NCBI RefSeq assembly: GCF_018977255.1
Contig: NW_024704749.1
Span: 16,864,001 to 16,928,000, forward strand
Direction of reading: 5' to 3'
DNA from: Callorhinchus milii
Taxonomy: Eukaryota
DNA: 64,000 nt
Below, one piece after another: positions 1-64,000 of this stretch (positions are counted from its first letter, which is position 1; the number at the start of each line of letters is the position of its first letter). The notes beneath the pieces are model-generated. The model saw only the letters and a list, made by a program, of their open reading frames with translations, did no database searches and had not been told where the DNA came from. The translations under genes were made by a program, and so were the position numbers.

Positions 1-116
1 TTTTGTTAAACGGTGCAGATTTTGTCTGTGTGTGAACAAGTATTTCCATTTCTTATGACTGGGTAGGCTAGGATCTGTCACTCAGAGTGACTTAAAGGCT
101 GAATTTATTAATAATT

Positions 117-480
117 GCAATAATAATTCTTGTATTTGATATAGCGTCTTATAGACGTCCCAAGGTGCTTCACAAGATTTCACAAGTGCATTTGTAGATG
201 ACCACAGTAGCCACTGACACACAGCAATGTCCCACATGCAAGCGTGAAGTGAGTGACCGGTTTATCTGGAGGATTGTTGGCCAGGACACCAGGAGGAACT
301 TCCTTCCCTTTTCGAAAAGTGCCATGGGATCTTTCAACCTCCACCCGGACACAAATGGGACCTCAGGTTCACGTGTTATCTGAAGGATGGCACCTCCTAT
401 GTTACTTACCTCTAGTACTGCATTGTCGTGTCACCCCTCTAGACTATGAGTTCACAGTTCCACAAGCTTCAGACTCTGAG
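117..480 (-). mobile_element. DeuSINE-family SINE copy
   Basis: Deu-type core (reverse complement: ...aaagatcccatggcacttttcgaaaag...ggtgtcctggccaacaatcc) joined to the L2-type tail and (TTA)n. Confidence 0.7.
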
Positions 481-848
481 AATTTTCCATTAAATCAATG
501 AATTAAACATTTTATTAAAATATTGGCATCTTGATTCCTGTTGAGCACCACTTAGCAAAGAGCAATCGATGCCATGTGAGGTGTTCTTCGGGGATCGTGA
601 TGGGAATAATAATAATTTTTGCATTCGATATAATGCTGCATGCCATCGAGATGCCCCAATGTACTTCACAGAATTTACTGTAGAGTGTAGTACCTGCGTA
701 TTTATAGGCCAACGCAGCAGCCAATTTGTGCAAAGCGACGTCTTGCAAACGGCCATGAAATTAACGATCGATTTAAAAGAAAACGATTGTCATTATTTGC
801 GATTGATTCCTGGACGGTACGTAATGCGCGACCTGTTTGTTTTGGCAG

Positions 849-1070
849 AATGGAGGCGTCTTGTCTCGAGCTGGCTTTGGAAGGGGAGCGGCTGTGCAAA
901 GCTGGAGATTTCAAGGCCGGAGTGGCGTTCTTTGAAGCCGCCGTGCAGGTTGGGACGGAGGACTTGAAGACCTTGAGCGCCATCTACAGTCAACTGGGCA
1001 ATGCCTACTTCTACCTGAAGGAGTACTCGAAAGCCCTGGAGTACCACAAGCACGACCTAACACTGGCCAG
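849..1070 (+). CDS. GPSM1: GPSM1 exon 2 ([19 protein letters not shown]...DLTLAR), TPR
   Basis: ttggcag acceptor, ATG at 850, ccag|gtaagg donor; 222 nt. Confidence 0.96.
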
Positions 1071-4000
1071 GTAAGGTTCACTGGGACAGAGAGAGCCCTG
1101 AACTACTGAAAGATCGTTGGCTCCCACTTTACTATAGAGCTGAGCTCAGACATTCCTTCACAAGGAGAGCGAGGGAAGGGGATAGTGAGGACAGGGGAGA
1201 TGTTCAAAGCGTGGCAGTGGTAGAGCTAGAGTGGTTGTGCCTTCCCCCCCACCCCAAAATCCTCTTGTCATAGACCAATGCGCCCAATAATAAAGCAGGC
1301 CACAAGCTTAAAATGGTAGTGGTGGTGGTGGGAGCACAATCCTTGATCAGGACCTCTGGCTACCTTCAGGGTTCACCGTTAGCGACTGAGTATCCTGATG
1401 TGAACCATTGGACTGTTGAGGGTGGGGAGGGAGACAAGGGGCTAGAAATTTATGTGAAACTTGAGTCCAGGGGAAGAGACGCTGAGGCACCACTGGGAAG
1501 GTACTGCAGAGCTGGGCTCTTATCTCACGATGACAGGCCCTTTATCTGGTGGACAAGAATCCACTTTGGTTTGTGCCAGTAAAGGGGAATAATGTTCCCT
1601 GAGTTGCAGAACCCACACTGTTTGTTTGCAGGACCTTCTGGTTCTGTATGGGCAATAAAACGTTTCAAGGATGAACCTCTTTCCAACAGAACAATAGGGG
1701 ATCGCATTGGAGAAGCCAAAGCCAGTGGGAACCTCGGTAATACACTGAAGATTCTCGGGAGCTACGACGAAGCCATCGCCTGCTGCATAAGGCACTTAGA
1801 CATCTCTCGTGAGCATAGCGATAAGGTAATCTCACCGTGCCCTGTTAAACTGGGGTTTCCTGCCTTCTTCTATTGTCCCAGGTGCTCCGAGATGCTACAC
1901 CGCGTGAAGGGCACTATATAAATGCAAGTCGTTGTTGTTCTAAACACTGCCTTAGACGAAAGCTGTCCTGCCCAATCAATGAGAATTTTGCAGCAAAGCA
2001 AAAACAATATTGATTTCAAAGAGTTTTCAGTCCTGTGTTGAGTTTCCCACAGTGTGTCTGCTTGGCTCAGTTGGGAGATCTCTCGCCTCTGGGTCTAGTC
2101 TAGGCTAGGAGTGCGACACTGCACTTGCAGTCCTTCAGATGAGATGTTAACCGAGTTCCTGTCTGCCTGTCCAGAAAGGCGGCAAGGTCCTGCGGCACTC
2201 GTCAAAAAGAAAAGGGAGTTTCTCTCAGTGTCCTGGCCAACAATCCACCAGATAAAATTAGTCATTCATTTCATGGTTGTTGTGCAAATTGGCTGCTGCA
2301 TTTGCCAAAAAAATACTCCTATGAAATGCTTTGAGACGTCCTCTCAAAGTGAAGGGATTATGTTACTATTTTCTCTTGTGGCCTTGCTTGAATTGATGCA
2401 GAACCAACCAGGCTACACCATGTACCGATGGAATCAGTGACGTTAGTAATGGGATGAGTATAAACTTGATGGGTGGAACCAAATATAGTGCCACAGTTAT
2501 CAAAAGGCCGGAGATTACAGTAAACTTGTAAGATATAATATTAGGATAGGAGTATAAATATTTTAAAATGTTTATACAGCAGGTTTATGAGCAGAGAAGA
2601 TGGGACTGATGTGTGTTATGGTTTACATCCATTATCTCCTAATGTTTCCATAATATCCCAACTTAAGGTGAAAGTCTAGTCCTGACCCTGATGAAAATTA
2701 AAGGAGTTTTTAACTTTTGGTTTACAGTTTTCCCATTTTCCTAACCCTGGGCTTTTCCTTCTCTAGGGTTTTAGGGCACTATTTGAAAAGTGAACAGAGT
2801 TTCTTCCAGTGTCCTGGCCAACAGTCTCCCAAAATAAAATTGTTCATTCACTTCATGGCTGTTTGTGGGACATTAATCTCACTTGTTGCATTCGCCTAAA
2901 AAATGCACTACGCAGTCACTACACTTTACAGTAAATCCTGTGAAGCGCTTCCTTTGACATCCAGCTGAACAGGCAGTCGTTACCTCAGTTTAATGTCTCA
3001 TCTGAAGGAGTGCAATTTCAGCAACCCACATTTGTATTGGAATGAATAATAAGATAATCCTTGCATTTAATATAGAGCCTTATCACGTCTTCGAGACGTC
3101 TCAAAGGCAGTTCACACGATATACTGTAAAGTGAATTGACTGTGTTTTGTGGGTGAAACGCGGCAGCCGATTGCGCACAGCAGCGTCCCACAAACAGTCG
3201 TGGATTGAATGACCAATTTATTCTTATTCTTATTTATTTTTTGAAGGGTTTATTACCCCCGTAAAGAGTGAATGTTCACCTGGACTGTAAATTGGGGCTT
3301 GAACTCACGACCTCCTGATTCAGAGGCGAGCGAGCGCTATTAACTGAGACAGGTTGAGACACCCTAAAATGAGATGAACGTTTTTTTTGGGTGGGGGGGG
3401 GGGGGCTAAATCACAAAATGTTTTTGAGGATGACCTTCGAATGCAAGTGCTAATCCTGTCGATGTTTGCTGCTTCCTTCCCGTTAGGTGGGTGAAGCCAG
3501 AGCCTTGTACAATATTGGGAATGTTTTCCATGCCAAAGGGAAGCAGAGGTCGTGGAGTGCGTCTCACGAGTCTGGAGAGCTACCGGACGAGGTGAAAGAC
3601 ACTTTACAGAAGGCGACTGAATACTACGAGTGAGTTTCACTTCTCCAAACAATGCGAATGTTATTTCCCTGACGAAAGCCCTTGACCAGCAGCTCAGACT
3701 CTTACGCTACAGTGACCTGAATCTGTATGTGCACATTTTATAGGCGTAAAATCCTCTCTTGTCCTTCAGGGAGCTGACACAAAGGTAAGATCGGTTAAAC
3801 CTGAGGTGCCGTCTACTGTCATTTAAATGTGACCTTAAATCACTATAATAATAATAATAATAATAATCCTTGGATTTGATACAACACCTTAGCACGTCTT
3901 CGAGACGTCTCAAAACGCTTCACTGGATTTACTGTAAAGTGAATTGACTGTATATTTTGTGGGCAAAACGTAGTCTGTTCAGTAGACTATGTATGCTGGG

Positions 4001-7000
4001 TGGATTGTCTTGGGTGCTAAATCCTCAGCAGCCCTCCACACCAGTACTACACTGTAATGTTAGCTGATAGTCCGAGCTCAAGGTCCTGACATCAGACTTA
4101 AGTCCTCGACCTTTTCTTCTGACTCACAGATAAAGAGTTCCACAGACCGAGCCGAGTGGAAACGTTCATTGATTCTTTCAACACTCCTTTTTGTGTTAAA
4201 CCTATTCCAATTTTAAATCGGTTTATAATAAAGCCGAGAATTATTAAGGCTTATCTCATTATTGTGCTTCACTTTTACTCCCATTATTCACACATACCGA
4301 CTCCCCCTTCCCCCCCCCACCCCCGATACTGAATATATTTTTCCTTTCACCCAACGCTCACCTTTCTCAGATTCCTCTGACCTTTGGTTAACTTCGACGC
4401 AAAGGAGATTTGGGGTCTTCACTTGGGATTATTTTCAAAATGTGATTTATTTTTTCCAGGATGAATCTTGCCATCGTAAAGGAAATGGGTGATCGGGCAG
4501 CCCAAGGTCGGGCCTATGGGAACCTTGGCAACACCCATTACCTTTTAGGAAACTACCTTGATGCCATTGGATTTCACAAAGAGGTAAAGAGAGATCAGGT
4601 CATTTCAGTCTTCTCTTCCTCCTGTAATCTTCAGGCTTTTGAATTCAGAGCCTGGCATTGCTTTAAGTACTACGTCATAAATTATCTCAGTCGCTCTCTT
4701 ATTCCTTTCAACTTTTACCAATGTCCTGCCCTCTTATCCCTTTCGCTGAGAACCACTTCTCAATGTAAAATACAGTATCTACGACGGTGGGATCTACGAT
4801 AGACTTGGGAGCAGAAGGAAGGTGACCAGACACTTGGATAGTGGTGGATTTAAAAAAAATAATCCTTGTGTTTCGCGCAGCGCGTTTCACATCAAGAAGA
4901 CGTCTCGAAGTGTTTCGTGGGATATACTTTGCAGGAGAAATAGGCAACAGAACGCCAAAAAGAGCTGATATCTGAGTCTTTAGATCGTGGATATGTGTAA
5001 AGGACAACCCAAGGAGATTGCGTTGGCAAATTAAAGAGGATTTCAACTGCTCGGAGATGAAATCAGTTTGAGGGGTTACGAGAGATCAAGAGTAGCGTAC
5101 GATAATTTTTATTCTTTATGTTTTTTTTAAACCTTAAAACCCGCCAGACAGACGCAATGTTCTGTTCCAGTTCTGTACGATCCTGTGTCCTGTTTTCCTA
5201 TGAAAACTAAGGCCTCCGACTGTAATGACTTGAAATGCCATTTTAGCCTCAAAGTAGGATGCTGCTAATTACAGACCTGCCAGCAGACCTTCTGAGTAAG
5301 GGACGCTTCGAGAAGGAAGCTTTATTTATTTTTAAAAACTCCACCTTCATAATAACATAGCGTTTTCCTGCGTGACCCATAAGTTATAACTAAAGTTGGC
5401 CAATAATTAGTGTTTTACTTTGGGACCAAAAATTATAAGCTTTTTTTTTAAGCAATATTTTCGATTGCCTGCAAGGAAGTTGTGTTAGTGATGGGAAGTG
5501 ATATCCGTCTCGATCTAAAGACAATGACAGCAACGTGTGTTTATATAGCAACCTTCACTAGATGGGGGCAATGTTGGCCAGGACACTGGGAGAAGCTCCC
5601 TCCTCTGTATTAATATCTATATTCCCTTCTTGATCTGGATTTCAAAATCCCTTCAAAATATATAAATGTATATTAGTAATAATTTGGCTACTCAATCCAC
5701 GACTGTTTGTGGGGAAATACACAGTCAATTCACTATAGTGTAAATTCTGTGAAGCGCTTTGAGGGGTCTAGAAGACGTAATGAGACGCTATATCAAATGC
5801 GAGGATTATTATTATTTATTATTATTTAAATTCCTCCTTAATACTTACCTCTTCGACCGTGCCTATGGTCACCTCAACCTCTTCTTGACTCGGTGTCCAA
5901 CCTTGAGACACTGTCCTGCTTGAAGAGCACTACATAAGTGCAAGTTGTTTGTTTTTTCGATCATTGCCACGTGATCTTTAACATCAGCCCCAACAGGCAT
6001 TCGGGAGGTGGGTTTAACATCTCATTCGAAACAGAGACATCTCATCTGAATTCTATCAGACAGCTGCTGTGGTCATTGATCCTTGAATGTTTACTGTGGC
6101 CGTGAACTGTATTGAAATAACTCAGTGTTGTAGTAGTGCTATTCATTTCATTACTACCATAAAACCAAAGGCTGCTGTGAAGGGCTTTCATTATATGAAA
6201 TGACAAGCAAACCATTTCAATTGCGTGGCATGTGGTTATATCCATCGCTGATTGATTCATTTCAGGTCTATAGACGACATTATTAGACACGGAGACCGGG
6301 TACAGAATCTAATGTGTACAGTGCTGCAGATTAAAGAGACGCAAAGCCCGAACCATATTGATTTTTCAGTAGGAAAATTCATTAAAACAAGTAGCGCCTG
6401 CAAGTGAAATCAGCCGGCACATAAATATTTATTGCTGTGGAGTTTCGGTGTAATTAATGGATAATGGGTTATTTGTGGGATTTGAATGCAACAGGCAACA
6501 ATAAAGTTGGGGAACTTTTGTAAAGCGGGGGAGCTTTACCCGTGGGATTGGGGGGATGGGAGCTTAAAGGCCAAGTCCACTACAGGTGAGTTCTGATGTG
6601 GATCAGTGCAGGTGTGCCGAACAGATAAAATAATAGTACTAATAATCCTTGCAATTGATGTAGTGCCTTCCACGTCAGGTTGATGTCTCAAAGCCCTTCA
6701 AGGATTTACTGTAAAGTGTAATTTGTCTGCTTATAGATTCAAAGTCCACAAGGTAAAATACCGAGAGGAACTCTCCGGGCTTCTGCACGTGGTGTTAACT
6801 TAACGTGACGGTAGATTACCTGGCTGTTTTAGAATACTTTTCAAGGCCTGCAAAGGCAACCGCGCCTTCTCTCCTGTTACGAGCGCGATCATCAGTGTGG
6901 ACATCAGGCTCCGAGATCCCTGTAGTTGCAGGCGGCTGCTCAATAGGGGGCGATGGTGTCAAATAGTTTATCCTGTAACGTTCCCAGATGCCACGCAAAC

Positions 7001-10000
7001 ACAGCAGCCAATTGGGACCAACAGGAATTGCCGAGACTGCTTCCAACCTAACACAGGACAAGAAAAAAAGGCTAATAATCCAGGAATAGTTTTACGTTTC
7101 CGGTATTTTTTGAGATGGTTGAGACGTTAAGCCGAGGCCCTGTCTGCCTGTTGGATGTTAAAGGTGCCCCCGACTCTGTTCAAAAAGTGAAAGGAGTTTT
7201 TCTCTCTCTCCCGGTGTCCTGGCCAACAATCCCCCAGATAAAATTGGTCGCTCACCTCCAGGCTGTTTGTGGGACATTGCTGGGCGCAAACTGGCTATTT
7301 GCAGTTGCTTAAAAAAGGCACAGTCACTACATTTAACTGCTGCAAAGCATTATGAGACATTTCTGTGTTATTGGCGCTCTTGTCGAATGCAAGATTGTCA
7401 TAATTTTGATGTTGTCTAGCGCTGTGTAAGATGCAGTGAGTGTAACTGTGCAGTGGGTCTAACCATTGGGTTTATTTTTTTTTTCAGCGTCTTTCAATAG
7501 CCAAAGAATTTGGTGACCGAGCTGCTGAGAGAAGAGCCTACAGCAATCTGGGGAACGCACATATATTTCTGGGGAAGTTTGAAGTGGCTGCTGAATATTA
7601 CAAGTAAGATTTCTTTGCCACGTGTGATGAGAACCTGATAAGTTCACCCAAATGCTGCAAGTGGCTGTGAAAGCACACGTTATAGAGAACCTTGGGTCCT
7701 CGGCGACTGGACTGGTCTTGCATGTTCTGGCTGCCAGCAAATGCTCCCTGCCAGCCCTGCCTTCCTGCCCTGCCTACCTGGCTCCCTGCCGACCTGCCAG
7801 TGATATCACATCTTCACACACCGTGTACACCGTGTGCTCTGAAATGACAGCCGATTGATTGACGGTCAAGCTGTGGCCTGGATTCATTAACTCAGCAATG
7901 GCGACTTGCATTCGTATAGTCCCTTCATTCTAGTATAACATTTGGCGGTGGTTAGGCTTTGGAGGGTTGGGTAAATAACCAAAAGCGCAGTCAAAAAAGG
8001 TCTTGAGATGGGCTTTAAAGGGAGGGGGGGAGGGAGGGATGGCGGGCAAGGCGGAAGGAGGAGGAGGAAGAGGGAAGGTTTTCGAAGGCACAGTCAAAAA
8101 GGAAGGTCTTGAGATGGGCCTTGAAGGAGGGAGGGAGTGAGGCTCAGAATCACACCCTTCTGTGTTGAAAAGGCCACTTCGACTCGGGTAAAGGTAGTGA
8201 GTGTCAGCGTCACTGCGCTGAGAGTCCTCCAGTAGTTTAGTTTAGTGCTCGAGCACTCTCACAGGCTCTCAGCTGGAGGCTGCGTGTGTTGATCGCCCAC
8301 AAAACACGCCCAGTCACTACACTTTACAGTATATCCTGTGAAGCGCTTTGAAACGTCTCGACGACGTGATAAGGCGCTGTATCAAATGCAAGGATCATTA
8401 TTATTGTTGATTCATCGTGTTCTCTATGGGTTGAAACTTGCCTGTTTGTTTCCACAGAAAAACTCTGCAGCTATCCCGACAGTTGAAGGACCAGGCGGTG
8501 GAAGCTCAGGCTTGTTACAGCCTCGGCAACACGTGTACACTGCTGCGGGACTACGAGAGAGCCATTGAGTACCACCTGAAGCATCTCTCAATTGCTCAGG
8601 AACTAGATGACAGGTGAAGACCAAGTTAACAGGGGTTTTACTTCAAGGATGTTAAATGTCCTCGCGTGTGTGTACGAACATTTCTGTTCCCATGTGTGCA
8701 CTTTAATCCGCATTTGTGTCTGTAGTTCCCATGTGGGCATTTTTGCCTGCGCGTGTCTCGCTTGCTGTGTCTGTGGTTTCTGTGTGCGCACTTGTCCCTG
8801 TAGCTCATTTGTTTTCATTTGTCGGCTCATTTGATCTCCTGGCTTCCAGAATAGCCGCCCAACCACCTTCCCATTAAGCAGAGATTAAAGAATCCGTTGT
8901 CCCGGCCTGAGCAATGGCAGTTAATGCTCCTCATAAACACCTCCTGTTCCTGAACTCCTAGAATAAGACCAGCAGTGAGGCTGAGGTTTATTTTGTTGCC
9001 CGGTACTAGGGAATATCACAGCTCCTCTCCAGCCAACCAGACAAATACCCATTGTCCACTCTGATCACATCGCCCCCTAACCTTGCTCAGTGCGAGTAAG
9101 ACACAAGCGTTCTGGGACGCTACCCAACGTGAGGGGCGCTGAACAGATGGAAGTTGTTGTGGTTGTTGTGAGTAAGTTGAAGGTCAGTAATGTGTTTGTT
9201 TGCCAGTCTTTGCTTGTCACTACCGTAAACCGTTTCGGTCGTTTCAGTTCCGGTCGGGGAAAGGCTACACTATCGCTGTTTGAACTGCTGCCTCTGTTCA
9301 GCCGTCTTCAAGTATTTACATAAAAGAAAACGATGAGATGGACTTAACAGTGAAGGTCATTGTCAAATTCAGCGTCCTTGAGGTGGATAGTGGTAAAGCT
9401 ACTTAATTAAGAGGGCTGACTGATAATATATCACCCGTTAGTAATTTTTGTTATGGGATTATCGGTGACAGTAGTGAAGGTCTTTTGAAGGTGACAGTAG
9501 CATTGTTACTTCAAGGAGGCAGACGGTAACAAAGAGCTCAACCACTGATGTGGGTTCATTCTAGCAGCGTGTGGGTGTAAGTATGTGTGCGCCTGTCTAT
9601 TGTGTATATGTGTATGTGTGTTTGTCATGTGTGTAGTGTGGATCAGAACAGGCTGTAAGGAGCATTCTACCCCCCATCGTTGAATAACAAGCCAACACTC
9701 ACTGTCAAAATTCACACACAAATAAGGGGATGTCGGGCAAAGTATCAGAACCACCCCCAGTCTCTGGCAAAAACAGGACAAATCGCTTATTTATAATAAT
9801 AACAAAATCATTCTTGCATTTGATACAGCGCCTTTCACATTGGGAAGGTACCTCTGAGAGGTGCTCAGAGAGTGGCACGAAATTGAACAATAACACCGTG
9901 TGTGTTTTTTTTTCTTTCACAGGGTTGGAGAAGGGAGAGCCTGCTGGAGTCTCGGAAACGCTTACGTCTCACTTGCCAATCATGAGCAAGGGCTTCACTT

Positions 10001-13000
10001 TGCTTCGAGGCATTTAGAAATCTCCAGAGAGGTAAGCAACCTTTACAACTAAATGGATGCAGCAGAAATACAATTGTAACTCAGCAAAGCCCTCGCCATC
10101 ACATGTACTGACTGGGTACAGAGAGTCGCTGAGAACATGTATGCTGACCCCGGTGTAGAGTGAGTGTGGGAGACTGGCACAGAGCTCATGTTGTTGTAAG
10201 GGGAGCCAATGATTTGGTCTGCCTTCTTGGGATAAAAGTTACGTTCAGAGAGTCTTTTCTTTACTGCAAAAGGACGGGTCGGGCTGAAAAGTCCCTCTGT
10301 GGTGTGAGCGAGAGATGCGTTGGCGTTCACCGAGACCTCGCCTCGGCAACAGAATCTCTTTCATGCTCGTTTTGTGTCAGCGGAAAGCGAGGCGAAATCC
10401 CAAGGTCGCAGGAGAGGTTTTGAGAGGCGGGCTCTCCTCTCGGCCCATTACATCTCTTCCTTCCAGAATATCCACCTCACACCTTCCCGTTTCTGAATTG
10501 ACTCCACTGTTCTGGCTTGCACCAGATGTTGAGTCCCCTTTCCCTCCCCACTTTCAAAACCTGTCTCTTTGACTGTGCTTTTAGTCATCTCCCCCCCCTC
10601 CCACCCAACATGCAAATGCTGTTGTTGTTGGGCACCCAGCTAGCTGAGTAAAGCACTTTGAGACTTCCTCCCAACGTGAAAGGCGCTATATATAAATGTA
10701 AATTATATCGTATTCGTTCTGCTTCAATGCGAATAAATACTTCCTGGTTTCTGTCCTAAACTTGCCCTTCACCATCCTACCTGCCTGACTTCCTGTCCCA
10801 TTGCCTTGACATCCCAAGTGATGGATGAATTATTCTGGGTTCACTTTCTCCACCCCCCCTATTTGCACCTTCTATATCTCTACCAGACTCCCTCTGAACT
10901 GCCTTTTTTCGAGGCTGAAGGGCTGAACTTATCTGATCTCCCAGCTCACCGCTCCCACACAGGGAAGCAGGAAATGCAGTAAAACACAGTAAAAGATGCT
11001 TCAAGTTACTACAAGTGGTATCGTTAGCAGCCGGGGATGGTACATTGTGCTCCATTAATGATGAGAATCAATTATCCTAATCGTTATAATTAATACGCGG
11101 AGGGCGGATAAATCACAAAGGGACTCAGTCTCTCCAAGTCGTATCGTTGTTTCCAAAATGTCGAGGTTGAAATCATTCTGCTATTACGCATAATTAGGCG
11201 TAAGATCACCTCTGTAATTAGAAGTCATTTAGATGTGGAGCACAGGTCAATTATAATAAACTGTAGTAGTGCCTTTCCCAATGTAACTCAACAAAGTAAA
11301 CTATTAAAGCTACTCAGCTCTTAGCAAGGAGGGACACAGGTGCCTGTGTAACCCAGACTGAAGGACTCACGTTCCACCCACCACTGAGAGCCGCACTTTA
11401 AAGCATCCCTGACCATTCTCTGCTGCATGTTTCACACGTGCTGCCTTTCCTATTTGCAGGATATCATCAGTCACTCTGAAATTCCACATCTGGATAAATT
11501 CAGCATCATATGTATTTAACGTACTTAGAGCTCAGTGTTTGTTGTTGCTTCTCCCCCCCCCCTCCACTCTGCCCACCAAACACAAGCCGAACGCTGTGTG
11601 ACTGTGGGTAAAGTCACCACATAGTGTGCTGTTGGTTCAACAAGATCAGCAGGTCAATGACCTAATTAATCCCATCCTTCCGATATACCTGCCCTACCTT
11701 ATTCCCATTAAAGTGTTCAGGTGTTGCCTGTACGCTACAATATGAATGCTAATCCATACATTTGATATAGCGCCTTTCACGTCAGGAGCACGTCTCAAAG
11801 GACTTCACAGAATACACTGTAAAGTGTAGTGACTGTGTTGTGGACAAACGCGGAAGCCAGTTTGTGTACAGCAGTGTCCCACAGACAGCCGTGAAGTGAG
11901 TGACCAATTTTATCCTTTACCCTCAGTGTGAAGAAATGCTTCCCGGCTCTGGGTTTGAAAGCTGCTTCTCCCTCACCACAAATACTGATGGATTCAAAAT
12001 AAGGAGATAAACATTTAAGTGTTTTGTTCACCTACAAAACACCCAGCCACTACACTTTACAGTGTATCCTGTGAAGCGCTTTGAAGCATCCTCCCAATGT
12101 GAAAGGCGCTGTATCAAACGTTAAGGATTATTATTGTTATAACTGACACAATCTATAAAATATGACACCATGACAAAAACAGTCCTTTGCCTGATGTTCA
12201 GTGGAATCTTTGGTTGGAAAAAAATATGTTCTCAGCCCATCCATTGGAGCATAATAATAATACTAATCCTTGCACTTGATACAGCGCCTTATCACATCTT
12301 CGAGACATCTCAAAGTGCCTCACAGGATATACTGTAAAGTGAATTGATTGTATATTTTGTGGGCGATATCTGTCTTAAATAAGCTGTTAAAACCATTGGC
12401 TGGCCCTGTGCTGATCTGGTTAATGGGTGATTAATTCGACACGTCCACTTTAGGAGAGTACGTTGCAGTTTAAGATGAAAACTGTTTACACAGCGTGTTT
12501 ATACAAAAAGAGCTTGAAATGGGAATTTAGTGCCATAGAAACTAATGGGGGAAAAATATCTCTAAAACTTGCAATTTTGTGTCGTTAACGTTAAGAACTT
12601 GCTCTTAAGTAGATATTCTCTATTGGTCTCTCACTTGTTGACGTTGTAGTCCGAGAGTTACACAGCGTGATAAAGTACAGAGATGGGCCGTTCATCTTAA
12701 CCAGTCCGTGCTGGGTGTTTATACACTACACGTGCTCCCCAACACTCCTGTTCCTCTCGCTTATACTCCCTTCTCCCTCATATAGGCATCAAGTTGTCTC
12801 TTGAATAAATCGAGGCAATTTATTTAAATCAGCAGTGAGTTCCACATTCTCACCACCCACTATGTGAAGAAGTTTCTGCTAAACTCCCTATTAGGTCAGC
12901 TACCAGCTATCTTCTGCAGTTCTTTTTTTCCCCCCTCTGTGCCGTTCACTCTCCTTTTATGCGTCCTGTCCTGGTCTGGGGGAAAGAGGTTCTGAACGCT

Positions 13001-16000
13001 AATAGCTAGCCCCTCAGTGTATCTTGTACTGTTTGTCAGCAGACTGTCAGATGACCAATGTTTAGTGAAGGGGTGTCCAAGTTATTGTCACATCCATCCT
13101 TCGGAGGAGACGTTAAACCGAGGTCTCAATGACGTGATAATATAATGATAATAATAATAATTCTTGCATTGGATATAGCGCTTTTCACATCTTCTCAACG
13201 TCTCAGAGCGCTTCACAGAATACGCTGCAAAGTGAATTGACTGTATATTTGTGGGCGAAACGCGGCAGCCAATTGCGCACTGCAGCGTCCCCACATACAG
13301 TCGTGGATTGAAAATGACCAATTTACTATTGTTTTGTTTTGGAGGGATTATTATTAGGCGTGTGGATGGAGTAAGGAAACTTGCCCAAGATTTCGCCCTG
13401 ATAAGGCGCTATATCAGATGCAAGGTCCTGGACATCTGTCTGTTCAGCTGCACGTTAAAGATCCCATAGCGCTATTCGAAAAGAGAAGGGAGTTTCCCTC
13501 ACTGTCCTGAACAACAAAGAGAGCAAGGATTAGTATTATTATTATTATTCTTAGGTGAAAAGGTTCCCACGTGGACACCTTTTAGACCGTATTCCACCCA
13601 CAACCCAAGAAAGGATTGCAATTGCTCTCCCACCCTCCCACCCACCCCCCCCCCCTTCATCTCGTTGCTGTGGGAAGTTGCTGGTCCCGATCAGTTTGCT
13701 TACCTAACTGTCACTGCACTTCAAAGTAACTCGCTTTCAGAAGTATTTTTTGATGTGACGAGCAGCCAAATCAAATATTATTAAAAGCAAATGCTCTGTT
13801 CACGTTTCCGTCAGTCAGTCTGCTTCAGAATACGGTCGCTCACCTCAGCCTTGGTGATTTTAAAAAAATGTAATAATCCATGCATTCGATGCGACGGCGT
13901 ATCCTGCCTCAAAGTGCTTCGCGGGATTTACTGCAAAGCGCAGTGACTGAATTTTATAGGGGAACACAGCAGCCAGTTTGTACACAGCAATGTCCCACAA
14001 AAAGCCTCGAAGAAAATGACTTCTTTTATCCCGGGAGATTGTTGGTCAGGACACTGAGACAAACTGCCTTTTTCTTTTTGTTCTTCAACGTCCGCTTGCA
14101 CAGACAGACAGGCACTTCTGTCAGGAGATCCTCATCTCACTTTCAAATCACTTCATGCCCCGTCACCTCCCTATAATAATAATAATAATAATCCTTGCAT
14201 TTGATATAGCGCTTTTCACGTCGGGAGGATGTCCCAAAGCGCTTCACAGAACACACTGTAAAGTGAATTGACTGTATATTTGTGGGAGAACGCGGCAGCC
14301 AATTGCGCACAGCAATGTTCCACAAACAGTCGTAGATTGAAAATGACCAATTTATTATTGTTTTGTTAGTTTTTTGGAGGGATTATTATTAGGCTCTACC
14401 CTACCTCTCTGGTCTGCTAACCCACTGTCTACCGTCTTCATTCAACTGGCTTGGACCTTTTCTGCATGTCCCTGGTCCTTTCCGCGCCACGATTGGCAGC
14501 CCGTGATTTCAGTTACTATGTCCCAAATTTCTGGAACCCCATGAATTCAATCCCCTTGGTCTTTACCCCCTCTTTGCTTGTCTTCAAATCACACCTGATG
14601 TCAAAAACTTTCCTCTCTGACCTTGCTTCGGACACCTCCCCTCTCTTTCCAGCTCAGCATTAAACCACATCACTGTTAAGTGCTCCGAGACGCTACGGGC
14701 ACAAAGGGCACGATATAAGCCGAGTTGACACTGTCGTCATTTTCATTGTTGTTGATCTTGTGACTCTTCCAATAAACAGTGCCTCAGGGACCTTATCTGC
14801 CCGACTGACATCCTTCTGTGCTGATGCCCAGTGTTAGTTCATAAGGCGTTGTTTGATTCTTATCACCTGATGCTAACCGGCAGCTTCAGGATTGAGGGTT
14901 ATGTGGATACTGGCAGATAATCAAACCCTGGGTGGAACAGGATAAGAAACTGGAAGAGTGTTGCTGTGCGAGGGAAGGCAACCTGCGGAGGAGGAATAGG
15001 GTAGGATGTGCGGATAGATTGCTAACCTGCGGATTTACTTGCTTTACGTTGGGGTGGGAGGGAAAAACCAGGGGCTGCCTTTACCCCCCCCCTCCCCTCC
15101 GCACTCTAGCGCCGTGGAAAACTGCACGGCCACATGCGCTCGGCGGTGTAAGAGTTAAATCTAGAATTAGTAACGAAAGATATGCAACATTCGGAGAGGT
15201 GCTACTTCACAGCAGCACATTCCCCGGTGCCAGTAATAACAGAACATCTATTTTAAAAGCCCAGCCGATCAAAGGATTTGGAGGCGCTTTTCGAACCGTT
15301 GCTCTTGTCACACGCGGTGTAATCTCAAGGACTTGGAACCTGGCTCGGAGGCGACATGCCTCTCTCATTAGCAGGAGCACTTTTTTTGCCCCAGTTTTAG
15401 GAAGGAGCAAAGCCCCATCTGGTACGCAGAAATCAGGATGGACGGCGCATTAAACACTAATAAACAGGAGGTGGTCTGGAATGCTGCGACAACTCAATTA
15501 AACCTCACTCTCTCTCTCGCTCTCGCTCTCGCTCTCTCTCTGTGTGTGCGCAGCGAGGTTTTTTGAACTTGATCTCGTCGACGTGAGGCGCTCGTCGAGA
15601 GAAGCCCAGAAGCTGACGGTGAAGCAGGGATTCCGTTCTCCGCCGCTTCTCCTTTACCTTTACTCCCCCTTCGTTGGGTTTCAGTGCAGTTCAGACGCTT
15701 CTTCAAGCCAAGTCTTCGCTGGGCAAATTTTCCAGTCCTTGTGGTTTCTTTTCTGCTTGCAGATCGGCGATCGAAACGGCGAACTCACAGCGTACTTGAA
15801 TGTGACTCAGCTCCAGTCTGCGCTGGGGATGAGCTCATCTCCAGAGGAGAGACAGTCCTTTCTCCACCACACACACTACGAAGCACAAGGTAGGTCTTTT
15901 AGAATAATTCGGTCACTCAAGCCACGACTGTTTGCTGCCGCGTTTCACCCGCAAGATACACAGTCCATCCCGCTTCGCAGTGTGTCCCGTGCAGCGCTTT

Positions 16001-19000
16001 GAGACGTCTCGAAGAAGTGATAAGGCGCTGTATCAACTGCAAGGATTATTATTACTGTTGTTATTATAAAAGCAAAACAGCTTGTGGAGCGGTTGACTTA
16101 AAAAATGGTGATTGTACCAGATTGTCTGAAACCTCAATCACTTCGAGTCTTTGCTGTGAACCCCCCCCCCCACCCCATTTTGGAGGACTGAGCTGTATCC
16201 TGTTGACACAAGCTGTTGATTTTGTAGGTGCGACCTGTAGCTGATGTGTTCCTTTGGATTTCAGAGCCAGGCGGTGCTGTAAAATACTGTTAAGAGAGAA
16301 ACAAAATGTTTTCACTGTGAAAGTTTTTTTTAAAAAACTGCGTTCAACCTAAGCAATGTAAAAATACATCAAGTGCACAAATGGTGGAGGGAGGGAAAGA
16401 GATATTTTCAAGCTAAGCAGCTAGAATCGATTTATATTTATACAAGCTCTTTCGCATCAGGAGGATGTCTCAAAGGACTCCCCACAGCTGATTGGGAGCC
16501 TGAACAGGGGGAGCTGGGAAGGGGAAAGGTGGTTGAAAGTGCAGTTGGAAAGGTAGGGAGGGACTGAGGGATGGGGACTCAAGAAAAGAATTCAAGAGCT
16601 GGTCAATCCTCTACAGTGTATCCTGCGAAACGACGACATGATAAGGCGTTATATCATATGCTAGGATTGTTGTTATGTGTTTTGAGATGCTATCCCCAGC
16701 GCTCTGAGACTATTCACAGAGTTCGACGCCTCAGTCTTGCGTGGAAAGCACTAAACGATTGCAGGTGGTTGTTGTTGTTGTTGTTGTTGATCAGGTGGGC
16801 GACATGAAGCCGGTTACTGTTTGCTGAGTGGAGCGAGTGGCCAGGGCAGGAGAGGGAGGATATTTGAAAGCGAAACAATCATTATCGTCACCTTGAATTC
16901 ATTTTATTTTTAATTGAATTTCTGGAGCCTAAATCTGGCAATTGTTTGTTGGTGAATAACATCATAACGCTCCCAGTGCCCTGATTAAGGATGTTTCGGA
17001 TGCCCATTCCCAAAGATAGCCCACGTTATCACCAACTGTGTGTCACAAACCAAGGCCCCCTCTGTCTGTCTGTCTGTCTGTCTGTCCAAGTGTAGGTTAA
17101 AGATTGATTGTATATCTGTTTCGCCTACAAATATACAGTCAATTCACTTTGCAGTATATTTTGTGAAGCACTTTGAGACGTCTCGAACACGTGAAAAGGC
17201 GCTATATCAAATGCAAGGATTATTAGTTATTATCATTATTATCGTTAACTACGTGTGTTCAAAGTCCGAACGTGGAGATTGAACTCACGGTCTTTTCACC
17301 CGGAGGAGAAAGTGCAACCGACTGAGCCAGGCTGACGCTCGCTGAATGCGTCCTTTGTGCTATGATTTCTAAGATTTTCTAAGTCATTTGTGAAAATCAT
17401 CGCTGTTTCGACTCCCCACCAAAAACCAAATATCACGTGATGCACAGGCATGCATATCCCATGACAACAGCCTTTCAAACCGTTCTTCCTAAGGCGAGAG
17501 TCGATCCCGTTCCAATTATAGTACAATCGTTGGCTCTTTTTTGACGTTGCTCTGATGGTGCCCTTACTGGCCAGAGTCTGTACACTGAGCTCAACCCTCT
17601 TTACAGGGCTTATTCTCCGCAGAATGAGGCCATTGTGCTTGTTACCACCAGTAAGAAAAAAAAATCGCCCTTTAACCAGAATCCCAACGAAACAAACATG
17701 ACTGGAGTCAGGAGTTTGTTTACAGCTGTGGAAATCGACCACAGAAGGCGGCTATTCGACTCAGAGTTCGTACCTGAGCTGACTTTCCGGTCAGGACACC
17801 GAGAGAAACACCCTTCTCTTTTCAAATCTTTAGCATCCACCTGAACAACACTTATTTTTCCTTTCCTTCAGCCGACTACACAGTACCAGCCTCGGTGGTC
17901 TGTCTCCTGATTCTCACAGTACATAACCAATCCATCTCGACTGAGCTTTGGTTAGCACAGAGTCTATATTCTCAGAGCTTGCTCATGCGGAGAGCTTTGC
18001 CATTTGTGGTTTTATCCTGTGCTTATGAGTAACACGGAGCGTAAAGAGCACATACTAAACTGATGGCTCTTTCAGGGAACTGGCACAGGCACGAGGGACA
18101 AAATAGCAGCTCTCTGTGATATTAAAAATACACGTGTGGAAGAGTTCTCAGTAGTTTGGGTTGGAGACTTTTAAACATGGCCTTGGGATTTCCGCAAGTA
18201 ACGACCCAACAGAGCAAAAACAACTGTAAGATTCCATGATACTATAAGAAGTCTCTGATGTGCTGTAATGACACCAGGTTTTGGCAGCAGAGATTGTAAC
18301 CCAGACACCTTCAGTTCCGCACAACATTTCAGGCCGTTGACCTTTCACAAGCCATCGATATTTTTACAGTGCCATCGTCACCTAGCTTTGGTCATGTATT
18401 GATGACCGACCGATTACTGGGAATGTTCAGCACCTGCATTCTCGTGCGAACCCGATCATTTCAGACGTCTATAATTTTATTTTGTTTAAGAACGGCGACC
18501 TCATGCTCATCCACGTTCTGCGCAGATATTAGCTAGCTGCAGAACTGTTTTATTACATCAATAGTACTATAATAATGTACATTCTCAAACGAGCCCACAA
18601 TGGATCCATTATCAGGGAGAGAGACGCTATACTTTCTACACAATGTGTCCAAACTCAGTGTTTTCCACACCGATAACTCAATTCAGCAATTTTTCTTCCA
18701 CAAATAACTTAATCTACTGCAGTGATACCAAATTCTCCTGAGTTATCTCTTCTGGAAAGAGCTGTGAAAGCAGATATACCATCACGATATCACGGTGAGC
18801 AGCACAGTGCGGCAAGGCTGGTTCTGAACAGGTTCTATTCCTTGAGCTCTGTTTTAAGGACTTCTCCTAGGGGGGGAAGGGAAATTACATATATATCGTG
18901 CCTTTCACGTCAGAAGGAGTCCCAAAGTGCTGGACAGTTAAGGGTTTGCCCCCGAGCTGGGGGTCGGAATCAAGAGGGGTTGAGAGTAGTTAAGGGTAGG

Positions 19001-22000
19001 AAGAGTAGGGAACAAGCCTTTTGCTACCTAGTTACTGATCACACCATCCCCATTAAACTTAAAGTGTGAGATAACTAGAATGCCACACATCTGCAAGGGG
19101 CTCCGATGTAGAACTGGAATTAGGATGGCTGGACACTGCACCCTCCCCACCCCCAAAAAGAAATCCAGTTGCGTCCATGGATGTGACTTTACCAGGACTG
19201 TCGAAAGTAGGGAACGAGATTTAAAGTTGCAAAGAAATTGAAATGAAGATAGAACAACTTGCATTTATATGTAGACGTCTCAAAGACACGATAAGGAGCT
19301 ATGCAAGGAGCATTATGATTATATAGTACCCTTCACGCACTTTACAGCACCACACTTTACAGTATATTCTGTGAAGTGTTTGAGACAGTTAATTGACTTT
19401 ACAGTATATTCTGTGAAGCGCTTTGCGACGTCTCGAAGACATGATAGGGCCCTATATCAAATGCCAGGATTATTATTTTTATTTTCATTATTCTCCTGAC
19501 ATGAAAGGCACGACATCAAATGTAAGGTTTAAGGATTGTCATAGCCCAGGTTGTCCTGATCCTCTGGCTGAGTTACTGAAAAAGTAGCAGATTACCAAAG
19601 AGAAAGAGAATTAAACGATTTGAGGAGCAAAACACAACTTGTTTGTCGCTGCATCTCCTCAGGAATTACTACTGTCGCCTGCAACCTTGACAGATTCAAA
19701 ACAACGCTGTAAAAATAGAATATTTAAAAAAAACAACAATGAGGGTTTTACATTCACAACGATATGATAATTGACCGTTCCGGGAGTTTGACTTTCACTG
19801 GCTGCAACGCTGTCTGCCAGAGTTTATCTCCTGAATAAACAAGCAATTTGCAGATTAGCAACAGCAATGGGGGCAATTGTGGTTACGCCTTGCAAATTTA
19901 TTCAGTGAGCTTGCTGATAATTCTGCACTGCTTATTAACTCGAGGCTTCTTTCAACCTCCAGGCGCAGATTAAGCCAGATGTCCGAAGGGGCTTCATCTG
20001 TCTATATCGCAAAGTTTGATGAGAAACCAAATTCCTGTGCCTTCTTGTCCTGGATTTACTTTAATCCCCATTTAGCATCTGATATAAACCTCTATTACAG
20101 TCCCTTCTAAGCGATCTCTTCTCATGGATAGACAAGAAATTTCTTCTTTATCCGAGATAAAGATATGGTGATAAATTGTGTCGATCCGAGCCACAAAGTT
20201 GTCAGTGATTGAAGTGCCTTTGAGCTGAGCTGCCACTCGTGTTGGCAGGTAGGTCACTGAGCTGTGTGAGGACAGAGAGACTTTTGTCAGTGACTGTTAC
20301 TCTCTGCCCAGTTTGATATTATCCCATTTACTACATACTTCCCTCTCTCTCTTCCTCCACACACACACACACACACACCAATGCATTTGAAAATTTGATA
20401 CCTGGGTTCATTATATGAATGATGGGTCAGACTCTTGTCAAGCTCTCCAGGTCGCTACCCTGGATGAGGGCGCTATATAAACCCAAGTTGTTGTTGGTCT
20501 AATGTAAAGAGCTCGATCTGCATATTAAGTACTCCGATAAACATAAAAATTGGAGCGTTCTTGGAACAAACAAACCTCTTAACCACACAGCGCCTAACCC
20601 TGCCAAAGCTGACATACGTTTTGCAGCTTGCTGTTTCTGCAGAAGATTCTGCCTGATCCTCAGAATTGCCTTGTCGCCTGGTTATGAAGTTCAGTACAGA
20701 TAATCAACAAAGCACTGCACGTAGGAAGCAAAGATAGGAGGCACAGGTACTCGCTCCGGAGGAGGGGATTAAATTGGCCCAGGGAAAAATTGGAAGAGAT
20801 ATAGTGGTGTTAGTTAATCATGATTCATGACCGAACAGCGTGAGTCAGTAGTAAATAAGGTTAAAACAGGATGCTGGCCCACATCGCCAAGCCATTTGTA
20901 TTCAGATACTTACAAGCCGTGCACAAGTTGTATAACCCTTTTGTCAGGTCGTGCCTGCAGTGCTGTGCACAGTTCTGGTCATCGTGGCACGAAGGGGTCC
21001 CTGGCACTCGAGCCAGCACGGAAGAGGACGATGAGGTTGATTCCCAGTGTGTCTACATGGGATGAGCTGTGAGGGACAACCAACATAAACTACGGCTTTT
21101 TATCTTTGAGAATAAATTTCGTCTTTATCCATGAAAAGAGTTAGCTTAAAGGGGACGTCGTAGAAGTATATAAGATGCGAAATGGGATGAAGGATAATTT
21201 ACAGTATATTCTGTGAAGCACATTGAGACGTCTCGAAGACGTGATGAGGCCCTATTTATCAAATGCAAGAATTATTATTATTATTATTAAAGTAAATCCA
21301 GGACAAGAAGGCACTTGATCCAAAGAGTAATGGAACAGCTGATTCGATGAGGAACGTTAGGGTGTGGATAGATTTGTAGGAGAGCAGATGGATTTATAGC
21401 AAAGAGTTCAGACTAGAGCAGCTGCTGGTTTCTGGAGCACCTGAATAGGTTGGTTGCAAATTACAGAACAAACATAGTTCGTGTGTGACTTAATATAAAG
21501 CCAATGGGATGAATTTTTTGCCAGCATGAACACCATAACTGGTGGTTTAATGAAATGAGTGCAAAACACAGCGGAAGTTTGGGGGAAATTGGGGGAAAAG
21601 ACCAGGAGGTGAATGAGCAGAGCAAAGCGCTACATCACATTTCCTGCAGAAAATAGGACCGGCTACAAGACTGACGCACGGAATATTGTTCTGTGGATTT
21701 CAGAAGCCGTCACTGGGTTTAACAATAATTCTTTGTTTGTTGAGGATTTATGTTGGAGTCCTGCATAAAGCAGCCTTTGATTGCTGTACTTTAAATGAAC
21801 TGTTGTTGAGTTTTTCATTGTTTCGCATTTTGGGTGCATTTGTGGAACTTGAAAGAGGGTGATGGGTTGTTGTGAAGAATCATTCAGTTGTGGCGATTCA
21901 GTGAATAATGGATTACCTGAACAAACTTACAATCATTATCCTGCCAAAAATTGCAAAGTGAATTTATCGTACCCATTATAGTCAGTTTACCAACCAGCTC

Positions 22001-25000
22001 AGATTACGTTCCTCTTAACCATATGTCACCAATAACTCACCCTTACCCTTTCTGATCCTGTTTGGTTGTTACTTAACATCCACGCCCACTACAATAAATA
22101 ATACCTTGGCTCTATCCACCAGATAAGAAGTGAAAAGGAGGATCAAAGGATGATTCAGAAGTAGAACTTGCATTCTTACAATACCTTAGAATATCTCTTC
22201 ACCGCTAACTGGTGTTAAGCGAGGTCCTCCAAGGTGTGTGTGCGATTATTATCAGAAACACTATTATTATGGCTAGCTGGAAGGAGAGAGGAATCAGACA
22301 TTCAGGCCATACACTAATTGGGGTAGGCCAGGGAACGTTATCTTTTGGTCAGCCGGGTGTCTGATGCATGTGGGAAACCCGTGCTGAAGAGAATCCCAAA
22401 CTAAAATGACTTCCTACACACGGAAAATTCTCTGTGTCAGGAGTAACATGCTCATTCCCTACCTTGCTTACCTACTTCCGGAGGTTATTCGGCACAGGTT
22501 GGAGACCCCTCTCCACCCCCTTACCTGTCTTGTTAAAAACGCTCCGAGGTGTTATCCTACGTGAAGGGTGCTGTTGTTGTTGTGGTTGTTGCAAATTTGC
22601 AAACTGGACACCTCGCAGCACCCTTCAGAGCGCCTGCAGCGGGTTGTACGGTTGTGAGGTCTGTAAAGCATTCAATGCAAAGCTGACTTTAGGGAGTTAA
22701 TGCAGTTTACTTGTGGACGCTTGTCCAGGAAAAGGGCTGATCTCAAAGCAGGGCATTGTATCCTGGACAGACTGGACTGTATATATTAAAAAAAAAGTAC
22801 CACTGGAAAGCAAACATCACAGGCCTGGTTTGGCTGCATCAAAGGCAGGAATCTGTGCTGGCCATTGTAAGCAATCTACGTCTTCACGGTTGCTTTGTAC
22901 ACATTTCCAAAAAGCAGCTTCGTGGCTTCAGGCTTTTTTGTTTGCGAAATACTGTACCTTTGTGTTTTCCTGAGGCTGTCCAGCTCTTGCCTCTGCCAAT
23001 TAGAGGCAGCACTGTGCTAACCGGGAAACGTAGCAATTTTCTGCACAGAAGTAGGGGTGGGTGGGGTGATTTCAGGGGAACGGGAACAAAATTGCAGGGT
23101 CATATATCTTGCTGCAGGACACCTCATGTTGGGACATTGAACTAGCCATCATTGAGATGTCTTGAAGATGCGAGGTAATGCATTTTGGTAGAAAGAATGA
23201 GTGGAGGTAATACAATCTTAAGGGGGGTAAAGGAACAGAGGTTCAGGTAAATGAATCCTTGAAGGTGGCAGAACAGGTAGATAAAGCTGTAAAAAGGGCA
23301 TATGGGATACCAGGCTTTATAAATAGGGGCATAGAGTACAAGAGTCAGGAGGTGATGATTAACCCATATAAAACACTGGTTAGGCCTCAGTTAGAATACT
23401 GCGCCCAGTTTTGGGCCCCACACACTTTTTTTGTGCTGTACGATTCTATGATTCTACGAAGGCGCCATATCAAATGCAAGGATTATTATTATTATTAATA
23501 TCCTTGTTCTGCTTCAAACTAGACTGCTCCAGACTTTCTCGGTGTCCTTGATAAAAGAACTACAACAACAACAACTTGCATTTTTAAAGCTATCCCCATG
23601 TCTTGGGGCCTCTTTACAGATGCTGAGTGCGGGTGGGGCGGGGTGGGGGGGGTGAGGAGATGGCTAGAGGCACAGTCAGTGTGGTAGTTTTTGGGTGCCC
23701 GGTTGAGACATCTTTCTGATGTGAAAGGCACTATAGAAATGTCAATTGTACTGTATGGGACTGCTGTCTTCCCATCTCCTGTGTGATTTTTTTTTACTGG
23801 CGGTGAATAGATGGCCTAGTTCATTTGGGTATCAATTAGATGCCGGTTCCTGAGGGGTTTGCTATTAATTGTCCTTTGGTATCTAATTTGAGGGATTATA
23901 AAAGAACACATCGAAGAGCTGCCAATTATAGTGAACCAGGAATGCACGATGAGGAGACAAGTGATCAAACTATATTTTAATATCCCTTCTCCTCTGCACT
24001 TGATGGAGAGCTAGATGGGCACTGGGACTGTGTGGATCCAAGATTAGTTTTGCAATTCCTGTGCGCTTCACTTGAGCTCCCGGCGCATCGGTGCAATGTT
24101 CCGATCAGAGAGTGTTCCATATTCCAGCACTGCCAGCCCTCGCCTCATTAACCACAGCCAGCGATTATGTGTGAAATTATAAAAGGTTAATGACACATAG
24201 TGCTTTGGGAAATTGTTTGTACGATTTCCTGAAATAGAACCCTTAAATATCTACTAAAGGGCGTCCCATTAAATGCCCATTCATGAGCCGGTATCTAGTT
24301 TTTCCAGCTGCACACTTGAGTTTTGTCTGGAAATTGGATGACATTTTATTGAGCGTTCGTTTTCATTCTGGACGTTGACGCAGTTTTTGCATCCATTTGG
24401 GTTGGTTTTGTGAGTGTGATTCTGGCTCACTTGGCATCACTCTCTTCTGTGAGTGAGAGGATGTGGGTTCAAAGTCCCCGGTCGGGACTATTCGAAAGGA
24501 GAAAGGGGTTTCTTCCTCCCGGGTTCCTGGCTAACAATCCCCTAGATACAATCCCCATGCTTAAGAATATTCTAACCAGGCTGTGTTTCATGTCACAATC
24601 TCCCTGTGTGTCTGAAGTGGAAGGTGGCTTGCTGTCACATGAGCCGGCACAGACTCATGGATCGAATGTCCTGCGTGAAGGACGCTATATAAATGCAAGG
24701 TGTTGTTGTTGTTTGTGGGGTGACAGAATCTTCCCTCCGATGAGAACAAGTATCCGAATGGTTGGGGCAGACAGTTTGGTTCTTGGAGGACACTCTACAC
24801 CAGCCGAGCTCGGACAAAAGCGAGTATTATTCACCACTGAATTGGCAAACGCAGTCAGTAAAGTCACGCGGATGACTGTGGTAGGAATTAGGAATGTCAC
24901 ACAAACACAGTTGGGGTTGGGGGTGGGGGAGGTGTTCAGGATAAAGGAGACTGAGTGTTGCTTCCTGCTCATAACAACAATAGATTAGATTTGTGAAACG

Positions 25001-26694
25001 CTTTTTATACTCTACTTAATTTGGAGTGCTCGATCCAGATGGGTGGGTGGGGGGATATCAAAAGTTTTTAACAACCCAGTCAGATGTCCTGAAATTTCTC
25101 ACTCCTTATCCTTAAAACAGTTGTCTTACAATTTAAACATCGTGCAAAATTTGGGGAAAAAATCTTAAATTCCAACAACAACAACAACAACAACAAGATT
25201 CCATTTATAGAGCGCCTTTCACGTCAGGAGGACGTCCCAAGGCGCTGCACAGTTGGGTCATGACCCGAGCAGGGGGGAAATGGTCAGGGTGAGGGGAGGG
25301 AAGGGAGGGAGAGAGGAGGGGGGAAATGGTCAGGGTGAGGGGAGGGAAGGAGCGAGGAGGGGGAAATGGTCAGGGTGAGGGGAGGGAAGGGAGGGAGCGA
25401 GGAGGAGGAAGAGAGTCGAGAGGGGAGCTGAAGGCACGGTCAAAGAGAAAGGTTTTGAGACCGGCCTTGAAGGAGGAAAGGGAGGAAGCGGCGAAGGCAC
25501 TGGGGGATGGAGTTCCAGAGCCTCGGGGCTGAGAGGCTGAAGGCCCGACCACCGATAGTAGGGCGGTTGGGGCGGGGGACGTGGAGCAGACCGGAGCAGA
25601 GGAACGGAGGTTACGGGCAGGTAGGTAGGGGATAGTAGGTTGGAGAGGTAGGAGGGAGCAAGGCCGTGAATGGCCTTGTAGGTGAGGATGAGGATCTTGA
25701 AATCAATCCTCTGGGGGATGGGGAGCCAGTGGAGGCGAGCGAGGGTAGGAGTGATGTGGTCCCGAAGCCTGGTGCGGGACAGTACACGAGCTGCAGAGTT
25801 CTGAATGACCTGCAGTGTGGAGGGAGGTGCCGGGAAGGCCGGCGAGGAGAGAGTTCCCATAGTCCAGCCTTGAGGTGACAAAGGCGTGAACCAGGGTTTC
25901 AGCAGCGTGAGGGGTGAGGTAGTGCCGTAATCTGGCGATATTCCGGATTTTGGGGAGCCAGTTTTCCATGGTGCTGAGAACACTCCTGAAATTCTGCACA
26001 GCCATGAACTCTTTTAAGCCGGTGAATTGGTCTTGAGGCTTAGACCACAGAAATATACCAGAATGACTGCAATGAAGTCAACCTGACATTCAGTGGCCCA
26101 GACTTAGCCCCGCTCTGTGCCAGCACATGGTGCCTTGGCTCATCTGGTTCAACTTGAGAGCCTATTTTGAGGGGTTGTTGTTCAAGGGCAACGGATGGAC
26201 ACAGCACGATATAGGAGACCATACGGAACCCACAGAAATCAACAGGGTCCGTTGGTATCGTTGCCAGTTACGTAATTCAAGGTTGTGTGTCTCATTGTGT
26301 TATCCAATGCGTCCAATATTTAGGATTTGTTACTGACTGATGACGTCTCTCTCTCCCGTAGTTATGCGCTGTGCAATTTTAGAGACTTATTTCAAAAGCA
26401 TCCACAGGGCAAACGGTCTCACCGTTCAGTCTGTTGAGTTCCGAGGATCTGATGCAAAATGAGTTTGGACCTTGTTGGAGTAGAGCAGAAAGGAGCTTTG
26501 CTCTGAGACACCAATGCAGTGGAACATAGAGGTTGCCAAGGGTTAATTTCCAGAACAGGAGCCAGGAAGTTTTTCTTTACACCACAGTTTTCTTTAAAAT
26601 CATTGGTGTTCACCTTTTGATATTGATTATGGGAGAAATGTCACTTTTTCAAAATAAATATATTAAAAGGGAGTTTTTTTATATATATATATAA

Positions 26695-26725
<31 letters not shown>

Positions 26726-29700
26726 GCCCAGAGCCTCTCTTTGTGTCCTGAACACTTGTGATCTCTACCCTTAATAACTCTGCAACCTCCAAATGCGATC
26801 AAAGATTAAAAGACGCAATATTTTTACTTTTTTTTTAAAAGACTCCCGAAGATTTCCTCAGGCTGGTTTCTGGGAAGCTGGAGATTGACTGTGTTTGACC
26901 CAGCTACTGCTGAACAGAGCCTGCATTAAGAAAGTTCCTGAGGTTTTCCGTTTCGTTGGCCTGCGTGTTGTACCTGTGCCAACGAACACATAGAGAAGGG
27001 TACAGTACTCAGTGCCGAGCTACTAATCCCTTCTTCTGTCGCTCTATACGTGTCTGCTATCAGTCTGGCTGGACGCACGCTCTCCTCAGTGAGTCAAACT
27101 GTTCCCACTTTCCCAGAAGTGTTCCTCTGGTCTCGAAAGACCCTGCCGTGTCCTGACTTCTTTCTTCATCAGCGGGATTGAACCCCTTTTCTCTCCCCAC
27201 CATCACCTCGTCCTGCTAATCCAGTATGACGCCTGAAGTGGAGTGGGGTGAAGGGGAACAGGCAGGGGTAGGTAAGCTTAAGCCCGTGGCTGTTAGGAAG
27301 CACCTGTTGTGCAATTTTTATCGTATCGTAGCCGCCTATCTGCAGGGTGAGGCACGTTAGTACTCAATAATAATAATACTTGCATTTGATAGAGCACCTT
27401 ATCACGTCGTCGAGATGTCTCAAAGCCCTGCACAGAGTATACAGTGAATTGACTGTGTATTTCCAAATATGTGCTTGATCCGAAGGCATTAGTTTAAAGC
27501 AAGGTGTGCGTAAAAAAAAAACAGTACCTCAACAATGCTTGAGGAGCTGGTTTGCATTTATTCAGTGTACGAGTGGAGGGGAGTGATATTCTCCTGTTCC
27601 CTGACTCTCACACTGTACGGTGGCATTCTGACGAGAAATGGAAGAGTTTTCCCCTGCTCTCTCTCTCTCTCATCTGCTGCACGGGCTGTCAGTCACTGCC
27701 ACGCTGGCTGGTTCACCGTCGATTGTCCAATTACCTGCCCTTTCTCCGTATCCCTTAATACCCTGACCTAATAAACAGCTGTCCACCTCAGTCTTGAAAA
27801 TGTGAATGGATCCAACAACCAAAGCCTTTTCGTAATCTCTGTTCCGTTCTCTTCCCCCACACCCCCAACCTTCCCCGCTTCAGCGAAATCAGTCCCAACT
27901 CTTCAGATCTCCGCACACAACTAAATACATGTCCAGAAGCTGATCGGCTTTGTGCTTGGACAGCTGGTGAGAGTTTGAAGGCTGAGAACAACTTTAGGCA
28001 CTCGGGAGGGCAACGTGAAATAAATCGTCTGTGACGTTGCCGGGAATACGATTGGCAGGGATAGGAAGCGTTGCGAGGTGTTGAGTTTATTATGATAATA
28101 ATCTTTACACTTGGTGTAAGTGCCTCTCACGTCAGTCAGCGCCTTGTCTCAAAGCGCTTCACAGGACGCATACACTGCGAAGTATAGTGGCTACGTATTT
28201 TGTGAGCCAAATTTCTCTTCACTTCCCAGGCGGTTAGTTGCTGGAGAGACATTGGATGTGCTCTGACTCCCGAAGGCTTTGTTTGTTTGTTTGTTTGTTT
28301 GTTTGCGATCGAATGAGTTGCTTCGCATGAGCGAGCGTCGGTTCTGATGTGTTCCTCTCTTGTTGCTGCTGTCTTCAGGTGCTCGACCAAGAGTAGTGCC
28401 TCCTCGGTACAGCATGGAGAACATGGATCTCGTGAACCTCACTCCAGAGAAGGTGAGACTGTTCTGGTCCAATCCAATGCTGCCTGAATCATCCGAATAC
28501 TCATCTCTCCCTTTACCCCCCACAATCCCACCCCCATTCCTCACCATATAAGAACACCCTGGCCAACAATCCCCCCACCCCCCCCAACTAGAATTGGTCA
28601 TCGGTGGCTGTGTGTGGGACATTGCTATCAGCAAATTGTTTTACAATATACACAGTCACGACATTTTACAGCGAATCCTATGAAGCATTTTGAGAACATC
28701 TCGATCGCATATTTCTATTCCTTCTGCCCCCCCGCCCCCCCCCCCCAAAGAACATATACCACCCTCACAAAAGTCACAGAGGATCAGATAAAAATAATTA
28801 AAGGGGAGATCAGCAAACCCGTCTTAACGCACAGGCCAGTGAGAATTTTGAATAATGATGGTGGGGGAACGTTGGGGCGGGTGTCTGAAAGGATGAGATT
28901 GAAGGTATTGGAGTTGGGGTACAGATCAGCCTTGCTCTGGTAGAATGGAGGAACAGGTTCAAGGGGCTGAATGGCGACCTCCTGGTTCCTTCGAAGGACC
29001 TTCGTCCAACTGCATCTTGTGATTTTGTGACCACCAACAACAAATTCCATTTGTGTATCGTCTTTCAGGTCAGGAGGACGTCCCAAGTCGCTGGACAGTC
29101 AGGAATCCGCACCCGAGCTGGTGGTTGGGATCAGGAGGGATTGAGGACTGTGGTTGATGGGCCGAATGGCCTCTTCCTGTAACGTCCCATCATTTACTTA
29201 TGTCTTTAAACTTTAAAGGAATTAAATGGAGATGCAGCAGAGGAGCATCACTGCACTGATCTGAGGAGCGGGGGGAAGGTATCTCTCTCTGGGCAGGTGA
29301 GGAGCAAAAGATACCCAGAGAGACCATCAGCGACTGAGGACCATCAGCAGGGAGCCAGCCCAGTCCCTCCAGTGGACACCAGCGATGTTCACCTTCAAGT
29401 GGCCCAGATGGTAGGCAACTGTAATATTCTGCTGTTTTGCTGTATAGCGTTGGAGGGAGCAGTGTTGATTACTTTTACAGAATGAATCAAATGTCCTTAC
29501 TCATAGGCCTGTACGAGATGTTCAAACTGCCCGCCATGTTGACAGTGACAAAAACATTCACCAACGGGCAAAAAGACATCTCCTGCAATAGCTGCACACT
29601 CTCTACCAGTGTTGTCTTTTTAAAAAAAAAACATTATTTATAAGTTCAAACTCTTTATGAGTGAGGACTTCTGATTCACTCTGTATAACCCTCGCACTTG

Positions 29701-32700
29701 TCCTTTCAGAGCCTTATCACGACATCGAAACATCTCAAAGCACTCCACAAGATTTACTGTAAAGTCTAGACTGTGTATTTCTAGGTGAATGCGGCAGTCG
29801 ATTTACGCACAGCAATGATCCACAGACAGGGATGAAGTAAATGACCAGTTTTATCTGGAGGATTGTAGGCTGGGACACTGGGAGAATCTCCTTCTCTTTT
29901 CAAGTAGCGCCGTGGGATCTTTAACTACCTGAGCACGCAGACAGGATCTCAGTTTAATGTCCCTTCCAAAGGACGGCACCTCAGTGTGTTTATACCCTGG
30001 TATAAATAAATTGCGTTCTCTTCAAGATTTTACACTAGAACTAACTCAGTTCACTGTCGGCCTCTCTGTGTATTTAGGGAGATTTTCCCCGGTATAAATT
30101 GAGCTTGAAGTATTATTGTAGCTCAACGAGGGCCACTTTGGTGAGTAAAGCCTTTCACCTTGCAGATATTTACCTGATCCTTTCTTGAATGGGTTACTCT
30201 GCACCGTGGGAAACTGAAAGCGTTAAGGTTTCTTTCCAAAGCAGAGCCCGAGACTGGGTGCAGTGCTTGTAGCCTGGATTCAGATCAGATCTGTGTGCAG
30301 ACAATGCCAATTCAGTCACACGGTATATGCTGTTCTTATTTGGCAAAGGCTGAGTGAGGCGCTCATAGCAGTGTCCCACAAACAGTCGTGGATTGAGTGA
30401 CCAACTTATTATTATGATTTTGAAGGGATTATTACCCCCGGAAAACAATTAAACCATATTTAAAGGAAGTTTTGTCCTTGTCTAACTGCTGCTGCTTTGG
30501 TTTGACTCCATGCAGTAAATTAAACACCTGACATAGGTGGAACAGCTTTACTACTTTAGATTCACAAAAGCACCTGGAGTACAGAATCGCTCGGTGTGTA
30601 AATGCCAAACCTTTTTTTTTTTAAACGCTCTCTTCGGTCAGGTTTCCTATTGACAGCACAAGAGCATTCTGATGGCAGGACAGAGAGATCTGGGTCAGAT
30701 GGATGGATTACTGTTTTGCCAAGGGCCCTCCTGCGTTGAATGAGCAATCACATCAGCGTGACTCAATACCTGCATTCAACAAGCGGAGGAAATCCACTTT
30801 CAGGGCCGTTGTGGGTTTTTTCTTTCAGAAAGAGCGTCCAGAATACTGACCTTGGATTCTAGTGAAGTAGAACGATAAGCCAGGGTTTCTCTAAGCTCTG
30901 AACTACTACTACTATTAATAATCCTTGCATTTGATATAGCCCCTTATCACATCTTCGAGATGTCTCACAGCCCTTCACAGAACATACGGTAAAGTGAATT
31001 GAGTAAATTTTGTGGACGAAACGCGGCAGCCATTTGCGTACAGCAGCGTCCCGACTAACAGACATTTTTTTTTTTTAAAAAGGATTTTGTTGTGTACCTC
31101 TGTCTGTCTGTCTTGGACTGAGAGGTTCTTTGCTGCTAATCTCCACCTCTCTGGCCTTCGCTTACCACGGGCTGATGCATCCAGCTCACCTCGTCAGTAA
31201 AACCCCAGCCACTTGCCAAAACATATTCTCCAGCTCGTTGGTTCTAAATATTCACTGGACCTAAACCAGCTGATTTTATCGCAAGAAATGCCTTGTGTTT
31301 ATTGTGTCACGAGGATATCAGCTGCAAAAATAGGGGGTGGAAATGTTTACAAAAACTTTTTAAAATAGGTGGGGGAAAAAAAAGTTTTGTGGCCCCTCTT
31401 CCTCGACCTCCGCCACGACCAATAATGAAGGTTCATGCACGTCAGACCAGGCTGAGGACGGTACATTTCTCGTCCTGCTTTGACCAAGATCAGAATGGAC
31501 TTGTTGTTTGTCTCAAGTGTAACCAAATTAATAATAATAATATTAATCCTTCCGTTTGACATAGCGCCTTATCATACAGTTGAGACGTCTCAAAGCGCTT
31601 CGCAGGATATACTGTAAAGTGTCTTGTATTGACTGTGCATTTTGTGGGCGAAATGCGGCTGCCAATTGAATGGAGTAATGTTGTTTTGAAAAGTAAATGA
31701 CCGTGTGAATGATACCACGTAGGTGGGGTTCTGGTTAGGAGGCTTGCAAAGTCAGGACTCTTTACTCTGGAGCAGAGGAGGTAGTTAGTCGACTGTCAAT
31801 TCATAATTATACCATCTGTGAGATGAAACCCTCTTCAGACGAGGCTGAAAGCTTAATTTCTCTTCTTTTAAGCTTCTGCCCACTAGTTCTTTGTCCATAG
31901 CCCACATCAACAAGGCTGCTGAATGTCAAGTATACCTCATAGTGCTTCACACTTAAACACTGAGACAGAAGTCTGTCTGCGATGTATCAAAGCAGGTTAA
32001 CTCCAATTTTAGCAAGCTGATCTGGGAGGTGTAAAGATACTAAATCTTAACCTGATTTATTCACAAATTTGCGGTATGTGACGTCTGCTTTTAACCGTTC
32101 CCACATTTTATCCTTATTATTTATGCTCCTGAATGAACGCAGGTTTTAGGATGTCTCCGTGACAATGAGGGAGTGTGTTCCTTTTAAAAAATCATCACAC
32201 ACATTCGATATTTTGTTGGAACTTAGTTATGTCTCGTGTCTGCCTTATCGAGGTCAGGGTCGGTCTGCACTCACTATTTCAGCATCCACATGCTCAGGAT
32301 ACTGATTTGCTTTGCGCTCTGCTATCAGACGTTTTTGGCAATTGATTTGATTTGAAGTTGCCGTCTACTTTTGGGCGGGGTTGGAGGGGGGGAATTAAAT
32401 AACGCTTCATAAGTGAGTGCAGGAAAGCTGAAGGGAGGCGAGGGAAGGAGCGAGGTGAGGGAACTGTGGGATATGTGTGGGTGTGTTTTTAAAAAAAAAC
32501 CTTCTAATCTCTACCGCTATCTTAAATCGATGCCCTCTGCTCAGAGCCTCACTGACCAGAGGAAATAATTTCTCTCCATCTGCCCTTTTTTAAAAAAATC
32601 ACAATATTAAAGACGGAAAGCTGAGCTTTCGAGACAATAAATCAGTGGCAAAACCAGAAGTTCGTGATGCCTTGTAAACGCCGTGATATTAGTCCACGAC

Positions 32701-35700
32701 CGAGGCACAACTTGGAAGAAAGACAAGTAATAATGATAATAATAATCCCTGCATTTGATACAGCACCTTACCACGTCTTCGAGACGTCTCAAAGCGCTTC
32801 ACAGGATATACCGTAAAGTGAATTGACCGTATATTTTGTGGGGGCGAAAATACGCAGAACATTGAAACCTGGGACTCGCTGCGAATCGCTGGCCTGCAGT
32901 CTTCAAAAGAGCTCTTTAGACGCTCTCCACTGGGATTCACCTGCATCTCTTCCTTCGTTCCCAGAAATAACCCAACCCCCGTGCTAGGGACAGCTTTTCA
33001 TACATAACGCGTGGGAAGGCTGCAGATAAATCTGGGGTAGAGCGCTGCCGGAGGTTTTACCAGCTTTTTATTAACCCTTACGGGGCACCGGCAGCAGCCA
33101 CTGTGTGATCAATAGCAACCTTGAGCATGAATCCTGATAAGGACGACAAGTGACATTCACGCCGTGCCTTTCACGGCGAGAGGACGTCCCAAGGCGCTGG
33201 ATAGTCAGGGATTTGGACCCGAGCTGGGGGTTGATCAGGAGGGGTGTGGAGGGAAGGGGGTGGTAGGAGGTTGGGTGGGTGGCAGAAGGCTCGGTTGAAG
33301 AGGAGGGTCTGGAGACGCGCCTTGAAGGAGGAAAGGGAGGGAGGGAGTGGGGTTGGAAAGAAAGGTCTTTAAAGATGGGGAAGGAGGAGGTGAGGCAGAG
33401 AGACTCCAGGATGGAGTTCCAGAGCGCTGGGGGGGTGGGGGGAGAATGGATGTAAGTCCACCCACTGACGATGGGGCAGTTCTCATGGCAGATGTGAAGC
33501 AGGGTACTGGAGGAAGAGACGAGGTGCAGGAGGTCATAGAGGTAGGATGGGGCAAGGCCAGGGGAGGGGGGAGAATGAGGGTGTAAATCCGCAGTGTTGG
33601 CGCCGAGCAGAGAAATGTTTGATCTGTCTCTGACCATGATACCTACCCCGAGAGCCTTTAACCCTAACCCCGGTAAAATGATATTATTTGTCTAATCTGC
33701 CATTTAACTAAATAATAATAATTTGATCACTCACTCCACAACTGTTTGTGGGTCATTTGCGGTGTGCAATTGGCTGCCACGTTTCGCCCACCCAATATAC
33801 AGTCGATCCACTTTACGATATATTTTGAGACGTGCCAACGAGGTGATGAGGCGCGATATCAAATGCAAGGATTATTATTATTATTATTATTAACTGTACC
33901 TTATTTTTCTGCGATGCAAATTCCCTCAAATCAGAGCGGTCCGGCCACTGAAACTTTACACGGCAGACTGCTCGCTCTCTGGACGAGAGAATTAATCCGG
34001 TACAGTGCGAAAATACAGGCAAAATAAATCAATATTAAAATAGTAGTCTTTGGGTTTGTTATCCAATTAACCAAGCTTCTCCATTGGGATCTTAACTTAG
34101 CCTGTAGCCCTTTCATTCTTTTTTTAATATAAAAATAAACTTCTGACCCTGTTTATAAATCTATTATAAGTCCCTTCACGCTCCGCAACTCGTGCCTTGA
34201 AGAAGAATGTATTGAACTAGGAGCAGTCGACATGTGAAACACACACACACACACACACACAGCAGCTATTCTGATGTAAGTGGTGAGCACTCACTCACTC
34301 ACTCGCTGAGACGTTTGATGTATGGTATACATATGCAGACGACTGTTTTTGTTTTGCGGACTCTGGATGGTACTTGAAGGAGTAATTAAACCAGGATCCA
34401 GACTACAAATGGGTGAGCTGAGAGTTGCACATGGTTGAGAGAGCCTCTCACATAAATCTGAAGCTCGCTGCGAGGTAGCTGTCAGTGACCCTGAACGACG
34501 CACAGTTGAGGACACAGAGCAAATACTCCCTCTCGCTCACCTTCTGCCAAAGCAGCTCCCAGCATTGGTTTGTGCTGTCTGTTGCTCCCACCCCAAAAAA
34601 AAAGCCTCTAGGTTTGCTCTGTGTGTGCGTGTGTGAGAGAGAGAGACAAGACTGGTGAGTGCTCTGCACTGTTACACTATCTCTACCTTTTGTGCATCTT
34701 GTTCTGTATGTACGAGCGTCTATATATTATAACATGTTTTGTCTTGGCAATTTGTTTTGTTCAGTGAGAAACTTTGTTCGAGGTCTGGCTTTACGAGGTT
34801 GATGTGCTTTGGGGATCGATTCGTGACTTGGTGTGAAGTGAAATGCACTGGTGTATCGCATGGCTCTATCTCTCTGTCCTAAGTGTTTAAAAGGATGTCC
34901 GTTTCAACCCCGTTTGGGTTCAGGTTGCTCGTCTGCATCATAGAGAGCGCTAGAGTAAATTTATCTCGGATTTTCACAAAATTAATTCATTAATTAAAGC
35001 TGCAATGAAGGGTCCCAGCCAGAGGCATATTGTCTCTCAAGTTCCCTGTTCCCTGGGAAAGAATTTAAAAGGATATTCCTTTCTACGATTAACTGTGACC
35101 CCAAACTCCTCTTAATTATGTTACTGTGCTGTCAACCTCTTTATCACCTACCTCCCTGCTTCATGTCCAGACTTGCGGGCACATTGTTTTACAATAGCGC
35201 AAGTGAACACAGAGCCACAGACTGACTGTTCTTTTGCCAATGTGTTTCTTTCCTGAACAGCCATAACAGGTAGTGTGTTAGCCTGGCATGGAGATTGCAC
35301 TCAGTCAGAAGGTTGTGGGTTCAAGCCCCACATCGGGACTTTGAACTCGTGTTGTCCAGGTTGGCACTTCAGTGCAGGGCTGGGTGGGTGCAGCTTTGTT
35401 GGAGATGCCGTCCTTCAGATGAGACTTTAAACCAAGGTCCCGTCTGCCTGTTCAAGTTGGGCGTTAAAGCTCCCATGGCACTATTTGAAAAGAGAAGGGA
35501 GTTTCAATCAGTATCCTGGCCAGCAAACACCCCCCAAGAAAAAATTGGTCACCCGCTTGTGAACGAAATACAGTAGCCAGTTGTAATTTCCCCCAATAAT
35601 AGTAATAATAATAATCCTTGCATTTGATATAGCGCTTTTCTCGTCTTCGAGACGTCTCAAACAGCCATAAAGTGAATGAATGATTTTATTTATTTTATTT

Positions 35701-38700
35701 TATTTGGGGGGATGGTTGACCAGGACACTGGGTGAAACTCCCTTCTCTTTTCAAATAGTGCCGTGGGATCTTTAAAGTCTCCTTGAAAAAGCAGACGGAA
35801 CCTTGATTTAATGTCTCGTCCAAAGGATGGCACCTCAAGCAATGCAATCCTTCTCTGCTGCCACATTTACTTACAAAAGCAGTCACTGCACTTGACAGTA
35901 ATTACGAGAATGCGTTAATAGGGCTGAATGGTGTGTCTCCTGCCATATTATCCATATACGTCTATATAATGGGGTCTTAAATTATAAACCTTTAAAAACA
36001 CAGGTTCTTTTTAATAATAATAATCCTTGCATTTGATATAGCGCTTTTCACGTCTTCGATGCGTCTCAAAGCGCTTCACAAAATATACTGGAAGGTGAAT
36101 TGACCGTATATTTTGTGGGCAAAACACGGCAGCCAACTGCGCACAGCGGCGTCCCACAGACAGTCGTGGATTGAGTGACCACATTTTATTTTTTTTCCCA
36201 TAAATGTATTTATTGTTTTGAAGGGATTATTGATCTCAGAATCACAGCATTTGGTTAACTCACTTTATTGAGTTTAAGGTTGGTGGGTCATTCTCTTCTC
36301 ACTGCGACAAAGGTGCTCTCACAATTATGTATCTATCTCTACGGCACACACTTTCCTATGTGCTTAATTGTGGTCCTTCAAGTTATGACCCTATTATAAG
36401 TGATCCCAACATTGCCGCATTGAAACTCTTCAACCAGGTGAAGTGGTAAAGCCTTTGTTTTTGATAGGACCTGATCACCTCGAAGCCTCTCACAAAGTGC
36501 TTCGCAAGGAATTACTGTTCGTGTTGGGGGGGGGAGGGTGGGGGGGGGCAGTGGCTGTGCTGTGCAGGTTAACACAGCAGCCGATCACTCACCCAATGTC
36601 CCGCAAACAGCTGTGCGGTGGTGATGATTAACTCATTAGTGTGGAGGGTCACTATCGTGTTGTGAGATCTCGTGAGCGTCCACCTGAGCGGCGAAGGCAA
36701 TCTGTAGTTTAACGCCTCATCTGAAAGACGCCGCCTTTCCAACGATGAGATAAAGTGTTTTTGTGTTCATGAGTCGTGCAAACTTGAGATAATAATTCTG
36801 GTGGTTAAAGGCATCTTGAAAGATTCCATGATCATAAGGCAGCGATTGAACAGGATGCTAATCTCCTCGACTGTCAGGACTTTGCCACTGTAAAGCGCTT
36901 CGGGATGCTATCTCGTGTGAAGGGCGCTATAGTATTACTATTATTATTAAGCTGCTGTTGTTGTTGACTGCACCATTCATTTAGCTCAGTTATCTCGCTC
37001 TTACACTCTAAAAGTGTAATAAATGTGCAAGCCCAGTACAATTGGCTGAATATCATTTTTATTATTATATGAAATGACTACAAAGAACTGTTCTGCTTAA
37101 ACATTAATTTAGGAAATAATATTCTTGAACAATGCTCTCTGTAGCCGCTGCTAATTGATGTCTGGATGGCGGAGCACTCTGAGTCCTCACCTCATTTACT
37201 TCCAGTGCACGAAACGGCTAAATCCGCAAACAATTTCTCTCAAATTAAGGGTGGAAATGCAACAGGGCAGTTTGTCTGCCTTCCAACTCTGCAAAGGGAG
37301 AAAAACAAAGCAATTCATCCACTTGTGAGAGATGCTTTGTTCCTCAGTCTTTCACAGTCTAATTCCCTGCTGTATTTTTTTAGCTCCAGGCACATTTCCT
37401 CCTTCCTTTTTAGTACCAAAAGGTGAATTGTCCTCTGTTCCGCAATTTAATTCCAGATAGCAGTGATTCAGAAATCCAGCCTGTTTAATATCATACAAGT
37501 TCCCAATTTGTGAACGAAATCCCAAACCTTTTTAATCCAAAGCTGACTTTGAATGAACTAATGATCTGATTTAATCTTTTAAGCGCTTTGAGACGTCTCG
37601 AAGACGTGATAAGGCGCTATATCAGTTGCAAGGATTATTGTTATTATTGTGTACTGTGGTGTTGGACTGGACGGGTGGGGACTGGAGCAGTTATATACTG
37701 GGCACTGTGTACAGCGACTGTGACTGACCCATCCAAATCTGGCAGTTCAGATGATCAGGTGTTAACGAAGATAGGACTTAGTCACCATGGATTGTTTTTG
37801 TTGTAAAAGCCAGTTGTTCTCTGGCAAACAAGAAGCCGGTCTCGAATTTATCTGGAACGTGAGGCAGAGCCACCTGAGCTGTCAGAGAGCATCTTTCCCC
37901 ATATTTGTACAGTCAGGAATTCCTGTGTCGGTGCCTTGTCTGTAACGATTGTGGACTTGGGACCATTGCATGAGCTCGATCTCGCTCTCTTCTTACAGCT
38001 CCAGTCACTCCTGTTAACATTTTGTGTCGGAAGGTCATCTCAAAAGAAGCATCAATTCTACGTGCGTCTGTTAAAGCTTAGCAAAATAGAGAATTTGTGT
38101 TTTTGTAATGAGAAACCCTTTCATTTGATATGGCGCCTTGTCACGTCATTGAGACACCGCAAACCGCTTCACAGGATTTACCGTAAAGTGTAGCGGCTGA
38201 GTATGGTGTAGGTGGAAATGGCTCATCACATTTCAAAGGGCTGACAATCGTTCACAAGCAACATGCACACCTGAGGCTGTTCATTCAGTTTACAACAATT
38301 CTGCATCGTTTCGATATTCTGCTTCTCTACAGATTTCTCCGTTTCTAATCTGTTCCGTTTTCAGAATACTCTTTGCTTTCCACACAACGGTTCAAGCCTA
38401 AATCGAGCCCGGTGACCTGGCATCGGGGCTTGATATCTGTGTTCTGTCCATTATGACATTCGTGGCTCCCCCCTGACGAGACGCAGTGTGACTTTGTCTG
38501 TTTGATGGGGCGCAGGCTTCATCAGAAAGTTGTTTGGCAAACCTGTTCTCTTTCCTTGCCAACACCTTCAGCCTTGAGGCTTAATTTGCAAGACACTCGG
38601 ATCACCAAACAGGCTCATCCAATCTGACTCTCACCAGCGCGTGTGCGCGAGGCTGAGCCCAGGCTGCCCCACCGCCTCCATGCATCTGTTGTGTGCAGGT

Positions 38701-41700
38701 CTGCGTTGCGCCAGTGATTTATTTTTGAAACACGTGGGTGACGGAAACAGACCTGCCTCCTCATGAGGGATAAACATTCTTCAATCGCAGTTACTCGCGC
38801 TCAGCTCTGCGCATCAAATTAAGTTTCCTCGATTTCTTTTAACTTGTTGGATGCTGTTGAGAAATTTCACAATCGACCTGACTCTAATCCCTCTCGGCTG
38901 GGTTTCCTTCAAAAAAAAATCAAGTGTTTCGGTGTTCGGTCGAAAAACGACGCGAATAATCGTTGCATTTGATAGAACGCCTTATTGCCCTCATTGAGAC
39001 GTCTCAGAGCTCTTCACAAATTGCTGTGTGCCAATTGGCCGCCAGGTTCACCCCACAAATACAGTCACCGCAGTTTGCAGAAATACCTGCGAAGCACTTT
39101 GAGACGTGATGAAGTGCTATAAGCAAGGATTATTATTATTATTATTATTATTAATCACACTGAGCCATTTAAGTGTGTTAATTAACCGCTTGGCCTCTCT
39201 GCCAATCGGGTTATTTCTGCTTTCACGCTGAAGGGATATTGAACAGCCAGAGCAGCGACAACCTGCATTTACGTAGCAGCCCACACTCAGGCAGGGAGGT
39301 GTCCCTGAGCGCTCGACAGTAATGGAGTGCGCGACATATCGAGGAGCGCTATCGGAACAATTAAATGGCGACTTCGAAACCTGATTTTTGTGTTTTACTT
39401 CCACAGAAGATAAGTCGGGAGGCCTCGGATGAAGAATGCTTCTTTGATCTGCTGAGTCGTTTTCAAAGTAGTCGCATGGATGATCAACGTTGTACCTTAG
39501 ACGAGCGGCAGAACGGTGCCATGAGCAACACCTCCCCACCGCTGTCTCCTTTGCAGGAGACGAGTGAGTATCTAGTGAGGACGTGTGAATCCAACCCAAG
39601 TAATCTCTCTTGATCGTCCTTCCGTTTCTCTTCCCCCCCGCCATTCGGCCGGGAATCCGCTGAGAGGTGGCCCGGCACTCGTCCAAACCACTCCCGGCTT
39701 CACAAAAGCTGCTCCAGGGAAGCCTTTGCTACCATTGCCCATTTACAGCTCAGCACTCGTCACGTTTATAATAATAATAATAATCCTTGTATTTGATACA
39801 GCGCCTTATCGCGTCTTCGAGACGTCTCAAAGCGCTTCACAGAATACACCGTAAAGTGAATTGACTGTATATTTTGTGGGCAAAACACGGCAGCACAGCA
39901 GCGTCCCCACAAACAGCCGTGGTTTGAAGTGATCTGTTATTTTTTTTTACATACATGTCCATTGGCAGAAGGAAATATCAAAGTATCAGATCCGTGTGTC
40001 AGTGGTAGCACTCTCGCATCGGGAGTCAGAAAGTTGGGGGTGGGGGGGGGGGGGTGTTGCATTATCAGAGGTTCTGTCCTTCGGATGAGACGTTAAACCG
40101 AGTCCCCGACAGCCTGTTCAGGGGGATGTGAAAGGTCCCGTGGCCGTGTCCGAAAAGAGAAGGGAGTTTCTCCCGCTCTAAAGGGTTCTGTGACGTTATT
40201 CTGTGCGGAGCGAGCGGGCTATAGAGATGCAAGCTGCTAACTGCTGTCGTCGTTATAAGCGCGCGTTGTTGTTTGGAGCAATGCAACTGGTGCGGCTTCT
40301 ATCTCGAAGAGTTGGGCTTGTTCAGTGGACACTGTGCAAAGCAGCGAGTCGAGCCCATGCACTGTGCTGCATTAGTTGGCTCAGCTCCCTGCCTGTTAGC
40401 TCCGGGACACTACCCCGCGTGAAGGGCACTACATAAATGCAAGTTGTTGTTGTTGTTGTATTACCCACTGACTGACGTGTCGCGCAATGTCTCGCCTCAC
40501 TGTGCCAAGCACCTCGTCTGGCCTGACCACCGTCCTCGTCTCTCACCTTCGAAAGCAACGATAAAGTCAATGATGGGAGATATTAAATGCGCTGTGGCTA
40601 AGGACTGCTCCATTACTCACTCTGTCCTTGACCATGTGCAGGGCTTGTGAATCATATTGCGCACACCAGATCCAATAAAAATGTAAATCACAGCTACCGA
40701 TGTGTAGTTATGAGATGTCGCAGTGACCGCATTGTTCCGGGAAATAAATACGGTCATTAACTGCATGTGAATGTTAATCAAAGTGCAATTGAACTCTTTA
40801 TATATACAGAGCGTGCTTAATGAGTGAATCGGACATTTATCCCCTGGCAAGGTTAATAACAACAACTTTCATTTGATGTAGAGCCTTATCACGTCGTTGA
40901 GATGTCTCGAAGTGCTTCACAGAGTATATTGTAAAGTGGATTGACGGTGTATTTTGTGGGCGAAATGCGGCAGCCAATTAATTGCGCACAGCGGTGTCCC
41001 ACAAGTAATCCTGTGAAGTGCTTTGAGACATCCTCCTGCATCGAAGGTTCGGATCAAGTTCTCTTTCTCTAATTGGGTCTCTCCTTTCTCCCTCCAGCTC
41101 AATCCTCGGTCATTACATCCCCTCAGACGGAAGAGTTTTTTGACTTGATCGCGAGTTCCCAGAGCCGGAGGCTGGACGACCAGCGAGCCAGCGTGGGCAA
41201 CCTGCCAGGACTGAGGATCACTCACAATAATAGCCAGGTGGTCATGGGGCATCTGCGGACAGACGGAGACCCTCAGGAGCCCGGAGATGAGTTTTTCAAC
41301 ATGTTAATGAAATGTCAGGTAAGGCACTGTGAGGAGACAAGATTCAAATCATGCGTTTTCTTTTTTGGAGGGGGGGGGGGGTGGTTATTATGTTTGGCAA
41401 GGTGCAGGGAAATTGAAACCTTCCCATCAGAGGCTAGCAGTGTCAGCATCAAACACTCTTGATGTCACACTGAACAGTGGGCCTCAGCATTAGCTGAACT
41501 AGGGAGGGAAAACTCTATAGGGACGCCCAGGCAGGGTTAAGGTAGAGAGCAGACAACCACAAATTGCATTTAAATCGCACCTTTCAGGTCAGGACAACGG
41601 CCCGAGGCGCATCTGAGCTGGGGGGTTGAATCGAGAGCGGTGGAGGGCAACAGGGATGGAGGTGGGAGGATGACTGAAGGTCCAGTTCTTTTTTGTAAGA

Positions 41701-42168
41701 ACGTGTGCTCTGAATCAATTGCGGTTTGTGGTTGACCATTCCAATCACCCTCCGGTGTAAATACTTTTCTTTCTCAACGATGACTTGCAAATATATATAT
41801 ATATATATATATATATTGTGGCGTTCATACAGGCAGTGTCTCACCAATATTTGATGCAAATATATCACCAATTTATTCCCTTTTACTCCCCAGCCTTCCT
41901 CCCCATACCCCATCCCCCCACCAAAAAAATCTCAACCACATTTTATTGTTGGACGTCCGTCTCTGCTTTCTCTTCCTCTCCGCAGTCTTCCAGGATCGAT
42001 GACCAGAGATGTGCCCCACCCAGCCCGGTGCCAAGGGGACCCACGGTACCAGACGAGGACTTTTTCAGCCTCATCCAGCGTGTGCAGGCGAAGCGCATGG
42101 ACGAGCAGCGGGTCGATCTCCCGTCCAGCCGCGAGGGGCACGAAGAGAGGAGGCCGAGCTCCAGCTGA
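850..42168 (+). CDS. GPSM1: G-protein signaling modulator 1 (AGS3), spliced CDS: join(850..1070,1690..1825,3487..3629,4460..4583,7488..7603,8458..8613,9923..10031,15763..15889,28379..28452,29219..29410,39407..39563,41098..41318,41986..42168); 5' exon lies upstream of the window
   Basis: 13 exons with canonical AG/GT ends and matching phases sum to 1959 nt (652 aa + TGA). N-terminal TPRs and four GoLoco (D/E)QR motifs. [19 protein letters not shown] and [27 protein letters not shown] fit GPSM1 rather than GPSM2. Confidence 0.95.
1690..1825 (+). CDS. GPSM1: GPSM1 exon 3 ([20 protein letters not shown]...HSDK), TPR
   Basis: ccaacag acceptor, aag|gtaatc donor; 136 nt. Confidence 0.95.
2058..2365 (+). 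mobile_element. DeuSINE-family SINE copy with tRNA-like head
   Basis: tggctcagttgg head, ccttcagatgagatgttaaccgag core, gtgtcctggccaacaatcc, tail tgaaatgctttgagacgtc. Confidence 0.7.
3046..3215 (-). mobile_element. Young tRNA-SINE 3' half (one of more than 40 similar fragments)
   Basis: Matches the recurring consensus atccttgcatttgatatagcgccttatcacgtcttcgagacgtctcaaagcgcttcac...gcggcagccaattgcgcacagcagcgtcccacaaacagtcgtggattg. Confidence 0.85.
3487..3629 (+). CDS. GPSM1: GPSM1 exon 4 ([19 protein letters not shown]...KATEYYE)
   Basis: ccgttag acceptor, ga|gtgagt donor; 143 nt. Confidence 0.94.
4460..4583 (+). CDS. GPSM1: GPSM1 exon 5 ([30 protein letters not shown]...FHKE)
   Basis: tttccag acceptor, gag|gtaaag donor; 124 nt. 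Confidence 0.95.
7110..7400 (+). mobile_element. DeuSINE-family SINE copy
   Basis: gagacgttaagccgaggccctgtctgcctg...ccggtgtcctggccaacaatcc...gtttgtgggacattgctg. Confidence 0.7.
7488..7603 (+). CDS. GPSM1: GPSM1 exon 6 ([29 protein letters not shown]...EYYK)
   Basis: poly-T cag acceptor, aa|gtaaga donor; 116 nt. Confidence 0.95.
8458..8613 (+). CDS. GPSM1: GPSM1 exon 7 ([25 protein letters not shown]...QELDDR)
   Basis: tccacag acceptor, ag|gtgaag donor; 156 nt. Confidence 0.95.
9923..10031 (+). CDS. GPSM1: GPSM1 exon 8 ([17 protein letters not shown]...HLEISRE)
   Basis: tttcacag acceptor, gag|gtaagc donor; 109 nt. Confidence 0.95.
13141..13398 (-). mobile_element. Young SINE, near full length, with 6-bp TSD TGATAA
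   Basis: Consensus body plus (TTA)n tail; TGATAA at 13135-13140 and 13399-13404. Confidence 0.85.
14172..14392 (-). mobile_element. Young SINE copy, subfamily with L2-type loop
   Basis: Near-identical in reverse complement to 58966-59153. Confidence 0.85.
15763..15889 (+). CDS. GPSM1: GPSM1 exon 9 ([18 protein letters not shown]...YEAQG)
   Basis: cttgcag acceptor, aag|gtaggt donor; 127 nt. Confidence 0.93.
20820..21200 (+). mobile_element. Old CR1 LINE ORF2 remnant
   Basis: Frameshifted translation [19 protein letters not shown]...[14 protein letters not shown] matches the CR1 RT C-terminal pattern LYxxLVRPxLEYxxQFWSP...LERVQRRATRLIP. Confidence 0.65.
23160..23420 (+). mobile_element. CR1 LINE ORF2 fragment
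   Basis: [54 protein letters not shown], typical CR1 RT C-terminus. Confidence 0.88.
25172..25945 (-). mobile_element. 5'-truncated L2 LINE (ORF2 C-terminus, 3' UTR, hairpin, (TTG)n tail)
   Basis: [34 protein letters not shown] and [50 protein letters not shown]; tail ends in (TTG)n. Confidence 0.93.
25270..25410. repeat. About three tandem ~50-bp G-rich units inside the L2 3' UTR
   Basis: ggggaaatggtcagggtgaggggagggaagg... occurs three times. Confidence 0.8.
26680..26723. repeat. Compound (TA)n(TG)n(TA)n microsatellite
   Basis: Directly visible; others at ~20358 (CA)n, ~28278 (TTTG)n, ~34239 (CA)n, ~41790 (AT)n. Confidence 0.9.
28379..28452 (+). CDS. GPSM1: GPSM1 exon 10 ([25 protein letters not shown]), linker
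   Basis: tcttcag acceptor, aag|gtgaga donor; 74 nt, phase 1 to 0; SMENM-x-L-x-x-LTPEK linker motif of the family. Confidence 0.92.
29219..29410 (+). CDS. GPSM1: GPSM1 exon 11 ([10 protein letters not shown]...VRSKRYPE...[14 protein letters not shown]), linker
   Basis: ctttaaag acceptor, atg|gtaggc donor; 192 nt open, resembles the mammalian EQNGD...VRSRKY...PLDSADV exon. Confidence 0.85.
29700..29985 (-). mobile_element. DeuSINE-family SINE copy
   Basis: Tail plus ggacactgggagaatctc...gccgtgggatcttta...ggacggcacctc core. Confidence 0.65.
33150..33590 (-). mobile_element. L2 LINE 3' fragment
   Basis: [11 protein letters not shown]...ALWNSI translation and the cagcgccttgggacgtcctctcgccgtgaaaggc tail. 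Confidence 0.78.
35290..35560 (+). mobile_element. DeuSINE 5' part (tRNA head plus Deu core)
   Basis: agtcagaaggttgtgggttcaagcccca (B box) followed by ccttcagatgagactttaaaccaaggtcccgtctgcctg...cccatggcactatttgaaaagagaagggag. Confidence 0.75.
39407..39563 (+). CDS. GPSM1: GPSM1 exon 12, GoLoco 1 ([21 protein letters not shown])
   Basis: ccacag acceptor (CAGAAG tandem acceptor), a|gtgagt donor; 157 nt. Confidence 0.94.
41098..41318 (+). CDS. GPSM1: GPSM1 exon 13, GoLoco 2 and first half of GoLoco 3
   Basis: cctccag acceptor, cag|gtaagg donor; [19 protein letters not shown] and [11 protein letters not shown]. Confidence 0.95.
41986..42168 (+). CDS. GPSM1: GPSM1 last coding exon, end of GoLoco 3 plus GoLoco 4, stop TGA
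   Basis: tccgcag acceptor; SSRIDDQR and [20 protein letters not shown]. Confidence 0.95.
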   Translation, partial: SSRIDDQRCAPPSPVPRGPTVPDEDFFSLIQRVQAKRMDEQRVDLPSSREGHEERRPSSS

Positions 42169-43724
42169 GCGACTTCGCGCTGCAGAGACTTGTAGCCGGT
42201 GAACGGGGGCCTGGGCCATTGAGTGGATCAGGGCACTTGCTGCTGTTGTGAGCGACACTCTAGGTGCGTGCAGTTCCCCCAGTGCTCCTGCAAGGTCAGG
42301 GCACAATGCTACACGAGTGTGCAGCTGTAGAGAGTTGCCAAGGAAGATAAAGTTTTTATACATACTGTATGTGTATATATATATATATAAAAAACTTCAT
42401 TTCATCCCATCCCCTCCCTCCAGTCCACCGTTAACTAAACATTCGGGAAGCAGAAAACCGAAGCTTTTTTTTTAAAAAAAAAAATGCGTGTTGAAAAGGT
42501 ACGAGAGCATTACCCGGCTGTGACACTGAATGAATGTAAGTAAAACTATTTGGTACAACAGAAGATCCGATGCCAAGAGAGCCACGGACATACACACGTG
42601 TACACAGGCCAAAATGGGTACATACGTGTGCAGAAACGTGTACCTGCAGGAAGAAGTGTGCACATATGAGAGGCAGGTAGTGAAAGCCATAGATTGCTTT
42701 CGGTTTCAGAGCAGTGCCCAGGTGAATCGACTGTACTTTGCATTATGACCGCCAGAGATTACATCGGCCGATTATTACCTTTAAAGACGGAGACGGTGTT
42801 CAGTACAGCACGGATTTGTTTGAGCTCGTGGAATACGTGCAATATTCTCCGTCTGCCTCACCCACCAGGAGAAGGCACTAACTCCCACTTCCGACAAACG
42901 GCCAAACTTCTCCGAGTTGTCGCAGGTGGGCAGGTGCAGACAGACGCCCACTGTGCCAGCAGCAATGCATTTGCTCAGTGGATGCGTACAGCAGTCATAC
43001 ATTCACTGCAGGTCTATGTTGCAAGGATTGGGCTGTGTTATGCAGGAGTTTCCCTTGTTCACTGAGAATACAATACGGCTTTAGGATTACACAGGAAGTT
43101 TTAGTCGGAGAAACTTACAGAACTAAAGAATAATCTTTTTTACATTTGGGAAGAAAACAAAAGGAAAACGTTCAATCGTTTTCTTTCAACGCCTGTCGAG
43201 GTGTAAAAATATCTCTGCATTTCTTGGTGATTTAGGGCCCTGTTGTTTGCTTATCGGTAAAATTACTGAGCTTTGGTGACGGCCTGAAATGGTCTTAAAA
43301 CCTAAGGAGGCGTAAGAATGATGGTAAATTTTTAAAATTCTTGTCTTAATTTGGAAGCTGTTGTTCCATGGCTTTCAAAAAGCCTGATTTCCAAATTAAT
43401 GGATTTAAGAATTTCAAGACAATTAGAAATCTCCCAGGCTAAGACGAGGTGGAATTTGGAGCTTTTTCGTTGGGTTTCCAAACCCACACCCCATAGCACC
43501 CCCTTCACGGCTATTTTGTGTATCTGCTTCTGTGTAATTAATTCTCCTCTCAAGCATTGAGAGATCAACCCTATGGTACGATTTTTTTCACTGCCGTAAA
43601 GCATCGGTCTCGAATGAATTAACTTTACCCTTTGATTTATAAAAAGTACTGTTTCTGTAAATATGACGCCAATCCCCATTTTATCCCAAAGGTGTAAATC
43701 GTATGAAATTTTACACAGGCTTGT

Positions 43725-43730
43725 AATAAA
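43725..43730 (+). terminator. Probable GPSM1 polyadenylation signal AATAAA
   Basis: AATAAA ending a repeat-free ~1.55 kb stretch after the stop; repeats resume at ~43845. Confidence 0.6.
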
Positions 43731-44563
43731 AATGATGAGTTCTGCACCACGTGGCTGCTTTGTTGAGAATCACTGATTCCTGCATCACTTGAACATTTTT
43801 TTCCAGTGATTTCCCATTCCCTACTTCCCTCGGGCTAATTGACAGCAACAACAACTTGCATTTATATCGCGCCCTTCACGCAGGGTAGCGTCCTGGAGCG
43901 CTTCACAGTGGCGGAGTCTGACAACAAGCCAGAGGGAGTGTGGAGGTGACTAAGCACGATCAAAAACTAACCAGTGCTGTCTGGGCAGTAGCAGGTCAAG
44001 AGGGTGAGTATCTATGACACAGCCACAGGGGGCCAATCTGCTGTTAACCACAACAACAACAACAAATAACATTTGTATAGCGCCTTTCACATCAGGAGGA
44101 TGTCCCAAGGCGCTGACGTGATCTGCCATCACCTACCCATATCCTGGTGAGAGTTCCACTCGACCCAGTTTGACTGACAGCGGGCCCAAAGGTTTGGAAC
44201 TCATTGTTTGGAGGAAATTATAAATAATTAAACAATGTTTGCATTGGATACTGTGCCCCATAATGTCTCAGCAGCGATTTGACTTTGAAGTTTAGTGACT
44301 TACGTGGGCAAATGCGGGAGCCAATCTACACCAATCTAGACCAAGGTGGAATTTCTCCCCCCCGATGTTTATATCCTATCTATGAAGCTCTCCTCTGCAT
44401 TAGCTCTGCTTTACCCCTTATTTACTTTGGATGGACTCTTACCTCACGTGAGGTGGTTGTACTCCACGACCTGGCAGTGTGTACAGACAGGCCTGCAGCA
44501 ACTGAAAGCTGTAAATCTCCAGCTGCACTGTGTGTGGACGGGATCGTGAATCAGAATGAACAG

Positions 44564-44569
44564 TTTATT
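44564..44569 (-). terminator. Candidate polyadenylation signal of the minus-strand gene
   Basis: AATAAA on the - strand ~1.8 kb past the stop; ATTAAA near 45220 is an alternative. Confidence 0.35.
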
Positions 44570-46339
44570 AAACAGACTCAACAAGGAACGAATGACAGGG
44601 TACGGGGTGTTCCGGATCTGAACGAATCTGAAGCTAGCAAAACTGTTCTCAGTTACGAACTCAAGTCTGTTTTCTGTTCACTTCTCTGAAATTCTTCCTG
44701 CCTATGTATTTATAATTGCAATTGATATAGCGTCTTCGAGATGTCTCAAAGCGCTTCACAGAATATTCTTAACCTCAGAACACAGTAATTATGTCTGGAA
44801 AATCGTAGGATTCGATTAGAAAACTGAACAATCAGCAGAGAAAAACAAAATTGTCATCAATAATCTCCGTCGCCCCGACTCCAAACACACAGACAAGCGC
44901 GAGTGAAAATACACACACTCAAATATTCACACATGCAAATTATATTTACATTTGATAGAACATCTATCATATCAAGAGGAAGCCTGAGAGCACTTCACAA
45001 AGTGTAGTGACTGTGTACTTTGCAGGTTGATACACACATTCAGACACACACGCAAACAAAGGCACACAGACCAGTTACAATATGAAAAGCCATTTTTCTA
45101 TTAAACCTGATAAAACTGAATGAAACAGGACAACCAGTCCCTTCGCTCTGTACCCGACCTCTGACTCCATTTACATAGTCTGCCCGTTATACCTCCAGAC
45201 AGAGACTTGTGTTGTCATTTAATTCAACGGGAATTTTTTTCTACTAAGAGATATGGTTGAGGGGATGGAATTGAGGTGTAAATCCAGAAATAAAATAAAC
45301 TGCGCAGCTGAAGCCAGATGTGGAAAAATTCACATTCCGTTTACTTTACAATTGATGAAGTGGTTGGTTAGCTTTACCATGAACAAAAGTAAAGTCAAAG
45401 AGCAGGGACAATATACGCATAATTTACACACACCCTTATTCACTTAAGTGTCAACTGTAAATAAAATCGGTTACACAAAACAGGACTTGTTTCTTGCAAG
45501 TTCCTCCACAATCCAAAAGAGATGAACAATCTCCAACCTGTTTCTGTGATCTCAATAGTTAGACTCGCCTTGTGTTGTCTCATCAGTGACGAGTCTTGCA
45601 GTTATTCTGAGCAATCACAGGTGCTCCGAGAGTCACCGAGTTTAAATGTCACAAAATGAAATATAAAAAGTTGGTGTGTGAAAGTGATGTAAGAATAAAA
45701 ACTATTGTGGCATTTCTCCAGGCGATTAGTTTTTCTACCCCCACCCGCCCGCCCCCGTGATTCAATAAAGCTTGGTTGATCAGCAGCTTAAAGATTCTTG
45801 TGTGTTTCAGGCAAGATTGTCAGTACACACAACACACACTCAAACACACAGCACCTTCCTTCTTTTCCTCCGTCCCCCCAACACACACACATACCACCGA
45901 CCTTTCCACCTCAGCCCTCGCACCCACCCCCACACACACTCCACTTTCACTCTTTCCATTTCCCAATCAAATGCAGGAGGCATTATAAAAACTAGGTTTT
46001 CACACACTATATATTATAAACACACACACATTATATACATTAGTTACACAATGTCCTTGATATAATCTATATTATATATAAAGCACAAGAGTACTATGAT
46101 TGATCTCATTTCCACAAATAAACTTTTAAATCATTTGCTGATCCAAGTGTAAAATCTAGGTCTTGCCCCACTGTTGCCAGTCAGTATAATAATGTTCCAA
46201 AAATAAAATGATCTGTGTATAAAAATATAGGGGCTACAGCACCACTTTTCACTGCGGTCCTTGCAGTCAGTGAGATGTAACTCAAGGCTCTCCCTCTGCA
46301 GCTTGCAGAGAAGCTGCTATCTGCGTCCATTCTGGCTCT

Positions 46340-46387
46340 TTAAGCGTGTGGCTGCAGAACATCAAGAAGTCCCAGAGGTAAAGCGAT
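46340..46387 (-). CDS. Minus-strand gene last coding exon ([15 protein letters not shown])
   Basis: ggtttctccag acceptor, TAA at 46342-46340, followed by UTR-like sequence. Confidence 0.62.
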   Translation of the reverse strand: MALPLGLLDVLQPHA

Positions 46388-49300
46388 CTGGAGAAACCAA
46401 CAACACACAGAAATGAAGGAGCAAGTAAACTCACACACATTAGAGCGTAGTGGAGTCATGTAAATCAGGTTAAGGGACGTGCCGGTTCAAAGCCCTGATA
46501 ATGACATTGTGTTTATTCCCAGTACAGTATGTTTTAGCTGATTCTAGAGTTACATAATAATAATCGTTGCATTTCATATAGCGCCTTATTACATCTTCGA
46601 GAAGTCCCAAAGTGCTTCACAGAATATGCTGTAAAGTGAATCGACCGTATATTTTGTGGGCGAATTGCAGCAGCCAATTGCGCACAGCAGCGTCCCACAA
46701 ACAATCGTGGATTGAGTGACCAAATTATTAGCAGTAGTTTTTTGAAGGAATTATTCAGGAAAGGAGGGGAGAACCCCCCCTTCTCCCCCAAGGAAATATA
46801 ATAGCAAATGATTCCTTTCTGTGAACTATCCATAATGGATTTACCTGCTGTTCCGTTGGATGGTTTTCGGATCCTGTTGTCTGTGACGATGTGAATCCAG
46901 ACAAGGTCAGGCACTGCAACTGGCTTCGAGCCCCTGATAATAACAAGGATTTTTCACATAAAACTGTCAGCGAAGCCATTCGACATCTCTAACTAAGGTC
47001 AGAGCGATTCTTAAAACAAAGGTTGGCTGAAATAATGTCCTGACCATGAACAGACTGCGACGGAATAAAATGGGATAAGAGAAATGAGGACCTAATTGAA
47101 GGAAACCAGCACAGCAGGATAATCCCAGCCAGCAGTGCTAAAACGCCTTGAGACGTCCTGTGTTGCACATCAAATGCAAGAATTATTATCATTACCACAA
47201 CCCACTGACCTACGGGGATGTGAGGAGGCTGCTCACCAGTGCTGTGGACTGGAACCTGACCCTCAACAGCCGTGACTGGCATTAGCTGCTGTGTCTGGGG
47301 AAGAGCAGACAGTCCCGGCTGCTTCAGGAGCTGCTCCGCTCCACCAGGGCACTGGATCTTCATCTTCAACGTTTCCACTCGAGGGCGAAGGTGGGCCAGA
47401 GCCTCAGTGTGCGTCAGGGCAGAAGCCTGGACTTGCGGAATCTGTCCCTGGCTAAGGACCAGGTCTTCAGGAGGCCCCGAGTCTAACAGCTGCCCTTGCT
47501 CCCTGCACTCCTGCCGTTCCTTCTTCTGCTGGATTTGAAAGGCCTGGAGTAACAGAAATGACGAGCTTTTAAAACACAAACTTATTAAACTGAAAGATAA
47601 GCCGCTTCAGGGCAAAGCTGGAGATACTTATTAAGGCCACAAAGGTCACAAGTTTGACTGACACTTGTCAGGGACATAGTACATTGCACTGAGATACCAC
47701 CATTCAAAAAGGAAATCAATAGCCACTAACAAGAGACTATAATAATCCTTGCATTTGATATAGCGCTGTTCACATCTTCTAAACGTCTCAAAGCGCTTCA
47801 CAGAATATACTATAAAGTGAATTGACTGTATATTTGTTGGTGAAACGCGGCAGCCAATTGCACACAGCAGTGTCCCACAAACAGTGGTGAACTAAAGCGA
47901 TATAAAAAAAATTCTTGAGGGATTATTATCAGGTGTGTGGAGTAATGTAACTTGCCCAAGGTTTTGCCCTTCCAGGAATCGAACCCAGATTTCTCGCTTG
48001 TGAGATGAGTGCTCTAACCACTGAGCTACAGGACTCCACTACAGGACTAGCGCTACAAATTACAGCACTGGCTCAATCCCAATTTTTAACATGTTAAAGA
48101 TTTGCATTAAACCGTATATTTTAAGATATTTAGTTAACTGTCAGTGAACCAGACCGCTGGCTATGAAGTATTTGGGATGTATTCCACGTTTCTCTGTGGG
48201 TACCTGAAGAATTAGCTGACTGGCTGAGGTACATATACTGGTGCCTCTTCTGTTACTCAGAACTCCCACAGGATTTGACTGATAAAATGAGAAGCAAAGA
48301 AAAAAAAAATTCAAATCTATTAAAAAGCTAAAATATTATTTGCAATTTCTCACAACACAGCTCAGTTCAACTGGCAGCGATAATAAAGTCAACCTTTTTT
48401 CCACAACGTAAATCAAAATTTTCAAGCTCACTCTAAAGTATTAGAACGCTTCACTCTTTATGTAGCTTCCCACTTGCCTGGCGTTAAAAAAGAGTATGTG
48501 TGTTATAAAGACAGCTGTGTGAAGGCAACCTTCTCCACGTCGAGCTGCTAGAACATTTCATTCATTCAGAGTTTGTTCTGTGACAGACCAGCCATTGCTT
48601 GTGCCATTGGCAGCTGTGTCAGGCTCATTGTAACCTGAGAGCATGACGCAGTGAGTTGGGGCAGATTCTTAGCAATGAAGGACTATTTTTCGCCCCACAA
48701 AAACCAATTCACTTTGCAGTATATTCTGTAAAGCGCTTTGAAACATCTCAAAGACATGATAAGGCGCTGTATCAAATGCAAGGATTATTATTTATTATTG
48801 TTTGGTTATGTCTCAATAAGGGTTTTATTCGAGGTCTGACAAAGAAGTTAAAAAGTATAGCGAGACCTGGGTGTGAGTTGTAATTAAGAGACTCAGGCCA
48901 TTAGAATCTGATCAACAAGCTTCCCCAAAGGCCTAGTAGGTCAAAGGCACCATTAGGCCACTAGCTTTGAAGCTACTGATCTCAACAAGAGCTAAATCCC
49001 TGGGGTAGAGCAGAAAAATAAGACTATGTGTGTGTGCATGTCAGATACGTCTAGTATTAGGCTGGGCTGTAATACCTACCAAAACTCAGTACGTCTTATA
49101 GTTAAACTGTTAGTTCCACTCTCCCCACAACCCACACTTACCGATAATTCCTGGTTCAGAGAAATGGGTACGAGCTGGGCTGGCACTTCCTGAATAGTGA
49201 CTTGTCCAGGGTCCAGAAAGGGGCTATACTGTCCGCTGACATTCCCGCAGTTGTTTGCCGAGTTAGTGGGAATATTGCACAATAAAGCAGCCTGGGGCTG

Positions 49301-52300
49301 AGGCCTGATGGTCCCAGCCACACTGCAGGGCAGGTCTAACGTTTGAACAAGGATCTAAAATGTTGAAAGAACAAAACATTAGTTTAATAAGAGCTAAACT
49401 GGAGCACAGCGGAAGCAAACTGGGGCTGAGAAAATCCAAAATGTATTTTGCCATTTCCTTTGCTAAGGATTCATTCTGAGGTACACTTTTAGGTACAGTA
49501 CAGCTGCCTGGACTATTTAAGAAACAAATCTGGGGCTATTTCAACAGTGAGGGGATGGCTATCATGGCTAAGTCTGACTTCATATGCACTGCTTACAGCA
49601 GTTACCCAATAGCGCAGTGTCGCATGAGCTTAGTCTTAAGACTGTTTATAATCTGCACTGACTTGTCAGAAATGCCGACCTTCAGATGAGAAGTTAAATC
49701 AAGGTCCCGTCTGCCTGTTCAGGTGGAAGTCAAAAGGCCTTGGAAATTATTTCAAAAAAGAGGTGTTTCTCCCGGTGTTCTGGCCAACAATCCTCCAGAT
49801 AAGTTAGTCATTCACTTCATGGCTCTTTGTGGGAGCAAATTAGCAGTTTCATCTGCCGACAAATTCACGTCTCGAAACACACAGCAATTAATAGCCTACA
49901 GAGCACTTTTGAGATGTCTGAATATTACTGAATAATAGGTGGCTGGATCGAATGCAAATTCTTATAATAAAACCCAACTGTAAAACCCAAAGTGACCTGA
50001 ATATCACTCTGTTGGAGGATATCCTGGATGAGCCCAATGGTGGTTGGCACAGTGGACAGGAGCTGGGAATGGCTGGCATTCTGCATTATCCATCCCATCA
50101 CCGGACCCTCTTTGGACACACTTTGCTGCTGTAGTGCCTGTGGTTTGGATGACAGTCCCATCAATTGCTGTGGGACTATCACGCCGTTTGCTGGACACAC
50201 AGAAGAAGGCTCTTGGAGGCTGGTAACTTGAGGTGAACCCATTGCCTGGAGGTGCTGAGCGGTTTGCTGGGTTGCGACACTTCGTTGTGGAGACACTGGT
50301 GAGAAATCTGAAACGTTCTGCATCATAAAAATAAAATGAAAAGGATTCATTAGGAAACAAACCTAGTCCCTGTTTACCTGTTCAGGTAGACTTTATAGTT
50401 CCCAATTGAACTATTCGAAAAAGGAAGAGAGTTTCTCATTGTGTAATGACCAGTAATCCACCCAGATAATAATAGTAACAGATGACTGTTTGTAGGACAT
50501 AGCTGTGCACAAATTTGCTGCCAGGTTTGCCTACAAACACATAGTCACTACATCTTACAGTACAACTCCGTGACCTGCTTTGAGATGCTTCGACATAGGT
50601 GCTACTTCAATTAGCTTTACGTGCCTGAGAATGTGATTTAAAAAGTATTAAGAGAATATCCGGCTCTGAAGATAGAATTCAAGCCAGAGAGAGCAGGTTT
50701 TAGAATATAAATGCTCAGCCCGCACGTGTGCTCAGTGCCACTCGTTCTACATGAGCAACCCTTGACCTGAACCAAACCAGGGCATTAACGAGTGAAGGAG
50801 AACTGAATGCCACGTCCACCCAGTGTTGAGAGTCAAACGCTGAGTGAGCTGTGTAGATATGGTGCCATCTAATGGCAGACACCAGATATTGACACAAAAC
50901 GTACAAGGCACCCAACCCTGTTACAACACAACCAAAAGAGGGAGAGCAGCTGGGAAAACTCAGGAGGTCAGGTAGCATCGATCGAGGAAAGGAAAGTGAG
51001 TCAACGTTTCGGGTCCACGACCCTTTCCTTCATAGATGCTGCCTGACCGGCTGAGTTTTCCCAGCTGCTCTCTGTGTTTTGTTTCAGATTCCAGCAGCTG
51101 CAGTATTTTGTGTTCTGTTACAACACTGGTTGTTATCGCAAACTGAACACGCGCCGTACATTTCTGTACGTCGGAAGAGGTAGAGTAGCAGTCAACGGTA
51201 AATTGACAACCCATAAATTGGCCATTGTTTTACTACAGAAAGTTGGCTGGACAGCGCTAGAGACCAAGTGTACTCGAAACACTAGACAATAGCACTATAA
51301 ACTATAAGCTTTGGTGAATGAGTTAGCACCAATTTAGAATTGAGGGTTGAATGATCTCCTCGGCTGTACAGCGCCTTGGGACGTCCTCCCGACGTGAAAG
51401 GCGCTCTATAAATGGAATCTTGTTGTTGTTGTTGTAGGCTGTCATTTCTATGCATCTATGGGAAGGTTACACTCAGTACCTGGGGCTTGTAGCCATGTTG
51501 TTGCTGCTGTTGTTGCTGCAGAATCTGAACTTGTTTTTTCAACACCTCAATTTGTTGCTGTTGCACCTGGATCTGAACCTGGTTTGGAGAAGAAGTACAT
51601 TAGCTATCAAGAGTGGGACTGTCCTGCATAGCCTCAACATATTAAAGGCAAAGTATTGTGGAGTCCTGGAGCATAGTGGTTAGCCCACTCACCTCACAAG
51701 TGAGAGGTTTAATTGCCAGACGGGGCAAAACCCTAGGCAAGTTTCTTACTTCACACGTCTCTGTTTACCTAGCAGTAAGTAGGAACGGTTGGCGGATCGC
51801 TTTCTGGGGGTTATAATCCCTCCAAAAAAACATGGTCACTCAATCCACAACTGCTGTGTACAACTGGCTGCCATATTATGCGCACAAAATACAGTCAATA
51901 ATTATTATTATTATTAATAAAGAGAGAACTTACGGTGGCTGGCAAAGAGGACAGCTGAACACTTGGGACAGACATTGTGATGCTTTCTGAGGCTGCTGCA
52001 GCTACACTGGCAGAACCTCGAGTAGAGCTTGGGGCATTTGTTGGGTTCCTGGTGCCCAGTCGCTCAACACCAACCTTTTTCTGAGTCCTCGCCTTCCCCT
52101 GGAAACCAAAGGAAAATCAAATAAAGAAGCTCATATGAGTCATGTGGAGAGGCCACTGCAGACTTTTTCACAAAGAACAAAAAAAAGAGAATACTCATGG
52201 AAGATTTGAAGTATTAAAGATCCTAAAAGGAATAGGTAAAGTCTAATAACCCCCCCAAAATTAATAATCCTTGCTTTTGATATAGCGCCTTATCATGCCT

Positions 52301-55300
52301 TCGAGACGTCTCAAAGCACTTCACAGAACATATTGTAAAGTGAATTGACCGTATATTTTGTGGGTGAAGTTGCGCACAGCAGTGTCCCACACACGGTCAT
52401 GGATTGACTGATCACGTTCTTCTTTATTTGTTTATTTTTAAAGAACGTGTTAAAGCCCCCAAACTTGGAGAGCACAAAAAGCAACATCGTTGGGGTTTTG
52501 TCTACCTTCCACCACCTTTTGAGCCCGTGGGGAGGAGGCTCTCTCTCGCCTCCGGTTCTTTTCATCTGCTCGCTGACCCGGCCAATGGTGCTATGGCTGC
52601 AGCCTGTGACCCAGCTGATGAACTTGTAGCAGTTTGATCTCAAGCCACCTGGAGCAGTGTGAGAAAGACAGCGTTCAGACTGCAAGCATTTACCTCGCAG
52701 GTTACACCGAGGATCCGTTCCACAACCGGAGGCAACCACAGCAGCGGGTGGAAGCACTCTTGCAAACCGGTTTTCTGGAGTTCTTAAATTGCCTTCCACA
52801 AACTTAAATCTGAAGAGAAAAGCCTTAGGGATAAGATTAGCCTGAAGTTTGGGCTTCTGGTTTCTTCCCGCCACCCCTACCCCACCACCCCACATGGTTT
52901 CCGCGTGTGTCAGACACCCGGCTGACCAAAGCTAAAAAATACAAGTGCAGTGCAGTAAATGCAGTGCAGGATTTACACAAGTGCTGAGAGATGGCTGCAC
53001 TGGTAGACACTCACCTGAAGGAGTAAGCATTTCAGCCAGCGTCCTGCGGGCTTCAGCCTGTCCCTTAGAAGCACGTTCCCTCCAGAGGTCAAGCAAGCGA
53101 GCGTGAGTGCGTGCCATCTGGAAAACAAGTCAGGGTTCTTCAAACACTGCTGCTCTGCTGTATCTCACCCCGTTCCACCCACAGATCCACCTTTTCAAAC
53201 TGCACCTCCCGTTTACAACACAACAAATGACACTTGCCTAGCGCCCTTCACGTCGGAAAGACGTCCCATTGACCCCTGCGGCTACTTACCAAAACGCAGT
53301 TATCCACACAGCACTTCTCGGTCATAAGTTCTGCAATTGGCTTCAGGAGCCCCAGAGCTCCTTTCCTTTGCTCCTCTCCACTCGCACCCCCTTCTGTAGA
53401 GAATTCAGCAAAGGTGGGTGAGATTTAAAGCACTGCGGTGGAAAGGCTTCCCTTAAAGTTTTATCTTTGTGTCCGGTCCGTTACCTCGGGATCTGTTTTG
53501 AGCTTCTTATGCAGGAAGTTGTTGGAATACCCGAGGATCCGTTGCGTGGCTCTCTCGCACAGCTTCAGCTCGCTTCGCAACGTGCTGCGGTTCCTCAGGA
53601 CGAATTCTTCGAACGCCTTTGATTTGCGTTGACCGTTTCCCAGGCCGATGGACCTTCTGAAAAAAACAAGAGCATCAAATCGACAGCAAATGTCTGCTAA
53701 CTTACACATCTATTTCTTTGAAGAATACATCGAAAGTTGTCTGTTGTTATTTACTTTCCTTGGGGTTCATTAAAAAAAAACAATTCCGTCACTCGATCTA
53801 CGTCTGTTTGTGGAATGCTGCTGTGTGCAATTGGCTGTTGCGTTTGGCCCACAACATATACAGTCACTACACTTTACAATATATTCTGTGAAGCGCTTTG
53901 AGACGTCTCAACTACATGAAACATCTCAGACATTTCGAATACTGAGAGCAAGGGACCCGGCAGCTTCTTAATAAGTCAATAGTGAGCGGAGATACTAACC
54001 AACAGACAAATTCAAGCAAAAAAAAATCCTGAATCGTATAAATGGGGGGGAAACAATCTTTAAAACAAATACATTTTATACAAATTATCCAACTTTTAAC
54101 ATAAACTGGATTTCTTACTTTCTTGATTTTCCCACTTGCACTTGGCTTTCACTGTAACATTTCAATGAACTAAGTTGCTTTGCTTCTTTCAGCAGCTGCA
54201 GAAGACTGAGAGCTCGATGGCGACACTGGCTCAGATCTTCCCCTGAAATCAAGGCCAGGGTGAGGTGTTAGAACCAACGGCTTAGGTGATAAATAACCAG
54301 GGGTAGTGGTGCCTGGGGTCAGAGAAGCTGCTGAAATACTAAACTGAGTGACTCTGCGTGCTGTGGAGAGGATTCTCTGACGTTCATGTCAACGTCATTC
54401 TAGAGATACTAGAGCGTTTGAGCTTACAAACGCTCACACAAATTGTGCAGATGACCTTTCATATTGCCCACAAAGTCACACTGTCACTCCGCTTTACAGC
54501 ATATCCTGTTAATCGTCCTCCTGACGTGAAAGGCGCTGTACATAGAAACAGGAGTAGGCCATTCAGCCCCTCGAGCCAGTTTTGCCATCCTATAAGATCA
54601 TGGCTGAGCTGTACCTCAAGTCCAATTATCCGGCCTTGCCCTGTGTCACTTAATAACCTGACCTAGCAAGTATCTATCTACCGCAGTCTTGAAGATGTGA
54701 ATGGATCCAGGATCCACAGCCTTTTGGGGGAGAGAGAGTTCTAGATATACCAAATGTAAGGATGATTATGTTTATAATAAAGGCACGTTACTTCAAAAGT
54801 CAAAATGCCCAGTCCCCTCACCGGGCCTCCTGATGTAGTTCTGCAGACACTGACACGGCTTCTTCACAAACAAAGGGCAGCACAGCTTCTCCGCATCTTG
54901 GTCACCCAGTAGGTGTGTCACGGCCGCTGTAAATTCCCGCAGCTCCTCCTCGTGCTTCTTGCGTGCGCTGGCTTCGACGTTTGTGCAAGGGGTGTGAGGG
55001 CGACGAGGTCTGTCAAACGCTAGACCTGAAGCAAGCAAAAGTCTTACACGGCTTCTCGTGGATTGGTCACAGTGAATTACAGGGAAAAAAAAGCACCCGT
55101 TAACAAGAACCGAACAGGTTGAGCACATAAAAATCCGTAAGAGTATCCTTGCTTAGCTTCATCATACTTTACTGGACTTCCATGTTAAAGTAAACCAATT
55201 TACTTAAAACTTCCTTGAAGAAAAGTAAAGGGATGCTGGTAGCAAATCTACAATTTGCTGTATCAAGTGCATCTGGCTCCACTTCCTGTCTGGCACAAAC

Positions 55301-57877
55301 CACCTCCTCCATACAAACGCAGAAAACCCCCCAGGGGCTGAAGGAAAGAGTCAGGCTACGGCTCAATCTGAAACAGGTTGCGGAAAACCCATCTCCTTGC
55401 TTCAGAGTATCCAAACCAAGCTGAGAATTCCATGCAGCTCACCTCCACATGGAGATCACAGAGACAGATTGTTGGCGTGGACTGCGCACTCTCTCCCTGG
55501 CTGGAGGGACGCATGCTGCTTACCTAATTCCGGGAAAGTATTCGGCGCAGATTGGCAAGGGCTTGAGGGGCTGTTGAACTTACCACATGCATTACATAGC
55601 GTTAGCACTCGTCCAGTCTTTGGGTCGTTCTTGCGGCGTGGTGACGGGCTATAGTTTGATGTCTTCAATCGATTGCCCCGCCGTCTAGGATCCGTAATGT
55701 AAGGGGATTTGCAGATATCGCAGCAAAACCTGGCTTCCTTTCTTCCCTCTAGAAGAAAAGTTTACAAATTCAGTCTGGCTTTAAAATTCCGTGCTTTGGA
55801 TTTTCAGTTGCAAAGTAATTGTTCCGGGCTGCCCGGTGGGTAAAGGCACTTCAGCACTTGGCTAGAAACACCTACGTTTAGCAGGTTTCAATTTCTAGTC
55901 TTTGCTCCATGTCCCCCACCCGGCCCTCCCCACCATCAGTGGTCGGGCCTTCAGCCTTTCTGCCCCCATACTTCAGAACTCCATCCCAGTCCCTTCGCCT
56001 CGCCTCCTCCCTTTCCCATTCAAGGCCTGTCTCAAGACCCTCCTCTCGATCGTGTCTTCGGTCACCCTCCTACCCCGACCCTCCCTGCTCTCGAACCCCT
56101 CTTGATCTCAACCCCCATCTCAGGTCCATCCTTGACTGTCCAGTCTTGGGTTGTCCTCCCGACGTGAAAGGCTCTGTGTAAATATAATTTGTTATTGTTG
56201 TTCAATTAACTGATTTCAGCCAGGCTGGCAAAAATTACAACTGGTCTGGGATGCTGAAGCCACTTGTAATATTGAGATCAGCTGAGATCAGGGAACTTAG
56301 TACAGACCAAGACTCAAACCTGTGACCCTGAAAGATTATCTGGCAACAATCCCCCAATTGGTGTTCAATGCCTTGCCTGATTTGGCTTTGGATGGACTGC
56401 ACTTCCACTTGCTCTTTTTTCTCCTGACTGGAGCTTCTTCCACTTCGGGTGAAAAGGACCGTTTTTTCCGCACTCTTCCACTCCTTCTTCGTTCAACCAC
56501 ATTACTGGACTCCTGATGAACCACCTCCTGTAAGCAAATGGATGAAGATATAACCAGGGTTTTAAACAACGGGTGGTAAGGTATTGAAACCCAATTGCTA
56601 CACGTGGCTCTGAATTGATGCGAGGTTCATATATCATTCAGTCATCTCTCCTTGACTATCTGTTTTCCATTCTTTTTACATTTTCAACTGCTAATATCGA
56701 CAATATCGTCTCGCACTCTGTTAGGTTATGTCAGCCAAGCTAAACTCGCCCTCGCCGCCACTGTCTTAAGGAGTAGAAAAAATCAAGACAGAATTTCTGC
56801 TCCTGATTACTATCCAGTGACTGAAAAGTGCAAGTGTGAGGACATATAGTGAGGAAACAGGATCGAGTCAAACAGCCTTCCAACATGAACAGTGGTCAAT
56901 ATGAGTGATTTCAGTGGAATGATAAAGGAATTTAAGGCAGATTCCGCAGACTAAGGGAGAAATTCGTGGGGGAAATAGTTTTACCCAAGTACAATAAAAA
57001 CTCACCACAGACACGTCGGTTAAATTCAGATTGAGTGATTCATTCGCTTTGCTCTGTTGTTGCCCAGGTCCGTCGACCACTGACACGAGTTTAATCTCCC
57101 TGCGGATCTGATCTGCATCTGCAGTAAATGTCAAGAAATGCAAAACAAGCTAAAATGTGCTGAAAGGGCACTAAGTGCCAAAGACACATGTACCCCCTTC
57201 TACTTGGGAGCATCTTGGGACATCCTCCCGACGTGAAAAGGTGCTACATAAATGCAATTTGTTGTTTGTTGTTGCTGCTGCTGTTGAATTCTGAGAAACA
57301 AATCAAATCAAATGAACGCTTGTTACTTTCCAGACACAGCCCATCTCAACACGAAATGATTAATTTACCGGGTTCTTCATCACTTAGCCGCTGCAGGACC
57401 ATTCAGTTCTTCCACTTTCAAATGCATAACATTTCGGCTCTGCATTTCCCTTTCTGCATCTCTCTCGATTTCTCTCTCTCTCTCTCTCTCTCCCGCTGTT
57501 TCTCTCCATTGCTCTTCCTCTCGCTGTTTTATCTATTTCTCATTACTCTCAAAATGAGTCACTTCAATCCCACGACTGTTGGACGGGGACGCCGCTGCGC
57601 GCAACTGGCTGCCGCGTTCCGCCCGCAAAAATAAACAGTCAGTTCGCTCGACAGTACATCCTGCGAAGCGCTTTGAGACGTCTCGAAAAGACGCCGTATC
57701 AAGTGCAAGCTTTATTGCTGCCCCTCTCTTTTCTTTCTCTCTCTCTCTCTCTCTCTCGCCGTCTCTCCATTTCTCTCTGCGTTCCTCTTTCTCGCTCTAT
57801 TTCTCTTTATTTATTCAGTTATTTATTTACTCACTCACTCATTCATTCATTCACTCTCAGGCTGTTGAACAGATGGG

Positions 57878-57909
<32 letters not shown>

Positions 57910-58100
57910 CTGGAACTACAATTCCCACAGTGCCCCGCGCGGGCCCCGCCCGGGGGGGAGAGGACAAGATGGCGTCGTGTGTCTCTCTCTCTATCCCTCC
58001 CTCAGCCCTGAGGGCCTCACACACACACACACACCGACCGCCGCCGCCGCCATCCTCCAGCCGCCGCCGCCGCCGACTCACCGCGGCTAAAGACTTCCAT
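46340..58100 (-). CDS. Uncharacterised ~824 aa putative nuclear zinc-finger protein: complement(join(46340..46387,47214..47543,49142..49354,49997..50317,51480..51578,51934..52098,52506..52648,53015..53117,53290..53393,53485..53656,54119..54242,54822..55025,55584..55748,56377..56527,57006..57118,58082..58100))
   Basis: 16 exons with polypyrimidine-AG acceptors and phase-matched donors (14 GT, one GC). Total 2474 nt, one base short of 825 codons; the shortfall is in exon 8. Contains [21 protein letters not shown]...LCNACGL and a Q-rich C-terminus. Confidence 0.82.
47214..47543 (-). CDS. Minus-strand gene exon 15, Q-rich ([12 protein letters not shown]...QPPHIP)
   Basis: ttactccag acceptor, ccc|gtaggt donor (competing donor 4 nt downstream); 330 nt open. 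Confidence 0.74.
47738..48040 (-). mobile_element. Full-length young tRNA-derived SINE with intact Pol III boxes
   Basis: Minus strand reads gtggagtcctgTAGCTCAGTGGttagagcac...gGGTTCGATTCCtgg, then body, L2-type hairpin and (ATT)n. Confidence 0.88.
49142..49354 (-). CDS. Minus-strand gene exon 14 ([10 protein letters not shown]...LNQELS)
   Basis: cattttag acceptor, tcg|gtaagt donor; 213 nt open. Confidence 0.76.
49997..50317 (-). CDS. Minus-strand gene exon 13, Q/S/P-rich ([11 protein letters not shown]...ILQQSDIQ)
   Basis: ttttatgatgcag acceptor, cag|gtcact donor (weak); 321 nt open. Confidence 0.72.
50942..51072. repeat. Palindromic element, ~50-bp imperfect inverted arms (Penelope-like remnant)
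   Basis: gagagcagctgggaaaactcaggaggtcaggtagcatcgat pairs with atagatgctgcctgaccggctgagttttcccagctgctctc. Confidence 0.75.
51480..51578 (-). CDS. Minus-strand gene exon 12, poly-Q/coiled-coil ([33 protein letters not shown])
   Basis: cttctccaaaccag acceptor, cag|gtactg donor; 99 nt; mixed CAG/CAA codons. Confidence 0.78.
51657..51916 (+). mobile_element. tRNA-SINE copy with longer central domain
   Basis: gtggagtcctg head as at 48040, extra ctctgtttacctagcagtaagtagg segment, (ATT)n end. Confidence 0.7.
51934..52098 (-). CDS. Minus-strand gene exon 11 ([10 protein letters not shown]...SSLPAT)
   Basis: ggtttccag acceptor, acc|gtaagt donor; 165 nt open. Confidence 0.78.
52506..52648 (-). CDS. 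Minus-strand gene exon 10 ([25 protein letters not shown]...[11 protein letters not shown])
   Basis: gctccag acceptor, aag|gtagac donor; 143 nt. Confidence 0.85.
53015..53117 (-). CDS. Minus-strand gene exon 9 ([34 protein letters not shown])
   Basis: gttttccag acceptor, cag|gtgagt donor; 103 nt. Confidence 0.87.
53290..53393 (-). CDS. Minus-strand gene exon 8 ([10 protein letters not shown] / [24 protein letters not shown]); apparent 1-nt deletion
   Basis: tctctacag acceptor, ttg|gtaagt donor; 104 nt between two phase-0 junctions. Confidence 0.72.
53485..53656 (-). CDS. Minus-strand gene exon 7 ([20 protein letters not shown]...[26 protein letters not shown])
   Basis: [18 protein letters not shown], gag|gtaacg donor; 172 nt. 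Confidence 0.88.
54119..54242 (-). CDS. Minus-strand gene exon 6 ([30 protein letters not shown]...GKSRK)
   Basis: gatttcag acceptor, aa|gtaaga donor; 124 nt. Confidence 0.85.
54541..54730 (-). mobile_element. CR1 LINE 3' end
   Basis: Minus strand ends ...ctcgaggggctgaatggcctactcctgtttctatg, the chondrichthyan CR1-type terminus; related pieces at ~27700-27840 (-) and ~28900-28990 (+). Confidence 0.72.
54822..55025 (-). CDS. Minus-strand gene exon 5 (GLAFDRPRR...[22 protein letters not shown])
   Basis: tgcttcag acceptor, ccg|gtgagg donor; 204 nt. Confidence 0.88.
55584..55748 (-). CDS. Minus-strand gene exon 4, atypical GATA-like zinc finger ([10 protein letters not shown]...LTLCNACG)
   Basis: ttttcttctag acceptor, tg|gtaagt donor; 165 nt. 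Confidence 0.88.
55900..56202 (+). mobile_element. L2 LINE 3' fragment
   Basis: [25 protein letters not shown] translation, tail cctcccgacgtgaaaggc and (TTG)n. Confidence 0.78.
56377..56527 (-). CDS. Minus-strand gene exon 3, basic NLS-like ([17 protein letters not shown]...RRKKSK)
   Basis: gcttacag acceptor, cag|gcaagg GC donor; 151 nt. Confidence 0.78.
57006..57118 (-). CDS. Minus-strand gene exon 2 ([17 protein letters not shown]...TDVSV)
   Basis: tttactgcag acceptor, gtg|gtgagt donor; 113 nt. Confidence 0.75.
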
Positions 58101-58660
58101 TCCGAGAGCAAGGTCAGGCCAGCTGCCCGAGCCGCAGACATTATTGTTAACGGCGAATGGATGACAAACGAACTCCTCCTCTTCCTCCGCCTCCTCCTCC
58201 GCGCCGTCGCCTCACCCTCTCCCCCCCCCGCCCCGCCCCCCGGCGGGTGACTGACGTGCGCTGGCCCCGCCCCCCTCTCGCCCGCTCTCTCTCTCGCTGA
58301 GCGAGACCACTGTGACGCCGGGGGATAGGGGAGGACGGTACCTCCCTTTTACAACTTGTGTTCAAAAAAAACCGTTCACCGTTAAAAGTTATCAAGACAC
58401 TGGTCAGAAGAGCTCAAGAGGGGGTCATTCGCGTGGCTGCTGCACATTTTGCAGTTAAAGGCAACGGAAATAACGCTCGAGTGTTTTGTTCTGTTTCCCC
58501 CCCTCCCCACCACCACGCACACGCGCACTGGGTTCTGGTACCTTGGACCGGACCAAGTGACGTTGACAGGCAGGCAGGCAGGCAGGGGGCGTCTTGCGCA
58601 GGCGCACCGTGAAACCGTGCCAATTTGAGGCGGGCCGCCGCCATCTTTGATAAAGGCACG
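57930..58660. promoter_or_regulatory. CpG-island promoter of the minus-strand gene
   Basis: Dense CpG and (GCC)n runs, GC boxes (ccccgccccc), CRE-like TGACGT near 58253, YY1-type CAAGATGGCG at 57965 and GCCGCCATCTTT at 58637. Confidence 0.8.
58082..58100 (-). CDS. Minus-strand gene coding exon 1 (MEVFSR)
   Basis: ATG GAA GTC TTT AGC CGC G|gtgagt inside the CpG island; phase 1 matches exon 2. Confidence 0.65.
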
Positions 58661-58965
58661 AGTGGGGGTCAGGGGCTGGAATGCTAAATGTTTAGAGCAG
58701 TGATTAAACACAGCAATAGTAAATGTGATATAATATTATTTGCATTTGAGGGAGCGCCTCGTCCCATGGGCGCGACGTCTCAAAGCGCTTCACGGAGTGA
58801 ATTAACTCTGCAAAGTGAATGGACTGATTTTTTTGGGGGTTGAAATAATAATTTTCATTAACACCACTACTACTACTACTACTACTACTAATAATAATGA
58901 TGATAAACGATGGCCACTTTGGTGGGCTTCCGTAGAGCGCCCGCTTGTGAAATGGGCGTCAACCC

Positions 58966-59153
58966 AAAACAATAATAAATTGGTCATTTTCAACCCACGA
59001 CTGTTTGTGGGACATTGCTGTGCGCAATTGGCTGCCGCGTTCGCCCACAAATATACAGTCAATTCACTTTACAGTGTGTTCTGTGAAGCGCTTTGGGACG
59101 TCCTCCCGACGTGAAAAGCGCTATATCAAATGCGAGGATTATTATTATTATTA
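58966..59153 (+). mobile_element. Young SINE copy, subfamily with L2-type loop
   Basis: Consensus body, gggacgtcctcccgacgtgaaaagcgct loop, (ATT)n. Confidence 0.85.
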
Positions 59154-62100
59154 TGACTCCTTCCCGGAGAGGAGGAGTCGAGGGCAAAAGATGGAGAAGA
59201 GAAACCGTTTTCGGATGCGAATTGATGGCCATTGACTACGGTGTAACTGACCCACGCTGCTCGGCAAAAAAGATTGTCTTATCTTGGATCTTAACTTTAA
59301 CCAACGCGTGGGCTGACGGCCACACAACGCAACCCCGGCAGATCTATTCAATCAGATGTGCAAAGGCAGGCGTATCGCACTATTACAAGTTGCACCCAAG
59401 TGAACATCACGTAATTGACATGACAGGAACCAGGAAGCAATGACACCACTGGGCACGTAATTAGTTCTCGGCGGTGATGCTTAACCCTCCTTCGTGCCCC
59501 TGCCCCGTCCACTCACATTACATTGGAATCTCCCGAGGACACTAAATTGATTTCCCGACTGCCAAAACTCAGAGCTATCATTAAGTGGAACATTTTGTAA
59601 GTGAATGGAATAACTCACCAGCGTTCTTTTGTGGCCTGAGGAGCCAATAATGTTTTCCCAGATGTAGCAAATAATAGCCAGGAACACAGGGGCTCGGTAG
59701 AGGCTCCAAGATTACAAATGCATTCTGCAAACCATTCCTCTTACAGACACCAAAACCTAAAATAATTGCTCCTGCAATACTTCAATCAATTTAAGTGTGT
59801 TATCACTTCAGTCACTTGCCCCAGCCTGTGTGCAATCTTGGCACTTTAGTTCTACCGCCTCAGTTTACTTAGCAGTAACTAGAAACCCGGTTGTTAGTCG
59901 ATTACTCACTCACTCATTAACTGCTTTTGCGGGGGTAATAATTCCTTCAAAAAAATAATAATAATAAATTGGTCACTTCAATCTACGACTGTTTGTGGGA
60001 CACTGCAGTGTGGAATTGGCTATCGCATTTCTCCCACAAATATACAGTCAATTCACTTTACAGTATATTCCATGAAGCGCTTTGAGACGTCTAGAAGATA
60101 AATGCAAGGATTATTATTATTATCCTTTCTTGGCCTTCAATCAAATCAATTTTCTCTATCTTGCTTGCCTGTCCATCTCATCCCCATTGCAGCTAAAATG
60201 TTTATTCGGCCCATCTTCAACTCCAGACTTGTTTCTCTAATGGTCTTCGCTCTAGCCTTCCTGGCCAAAGTTTTTAGCCACCTTGCCCCACTTGGGAACT
60301 TTCTCCCTCTGCCTCACATCCTCCCTCTCTACTTTCATAACCTTTCTAAGGAATTACTTCTGCACCTTTAGTCATCACATTTCTACCCTTTTCACCTCCC
60401 ACCTTGCTTAAGTTTCCACTCCCATCTCTTTAAAGCACTTCCAATTGTTAACTATAATGAAACACAAAATATCAGTATAAGACACACATCTACATGGTTG
60501 AAGATTGTGGTTAGTGTAACTGTATCTGTAACTGTAATTACTGGAAGAGTGAGGAGAATGGAAAGGAAATGATTCAAATAAAAATGTGAAGAAATCTAAA
60601 TTAGTGGGGATGGGCTGGCTTGCAGAAAGACCAATGTCATGGATTAATTAGTGGAGGGAATCAGAGATTGTCTTAAATCTTGATGTCAACCATATTTTCT
60701 TGGAGAGGTGTTAAGTGGACGTCAGGAGAATTGAATGATCGAGATAGAAAATGCGGTAAACAAAAAGCAAATACTTCACTTTTATCAAGAGAAATAATCT
60801 AAATGGGGATCAGAAATAAATTGAGCTGAACATGCTAACTTTGATTGATCTGTATCACAGCGGCTAGGAAGTCACTTTATCATTTTTATATCAACATATT
60901 AAATAAATAAACAGCTCAAGTCATCAATAACATAACGTCTTAAGATCATGTGTTCTATTGCGATGCTATTTTGACTGAGCTTCATTGCTGCAACTGCAAT
61001 GTTAATCACAGTTCTTAATGTAAGGTAGACGTCTTCTACTATATAATGCCCTATGAAAGATATAACACAGCTTTGTAGAAGTATATAAGGATGTACTGCT
61101 CCACAGTTAGTGACATAAAATGTGCACTAATTGGTGCTTCTTGCCGAGGACACAATAACTATTTGAAAATGAATGATTGTGACCTTTCCTTCTTTCAGTG
61201 ATGTTGCGTGTGACCCGGAGCCCAAGCTATAATTTCACCATAAAATTAAAACTAAATATAAATTTCAATCGATGGTTCCTTCAAGTGTTGCATGAGCAAG
61301 AGAGACAGAGTGAGAGAGAGGTCAAAACAATCAGACCTCAATTCCATTGCAGTGACTTCAATCACAAGCTCTCCCAGTTGCTGCCTCATGTGAAAGGCGC
61401 AATATCAATACAAGTTGTTGCTGTTCACCTATGTGAGATACGATAAGGTGTTTCACTGCAATTGCTGTCATTCCAAACAAAGAATAGTTTTGTCAGTTGC
61501 TTGTTCATGAATCGGCCTTCTTTGAAGAGCACAGACAAACTTCGGAGGAGAGAGAGAGGCTGACTTCGAAGGGAGGAAGGAGTCACTCGCCATCGATTCT
61601 GCATGAAACCCAAAGAAATTGAGATTATGATATTCAAAGCTATTCCATAGCTTCCATAGCTTGTGACTTAATCATTTGAGGATTCAGAAGTATTTGTGGG
61701 CCAGACTCAAACCCCAGAAGATTACTATGTGTGACTATTGTAAGAGTACCAGCAATCATGTCTCATCCTATATAATATATGGTTGTAGAGATGTGGACCT
61801 TCTGCAACACACACCATTGAGGTTGTCTCATGAGTAATAGTCTCATTGGCAAGGAATCAAAGGGAGCCCCATGAACCACACCTCAGTCAACGGAAAAAAA
61901 CAGGAGAGCAAGAGCGGAATAAATTGGAGGAGGAAAATTAGCGAGAAAAATAACCTACAGTCATAATTCCAGGATGATCCTTTTTCCTCCTACTCCAAAT
62001 CCTCAATACTCTCTTCAAGCTATAAAGCTGAAATCTTCACCCATCTCTAAAGTGGTCAACATAGTTAGCTCTTTTGAAGTGGTTAGCTCTTTTGAAATAG

Positions 62101-63554
62101 CGAAACTCCTTTAAGATAGAATATAGTGCTGCACTGTAAAATATACAGCCTGGCTCAGTTGGGAGTATTCTCGGAGTTTTTCCCAGTGTCCTGGCCATCA
62201 ATCCTCTAGATATCCACATGCCTCTGTTTATCTAGCAGTGATTATTATTGTGACAGGGAAATAGTTGCTTCTGAGATCTGTTTCAGCTCCTCATACCTCT
62301 AATAAGGTGCAGTTAATACTGTATGACATTTGAATATTTTCCTGTCTCCTGGAACTCCTGGTCAGTTTGTTTTGCAAAAGGAAATTCAGCCAAGAATCGA
62401 AGTAAGCAGACTTTGNTTTTTTCAAAAACTTTCATTATTCGCGTGAAGTTGCTGGAGGCACAGATGTTCCCTTGCAAACATATTCAGGGGTTTTCATACA
62501 ATAAGGTCTTCCTCTCAGTGGATTAAGTGGTGGAGCCAACACTCAGAATGAAAAGAAGACATACACAGCTGCAAGGCCAGATTAAATCATCAGCATGTGC
62601 CGAGTTAAGTAAAGTTCTGTAGCTGAGTGGGACACAGCTGTGCACAATTGGCTACCACGTTTCGCCCACTGATATACAGTCAATTAACTTTACAATATAT
62701 TCTGTGAAGCGCTTTGAGACGTCTGTTTCGCCTGTTCAGGTGGACATTAAAGATTTCCTGACCATATTCGAAAAGAGTAAGAGTTTCTCCCGGTGTCCTA
62801 ACCAACAAAATATTCCAAATGACCTGATGGTTTGCCTCGAATGCAGGATAATTGGAGCAGAGAAGTACACAAACATGCTATGTCGCAAGTTTTTCTGAAA
62901 ATGAAATACATAAAACAAGAAAAAGCATATCCCACAGTATTTTAACTGAGCTAGCTGACAATTAAAGCACAGCAACAATAACTCTGGATGTGCGTGTTTT
63001 CAGTAAGTGAACCACCTCCAAGAAAAACTGACTTTTTACAGAGGAACAAGCACCAGCTTTCAAAGGTCATGGAGCACATATCTTCCAACAATCACTTATC
63101 TGTTTCAATGAAATAATCATGCTGCAGGACAGCTCCACAGACCTCTGGGCCTCGACTCAAGTGGTGGAAAAACAACCTTTAAAGACTTCTGAAATGAAAC
63201 ACAAGAGCATTTGATTTACAGATGATTATTACATCTGTCATGAAATGTTGCATAACTACCCCCTCAATTACTGTCAGACATGATGAATGCAGTGTAATAA
63301 GAAGTAGTCTTTCGTCATTTCGGGGAGAGGGATGTTTCTATTTCTAAGTAAATGAGGATATCTGATATCCTTCAATGTCTTGCAAACGCAAAAGGCTGAG
63401 TTGCAGCAATCAATGTTTACACTATGAAGACACCAATAGCTGTGTAAGGGCTGCTTTCTACATCATGAAAGATGTTCCTAGGCCCTAATAAAAACATGCA
63501 AAAGCTTTAAAGTTGTAAAAAAAAAAGCAATTCTTCAATAAAGAACAATATCCA

Positions 63555-63782
63555 TTGGTGGCTGTGCCTTTAGCCACTGCACCCTGGCTCTATGGAGCAC
63601 TCTTCCTCTATCCCTCCACCATTATCCCCATCTTCAAGGTCGTGTGCCTGAAAACCTTCCTCTTCGATCCGTCACCTTCCCCTCCTCCCCCTGGGTCAGA
63701 GTCGTGCTCAGCCACTGTCAAGCGCTCTGGGATGCTACCCTGTGCGAAGGGTGCTATATAAATGCAAGTTGTTGTTGTTGCA
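63555..63782 (+). mobile_element. L2 LINE 3' fragment
   Basis: FK..LKTFLFD translation, agcgctctgggatgc...gggtgctatataaatgcaag(ttg)n tail. Confidence 0.7.
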
Positions 63783-64000
63783 GGTGTGAACTTCAACTCT
63801 TAGGTTGTGGGCAAGTCTACAAAATCTTTGTCCACTCAGTGCCAGCCTCCCCACGCGTCGCTGTTTGAATTTGAAGGAATGTTGGTAATCTTCCACCAGC
63901 TTTCCTCATAAATCTCCAAAAATAACACATGGAGAAGTTTAAAAAGCGGGCCTGAGAACTGACGTCAAAAGTTTTCTTTCAGAGTCCCATCAGCTCCAAA

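Follow-up and report, generated by a model that had tools for sequence, protein, structure and literature searches.

The window analysed here, a stretch of 64,000 nucleotides from the chimaera Callorhinchus milii, carries a multi-exon gene on its minus strand, which spans positions 46340-58173. All of its 17 coding exons were placed by exact-match peptide mapping to P0043 (XP_007898483.1; LOC103183049 isoform X2, 855 aa), which is annotated as an 'uncharacterized protein', and the peptides of exons 2-11, 13 and 16 are 100% identical to it. The stop codon occupies 46340-46342, and the former is the very coordinate at which the initial annotation had begun the gene. The multi-exon gene that it had placed at 46340-58100 is borne out by the spliced contigs and by the 17 exons matching the RefSeq protein. 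Its count of 16 exons and about 824 aa, however, gives way to 17 coding exons and 851-860 aa, the latter being the range in the older RefSeq annotation of LOC103183049. Tail to tail with this gene lies a convergent TPR/GoLoco gene, which has a PDB match to GPSM2 at E 9e-49. As the PDB matches are all to GPSM2/Pins, GPSM1 and GPSM2 are not separable here; the convergent neighbour proposed earlier stands, as a gene of the GPSM1/GPSM2 family.

Table 1. Features at and near LOC103183049, in positions of the window
Feature	Position	Strand	Evidence
GPSM1/GPSM2-family gene, TPR repeats and GoLoco motifs	691..42165	+	Pfam TPR_1 and GoLoco (GoLoco E 5e-15 to 7e-12)
CpG-rich promoter region, surrounds exon 1	57750..58500		GC 0.59-0.61, CpG observed/expected 0.93-0.98 (500-base windows)
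Exon 1: 5' UTR, start codon 58100-58098, six codons and one base (phase 1)	58082..58173	-	joint 57118>58082 in 4/4 runs; P0043 residues 1-6 exact
Alternative first coding exon, 11 codons and one base	57369..57402	-	exact peptide match 57402-57370; in isoforms P0118, P0119, P0116
Exon 2	57006..57118	-	joints in 4/4 runs; P0043 residues 8-44 exact
Exon 3: conserved basic NLS-like tract, then GC-AG intron	56377..56527	-	joint 55748>56377 (ends CT..GC) in 4/4 runs; P0043 residues 45-94
Exon 4: putative C4 zinc finger, 38-residue spacer, second half GATA-like	55584..55748	-	contig pieces; P0043 residues 96-149
Exon 5: finger end, long helix, first Cys cluster (C199, C207, C209)	54822..55025	-	contig pieces; P0043 residues 151-217
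Exon 6: long helix 221-242 (predicted)	54119..54242	-	joints 54241>54821 (3/4 runs), 53656>54119 (4/4)
Exon 7: first helix-turn-helix (helices 272-288, 293-300, 304-310), invariant C292 and H308	53485..53656	-	contigs, P0043 match, model
Exon 8: second Cys cluster (C344, C345, C349)	53290..53393	-	contigs; one base short in window at 53359/53360
Exon 9: helices 348-382, second module	53015..53117	-	joints in 3/4 runs; P0043 match; model
Exon 10: second helix-turn-helix (helices 393-400, 404-417), invariant C392 and H426	52506..52648	-	contigs, P0043 match, model
Exon 11: disordered tail begins	51934..52098	-	P0043 residues 434-488 exact; ag/gt flanks
Exon 12: Q-rich predicted helix 487-515, possible coiled coil	51480..51578	-	P0043 residues 489-521 exact
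Exon 13	49997..50317	-	P0043 residues 522-628 exact
Exon 14	49142..49354	-	P0043 residues 629-699 exact
Possible cassette exon, 25 codons, phase 0-0	48204..48278	-	ag/gt flanks and shark peptide similarity only
Exon 15	47210..47543	-	P0043 residues 700-811 exact
Exon 16	46845..46933	-	P0043 residues 814-840 exact
Exon 17: last 15 codons and stop	46340..46387	-	P0043 residues 841-855 exact, then taa

The start of the gene in a CpG island, as had been suggested, was confirmed over 57750-58499, with the GC content reaching its maximum of 0.614 at 58000-58499. The exon 1 contig extends to about 58173, and an upstream ATG at 58141 lies out of frame. The alternative first exon is based on annotated isoform sequences and is absent from the listed contig joints. 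Splicing was followed in Logan contigs, presumed to be RNA, from runs X1, X2, X5 and X9 of three studies, and together they link exons 1-10 in a spliced transcript of the minus strand. GT..AG joints were found at 57118>58082, 56526>57005 and 53656>54119 in all four runs, and at 54241>54821, 53117>53290 and 52645>53012 in three of the four, along with a GC..AG joint at 55748>56377 in every run. The junctions between exons 4 and 5 and between exons 7 and 8 were deduced from consecutive coordinates (X2 record 6 and X1 record 1). A search for spliced junctions, proposed with the original gene model, has thus yielded GT-AG or GC-AG joints for exons 1-10; the placement of exons 11-17 rests on the peptide match to P0043. 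LOC103183049 is a real gene, expressed and spliced.

The family of this protein ranges from Trichoplax and corals to sharks, gar, coelacanth, salamanders and turtles. The exon 5 peptide alone gave 20 matches at E<=1e-3 among 1.84 billion representatives. With a shark core as the query, 91 matches were obtained, all at E<=2e-59 and covering 36-100% of the 356-aa query region (most at least 92%), and a profile search returned 145 matches, 120 of them listed. No mammal, bird, teleost, frog, dipteran or nematode is present among the 70 organism-named of the 91 shark-core matches, nor among the named matches in the 120 listed of 145. Judged from these named database matches, many familiar model animals appear to lack the family, which supports the possible loss in mammals suggested in the initial annotation. 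Over about 337 aa of the core, identity to Callorhinchus is 63% in Branchiostoma, 61.4% in Nematostella, 56.9% in Limulus and 56.7% in Trichoplax. It rises to 74-80% in seven sharks, and the core is under strong constraint. Exons 7, 9 and 10 share 89-93% identity with Heptranchias, and exons 11, 13 and 16 share 34-48%. The core tree, with one sequence per species, places the chimaera as sister to the sharks within the chondrichthyans, and also recovers ray-finned fishes, tetrapods with coelacanth, echinoderms, insects and anthozoans. In the orthology test, the core of LOC103183049 was collinear over its full length (finger, first Cys cluster, first helix-turn-helix (HTH), second Cys cluster, second HTH). 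In the chimaera, this locus is the sole orthologue of an unnamed family found across Placozoa, Cnidaria and Bilateria, whose age and breadth far exceed what had been supposed in the initial annotation.

The architecture first read from the window (a basic NLS-like tract, a C4 finger, a Cys-rich, folded-looking core and a Q/S/P-rich tail) is upheld in all its parts. The basic tract of exon 3 is conserved, with R62 nearly invariant in the family. The finger has the form C104-x2-C107-x38-C146-x2-C149, and all four Cys are found in 60/60 aligned members. It is modelled as two short strands and a helix, with a pLDDT below 50 in the spacer at 116-123, and its most GATA-like half, along with the residues just after, is the nearly invariant part. 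The core (residues 96-433) contains 5.3% Cys and is modelled with confidence by AlphaFold2, the pLDDT being mostly above 90 at 100-440 and below 50 for most of 445-855. Both HTH 'recognition' helices rank among the most conserved stretches of the family. The tail (434-855) consists of 16.6% Q, 10.0% S and 8.8% P, and contains a predicted helix at 487-515 (pLDDT about 82). The Trichoplax model repeats the pattern of a confident core and a disordered tail, with a comparable helix at 417-448. Fourteen Cys/His residues, all encoded in exons of the window, are invariant in 60/60 members of alignment A1, where the exon 8 candidates C344, C345 and C349 were counted over the members having that exon (58/58). 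They fall into three sets: C104, C107, C146 and C149; C199, C207, C209, C292 and H308; and C344, C345, C349, C392 and H426. This invariance suggests three putative zinc sites.

No Pfam family reached its threshold in P0043, in the exon peptides or in the homologues scanned (60 members). P0043 gave just Enterotoxin_ST (E 0.023) and GATA (E 0.051), both at chance level, and the exon 4 and exon 5 peptides alone gave no Pfam match. Identity with DNLZ was rejected, zf-DNL being absent from the Pfam table of P0043, which agrees with the lack of resemblance stated earlier. The GATA profile appeared at E<=1 in 41 of the 60 members, below threshold, with a best E of 7.6e-4. Trp_repressor (PF01371) scored 12.5 bits on exon 10 (E 0.16) against a threshold of 27 bits, and was seen in one of the 60 members (E 0.069). 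The structural check that had been advised gave a confident core model and no significant PDB fold match, as Foldseek returned none at E<=0.001 (best E 0.43 and 0.86); the ESM Atlas offered no usable look-alike.

The finger is like the GATA finger (PF00320; GATA1 C-finger, 3vd6) in its four Cys and its GATA-like second half. In GATA fingers, the spacer between the Cys pairs is 17-18 residues long, whereas the Callorhinchus spacer (C107-C146) has 38. Only profile positions of about 19-32 of 36 match, with 13.4-16.3 bits in five of eight homologues against the gathering threshold of 26.8 bits. The GATA1 finger (3vd6_C) superposes at Z 3.5 (rmsd 1.6, 36 aligned, 33% identity, rank 43).

The second HTH and its preceding helix superpose on TrpR-like HTH proteins (3frw, 3g1c; E. 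coli TrpR 6ejw, 1trr) at Z 4.7-5.3, rmsd 2.2-3.0 and identity up to 36% over 48-52 aligned residues; all VIA Z-scores are at most 5.3, below the caution level of 8 of the tool, and possibly reflect just a common helical arrangement. The highest was obtained with a putative TrpR, 3frw_F (Z 5.3, rmsd 2.4, 50 aligned, 36% identity), against Z 5.0 for 3g1c, and ParB/KorB, SETMAR, Mos1, Tc3, resolvase, CRP and sigma region 4 came next at Z 3.4-4.9. These TrpR-like matches, all below thresholds, cover about 50 of the 340 core residues and are small bacterial proteins, whereas the Callorhinchus module belongs to a multi-domain animal protein with invariant Cys/His. The first module (about 160-320) has almost no fold matches.

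On this architecture (basic tract, GATA-like finger, two HTH modules, Q-rich helix and disordered tail), we consider it fairly probable that the LOC103183049 protein is a zinc-stabilised, sequence-specific DNA-binding transcription regulator; a transcription regulator had also been suggested in the initial annotation. Zinc binding, DNA binding, dimerisation, and activation as against repression are properties that we infer for it. The conserved basic tract would take the protein into the nucleus, where the core of about 340 residues would bind DNA by means of its GATA-like C4 finger, with Cys pairs 38 residues apart, and its two HTH modules. Each module probably has a zinc site of its own as a clamp, made up of a three-Cys cluster, a Cys where the second HTH helix starts and a His after the third helix. 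The Q-rich helix that follows the core may serve to dimerise the protein, and the long, disordered tail, rich in Q, S and P, would make contact with the transcription machinery.

HTH folds are found also in proteins other than transcription factors. The core, with its Cys cluster and paired HTHs, could be an ancient domesticated transposase DNA-binding domain of the Tc1/mariner, pogo or IS630 type, and the protein would then have a transposon-related or chromosome-structural role (at repeats or centromeres) rather than one in gene regulation, which is compatible with DNA binding. Like the Tc1/mariner transposases (SETMAR 7s03, Mos1 3hos, Tc3 1tc3), the core has two tandem three-helix modules, a pair which resembles bipartite transposase DNA-binding domains, and it differs from those transposases in its Cys clusters. 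The second of the modules aligns with SETMAR (Z 4.3-4.5), Mos1 (3.8) and Tc3 (3.6), and also with IstA (3.5) and Tn3/serine recombinase HTHs (3.6-4.1). Nevertheless, TrpR-like, ParB and CRP chains score equal or better, no Pfam transposase or catalytic domain is present in any of the 60 members, and the two modules show no repeat relation (hhalign probability 0.85%). Furthermore, each species has a single gene whose descent is vertical and follows the major clades, and the gene is intron-rich and flanked by host genes. A transposase origin is, therefore, held to be unlikely.

Binding to RNA or to protein partners, for instance as a scaffold for chromatin or cofactors, in place of reading DNA sequence is likewise unlikely for this protein; its zinc sites and helices would then be purely structural. 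Such a role would agree with the weak fold matches and the unmatched thresholds of the DNA-binding families, and disordered tails rich in Q are frequent in both coactivators and RNA-binding proteins. On the other side, Lys and Arg make up 20.7% of the core, the most GATA-like half of the finger and both 'recognition' helices are conserved as described, and almost all of the closest solved chains belong to DNA-binding domains.

The window is one base shorter in exon 8 (53359/53360) than the X1 and X2 contigs and P0043, whose residue 328 falls between the two window pieces of the exon, and the strict phase consistency claimed for the original model fails at this point. The extra base behind 53359 is the only form seen, in one covering contig each from X1 and X2. 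In the newer RefSeq annotation, the one protein is replaced by P0116 (242 aa) and P0117 (516 aa), both partial; the second corresponds to residues 340-855 of the intact form. That the frame break is real, and the locus a pseudogene or annotation artefact with no full-length protein, is highly improbable given the spliced contigs that carry the base, the older RefSeq isoforms intact at the site, the absence of further stops or frame breaks in the 17 exons and the strongly constrained core. The one-base assembly gap is apparently the reason that the gene is split and half of it misnamed in the current Callorhinchus annotation. XP_042193598.1, named 'transcription factor SPT20 homolog', is one half of the split gene, and a Heptranchias isoform of the family carries the RefSeq name 'KMT2D-like'. 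Both identities were rejected, as the Pfam scan of intact P0043 holds no SPT20 or SET-related domain. The names are automatic, and we infer that they stem from the Q-rich tail.

The exon 8 equivalent is skipped in annotated isoforms of three species, as seen from 35-aa differences in Latimeria, Chrysemys and Chelonia. Returning to the transcription regulator, a broader and more tentative proposal, somewhat short of an even chance, is that the core represents an undescribed type of animal DNA-binding domain with three zinc sites, i.e. a long-spaced GATA-like finger and two zinc-clamped HTH modules. The factor would predate the split of placozoans, cnidarians and bilaterians, would have stayed nearly unchanged for more than half a billion years, and would have undergone separate losses in mammals, birds, teleosts, frogs, most holometabolous insects and nematodes. 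The second module would be turned off whenever regulated splicing leaves out the 35-residue exon with the second Cys cluster. Such losses, if true, would account for the absence of study, and raise the question of what replaced the factor.

Catalogues of DNA-binding regulators rest largely on human, mouse, fly and worm; if the transcription-regulator reading is right, animals own one more ancient family of these regulators than is listed. Its core domain is without a Pfam model or a solved relative, and the retention of about 60% identity in the core from chimaera to sea anemone indicates very strong constraint on its function. The family is retained in workable species, namely Nematostella, Hydra, sea urchins, amphioxus, salamanders, gar, and cockroach or cricket. 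All named homologues are 'uncharacterized', 'hypothetical' or bear automatic, composition-driven names, and identifier-based literature searches returned no publication on the family, in keeping with the earlier view of an unnamed protein. The claim of undescribed biology holds for the function, while the gene itself was already a RefSeq model.

Some minor variation was observed in the tail. The candidate cassette exon is missing from the Callorhinchus isoforms seen, and its peptide resembles shark sequences, with 67% identity to P0035 of Pristiophorus (21 aa) and 68% to P0001 of Heptranchias (19 aa). Isoform P0118 is 9 residues shorter in exon 15, consistent with the use of an alternative donor lying upstream, near 47237. 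At residue 813, in exon 16, the window agrees with P0117 in having R, where P0043 has Q.

The protein encoded by the minus-strand gene LOC103183049 is rated a putative transcription regulator of the zinc-finger/HTH kind that has its own domain. The gene model is already known and is not new. Each exon peptide was compared separately with 115 collected proteins, and every one in the correct frame was 100% identical to P0043 (XP_007898483.1), the 855-aa isoform X2 of LOC103183049 from Callorhinchus milii. Mapped back to the window, P0043 occupies 17 coding exons, all with ag/gt (or gc) flanks. The gene proposed in the initial annotation is borne out by the spliced contigs and by the identity to P0043, but the 16 exons counted there become 17 coding exons, and the length of ~824 aa gives way to that of P0043. 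The whole-protein analyses were based on public records, and the exons of the window were left unjoined.

The stretch 52300-58200 is matched by 14 sequencing runs from one organism and 4 studies, none of them recorded as RNA and ten guessed to be RNA. Four runs from three studies (X1, X2, X5 and X9) were aligned to this stretch, with exons 11-17 lying outside it. The contigs are shown to be RNA by their splicing, the RNA label itself being a guess of the tool; they carry no expression level, strand or transcript ends. Three GT..AG joints were found in all four runs, and three more in three of the four. Exon 3 is followed by a GC-AG intron, whose joint, with the ends CT..GC, is present in all four runs. 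The exon 4-5 and 7-8 junctions were deduced from consecutive coordinates within single contigs, not from printed joints. A single contig of 1652 bases from run X2 spans exons 1-10 and extends beyond them. Exons 1-10 are connected by spliced contigs, through GT..AG or GC..AG joints, in runs from three studies.

Exon-by-exon translation gave an unbroken phase chain apart from a frame change in exon 8. The model had been described as phase-consistent, and this holds for the other exons but not for exon 8, which is one base short in the window. An extra base behind 53359 is present in the contigs of runs X1 and X2, in each case the sole contig of the run covering that place; X5 reaches it by the last letters of a contig only, and X9 is without coverage there. 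The window is also one base short against the older RefSeq protein at 53359-53360. The base was probably lost from the window through misassembly of a short run of G. With the extra base, exon 8 has 105 bases and phase 0-0; it was treated throughout as two pieces, and the base was never inserted. In the newer annotation, the collinearity of XP_042193599.1 (242 aa) ends after exon 5. XP_042193598.1, a 516-aa record named 'transcription factor SPT20 homolog', is identical to the intact protein over residues 340-855 save for one substitution that the window also has. Since the break coincides with the missing base, the window is derived from the newer assembly, and the split into two models is best explained by the one-base gap.

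The relatives of the protein were sought in several ways. An exhaustive HMMER search with the exon 5 peptide (67 aa) returned 20 proteins at E<=1e-3, with a lowest E of 9.6e-23; the named ones, all 'uncharacterized' or 'hypothetical', are from a shark, bowfin, sturgeon, a turtle, a newt, amphioxus, Lingula and crickets. The core of a shark protein gave 91 matches, all at E<=2e-59, and a profile search gave 145 proteins, the weakest of the best 120 listed standing at 3e-127. Outside the bilaterians, the family is found in Trichoplax, anthozoans, one scyphozoan and Hydra. Its members in deuterostome invertebrates come from sea urchins, starfish, crinoids and amphioxus, and those in lophotrochozoans from gastropods, bivalves, chiton, annelids, nemertean and brachiopod. 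Ecdysozoans are represented by priapulid, horseshoe crab, mite and ticks, along with insects, namely termite, cockroach, orthopterans, stick insect, thrips, odonates and one sawfly. The vertebrate members belong to the chimaera, ten sharks, sturgeon, paddlefish, gar, bowfin, coelacanth, two salamanders and eight turtles. Among the named rows listed (70 of the 91 matches; best 120 of 145), there was no mammal, bird, squamate, crocodilian, frog, teleost or lamprey, no tunicate, dipteran, lepidopteran, beetle or crustacean, and no nematode, flatworm, sponge or ctenophore, these being absences from protein match lists and not from genomes.

A family alignment (A1) was made from 60 of the 115 collected proteins, to the exclusion of fragments, clear fusions (P0006, P0108 and P0113) and isoforms already represented. 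Over 337 columns of the core, identity to Callorhinchus is 74-80% in seven sharks, 60-70% in bony vertebrates, 63% in amphioxus, 60-61% in anthozoans, 57% in Trichoplax and 39-57% in ecdysozoans. FastTree, applied to the 50 named rows of A1 with the 10 unnamed ones left out, recovered the major clades and placed the sharks as sister of the chimaera; its deep branches are unresolved, with cnidarians beside chordates. Against the Heptranchias orthologue, identity is 84-93% in the core exons (67% in exon 5) and 34-48% in the tail exons. This difference shows, at the protein level, the purifying selection on the core exons whose absence would have counted against the initial annotation.

Fourteen Cys/His residues, falling into three groups, are invariant in the 60-member alignment. 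In the AlphaFold2 model obtained with A1, residues 100-440 are mostly above pLDDT 90. In the modelled core, a finger of two strands and a helix is followed by a long helical hairpin, a first module of three helices (272-310), a second bundle of helices (348-417) and one further helix (427-438); the model of the Trichoplax protein has the same layout. Nearly all of 445-855 in the tail lies below pLDDT 50, the exception being the helical segment 487-515, encoded by the Q-rich exon 12. Model and alignment together put an invariant Cys just before the second helix of both HTH modules and an invariant His after the third, and each module is preceded by a cluster of three Cys. From this placement, it is predicted that two zinc sites clamp the HTH modules, besides the finger. 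The third helices of both modules are among the best conserved stretches. An internal duplication of the 'Cys cluster + HTH' unit is not supported by hhalign, which gave a probability of 0.85% and an E of 0.066, though the ligand pattern is parallel.

Comparison with known families gave little. With Pfam, 10 stop-free genomic pieces matched no family at E<=1, and 9 exact exon peptides gave chance-level rows only. No usable match for exon 5 or the P0043 core was found in the ESM Atlas, and NCBIfam gave nothing meaningful. A 119-aa stop-free piece around exon 5, used as query in a word-indexed search, yielded 22 candidates, none of them scored; the length window of this search shuts out full-length relatives. 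Against PDB sequences, the A1 profile gave GATA factor 18 at E 0.32 and otherwise only matches to the Q-rich tail, TBP among them, and exon 10 alone gave chance matches (HIV Vpr, E 0.42). UniProt automatically names the Nematostella protein 'SANT domain-containing protein'; a SANT domain in it was not reproduced by Pfam.

GATA is the sole Pfam family seen in three or more members: 41 of the 60 match it at E<=1, going by E-values only. Among eight homologues scanned singly, five have the match, each far under the cut-off and to the second half of the model only. The finger superposes on that of GATA1 with a Z of 3.5 and an rmsd of 1.6 (36 aligned residues, 33% identity); the Cys pairs of the LOC103183049 finger are 38 residues apart. 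The half conserved here corresponds to the one that contacts DNA in GATA factors.

Foldseek found no significant match in the PDB for either the Callorhinchus or the Trichoplax model. VIA-align against 48,161 chains gave best Z values of 4.7 and 5.0. A second look gave Z 5.3 for the putative TrpR 3frw_F with the second HTH module (rmsd 2.4, 50 aligned, 36% identity). All Z values in this range can mean a common arrangement only. Lower rows include ParB/KorB, SETMAR, Mos1, Tc3, resolvases, CRP-family proteins and sigma region 4; all the rows named align to the second module, the first being barely covered. The core domain may have descended from a transposase, for which a generic HTH likeness speaks and nothing beyond it; such a descent, if true, would be older than the placozoan-cnidarian-bilaterian ancestor.

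A sequence-specific transcription regulator fits better than any alternative framed. This reading follows from the conserved basic tract, the GATA-like conserved finger half and the two HTH modules, along with the basic core (Lys plus Arg 20.7%), the Q-rich helix and the disordered Q/S/P tail. The interpretation as a transcription factor in the initial annotation is supported, the function as such being unproven. A literature search on 18 gene and protein identifiers, with supplementary tables and most subscription journals outside its scope, found no paper, and a topical search brought up none on the family in the portions of the sources seen. With no Pfam model, no informative name and no paper found, the family appears to be undescribed, as do its breadth, conservation and domain.

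Features of LOC103183049 and its surroundings (window coordinates; residues of P0043)
Feature	Position	Strand	Basis
Gene span	46340-58173	-	six-frame open stretches and spliced contigs
Stop codon	46340-46342	-	P0043 mapped back
Joints in four of four runs	57118>58082, 56526>57005, 53656>54119	-	GT..AG
Joints in three of four runs	54241>54821, 53117>53290, 52645>53012	-	GT..AG
GC-AG intron joint	55748>56377	-	donor gcaagg at 56371-56376
Invariant residues, group 1	C104, C107, C146, C149		A1
Invariant residues, group 2	C199, C207, C209, C292, H308		A1
Invariant residues, group 3	C344, C345, C349, C392, H426		A1
Alternative first coding exon	57369-57402	-	RefSeq isoforms X1, X3 and newer 242-aa model; junction absent among read rows listed
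Upstream ATG in exon 1, out of frame with annotated start	58139-58141	-	sequence
Candidate cassette exon, 25 codons, phase 0-0, ag/gt flanks	48204-48278	-	open stretch
Open stretch rejected as exon	52700-52830	-	contigs
GPSM1/GPSM2-family neighbour	691-42165	+	TPR repeats, GoLoco motifs
tRNA-Val-like element	47964-48035	-	
Short interspersed repeat copies (about)	46590-46720, 47790-47900, 52310-52400, 53790-53910, 57560-57700, 58950-59110		
GA/CA dinucleotide runs	57720-58050		

Variation in the transcript is suggested at several places. The annotated isoforms paired in Latimeria (P0120/P0060), Chrysemys (P0134/P0069) and Chelonia (P0021/P0004) are distinguished by exactly the 35 residues matching exon 8, which bears the second Cys cluster, and skipping of this exon may be conserved. 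If real, it would cost the protein three proposed ligands of the third zinc site. Exon 8 is included in the Callorhinchus contigs seen. The candidate cassette exon is similar to part of the tail in two shark orthologues (67% over 21 aa and 68% over 19 aa) and was not found in the Callorhinchus isoforms seen; it may be such an exon. The upstream ATG may open a short upstream or overlapping reading frame. Another protein-like open stretch with splice-like flanks is no exon, as every spliced contig skips it and one low-depth unspliced contig alone covers it.

The neighbouring gene, taken for GPSM1 at the outset, belongs to the GPSM1/GPSM2 family because of its TPR repeats and GoLoco motifs and may be either paralogue, the solved structures being all GPSM2 or Pins. 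The introns are filled with copies of an abundant short interspersed repeat, and the tRNA-Val-like element adjoins one of them. The GA/CA runs, situated between the alternative first exon and exon 1, were skipped as repeats in the read alignment. Contig depth reaches 1e4-1e5 over the short interspersed repeat copies, against tens over the exons.

Follow-up and report, generated by a model that had tools for sequence, protein, structure and literature searches.

Gene structure and transcript evidence

The window, meaning the whole stretch of DNA analysed, comprised 64,000 nucleotides of Callorhinchus milii contig NW_024704749.1 (positions 16,864,001 to 16,928,000 of the forward strand); coordinates below are those of the window. 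The finger lies in LOC103183049, whose 855-residue product XP_007898483.1 (P0002) was mapped to 17 minus-strand exons running from 58100 to about 46340. The exon carrying the finger motif matched this protein at 100%, and exons 1-7 joined in silico gave its residues 1-316. AG acceptors and GT donors were found throughout the first 11 exons, except at intron 3 (GC-AG).

The coding part of exon 1 (58082..58100; minus strand, as for all features of this gene) was joined in contigs of runs X1, X5 and X9 to exon 2 (57006..57118, placed by exon mapping and contig joints). An alternative first coding exon of the annotated isoforms P0291 and P0292 was read from the sequence at 57369..57402, with no joint among those listed. 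Exon 3 (56377..56527) is separated from the finger exon by the non-canonical intron 3 (55749..56376), which was joined in contigs from 3 of 4 runs (X1, X5 and X9) and unspliced in the fourth. Exon 4 (55584..55748; exon mapping, contigs and translation) encodes two CxxC pairs, and is followed by intron 4 (55026..55583, 558 nt; contigs and translation). Exon 5 (54822..55025; mapping and contigs) encodes the finger helix and basic tail and then the start of the first of two helical modules (C199, C207 and C209). Modules 1 (aa ~165-316, exons 5-7, 53485..54981) and 2 (aa ~317-433, exons 8-10, 52506..53393) were delimited from homologue alignments and the predicted model, and exons 11-17 (46340..52098, inner bounds approximate) from exon mapping and the model.

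None of the sequencing runs is recorded as RNA, and the label 'RNA' is a guess for each run that carries it. Among the contig rows listed, runs guessed to be RNA gave joints for introns 1, 2, 3, 5, 6, 8 and 9. The joint of intron 4 was found in contigs from 2 of 4 runs (X1 and X2, both from one study and guessed to be RNA); contigs of X6, also guessed to be RNA, stop short of the joint, and DNA-like X12 is unspliced. Two letter differences were seen in contigs over exon 4, both synonymous.

Exon 8 as assembled is one base shorter than P0002 requires, and its reading frame stops at codon 17. An extra base at 53359..53361 was present in contigs of X1 and of DNA-like X11, with no such row in X5 or X9, and its absence from the assembly is likely an error. 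We read the missing base as the reason why the newer elephant-shark annotation divides one gene into two records, P0289 (242 aa, with the finger) and P0290 (516 aa, 'transcription factor SPT20 homolog'). LOC121849583 is one of the two resulting loci and the other is misnamed 'SPT20 homolog', which is of practical concern to users of that annotation.

A second gene occupies ~691-42250 on the plus strand, with TPR exons at 691-4799 and GoLoco motifs at 39365-39610 and 41073-41459 (71 of the plus-strand frames scanned). From its sequence it reads as a gene of GPSM1/GPSM2 type whose 3' end faces that of the finger gene, and could serve as a synteny anchor for loss tests in other vertebrates. High-copy interspersed repeats were located in introns at 53760-53950, 54530-54730, 55380-55560 and 57640-57830 (summed contig depth of thousands and above). 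An Rfam tRNA match of 44 bits at 47964-48035 (-), also intronic, may mark the head of a tRNA-derived SINE, as sequence resembling it is seen again near 51660-51740. Two AAGATGGCG elements, which we take to be YY1-like, flank exon 1 at 57962-57975 (+) and 58635-58650 (-); the GC-rich stretch around this exon is possibly a housekeeping-type or bidirectional promoter.

Sequence and conservation of the finger

The finger with its helix and basic tail spans aa 104-158 (55000..55722), as judged by translation, alignment and fold. Its cysteines are encoded on the minus strand at 55722-55720 (C104), 55713-55711 (C107), 55596-55594 (C146) and 55587-55585 (C149). The initial annotation had described C-D-I-C, a spacer of 38 residues and C-N-A-C-G-L, spliced across exons 4 and 5 and followed by basic DRPRR. 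Translation gave a spacer of exactly 38 residues, the Gly codon after CNAC is cut by the phase-1 GT-AG intron 4 with exon numbering that agrees with P0002, and the exon after this intron reads LAFDRPRR. The window holds a single copy of the pattern coding for CNACG, where 0.01 would be expected. The shark spacer contains no Trp and has SPSPRR in place of TPxWRR, as had been noted.

That the CxxC pairs might not be conserved together had been named as grounds for rejecting the finger; in the first homologue alignment (99 rows; counts refer to rows covering the column) C104 was present in 95/95, C107 in 95/95, C146 in 96/96 and C149 in 95/96. The spacer measured 29-43 residues in 107 matches. 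Its first loop averages 28% Lys+Arg and is where the homologue indels are located. Across 50 diverse homologues the knuckle was kept as N147 in 49, A in 45, G in 45 and L151, the first helix Leu, in 41, and the basic stretch at 155-158 after the helix was retained. Trp occurred anywhere in the spacer in 4 of these 50, with none listed at the position of P131. In place of the T-x-L-W-R-R loop motif P-x-P-R was found (P131 in 41/50, R132 in 45/50, the next residue variable). The residue preceding P131, at the presumed place of a GATA Leu, is small or polar (S130 in shark), and the second helix Leu of GATA is Arg (R155, 37/50).

In turtle records (P0079, P0107, P0104 and P0135-P0137) the fourth Cys or the Asn is lost, several of these being partial models; decay may be under way in what is the only amniote group with named matches. 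Four unnamed proteins (P0209, P0211, P0212 and P0217) keep both modules. P0212 and P0217 have no upstream finger, and the N-termini of P0209 and P0211 are short and hold none; the four are possibly a finger-less subfamily.

Predicted fold and probable GATA ancestry

For the four-Cys finger a GATA-type zinc treble clef is predicted, in which both CxxC pairs bind one Zn and the extra 21 residues loop out. That the two pairs might not meet in the fold had been the other ground for rejection; in the model they aligned jointly onto solved GATA fingers. Residues 4-60 of the model superposed on GATA1 201-236 with an rmsd of 1.6 Å, leaving 21 residues (38 minus 17) unaligned, and the helix after the CNACGL knuckle is present in the predicted structure. 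Superposition on AreA gave 1.6-1.7 Å over 35-36 residues and on AtGATA18 2.7 Å over 37. Foldseek searches of both models against the PDB returned nothing at E ≤ 0.001, and one viral row at E 2e-4 was discarded (rmsd 59 Å).

The proposed basic loop insertion of ~20 residues was borne out in size by the 21 extra residues but probably not as a single loop. Judged from predicted strand positions, about 16 residues probably lie in the variable basic loop and about 5 lengthen the beta-hairpin.

Pfam GATA (PF00320) scored P0002 at 13.6 bits and 15 of 26 homologues at 9.7-17.1 bits, below the gathering cut-off of 26.8; the divergent locus L002 alone passed it, at 28.3 bits. Divergent members retain a complete GATA-type tail, and L003 and L004 have an intron at the identical position and phase to intron 4. 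Divergent members give GATA ancestry independent support, linking the sequence to GATA. PDB sequence searches with the finger profile returned C2H2 and GATA rows that were weak, with no E-value under 0.01, and with the full-length profile the top rows were Gln-rich only (AtGATA18 at E 0.67). Taken with the conserved Cys pairs and the predicted fold, the divergent members uphold the original reading of a divergent GATA-type finger, and we hold with high confidence that it is a GATA-derived C4 finger. On L004 (329-3700, +) the divergent homologue lies ~1.3 kb downstream of an apparent intron-rich glycine decarboxylase P-protein gene (weak Pfam match, E 0.08) in a compact genome.

R132 presumably corresponds to GATA3 R329, because its strand faces the residue before C146 and agrees with the GATA hairpin register as we take it to be. 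On that assignment Pro stands in for Trp and a small or polar residue for the preceding Leu, with 5 residues added to the hairpin and about 16 to the first loop; the Arg and Asn that read bases have probably been preserved and the hydrophobic contacts altered. GATA3 numbering follows the available text of PMC8611019, and canonical finger residues that of 10.1101/2022.05.20.492891.

Remainder of the protein

The basic-[FYL][STD]P motif of exon 3 was found in 74 of 118 proteins (shuffled mean 1.5), and the basic clusters of this exon probably form a nuclear localisation signal next to a Ser-Pro site. Module 1 is helical, with C199, C207, C209 and C292 invariant and C-E-x6-L-x-YSNNFLH nearly so, and is predicted to form a second Zn site. 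Module 2 has conserved C344, C345, C349 and C392 and helices at 371-382, 393-400 and 404-417, from which the model predicts a helix-turn-helix; its fold matches (TrpR, ParB/KorB and SETMAR/Mos1) scored within the range of a common arrangement. The two modules were considered as a tandem duplication, the last Cys of each and the helices after it seeming in register by eye, but this is not proposed here (hhalign probability ≤0.3% in four comparisons). Exons 11-17 encode a predicted long helix (aa 487-515) and then a low-confidence Gln/Ser/Pro-rich tail. The finger is an accessory N-terminal part of a much larger, more conserved core; its conservation is lower than that of the modules, and ticks and some unnamed members have it truncated or not at all.

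No Pfam family covered the core of P0002 or its homologues, and neither module had a sequence match in Pfam or the PDB. Pfam gave nothing below E 0.03 on 9 single-exon frames, and NCBIfam nothing close to any cut-off on 7 proteins. A search of the ESM Atlas with P0002 95-440 and P0238 50-425 returned no usable match, which shows neither absence nor novelty.

Distribution of the family

Protein records of up to 1497 aa were searched with P0002 residues 95-440, giving 99 proteins between 470 and 1497 aa long, along with 81 that were shorter. When 1.84 billion representatives were searched with a profile, 418 reached E ≤ 0.001 (150 listed), a count perhaps inflated by Gln-rich tail positions in the profile. 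Core identity to the shark was 61% in Nematostella, 56% in Trichoplax and 37% in the sponge Oscarella.

About 100 of the 180 word-search matches carried an organism name. Named vertebrates were cartilaginous fishes, sturgeons, paddlefish, gar, bowfin, coelacanth, salamanders and turtles; named invertebrates were amphioxus, echinoderms, molluscs, a brachiopod, annelids, nemerteans, a priapulid, chelicerates, an ostracod, cnidarians and Trichoplax, together with roaches, termites, orthopterans, a damselfly, thrips and sawflies among the insects. Cluster look-ups added a bryozoan, copepod, barnacle, hemipterans, sea spider and myxozoan. The named matches of these searches (proteins up to 1497 aa) included no mammals, birds, crocodilians, squamates, frogs or teleosts, and no Diptera, Lepidoptera, Coleoptera or nematodes. 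This distribution suggests repeated loss, and the standard model organisms seem to have dropped the gene. No relative was found in viral contigs. Fusions in P0193 (DUF4455/4456), P0087 (DRG-type GTPase) and P0099 (AAA ATPase) each occur in a single record and were treated as merged gene models.

A quick tree built on 39 chosen rows put the vertebrates in a starred clade with species-like subgroups, left most deeper and invertebrate forks open, and placed P0238 and P0252 where long branches meet. A core of about 340 residues that has no Pfam model and is 61% identical in shark and sea anemone indicates an old constrained function. Literature searches by six locus identifiers and by topic, covering main texts outside most subscription journals, found nothing on the family. 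A GATA survey that selects on C-x2-C-x16-20-C-x2-C, as in the available text of PMC9535882, would skip it.

Proposed function

The family, without a name and conserved from sponge to turtles, is likely a DNA-binding gene regulator, and for the shark protein we put a nuclear regulator that binds DNA at a good chance. The fuller reading, that a GATA-type treble clef of likely GATA descent heads a conserved nuclear DNA-binding transcription regulator, is rather probable. The basic clusters would bring the protein into the nucleus, where the finger helix and hairpin Arg (R132, N147 and L151) would dock into the major groove in a GATA-like manner while the basic loop and tail hold the DNA backbone. 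The two Cys-rich helical modules would read adjoining DNA and account for most of what is functionally fixed; co-regulators would be drawn in by the Gln-rich tail. The target site in animals is probably composite and not WGATAR, because the GATA Trp, the preceding Leu and the second helix Leu are replaced (P131, S130 and R155). A different DNA specificity, as initially proposed from the sequence, is plausible; that the finger itself reads a non-WGATAR site has an even chance or slightly better.

It is unlikely that the GATA-derived finger instead binds protein or is structural, like GATA N-fingers with their cofactors, leaving DNA binding to the helical modules alone. Its lower conservation and its loss or shortening in some members would fit, as would the disappearance of the canonical Trp and helix residues in animals, and the available text of 10.1101/2022.05.20.492891 proposes such action for RCOR-1/SPR-1 fingers. 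However, most members keep the basic tail and R132, N147 and L151, the presumed base-reading positions, and divergent members retain the full GATA-type tail. A finger that still reads a GATA core (WGATAR or GATC-like), in a single-finger GATA factor with extra domains, is improbable. The Arg, Asn and first Leu persist, one divergent member exceeds the Pfam cut-off, and divergent Caenorhabditis GATA domains bind canonical sites according to the available text of 10.1101/2022.05.20.492891; against this, the animal members examined lack the Trp, preceding Leu, second helix Leu and RPL tail, and the spacer exceeds the canonical one by 12-26 residues.

The core presumably resembles DUF7869-type transposase-derived proteins, and could be the DNA-binding part of a domesticated transposase acting on chromatin or repeats and not as a classical transcription factor. 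We give this a slim chance. No transposase catalytic or DUF7869 domain was matched by Pfam in P0002 or its homologues, and nothing was found in a search for DUF7869 literature. Least weight was given to RNA binding or a non-DNA scaffold, with a basic treble clef like ribosomal L24e-type fingers. Much of what the fold searches listed consists of L24e-type and FYVE fingers, but they fit worse (about 3 Å, at most 26% identity among the matches listed) than GATA fingers (1.6 Å, 31-33%), and the sequence bridge through divergent members leads to GATA.

A long-loop GATA finger and two zinc-stabilised helical DNA-reading modules might define an unrecognised transcription-factor class older than animals. 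It would be near-unchanged from sponge and Trichoplax to sharks, coelacanth, salamanders and turtles and independently lost in the lineages of human and mouse, chicken, zebrafish, frog, fly and worm, hence its lack of a name, motif or function; this we advance tentatively, at somewhat under even. If the protein is a transcription factor, the ancestral animal toolkit would gain both a family and a DNA motif, and the extent of loop growth tolerated by the GATA fold would become apparent. Nematostella, Hydra, sea urchin, amphioxus and Pleurodeles are suited to direct testing.

Comparison with known DNA-binding domains

Like GATA1-6, the shark protein has a C4 finger that ends in L-C-N-A-C-G-L and leads into a helix and basic tail, with Arg, Asn and Leu at the presumed base-reading positions and a predicted core that superposes at 1.6 Å. 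Unlike them it has one finger and not two, a spacer of 38 residues against 17 (canonical range 16-20 in the available texts of 10.1101/2022.05.20.492891 and PMC9535882), no Trp, and a 270-aa core after the finger that GATA factors lack; animal members of the family also lack the RPL tail. Intron 4 separates the shark finger from its helix, whereas in animal GATA123/456 each canonical finger lies in its own exon (PMC2383905, available text).

The fungal and plant factors AreA and AtGATA18 share the single finger, predicted in the shark to be a treble clef, but have loops of about 17-18 residues (10.1101/2022.05.20.492891, available text, for 18). EGL-27/RERE, RCOR-1/SPR-1, MED-1 and spider Fuchi likewise have divergent fingers with non-canonical residues, and their DNA specificity is possibly changed or lost (10.1101/2022.05.20.492891 and PMC9535882, available texts); the loops of these fingers are no longer than about 15-20 residues. 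The ELM2/SANT domains present in RERE and RCOR proteins were absent from Pfam scans of P0002 and its homologues. Compared with the tri-helical HTH of TrpR, ParB/KorB and SETMAR/Mos1, module 2 has four extra conserved Cys and no detected sequence similarity. The protein is not filed as a GATA factor, because the spacer, Trp motif, Pfam score and dual-finger layout all fail; its finger is GATA-type by predicted fold and likely ancestry.
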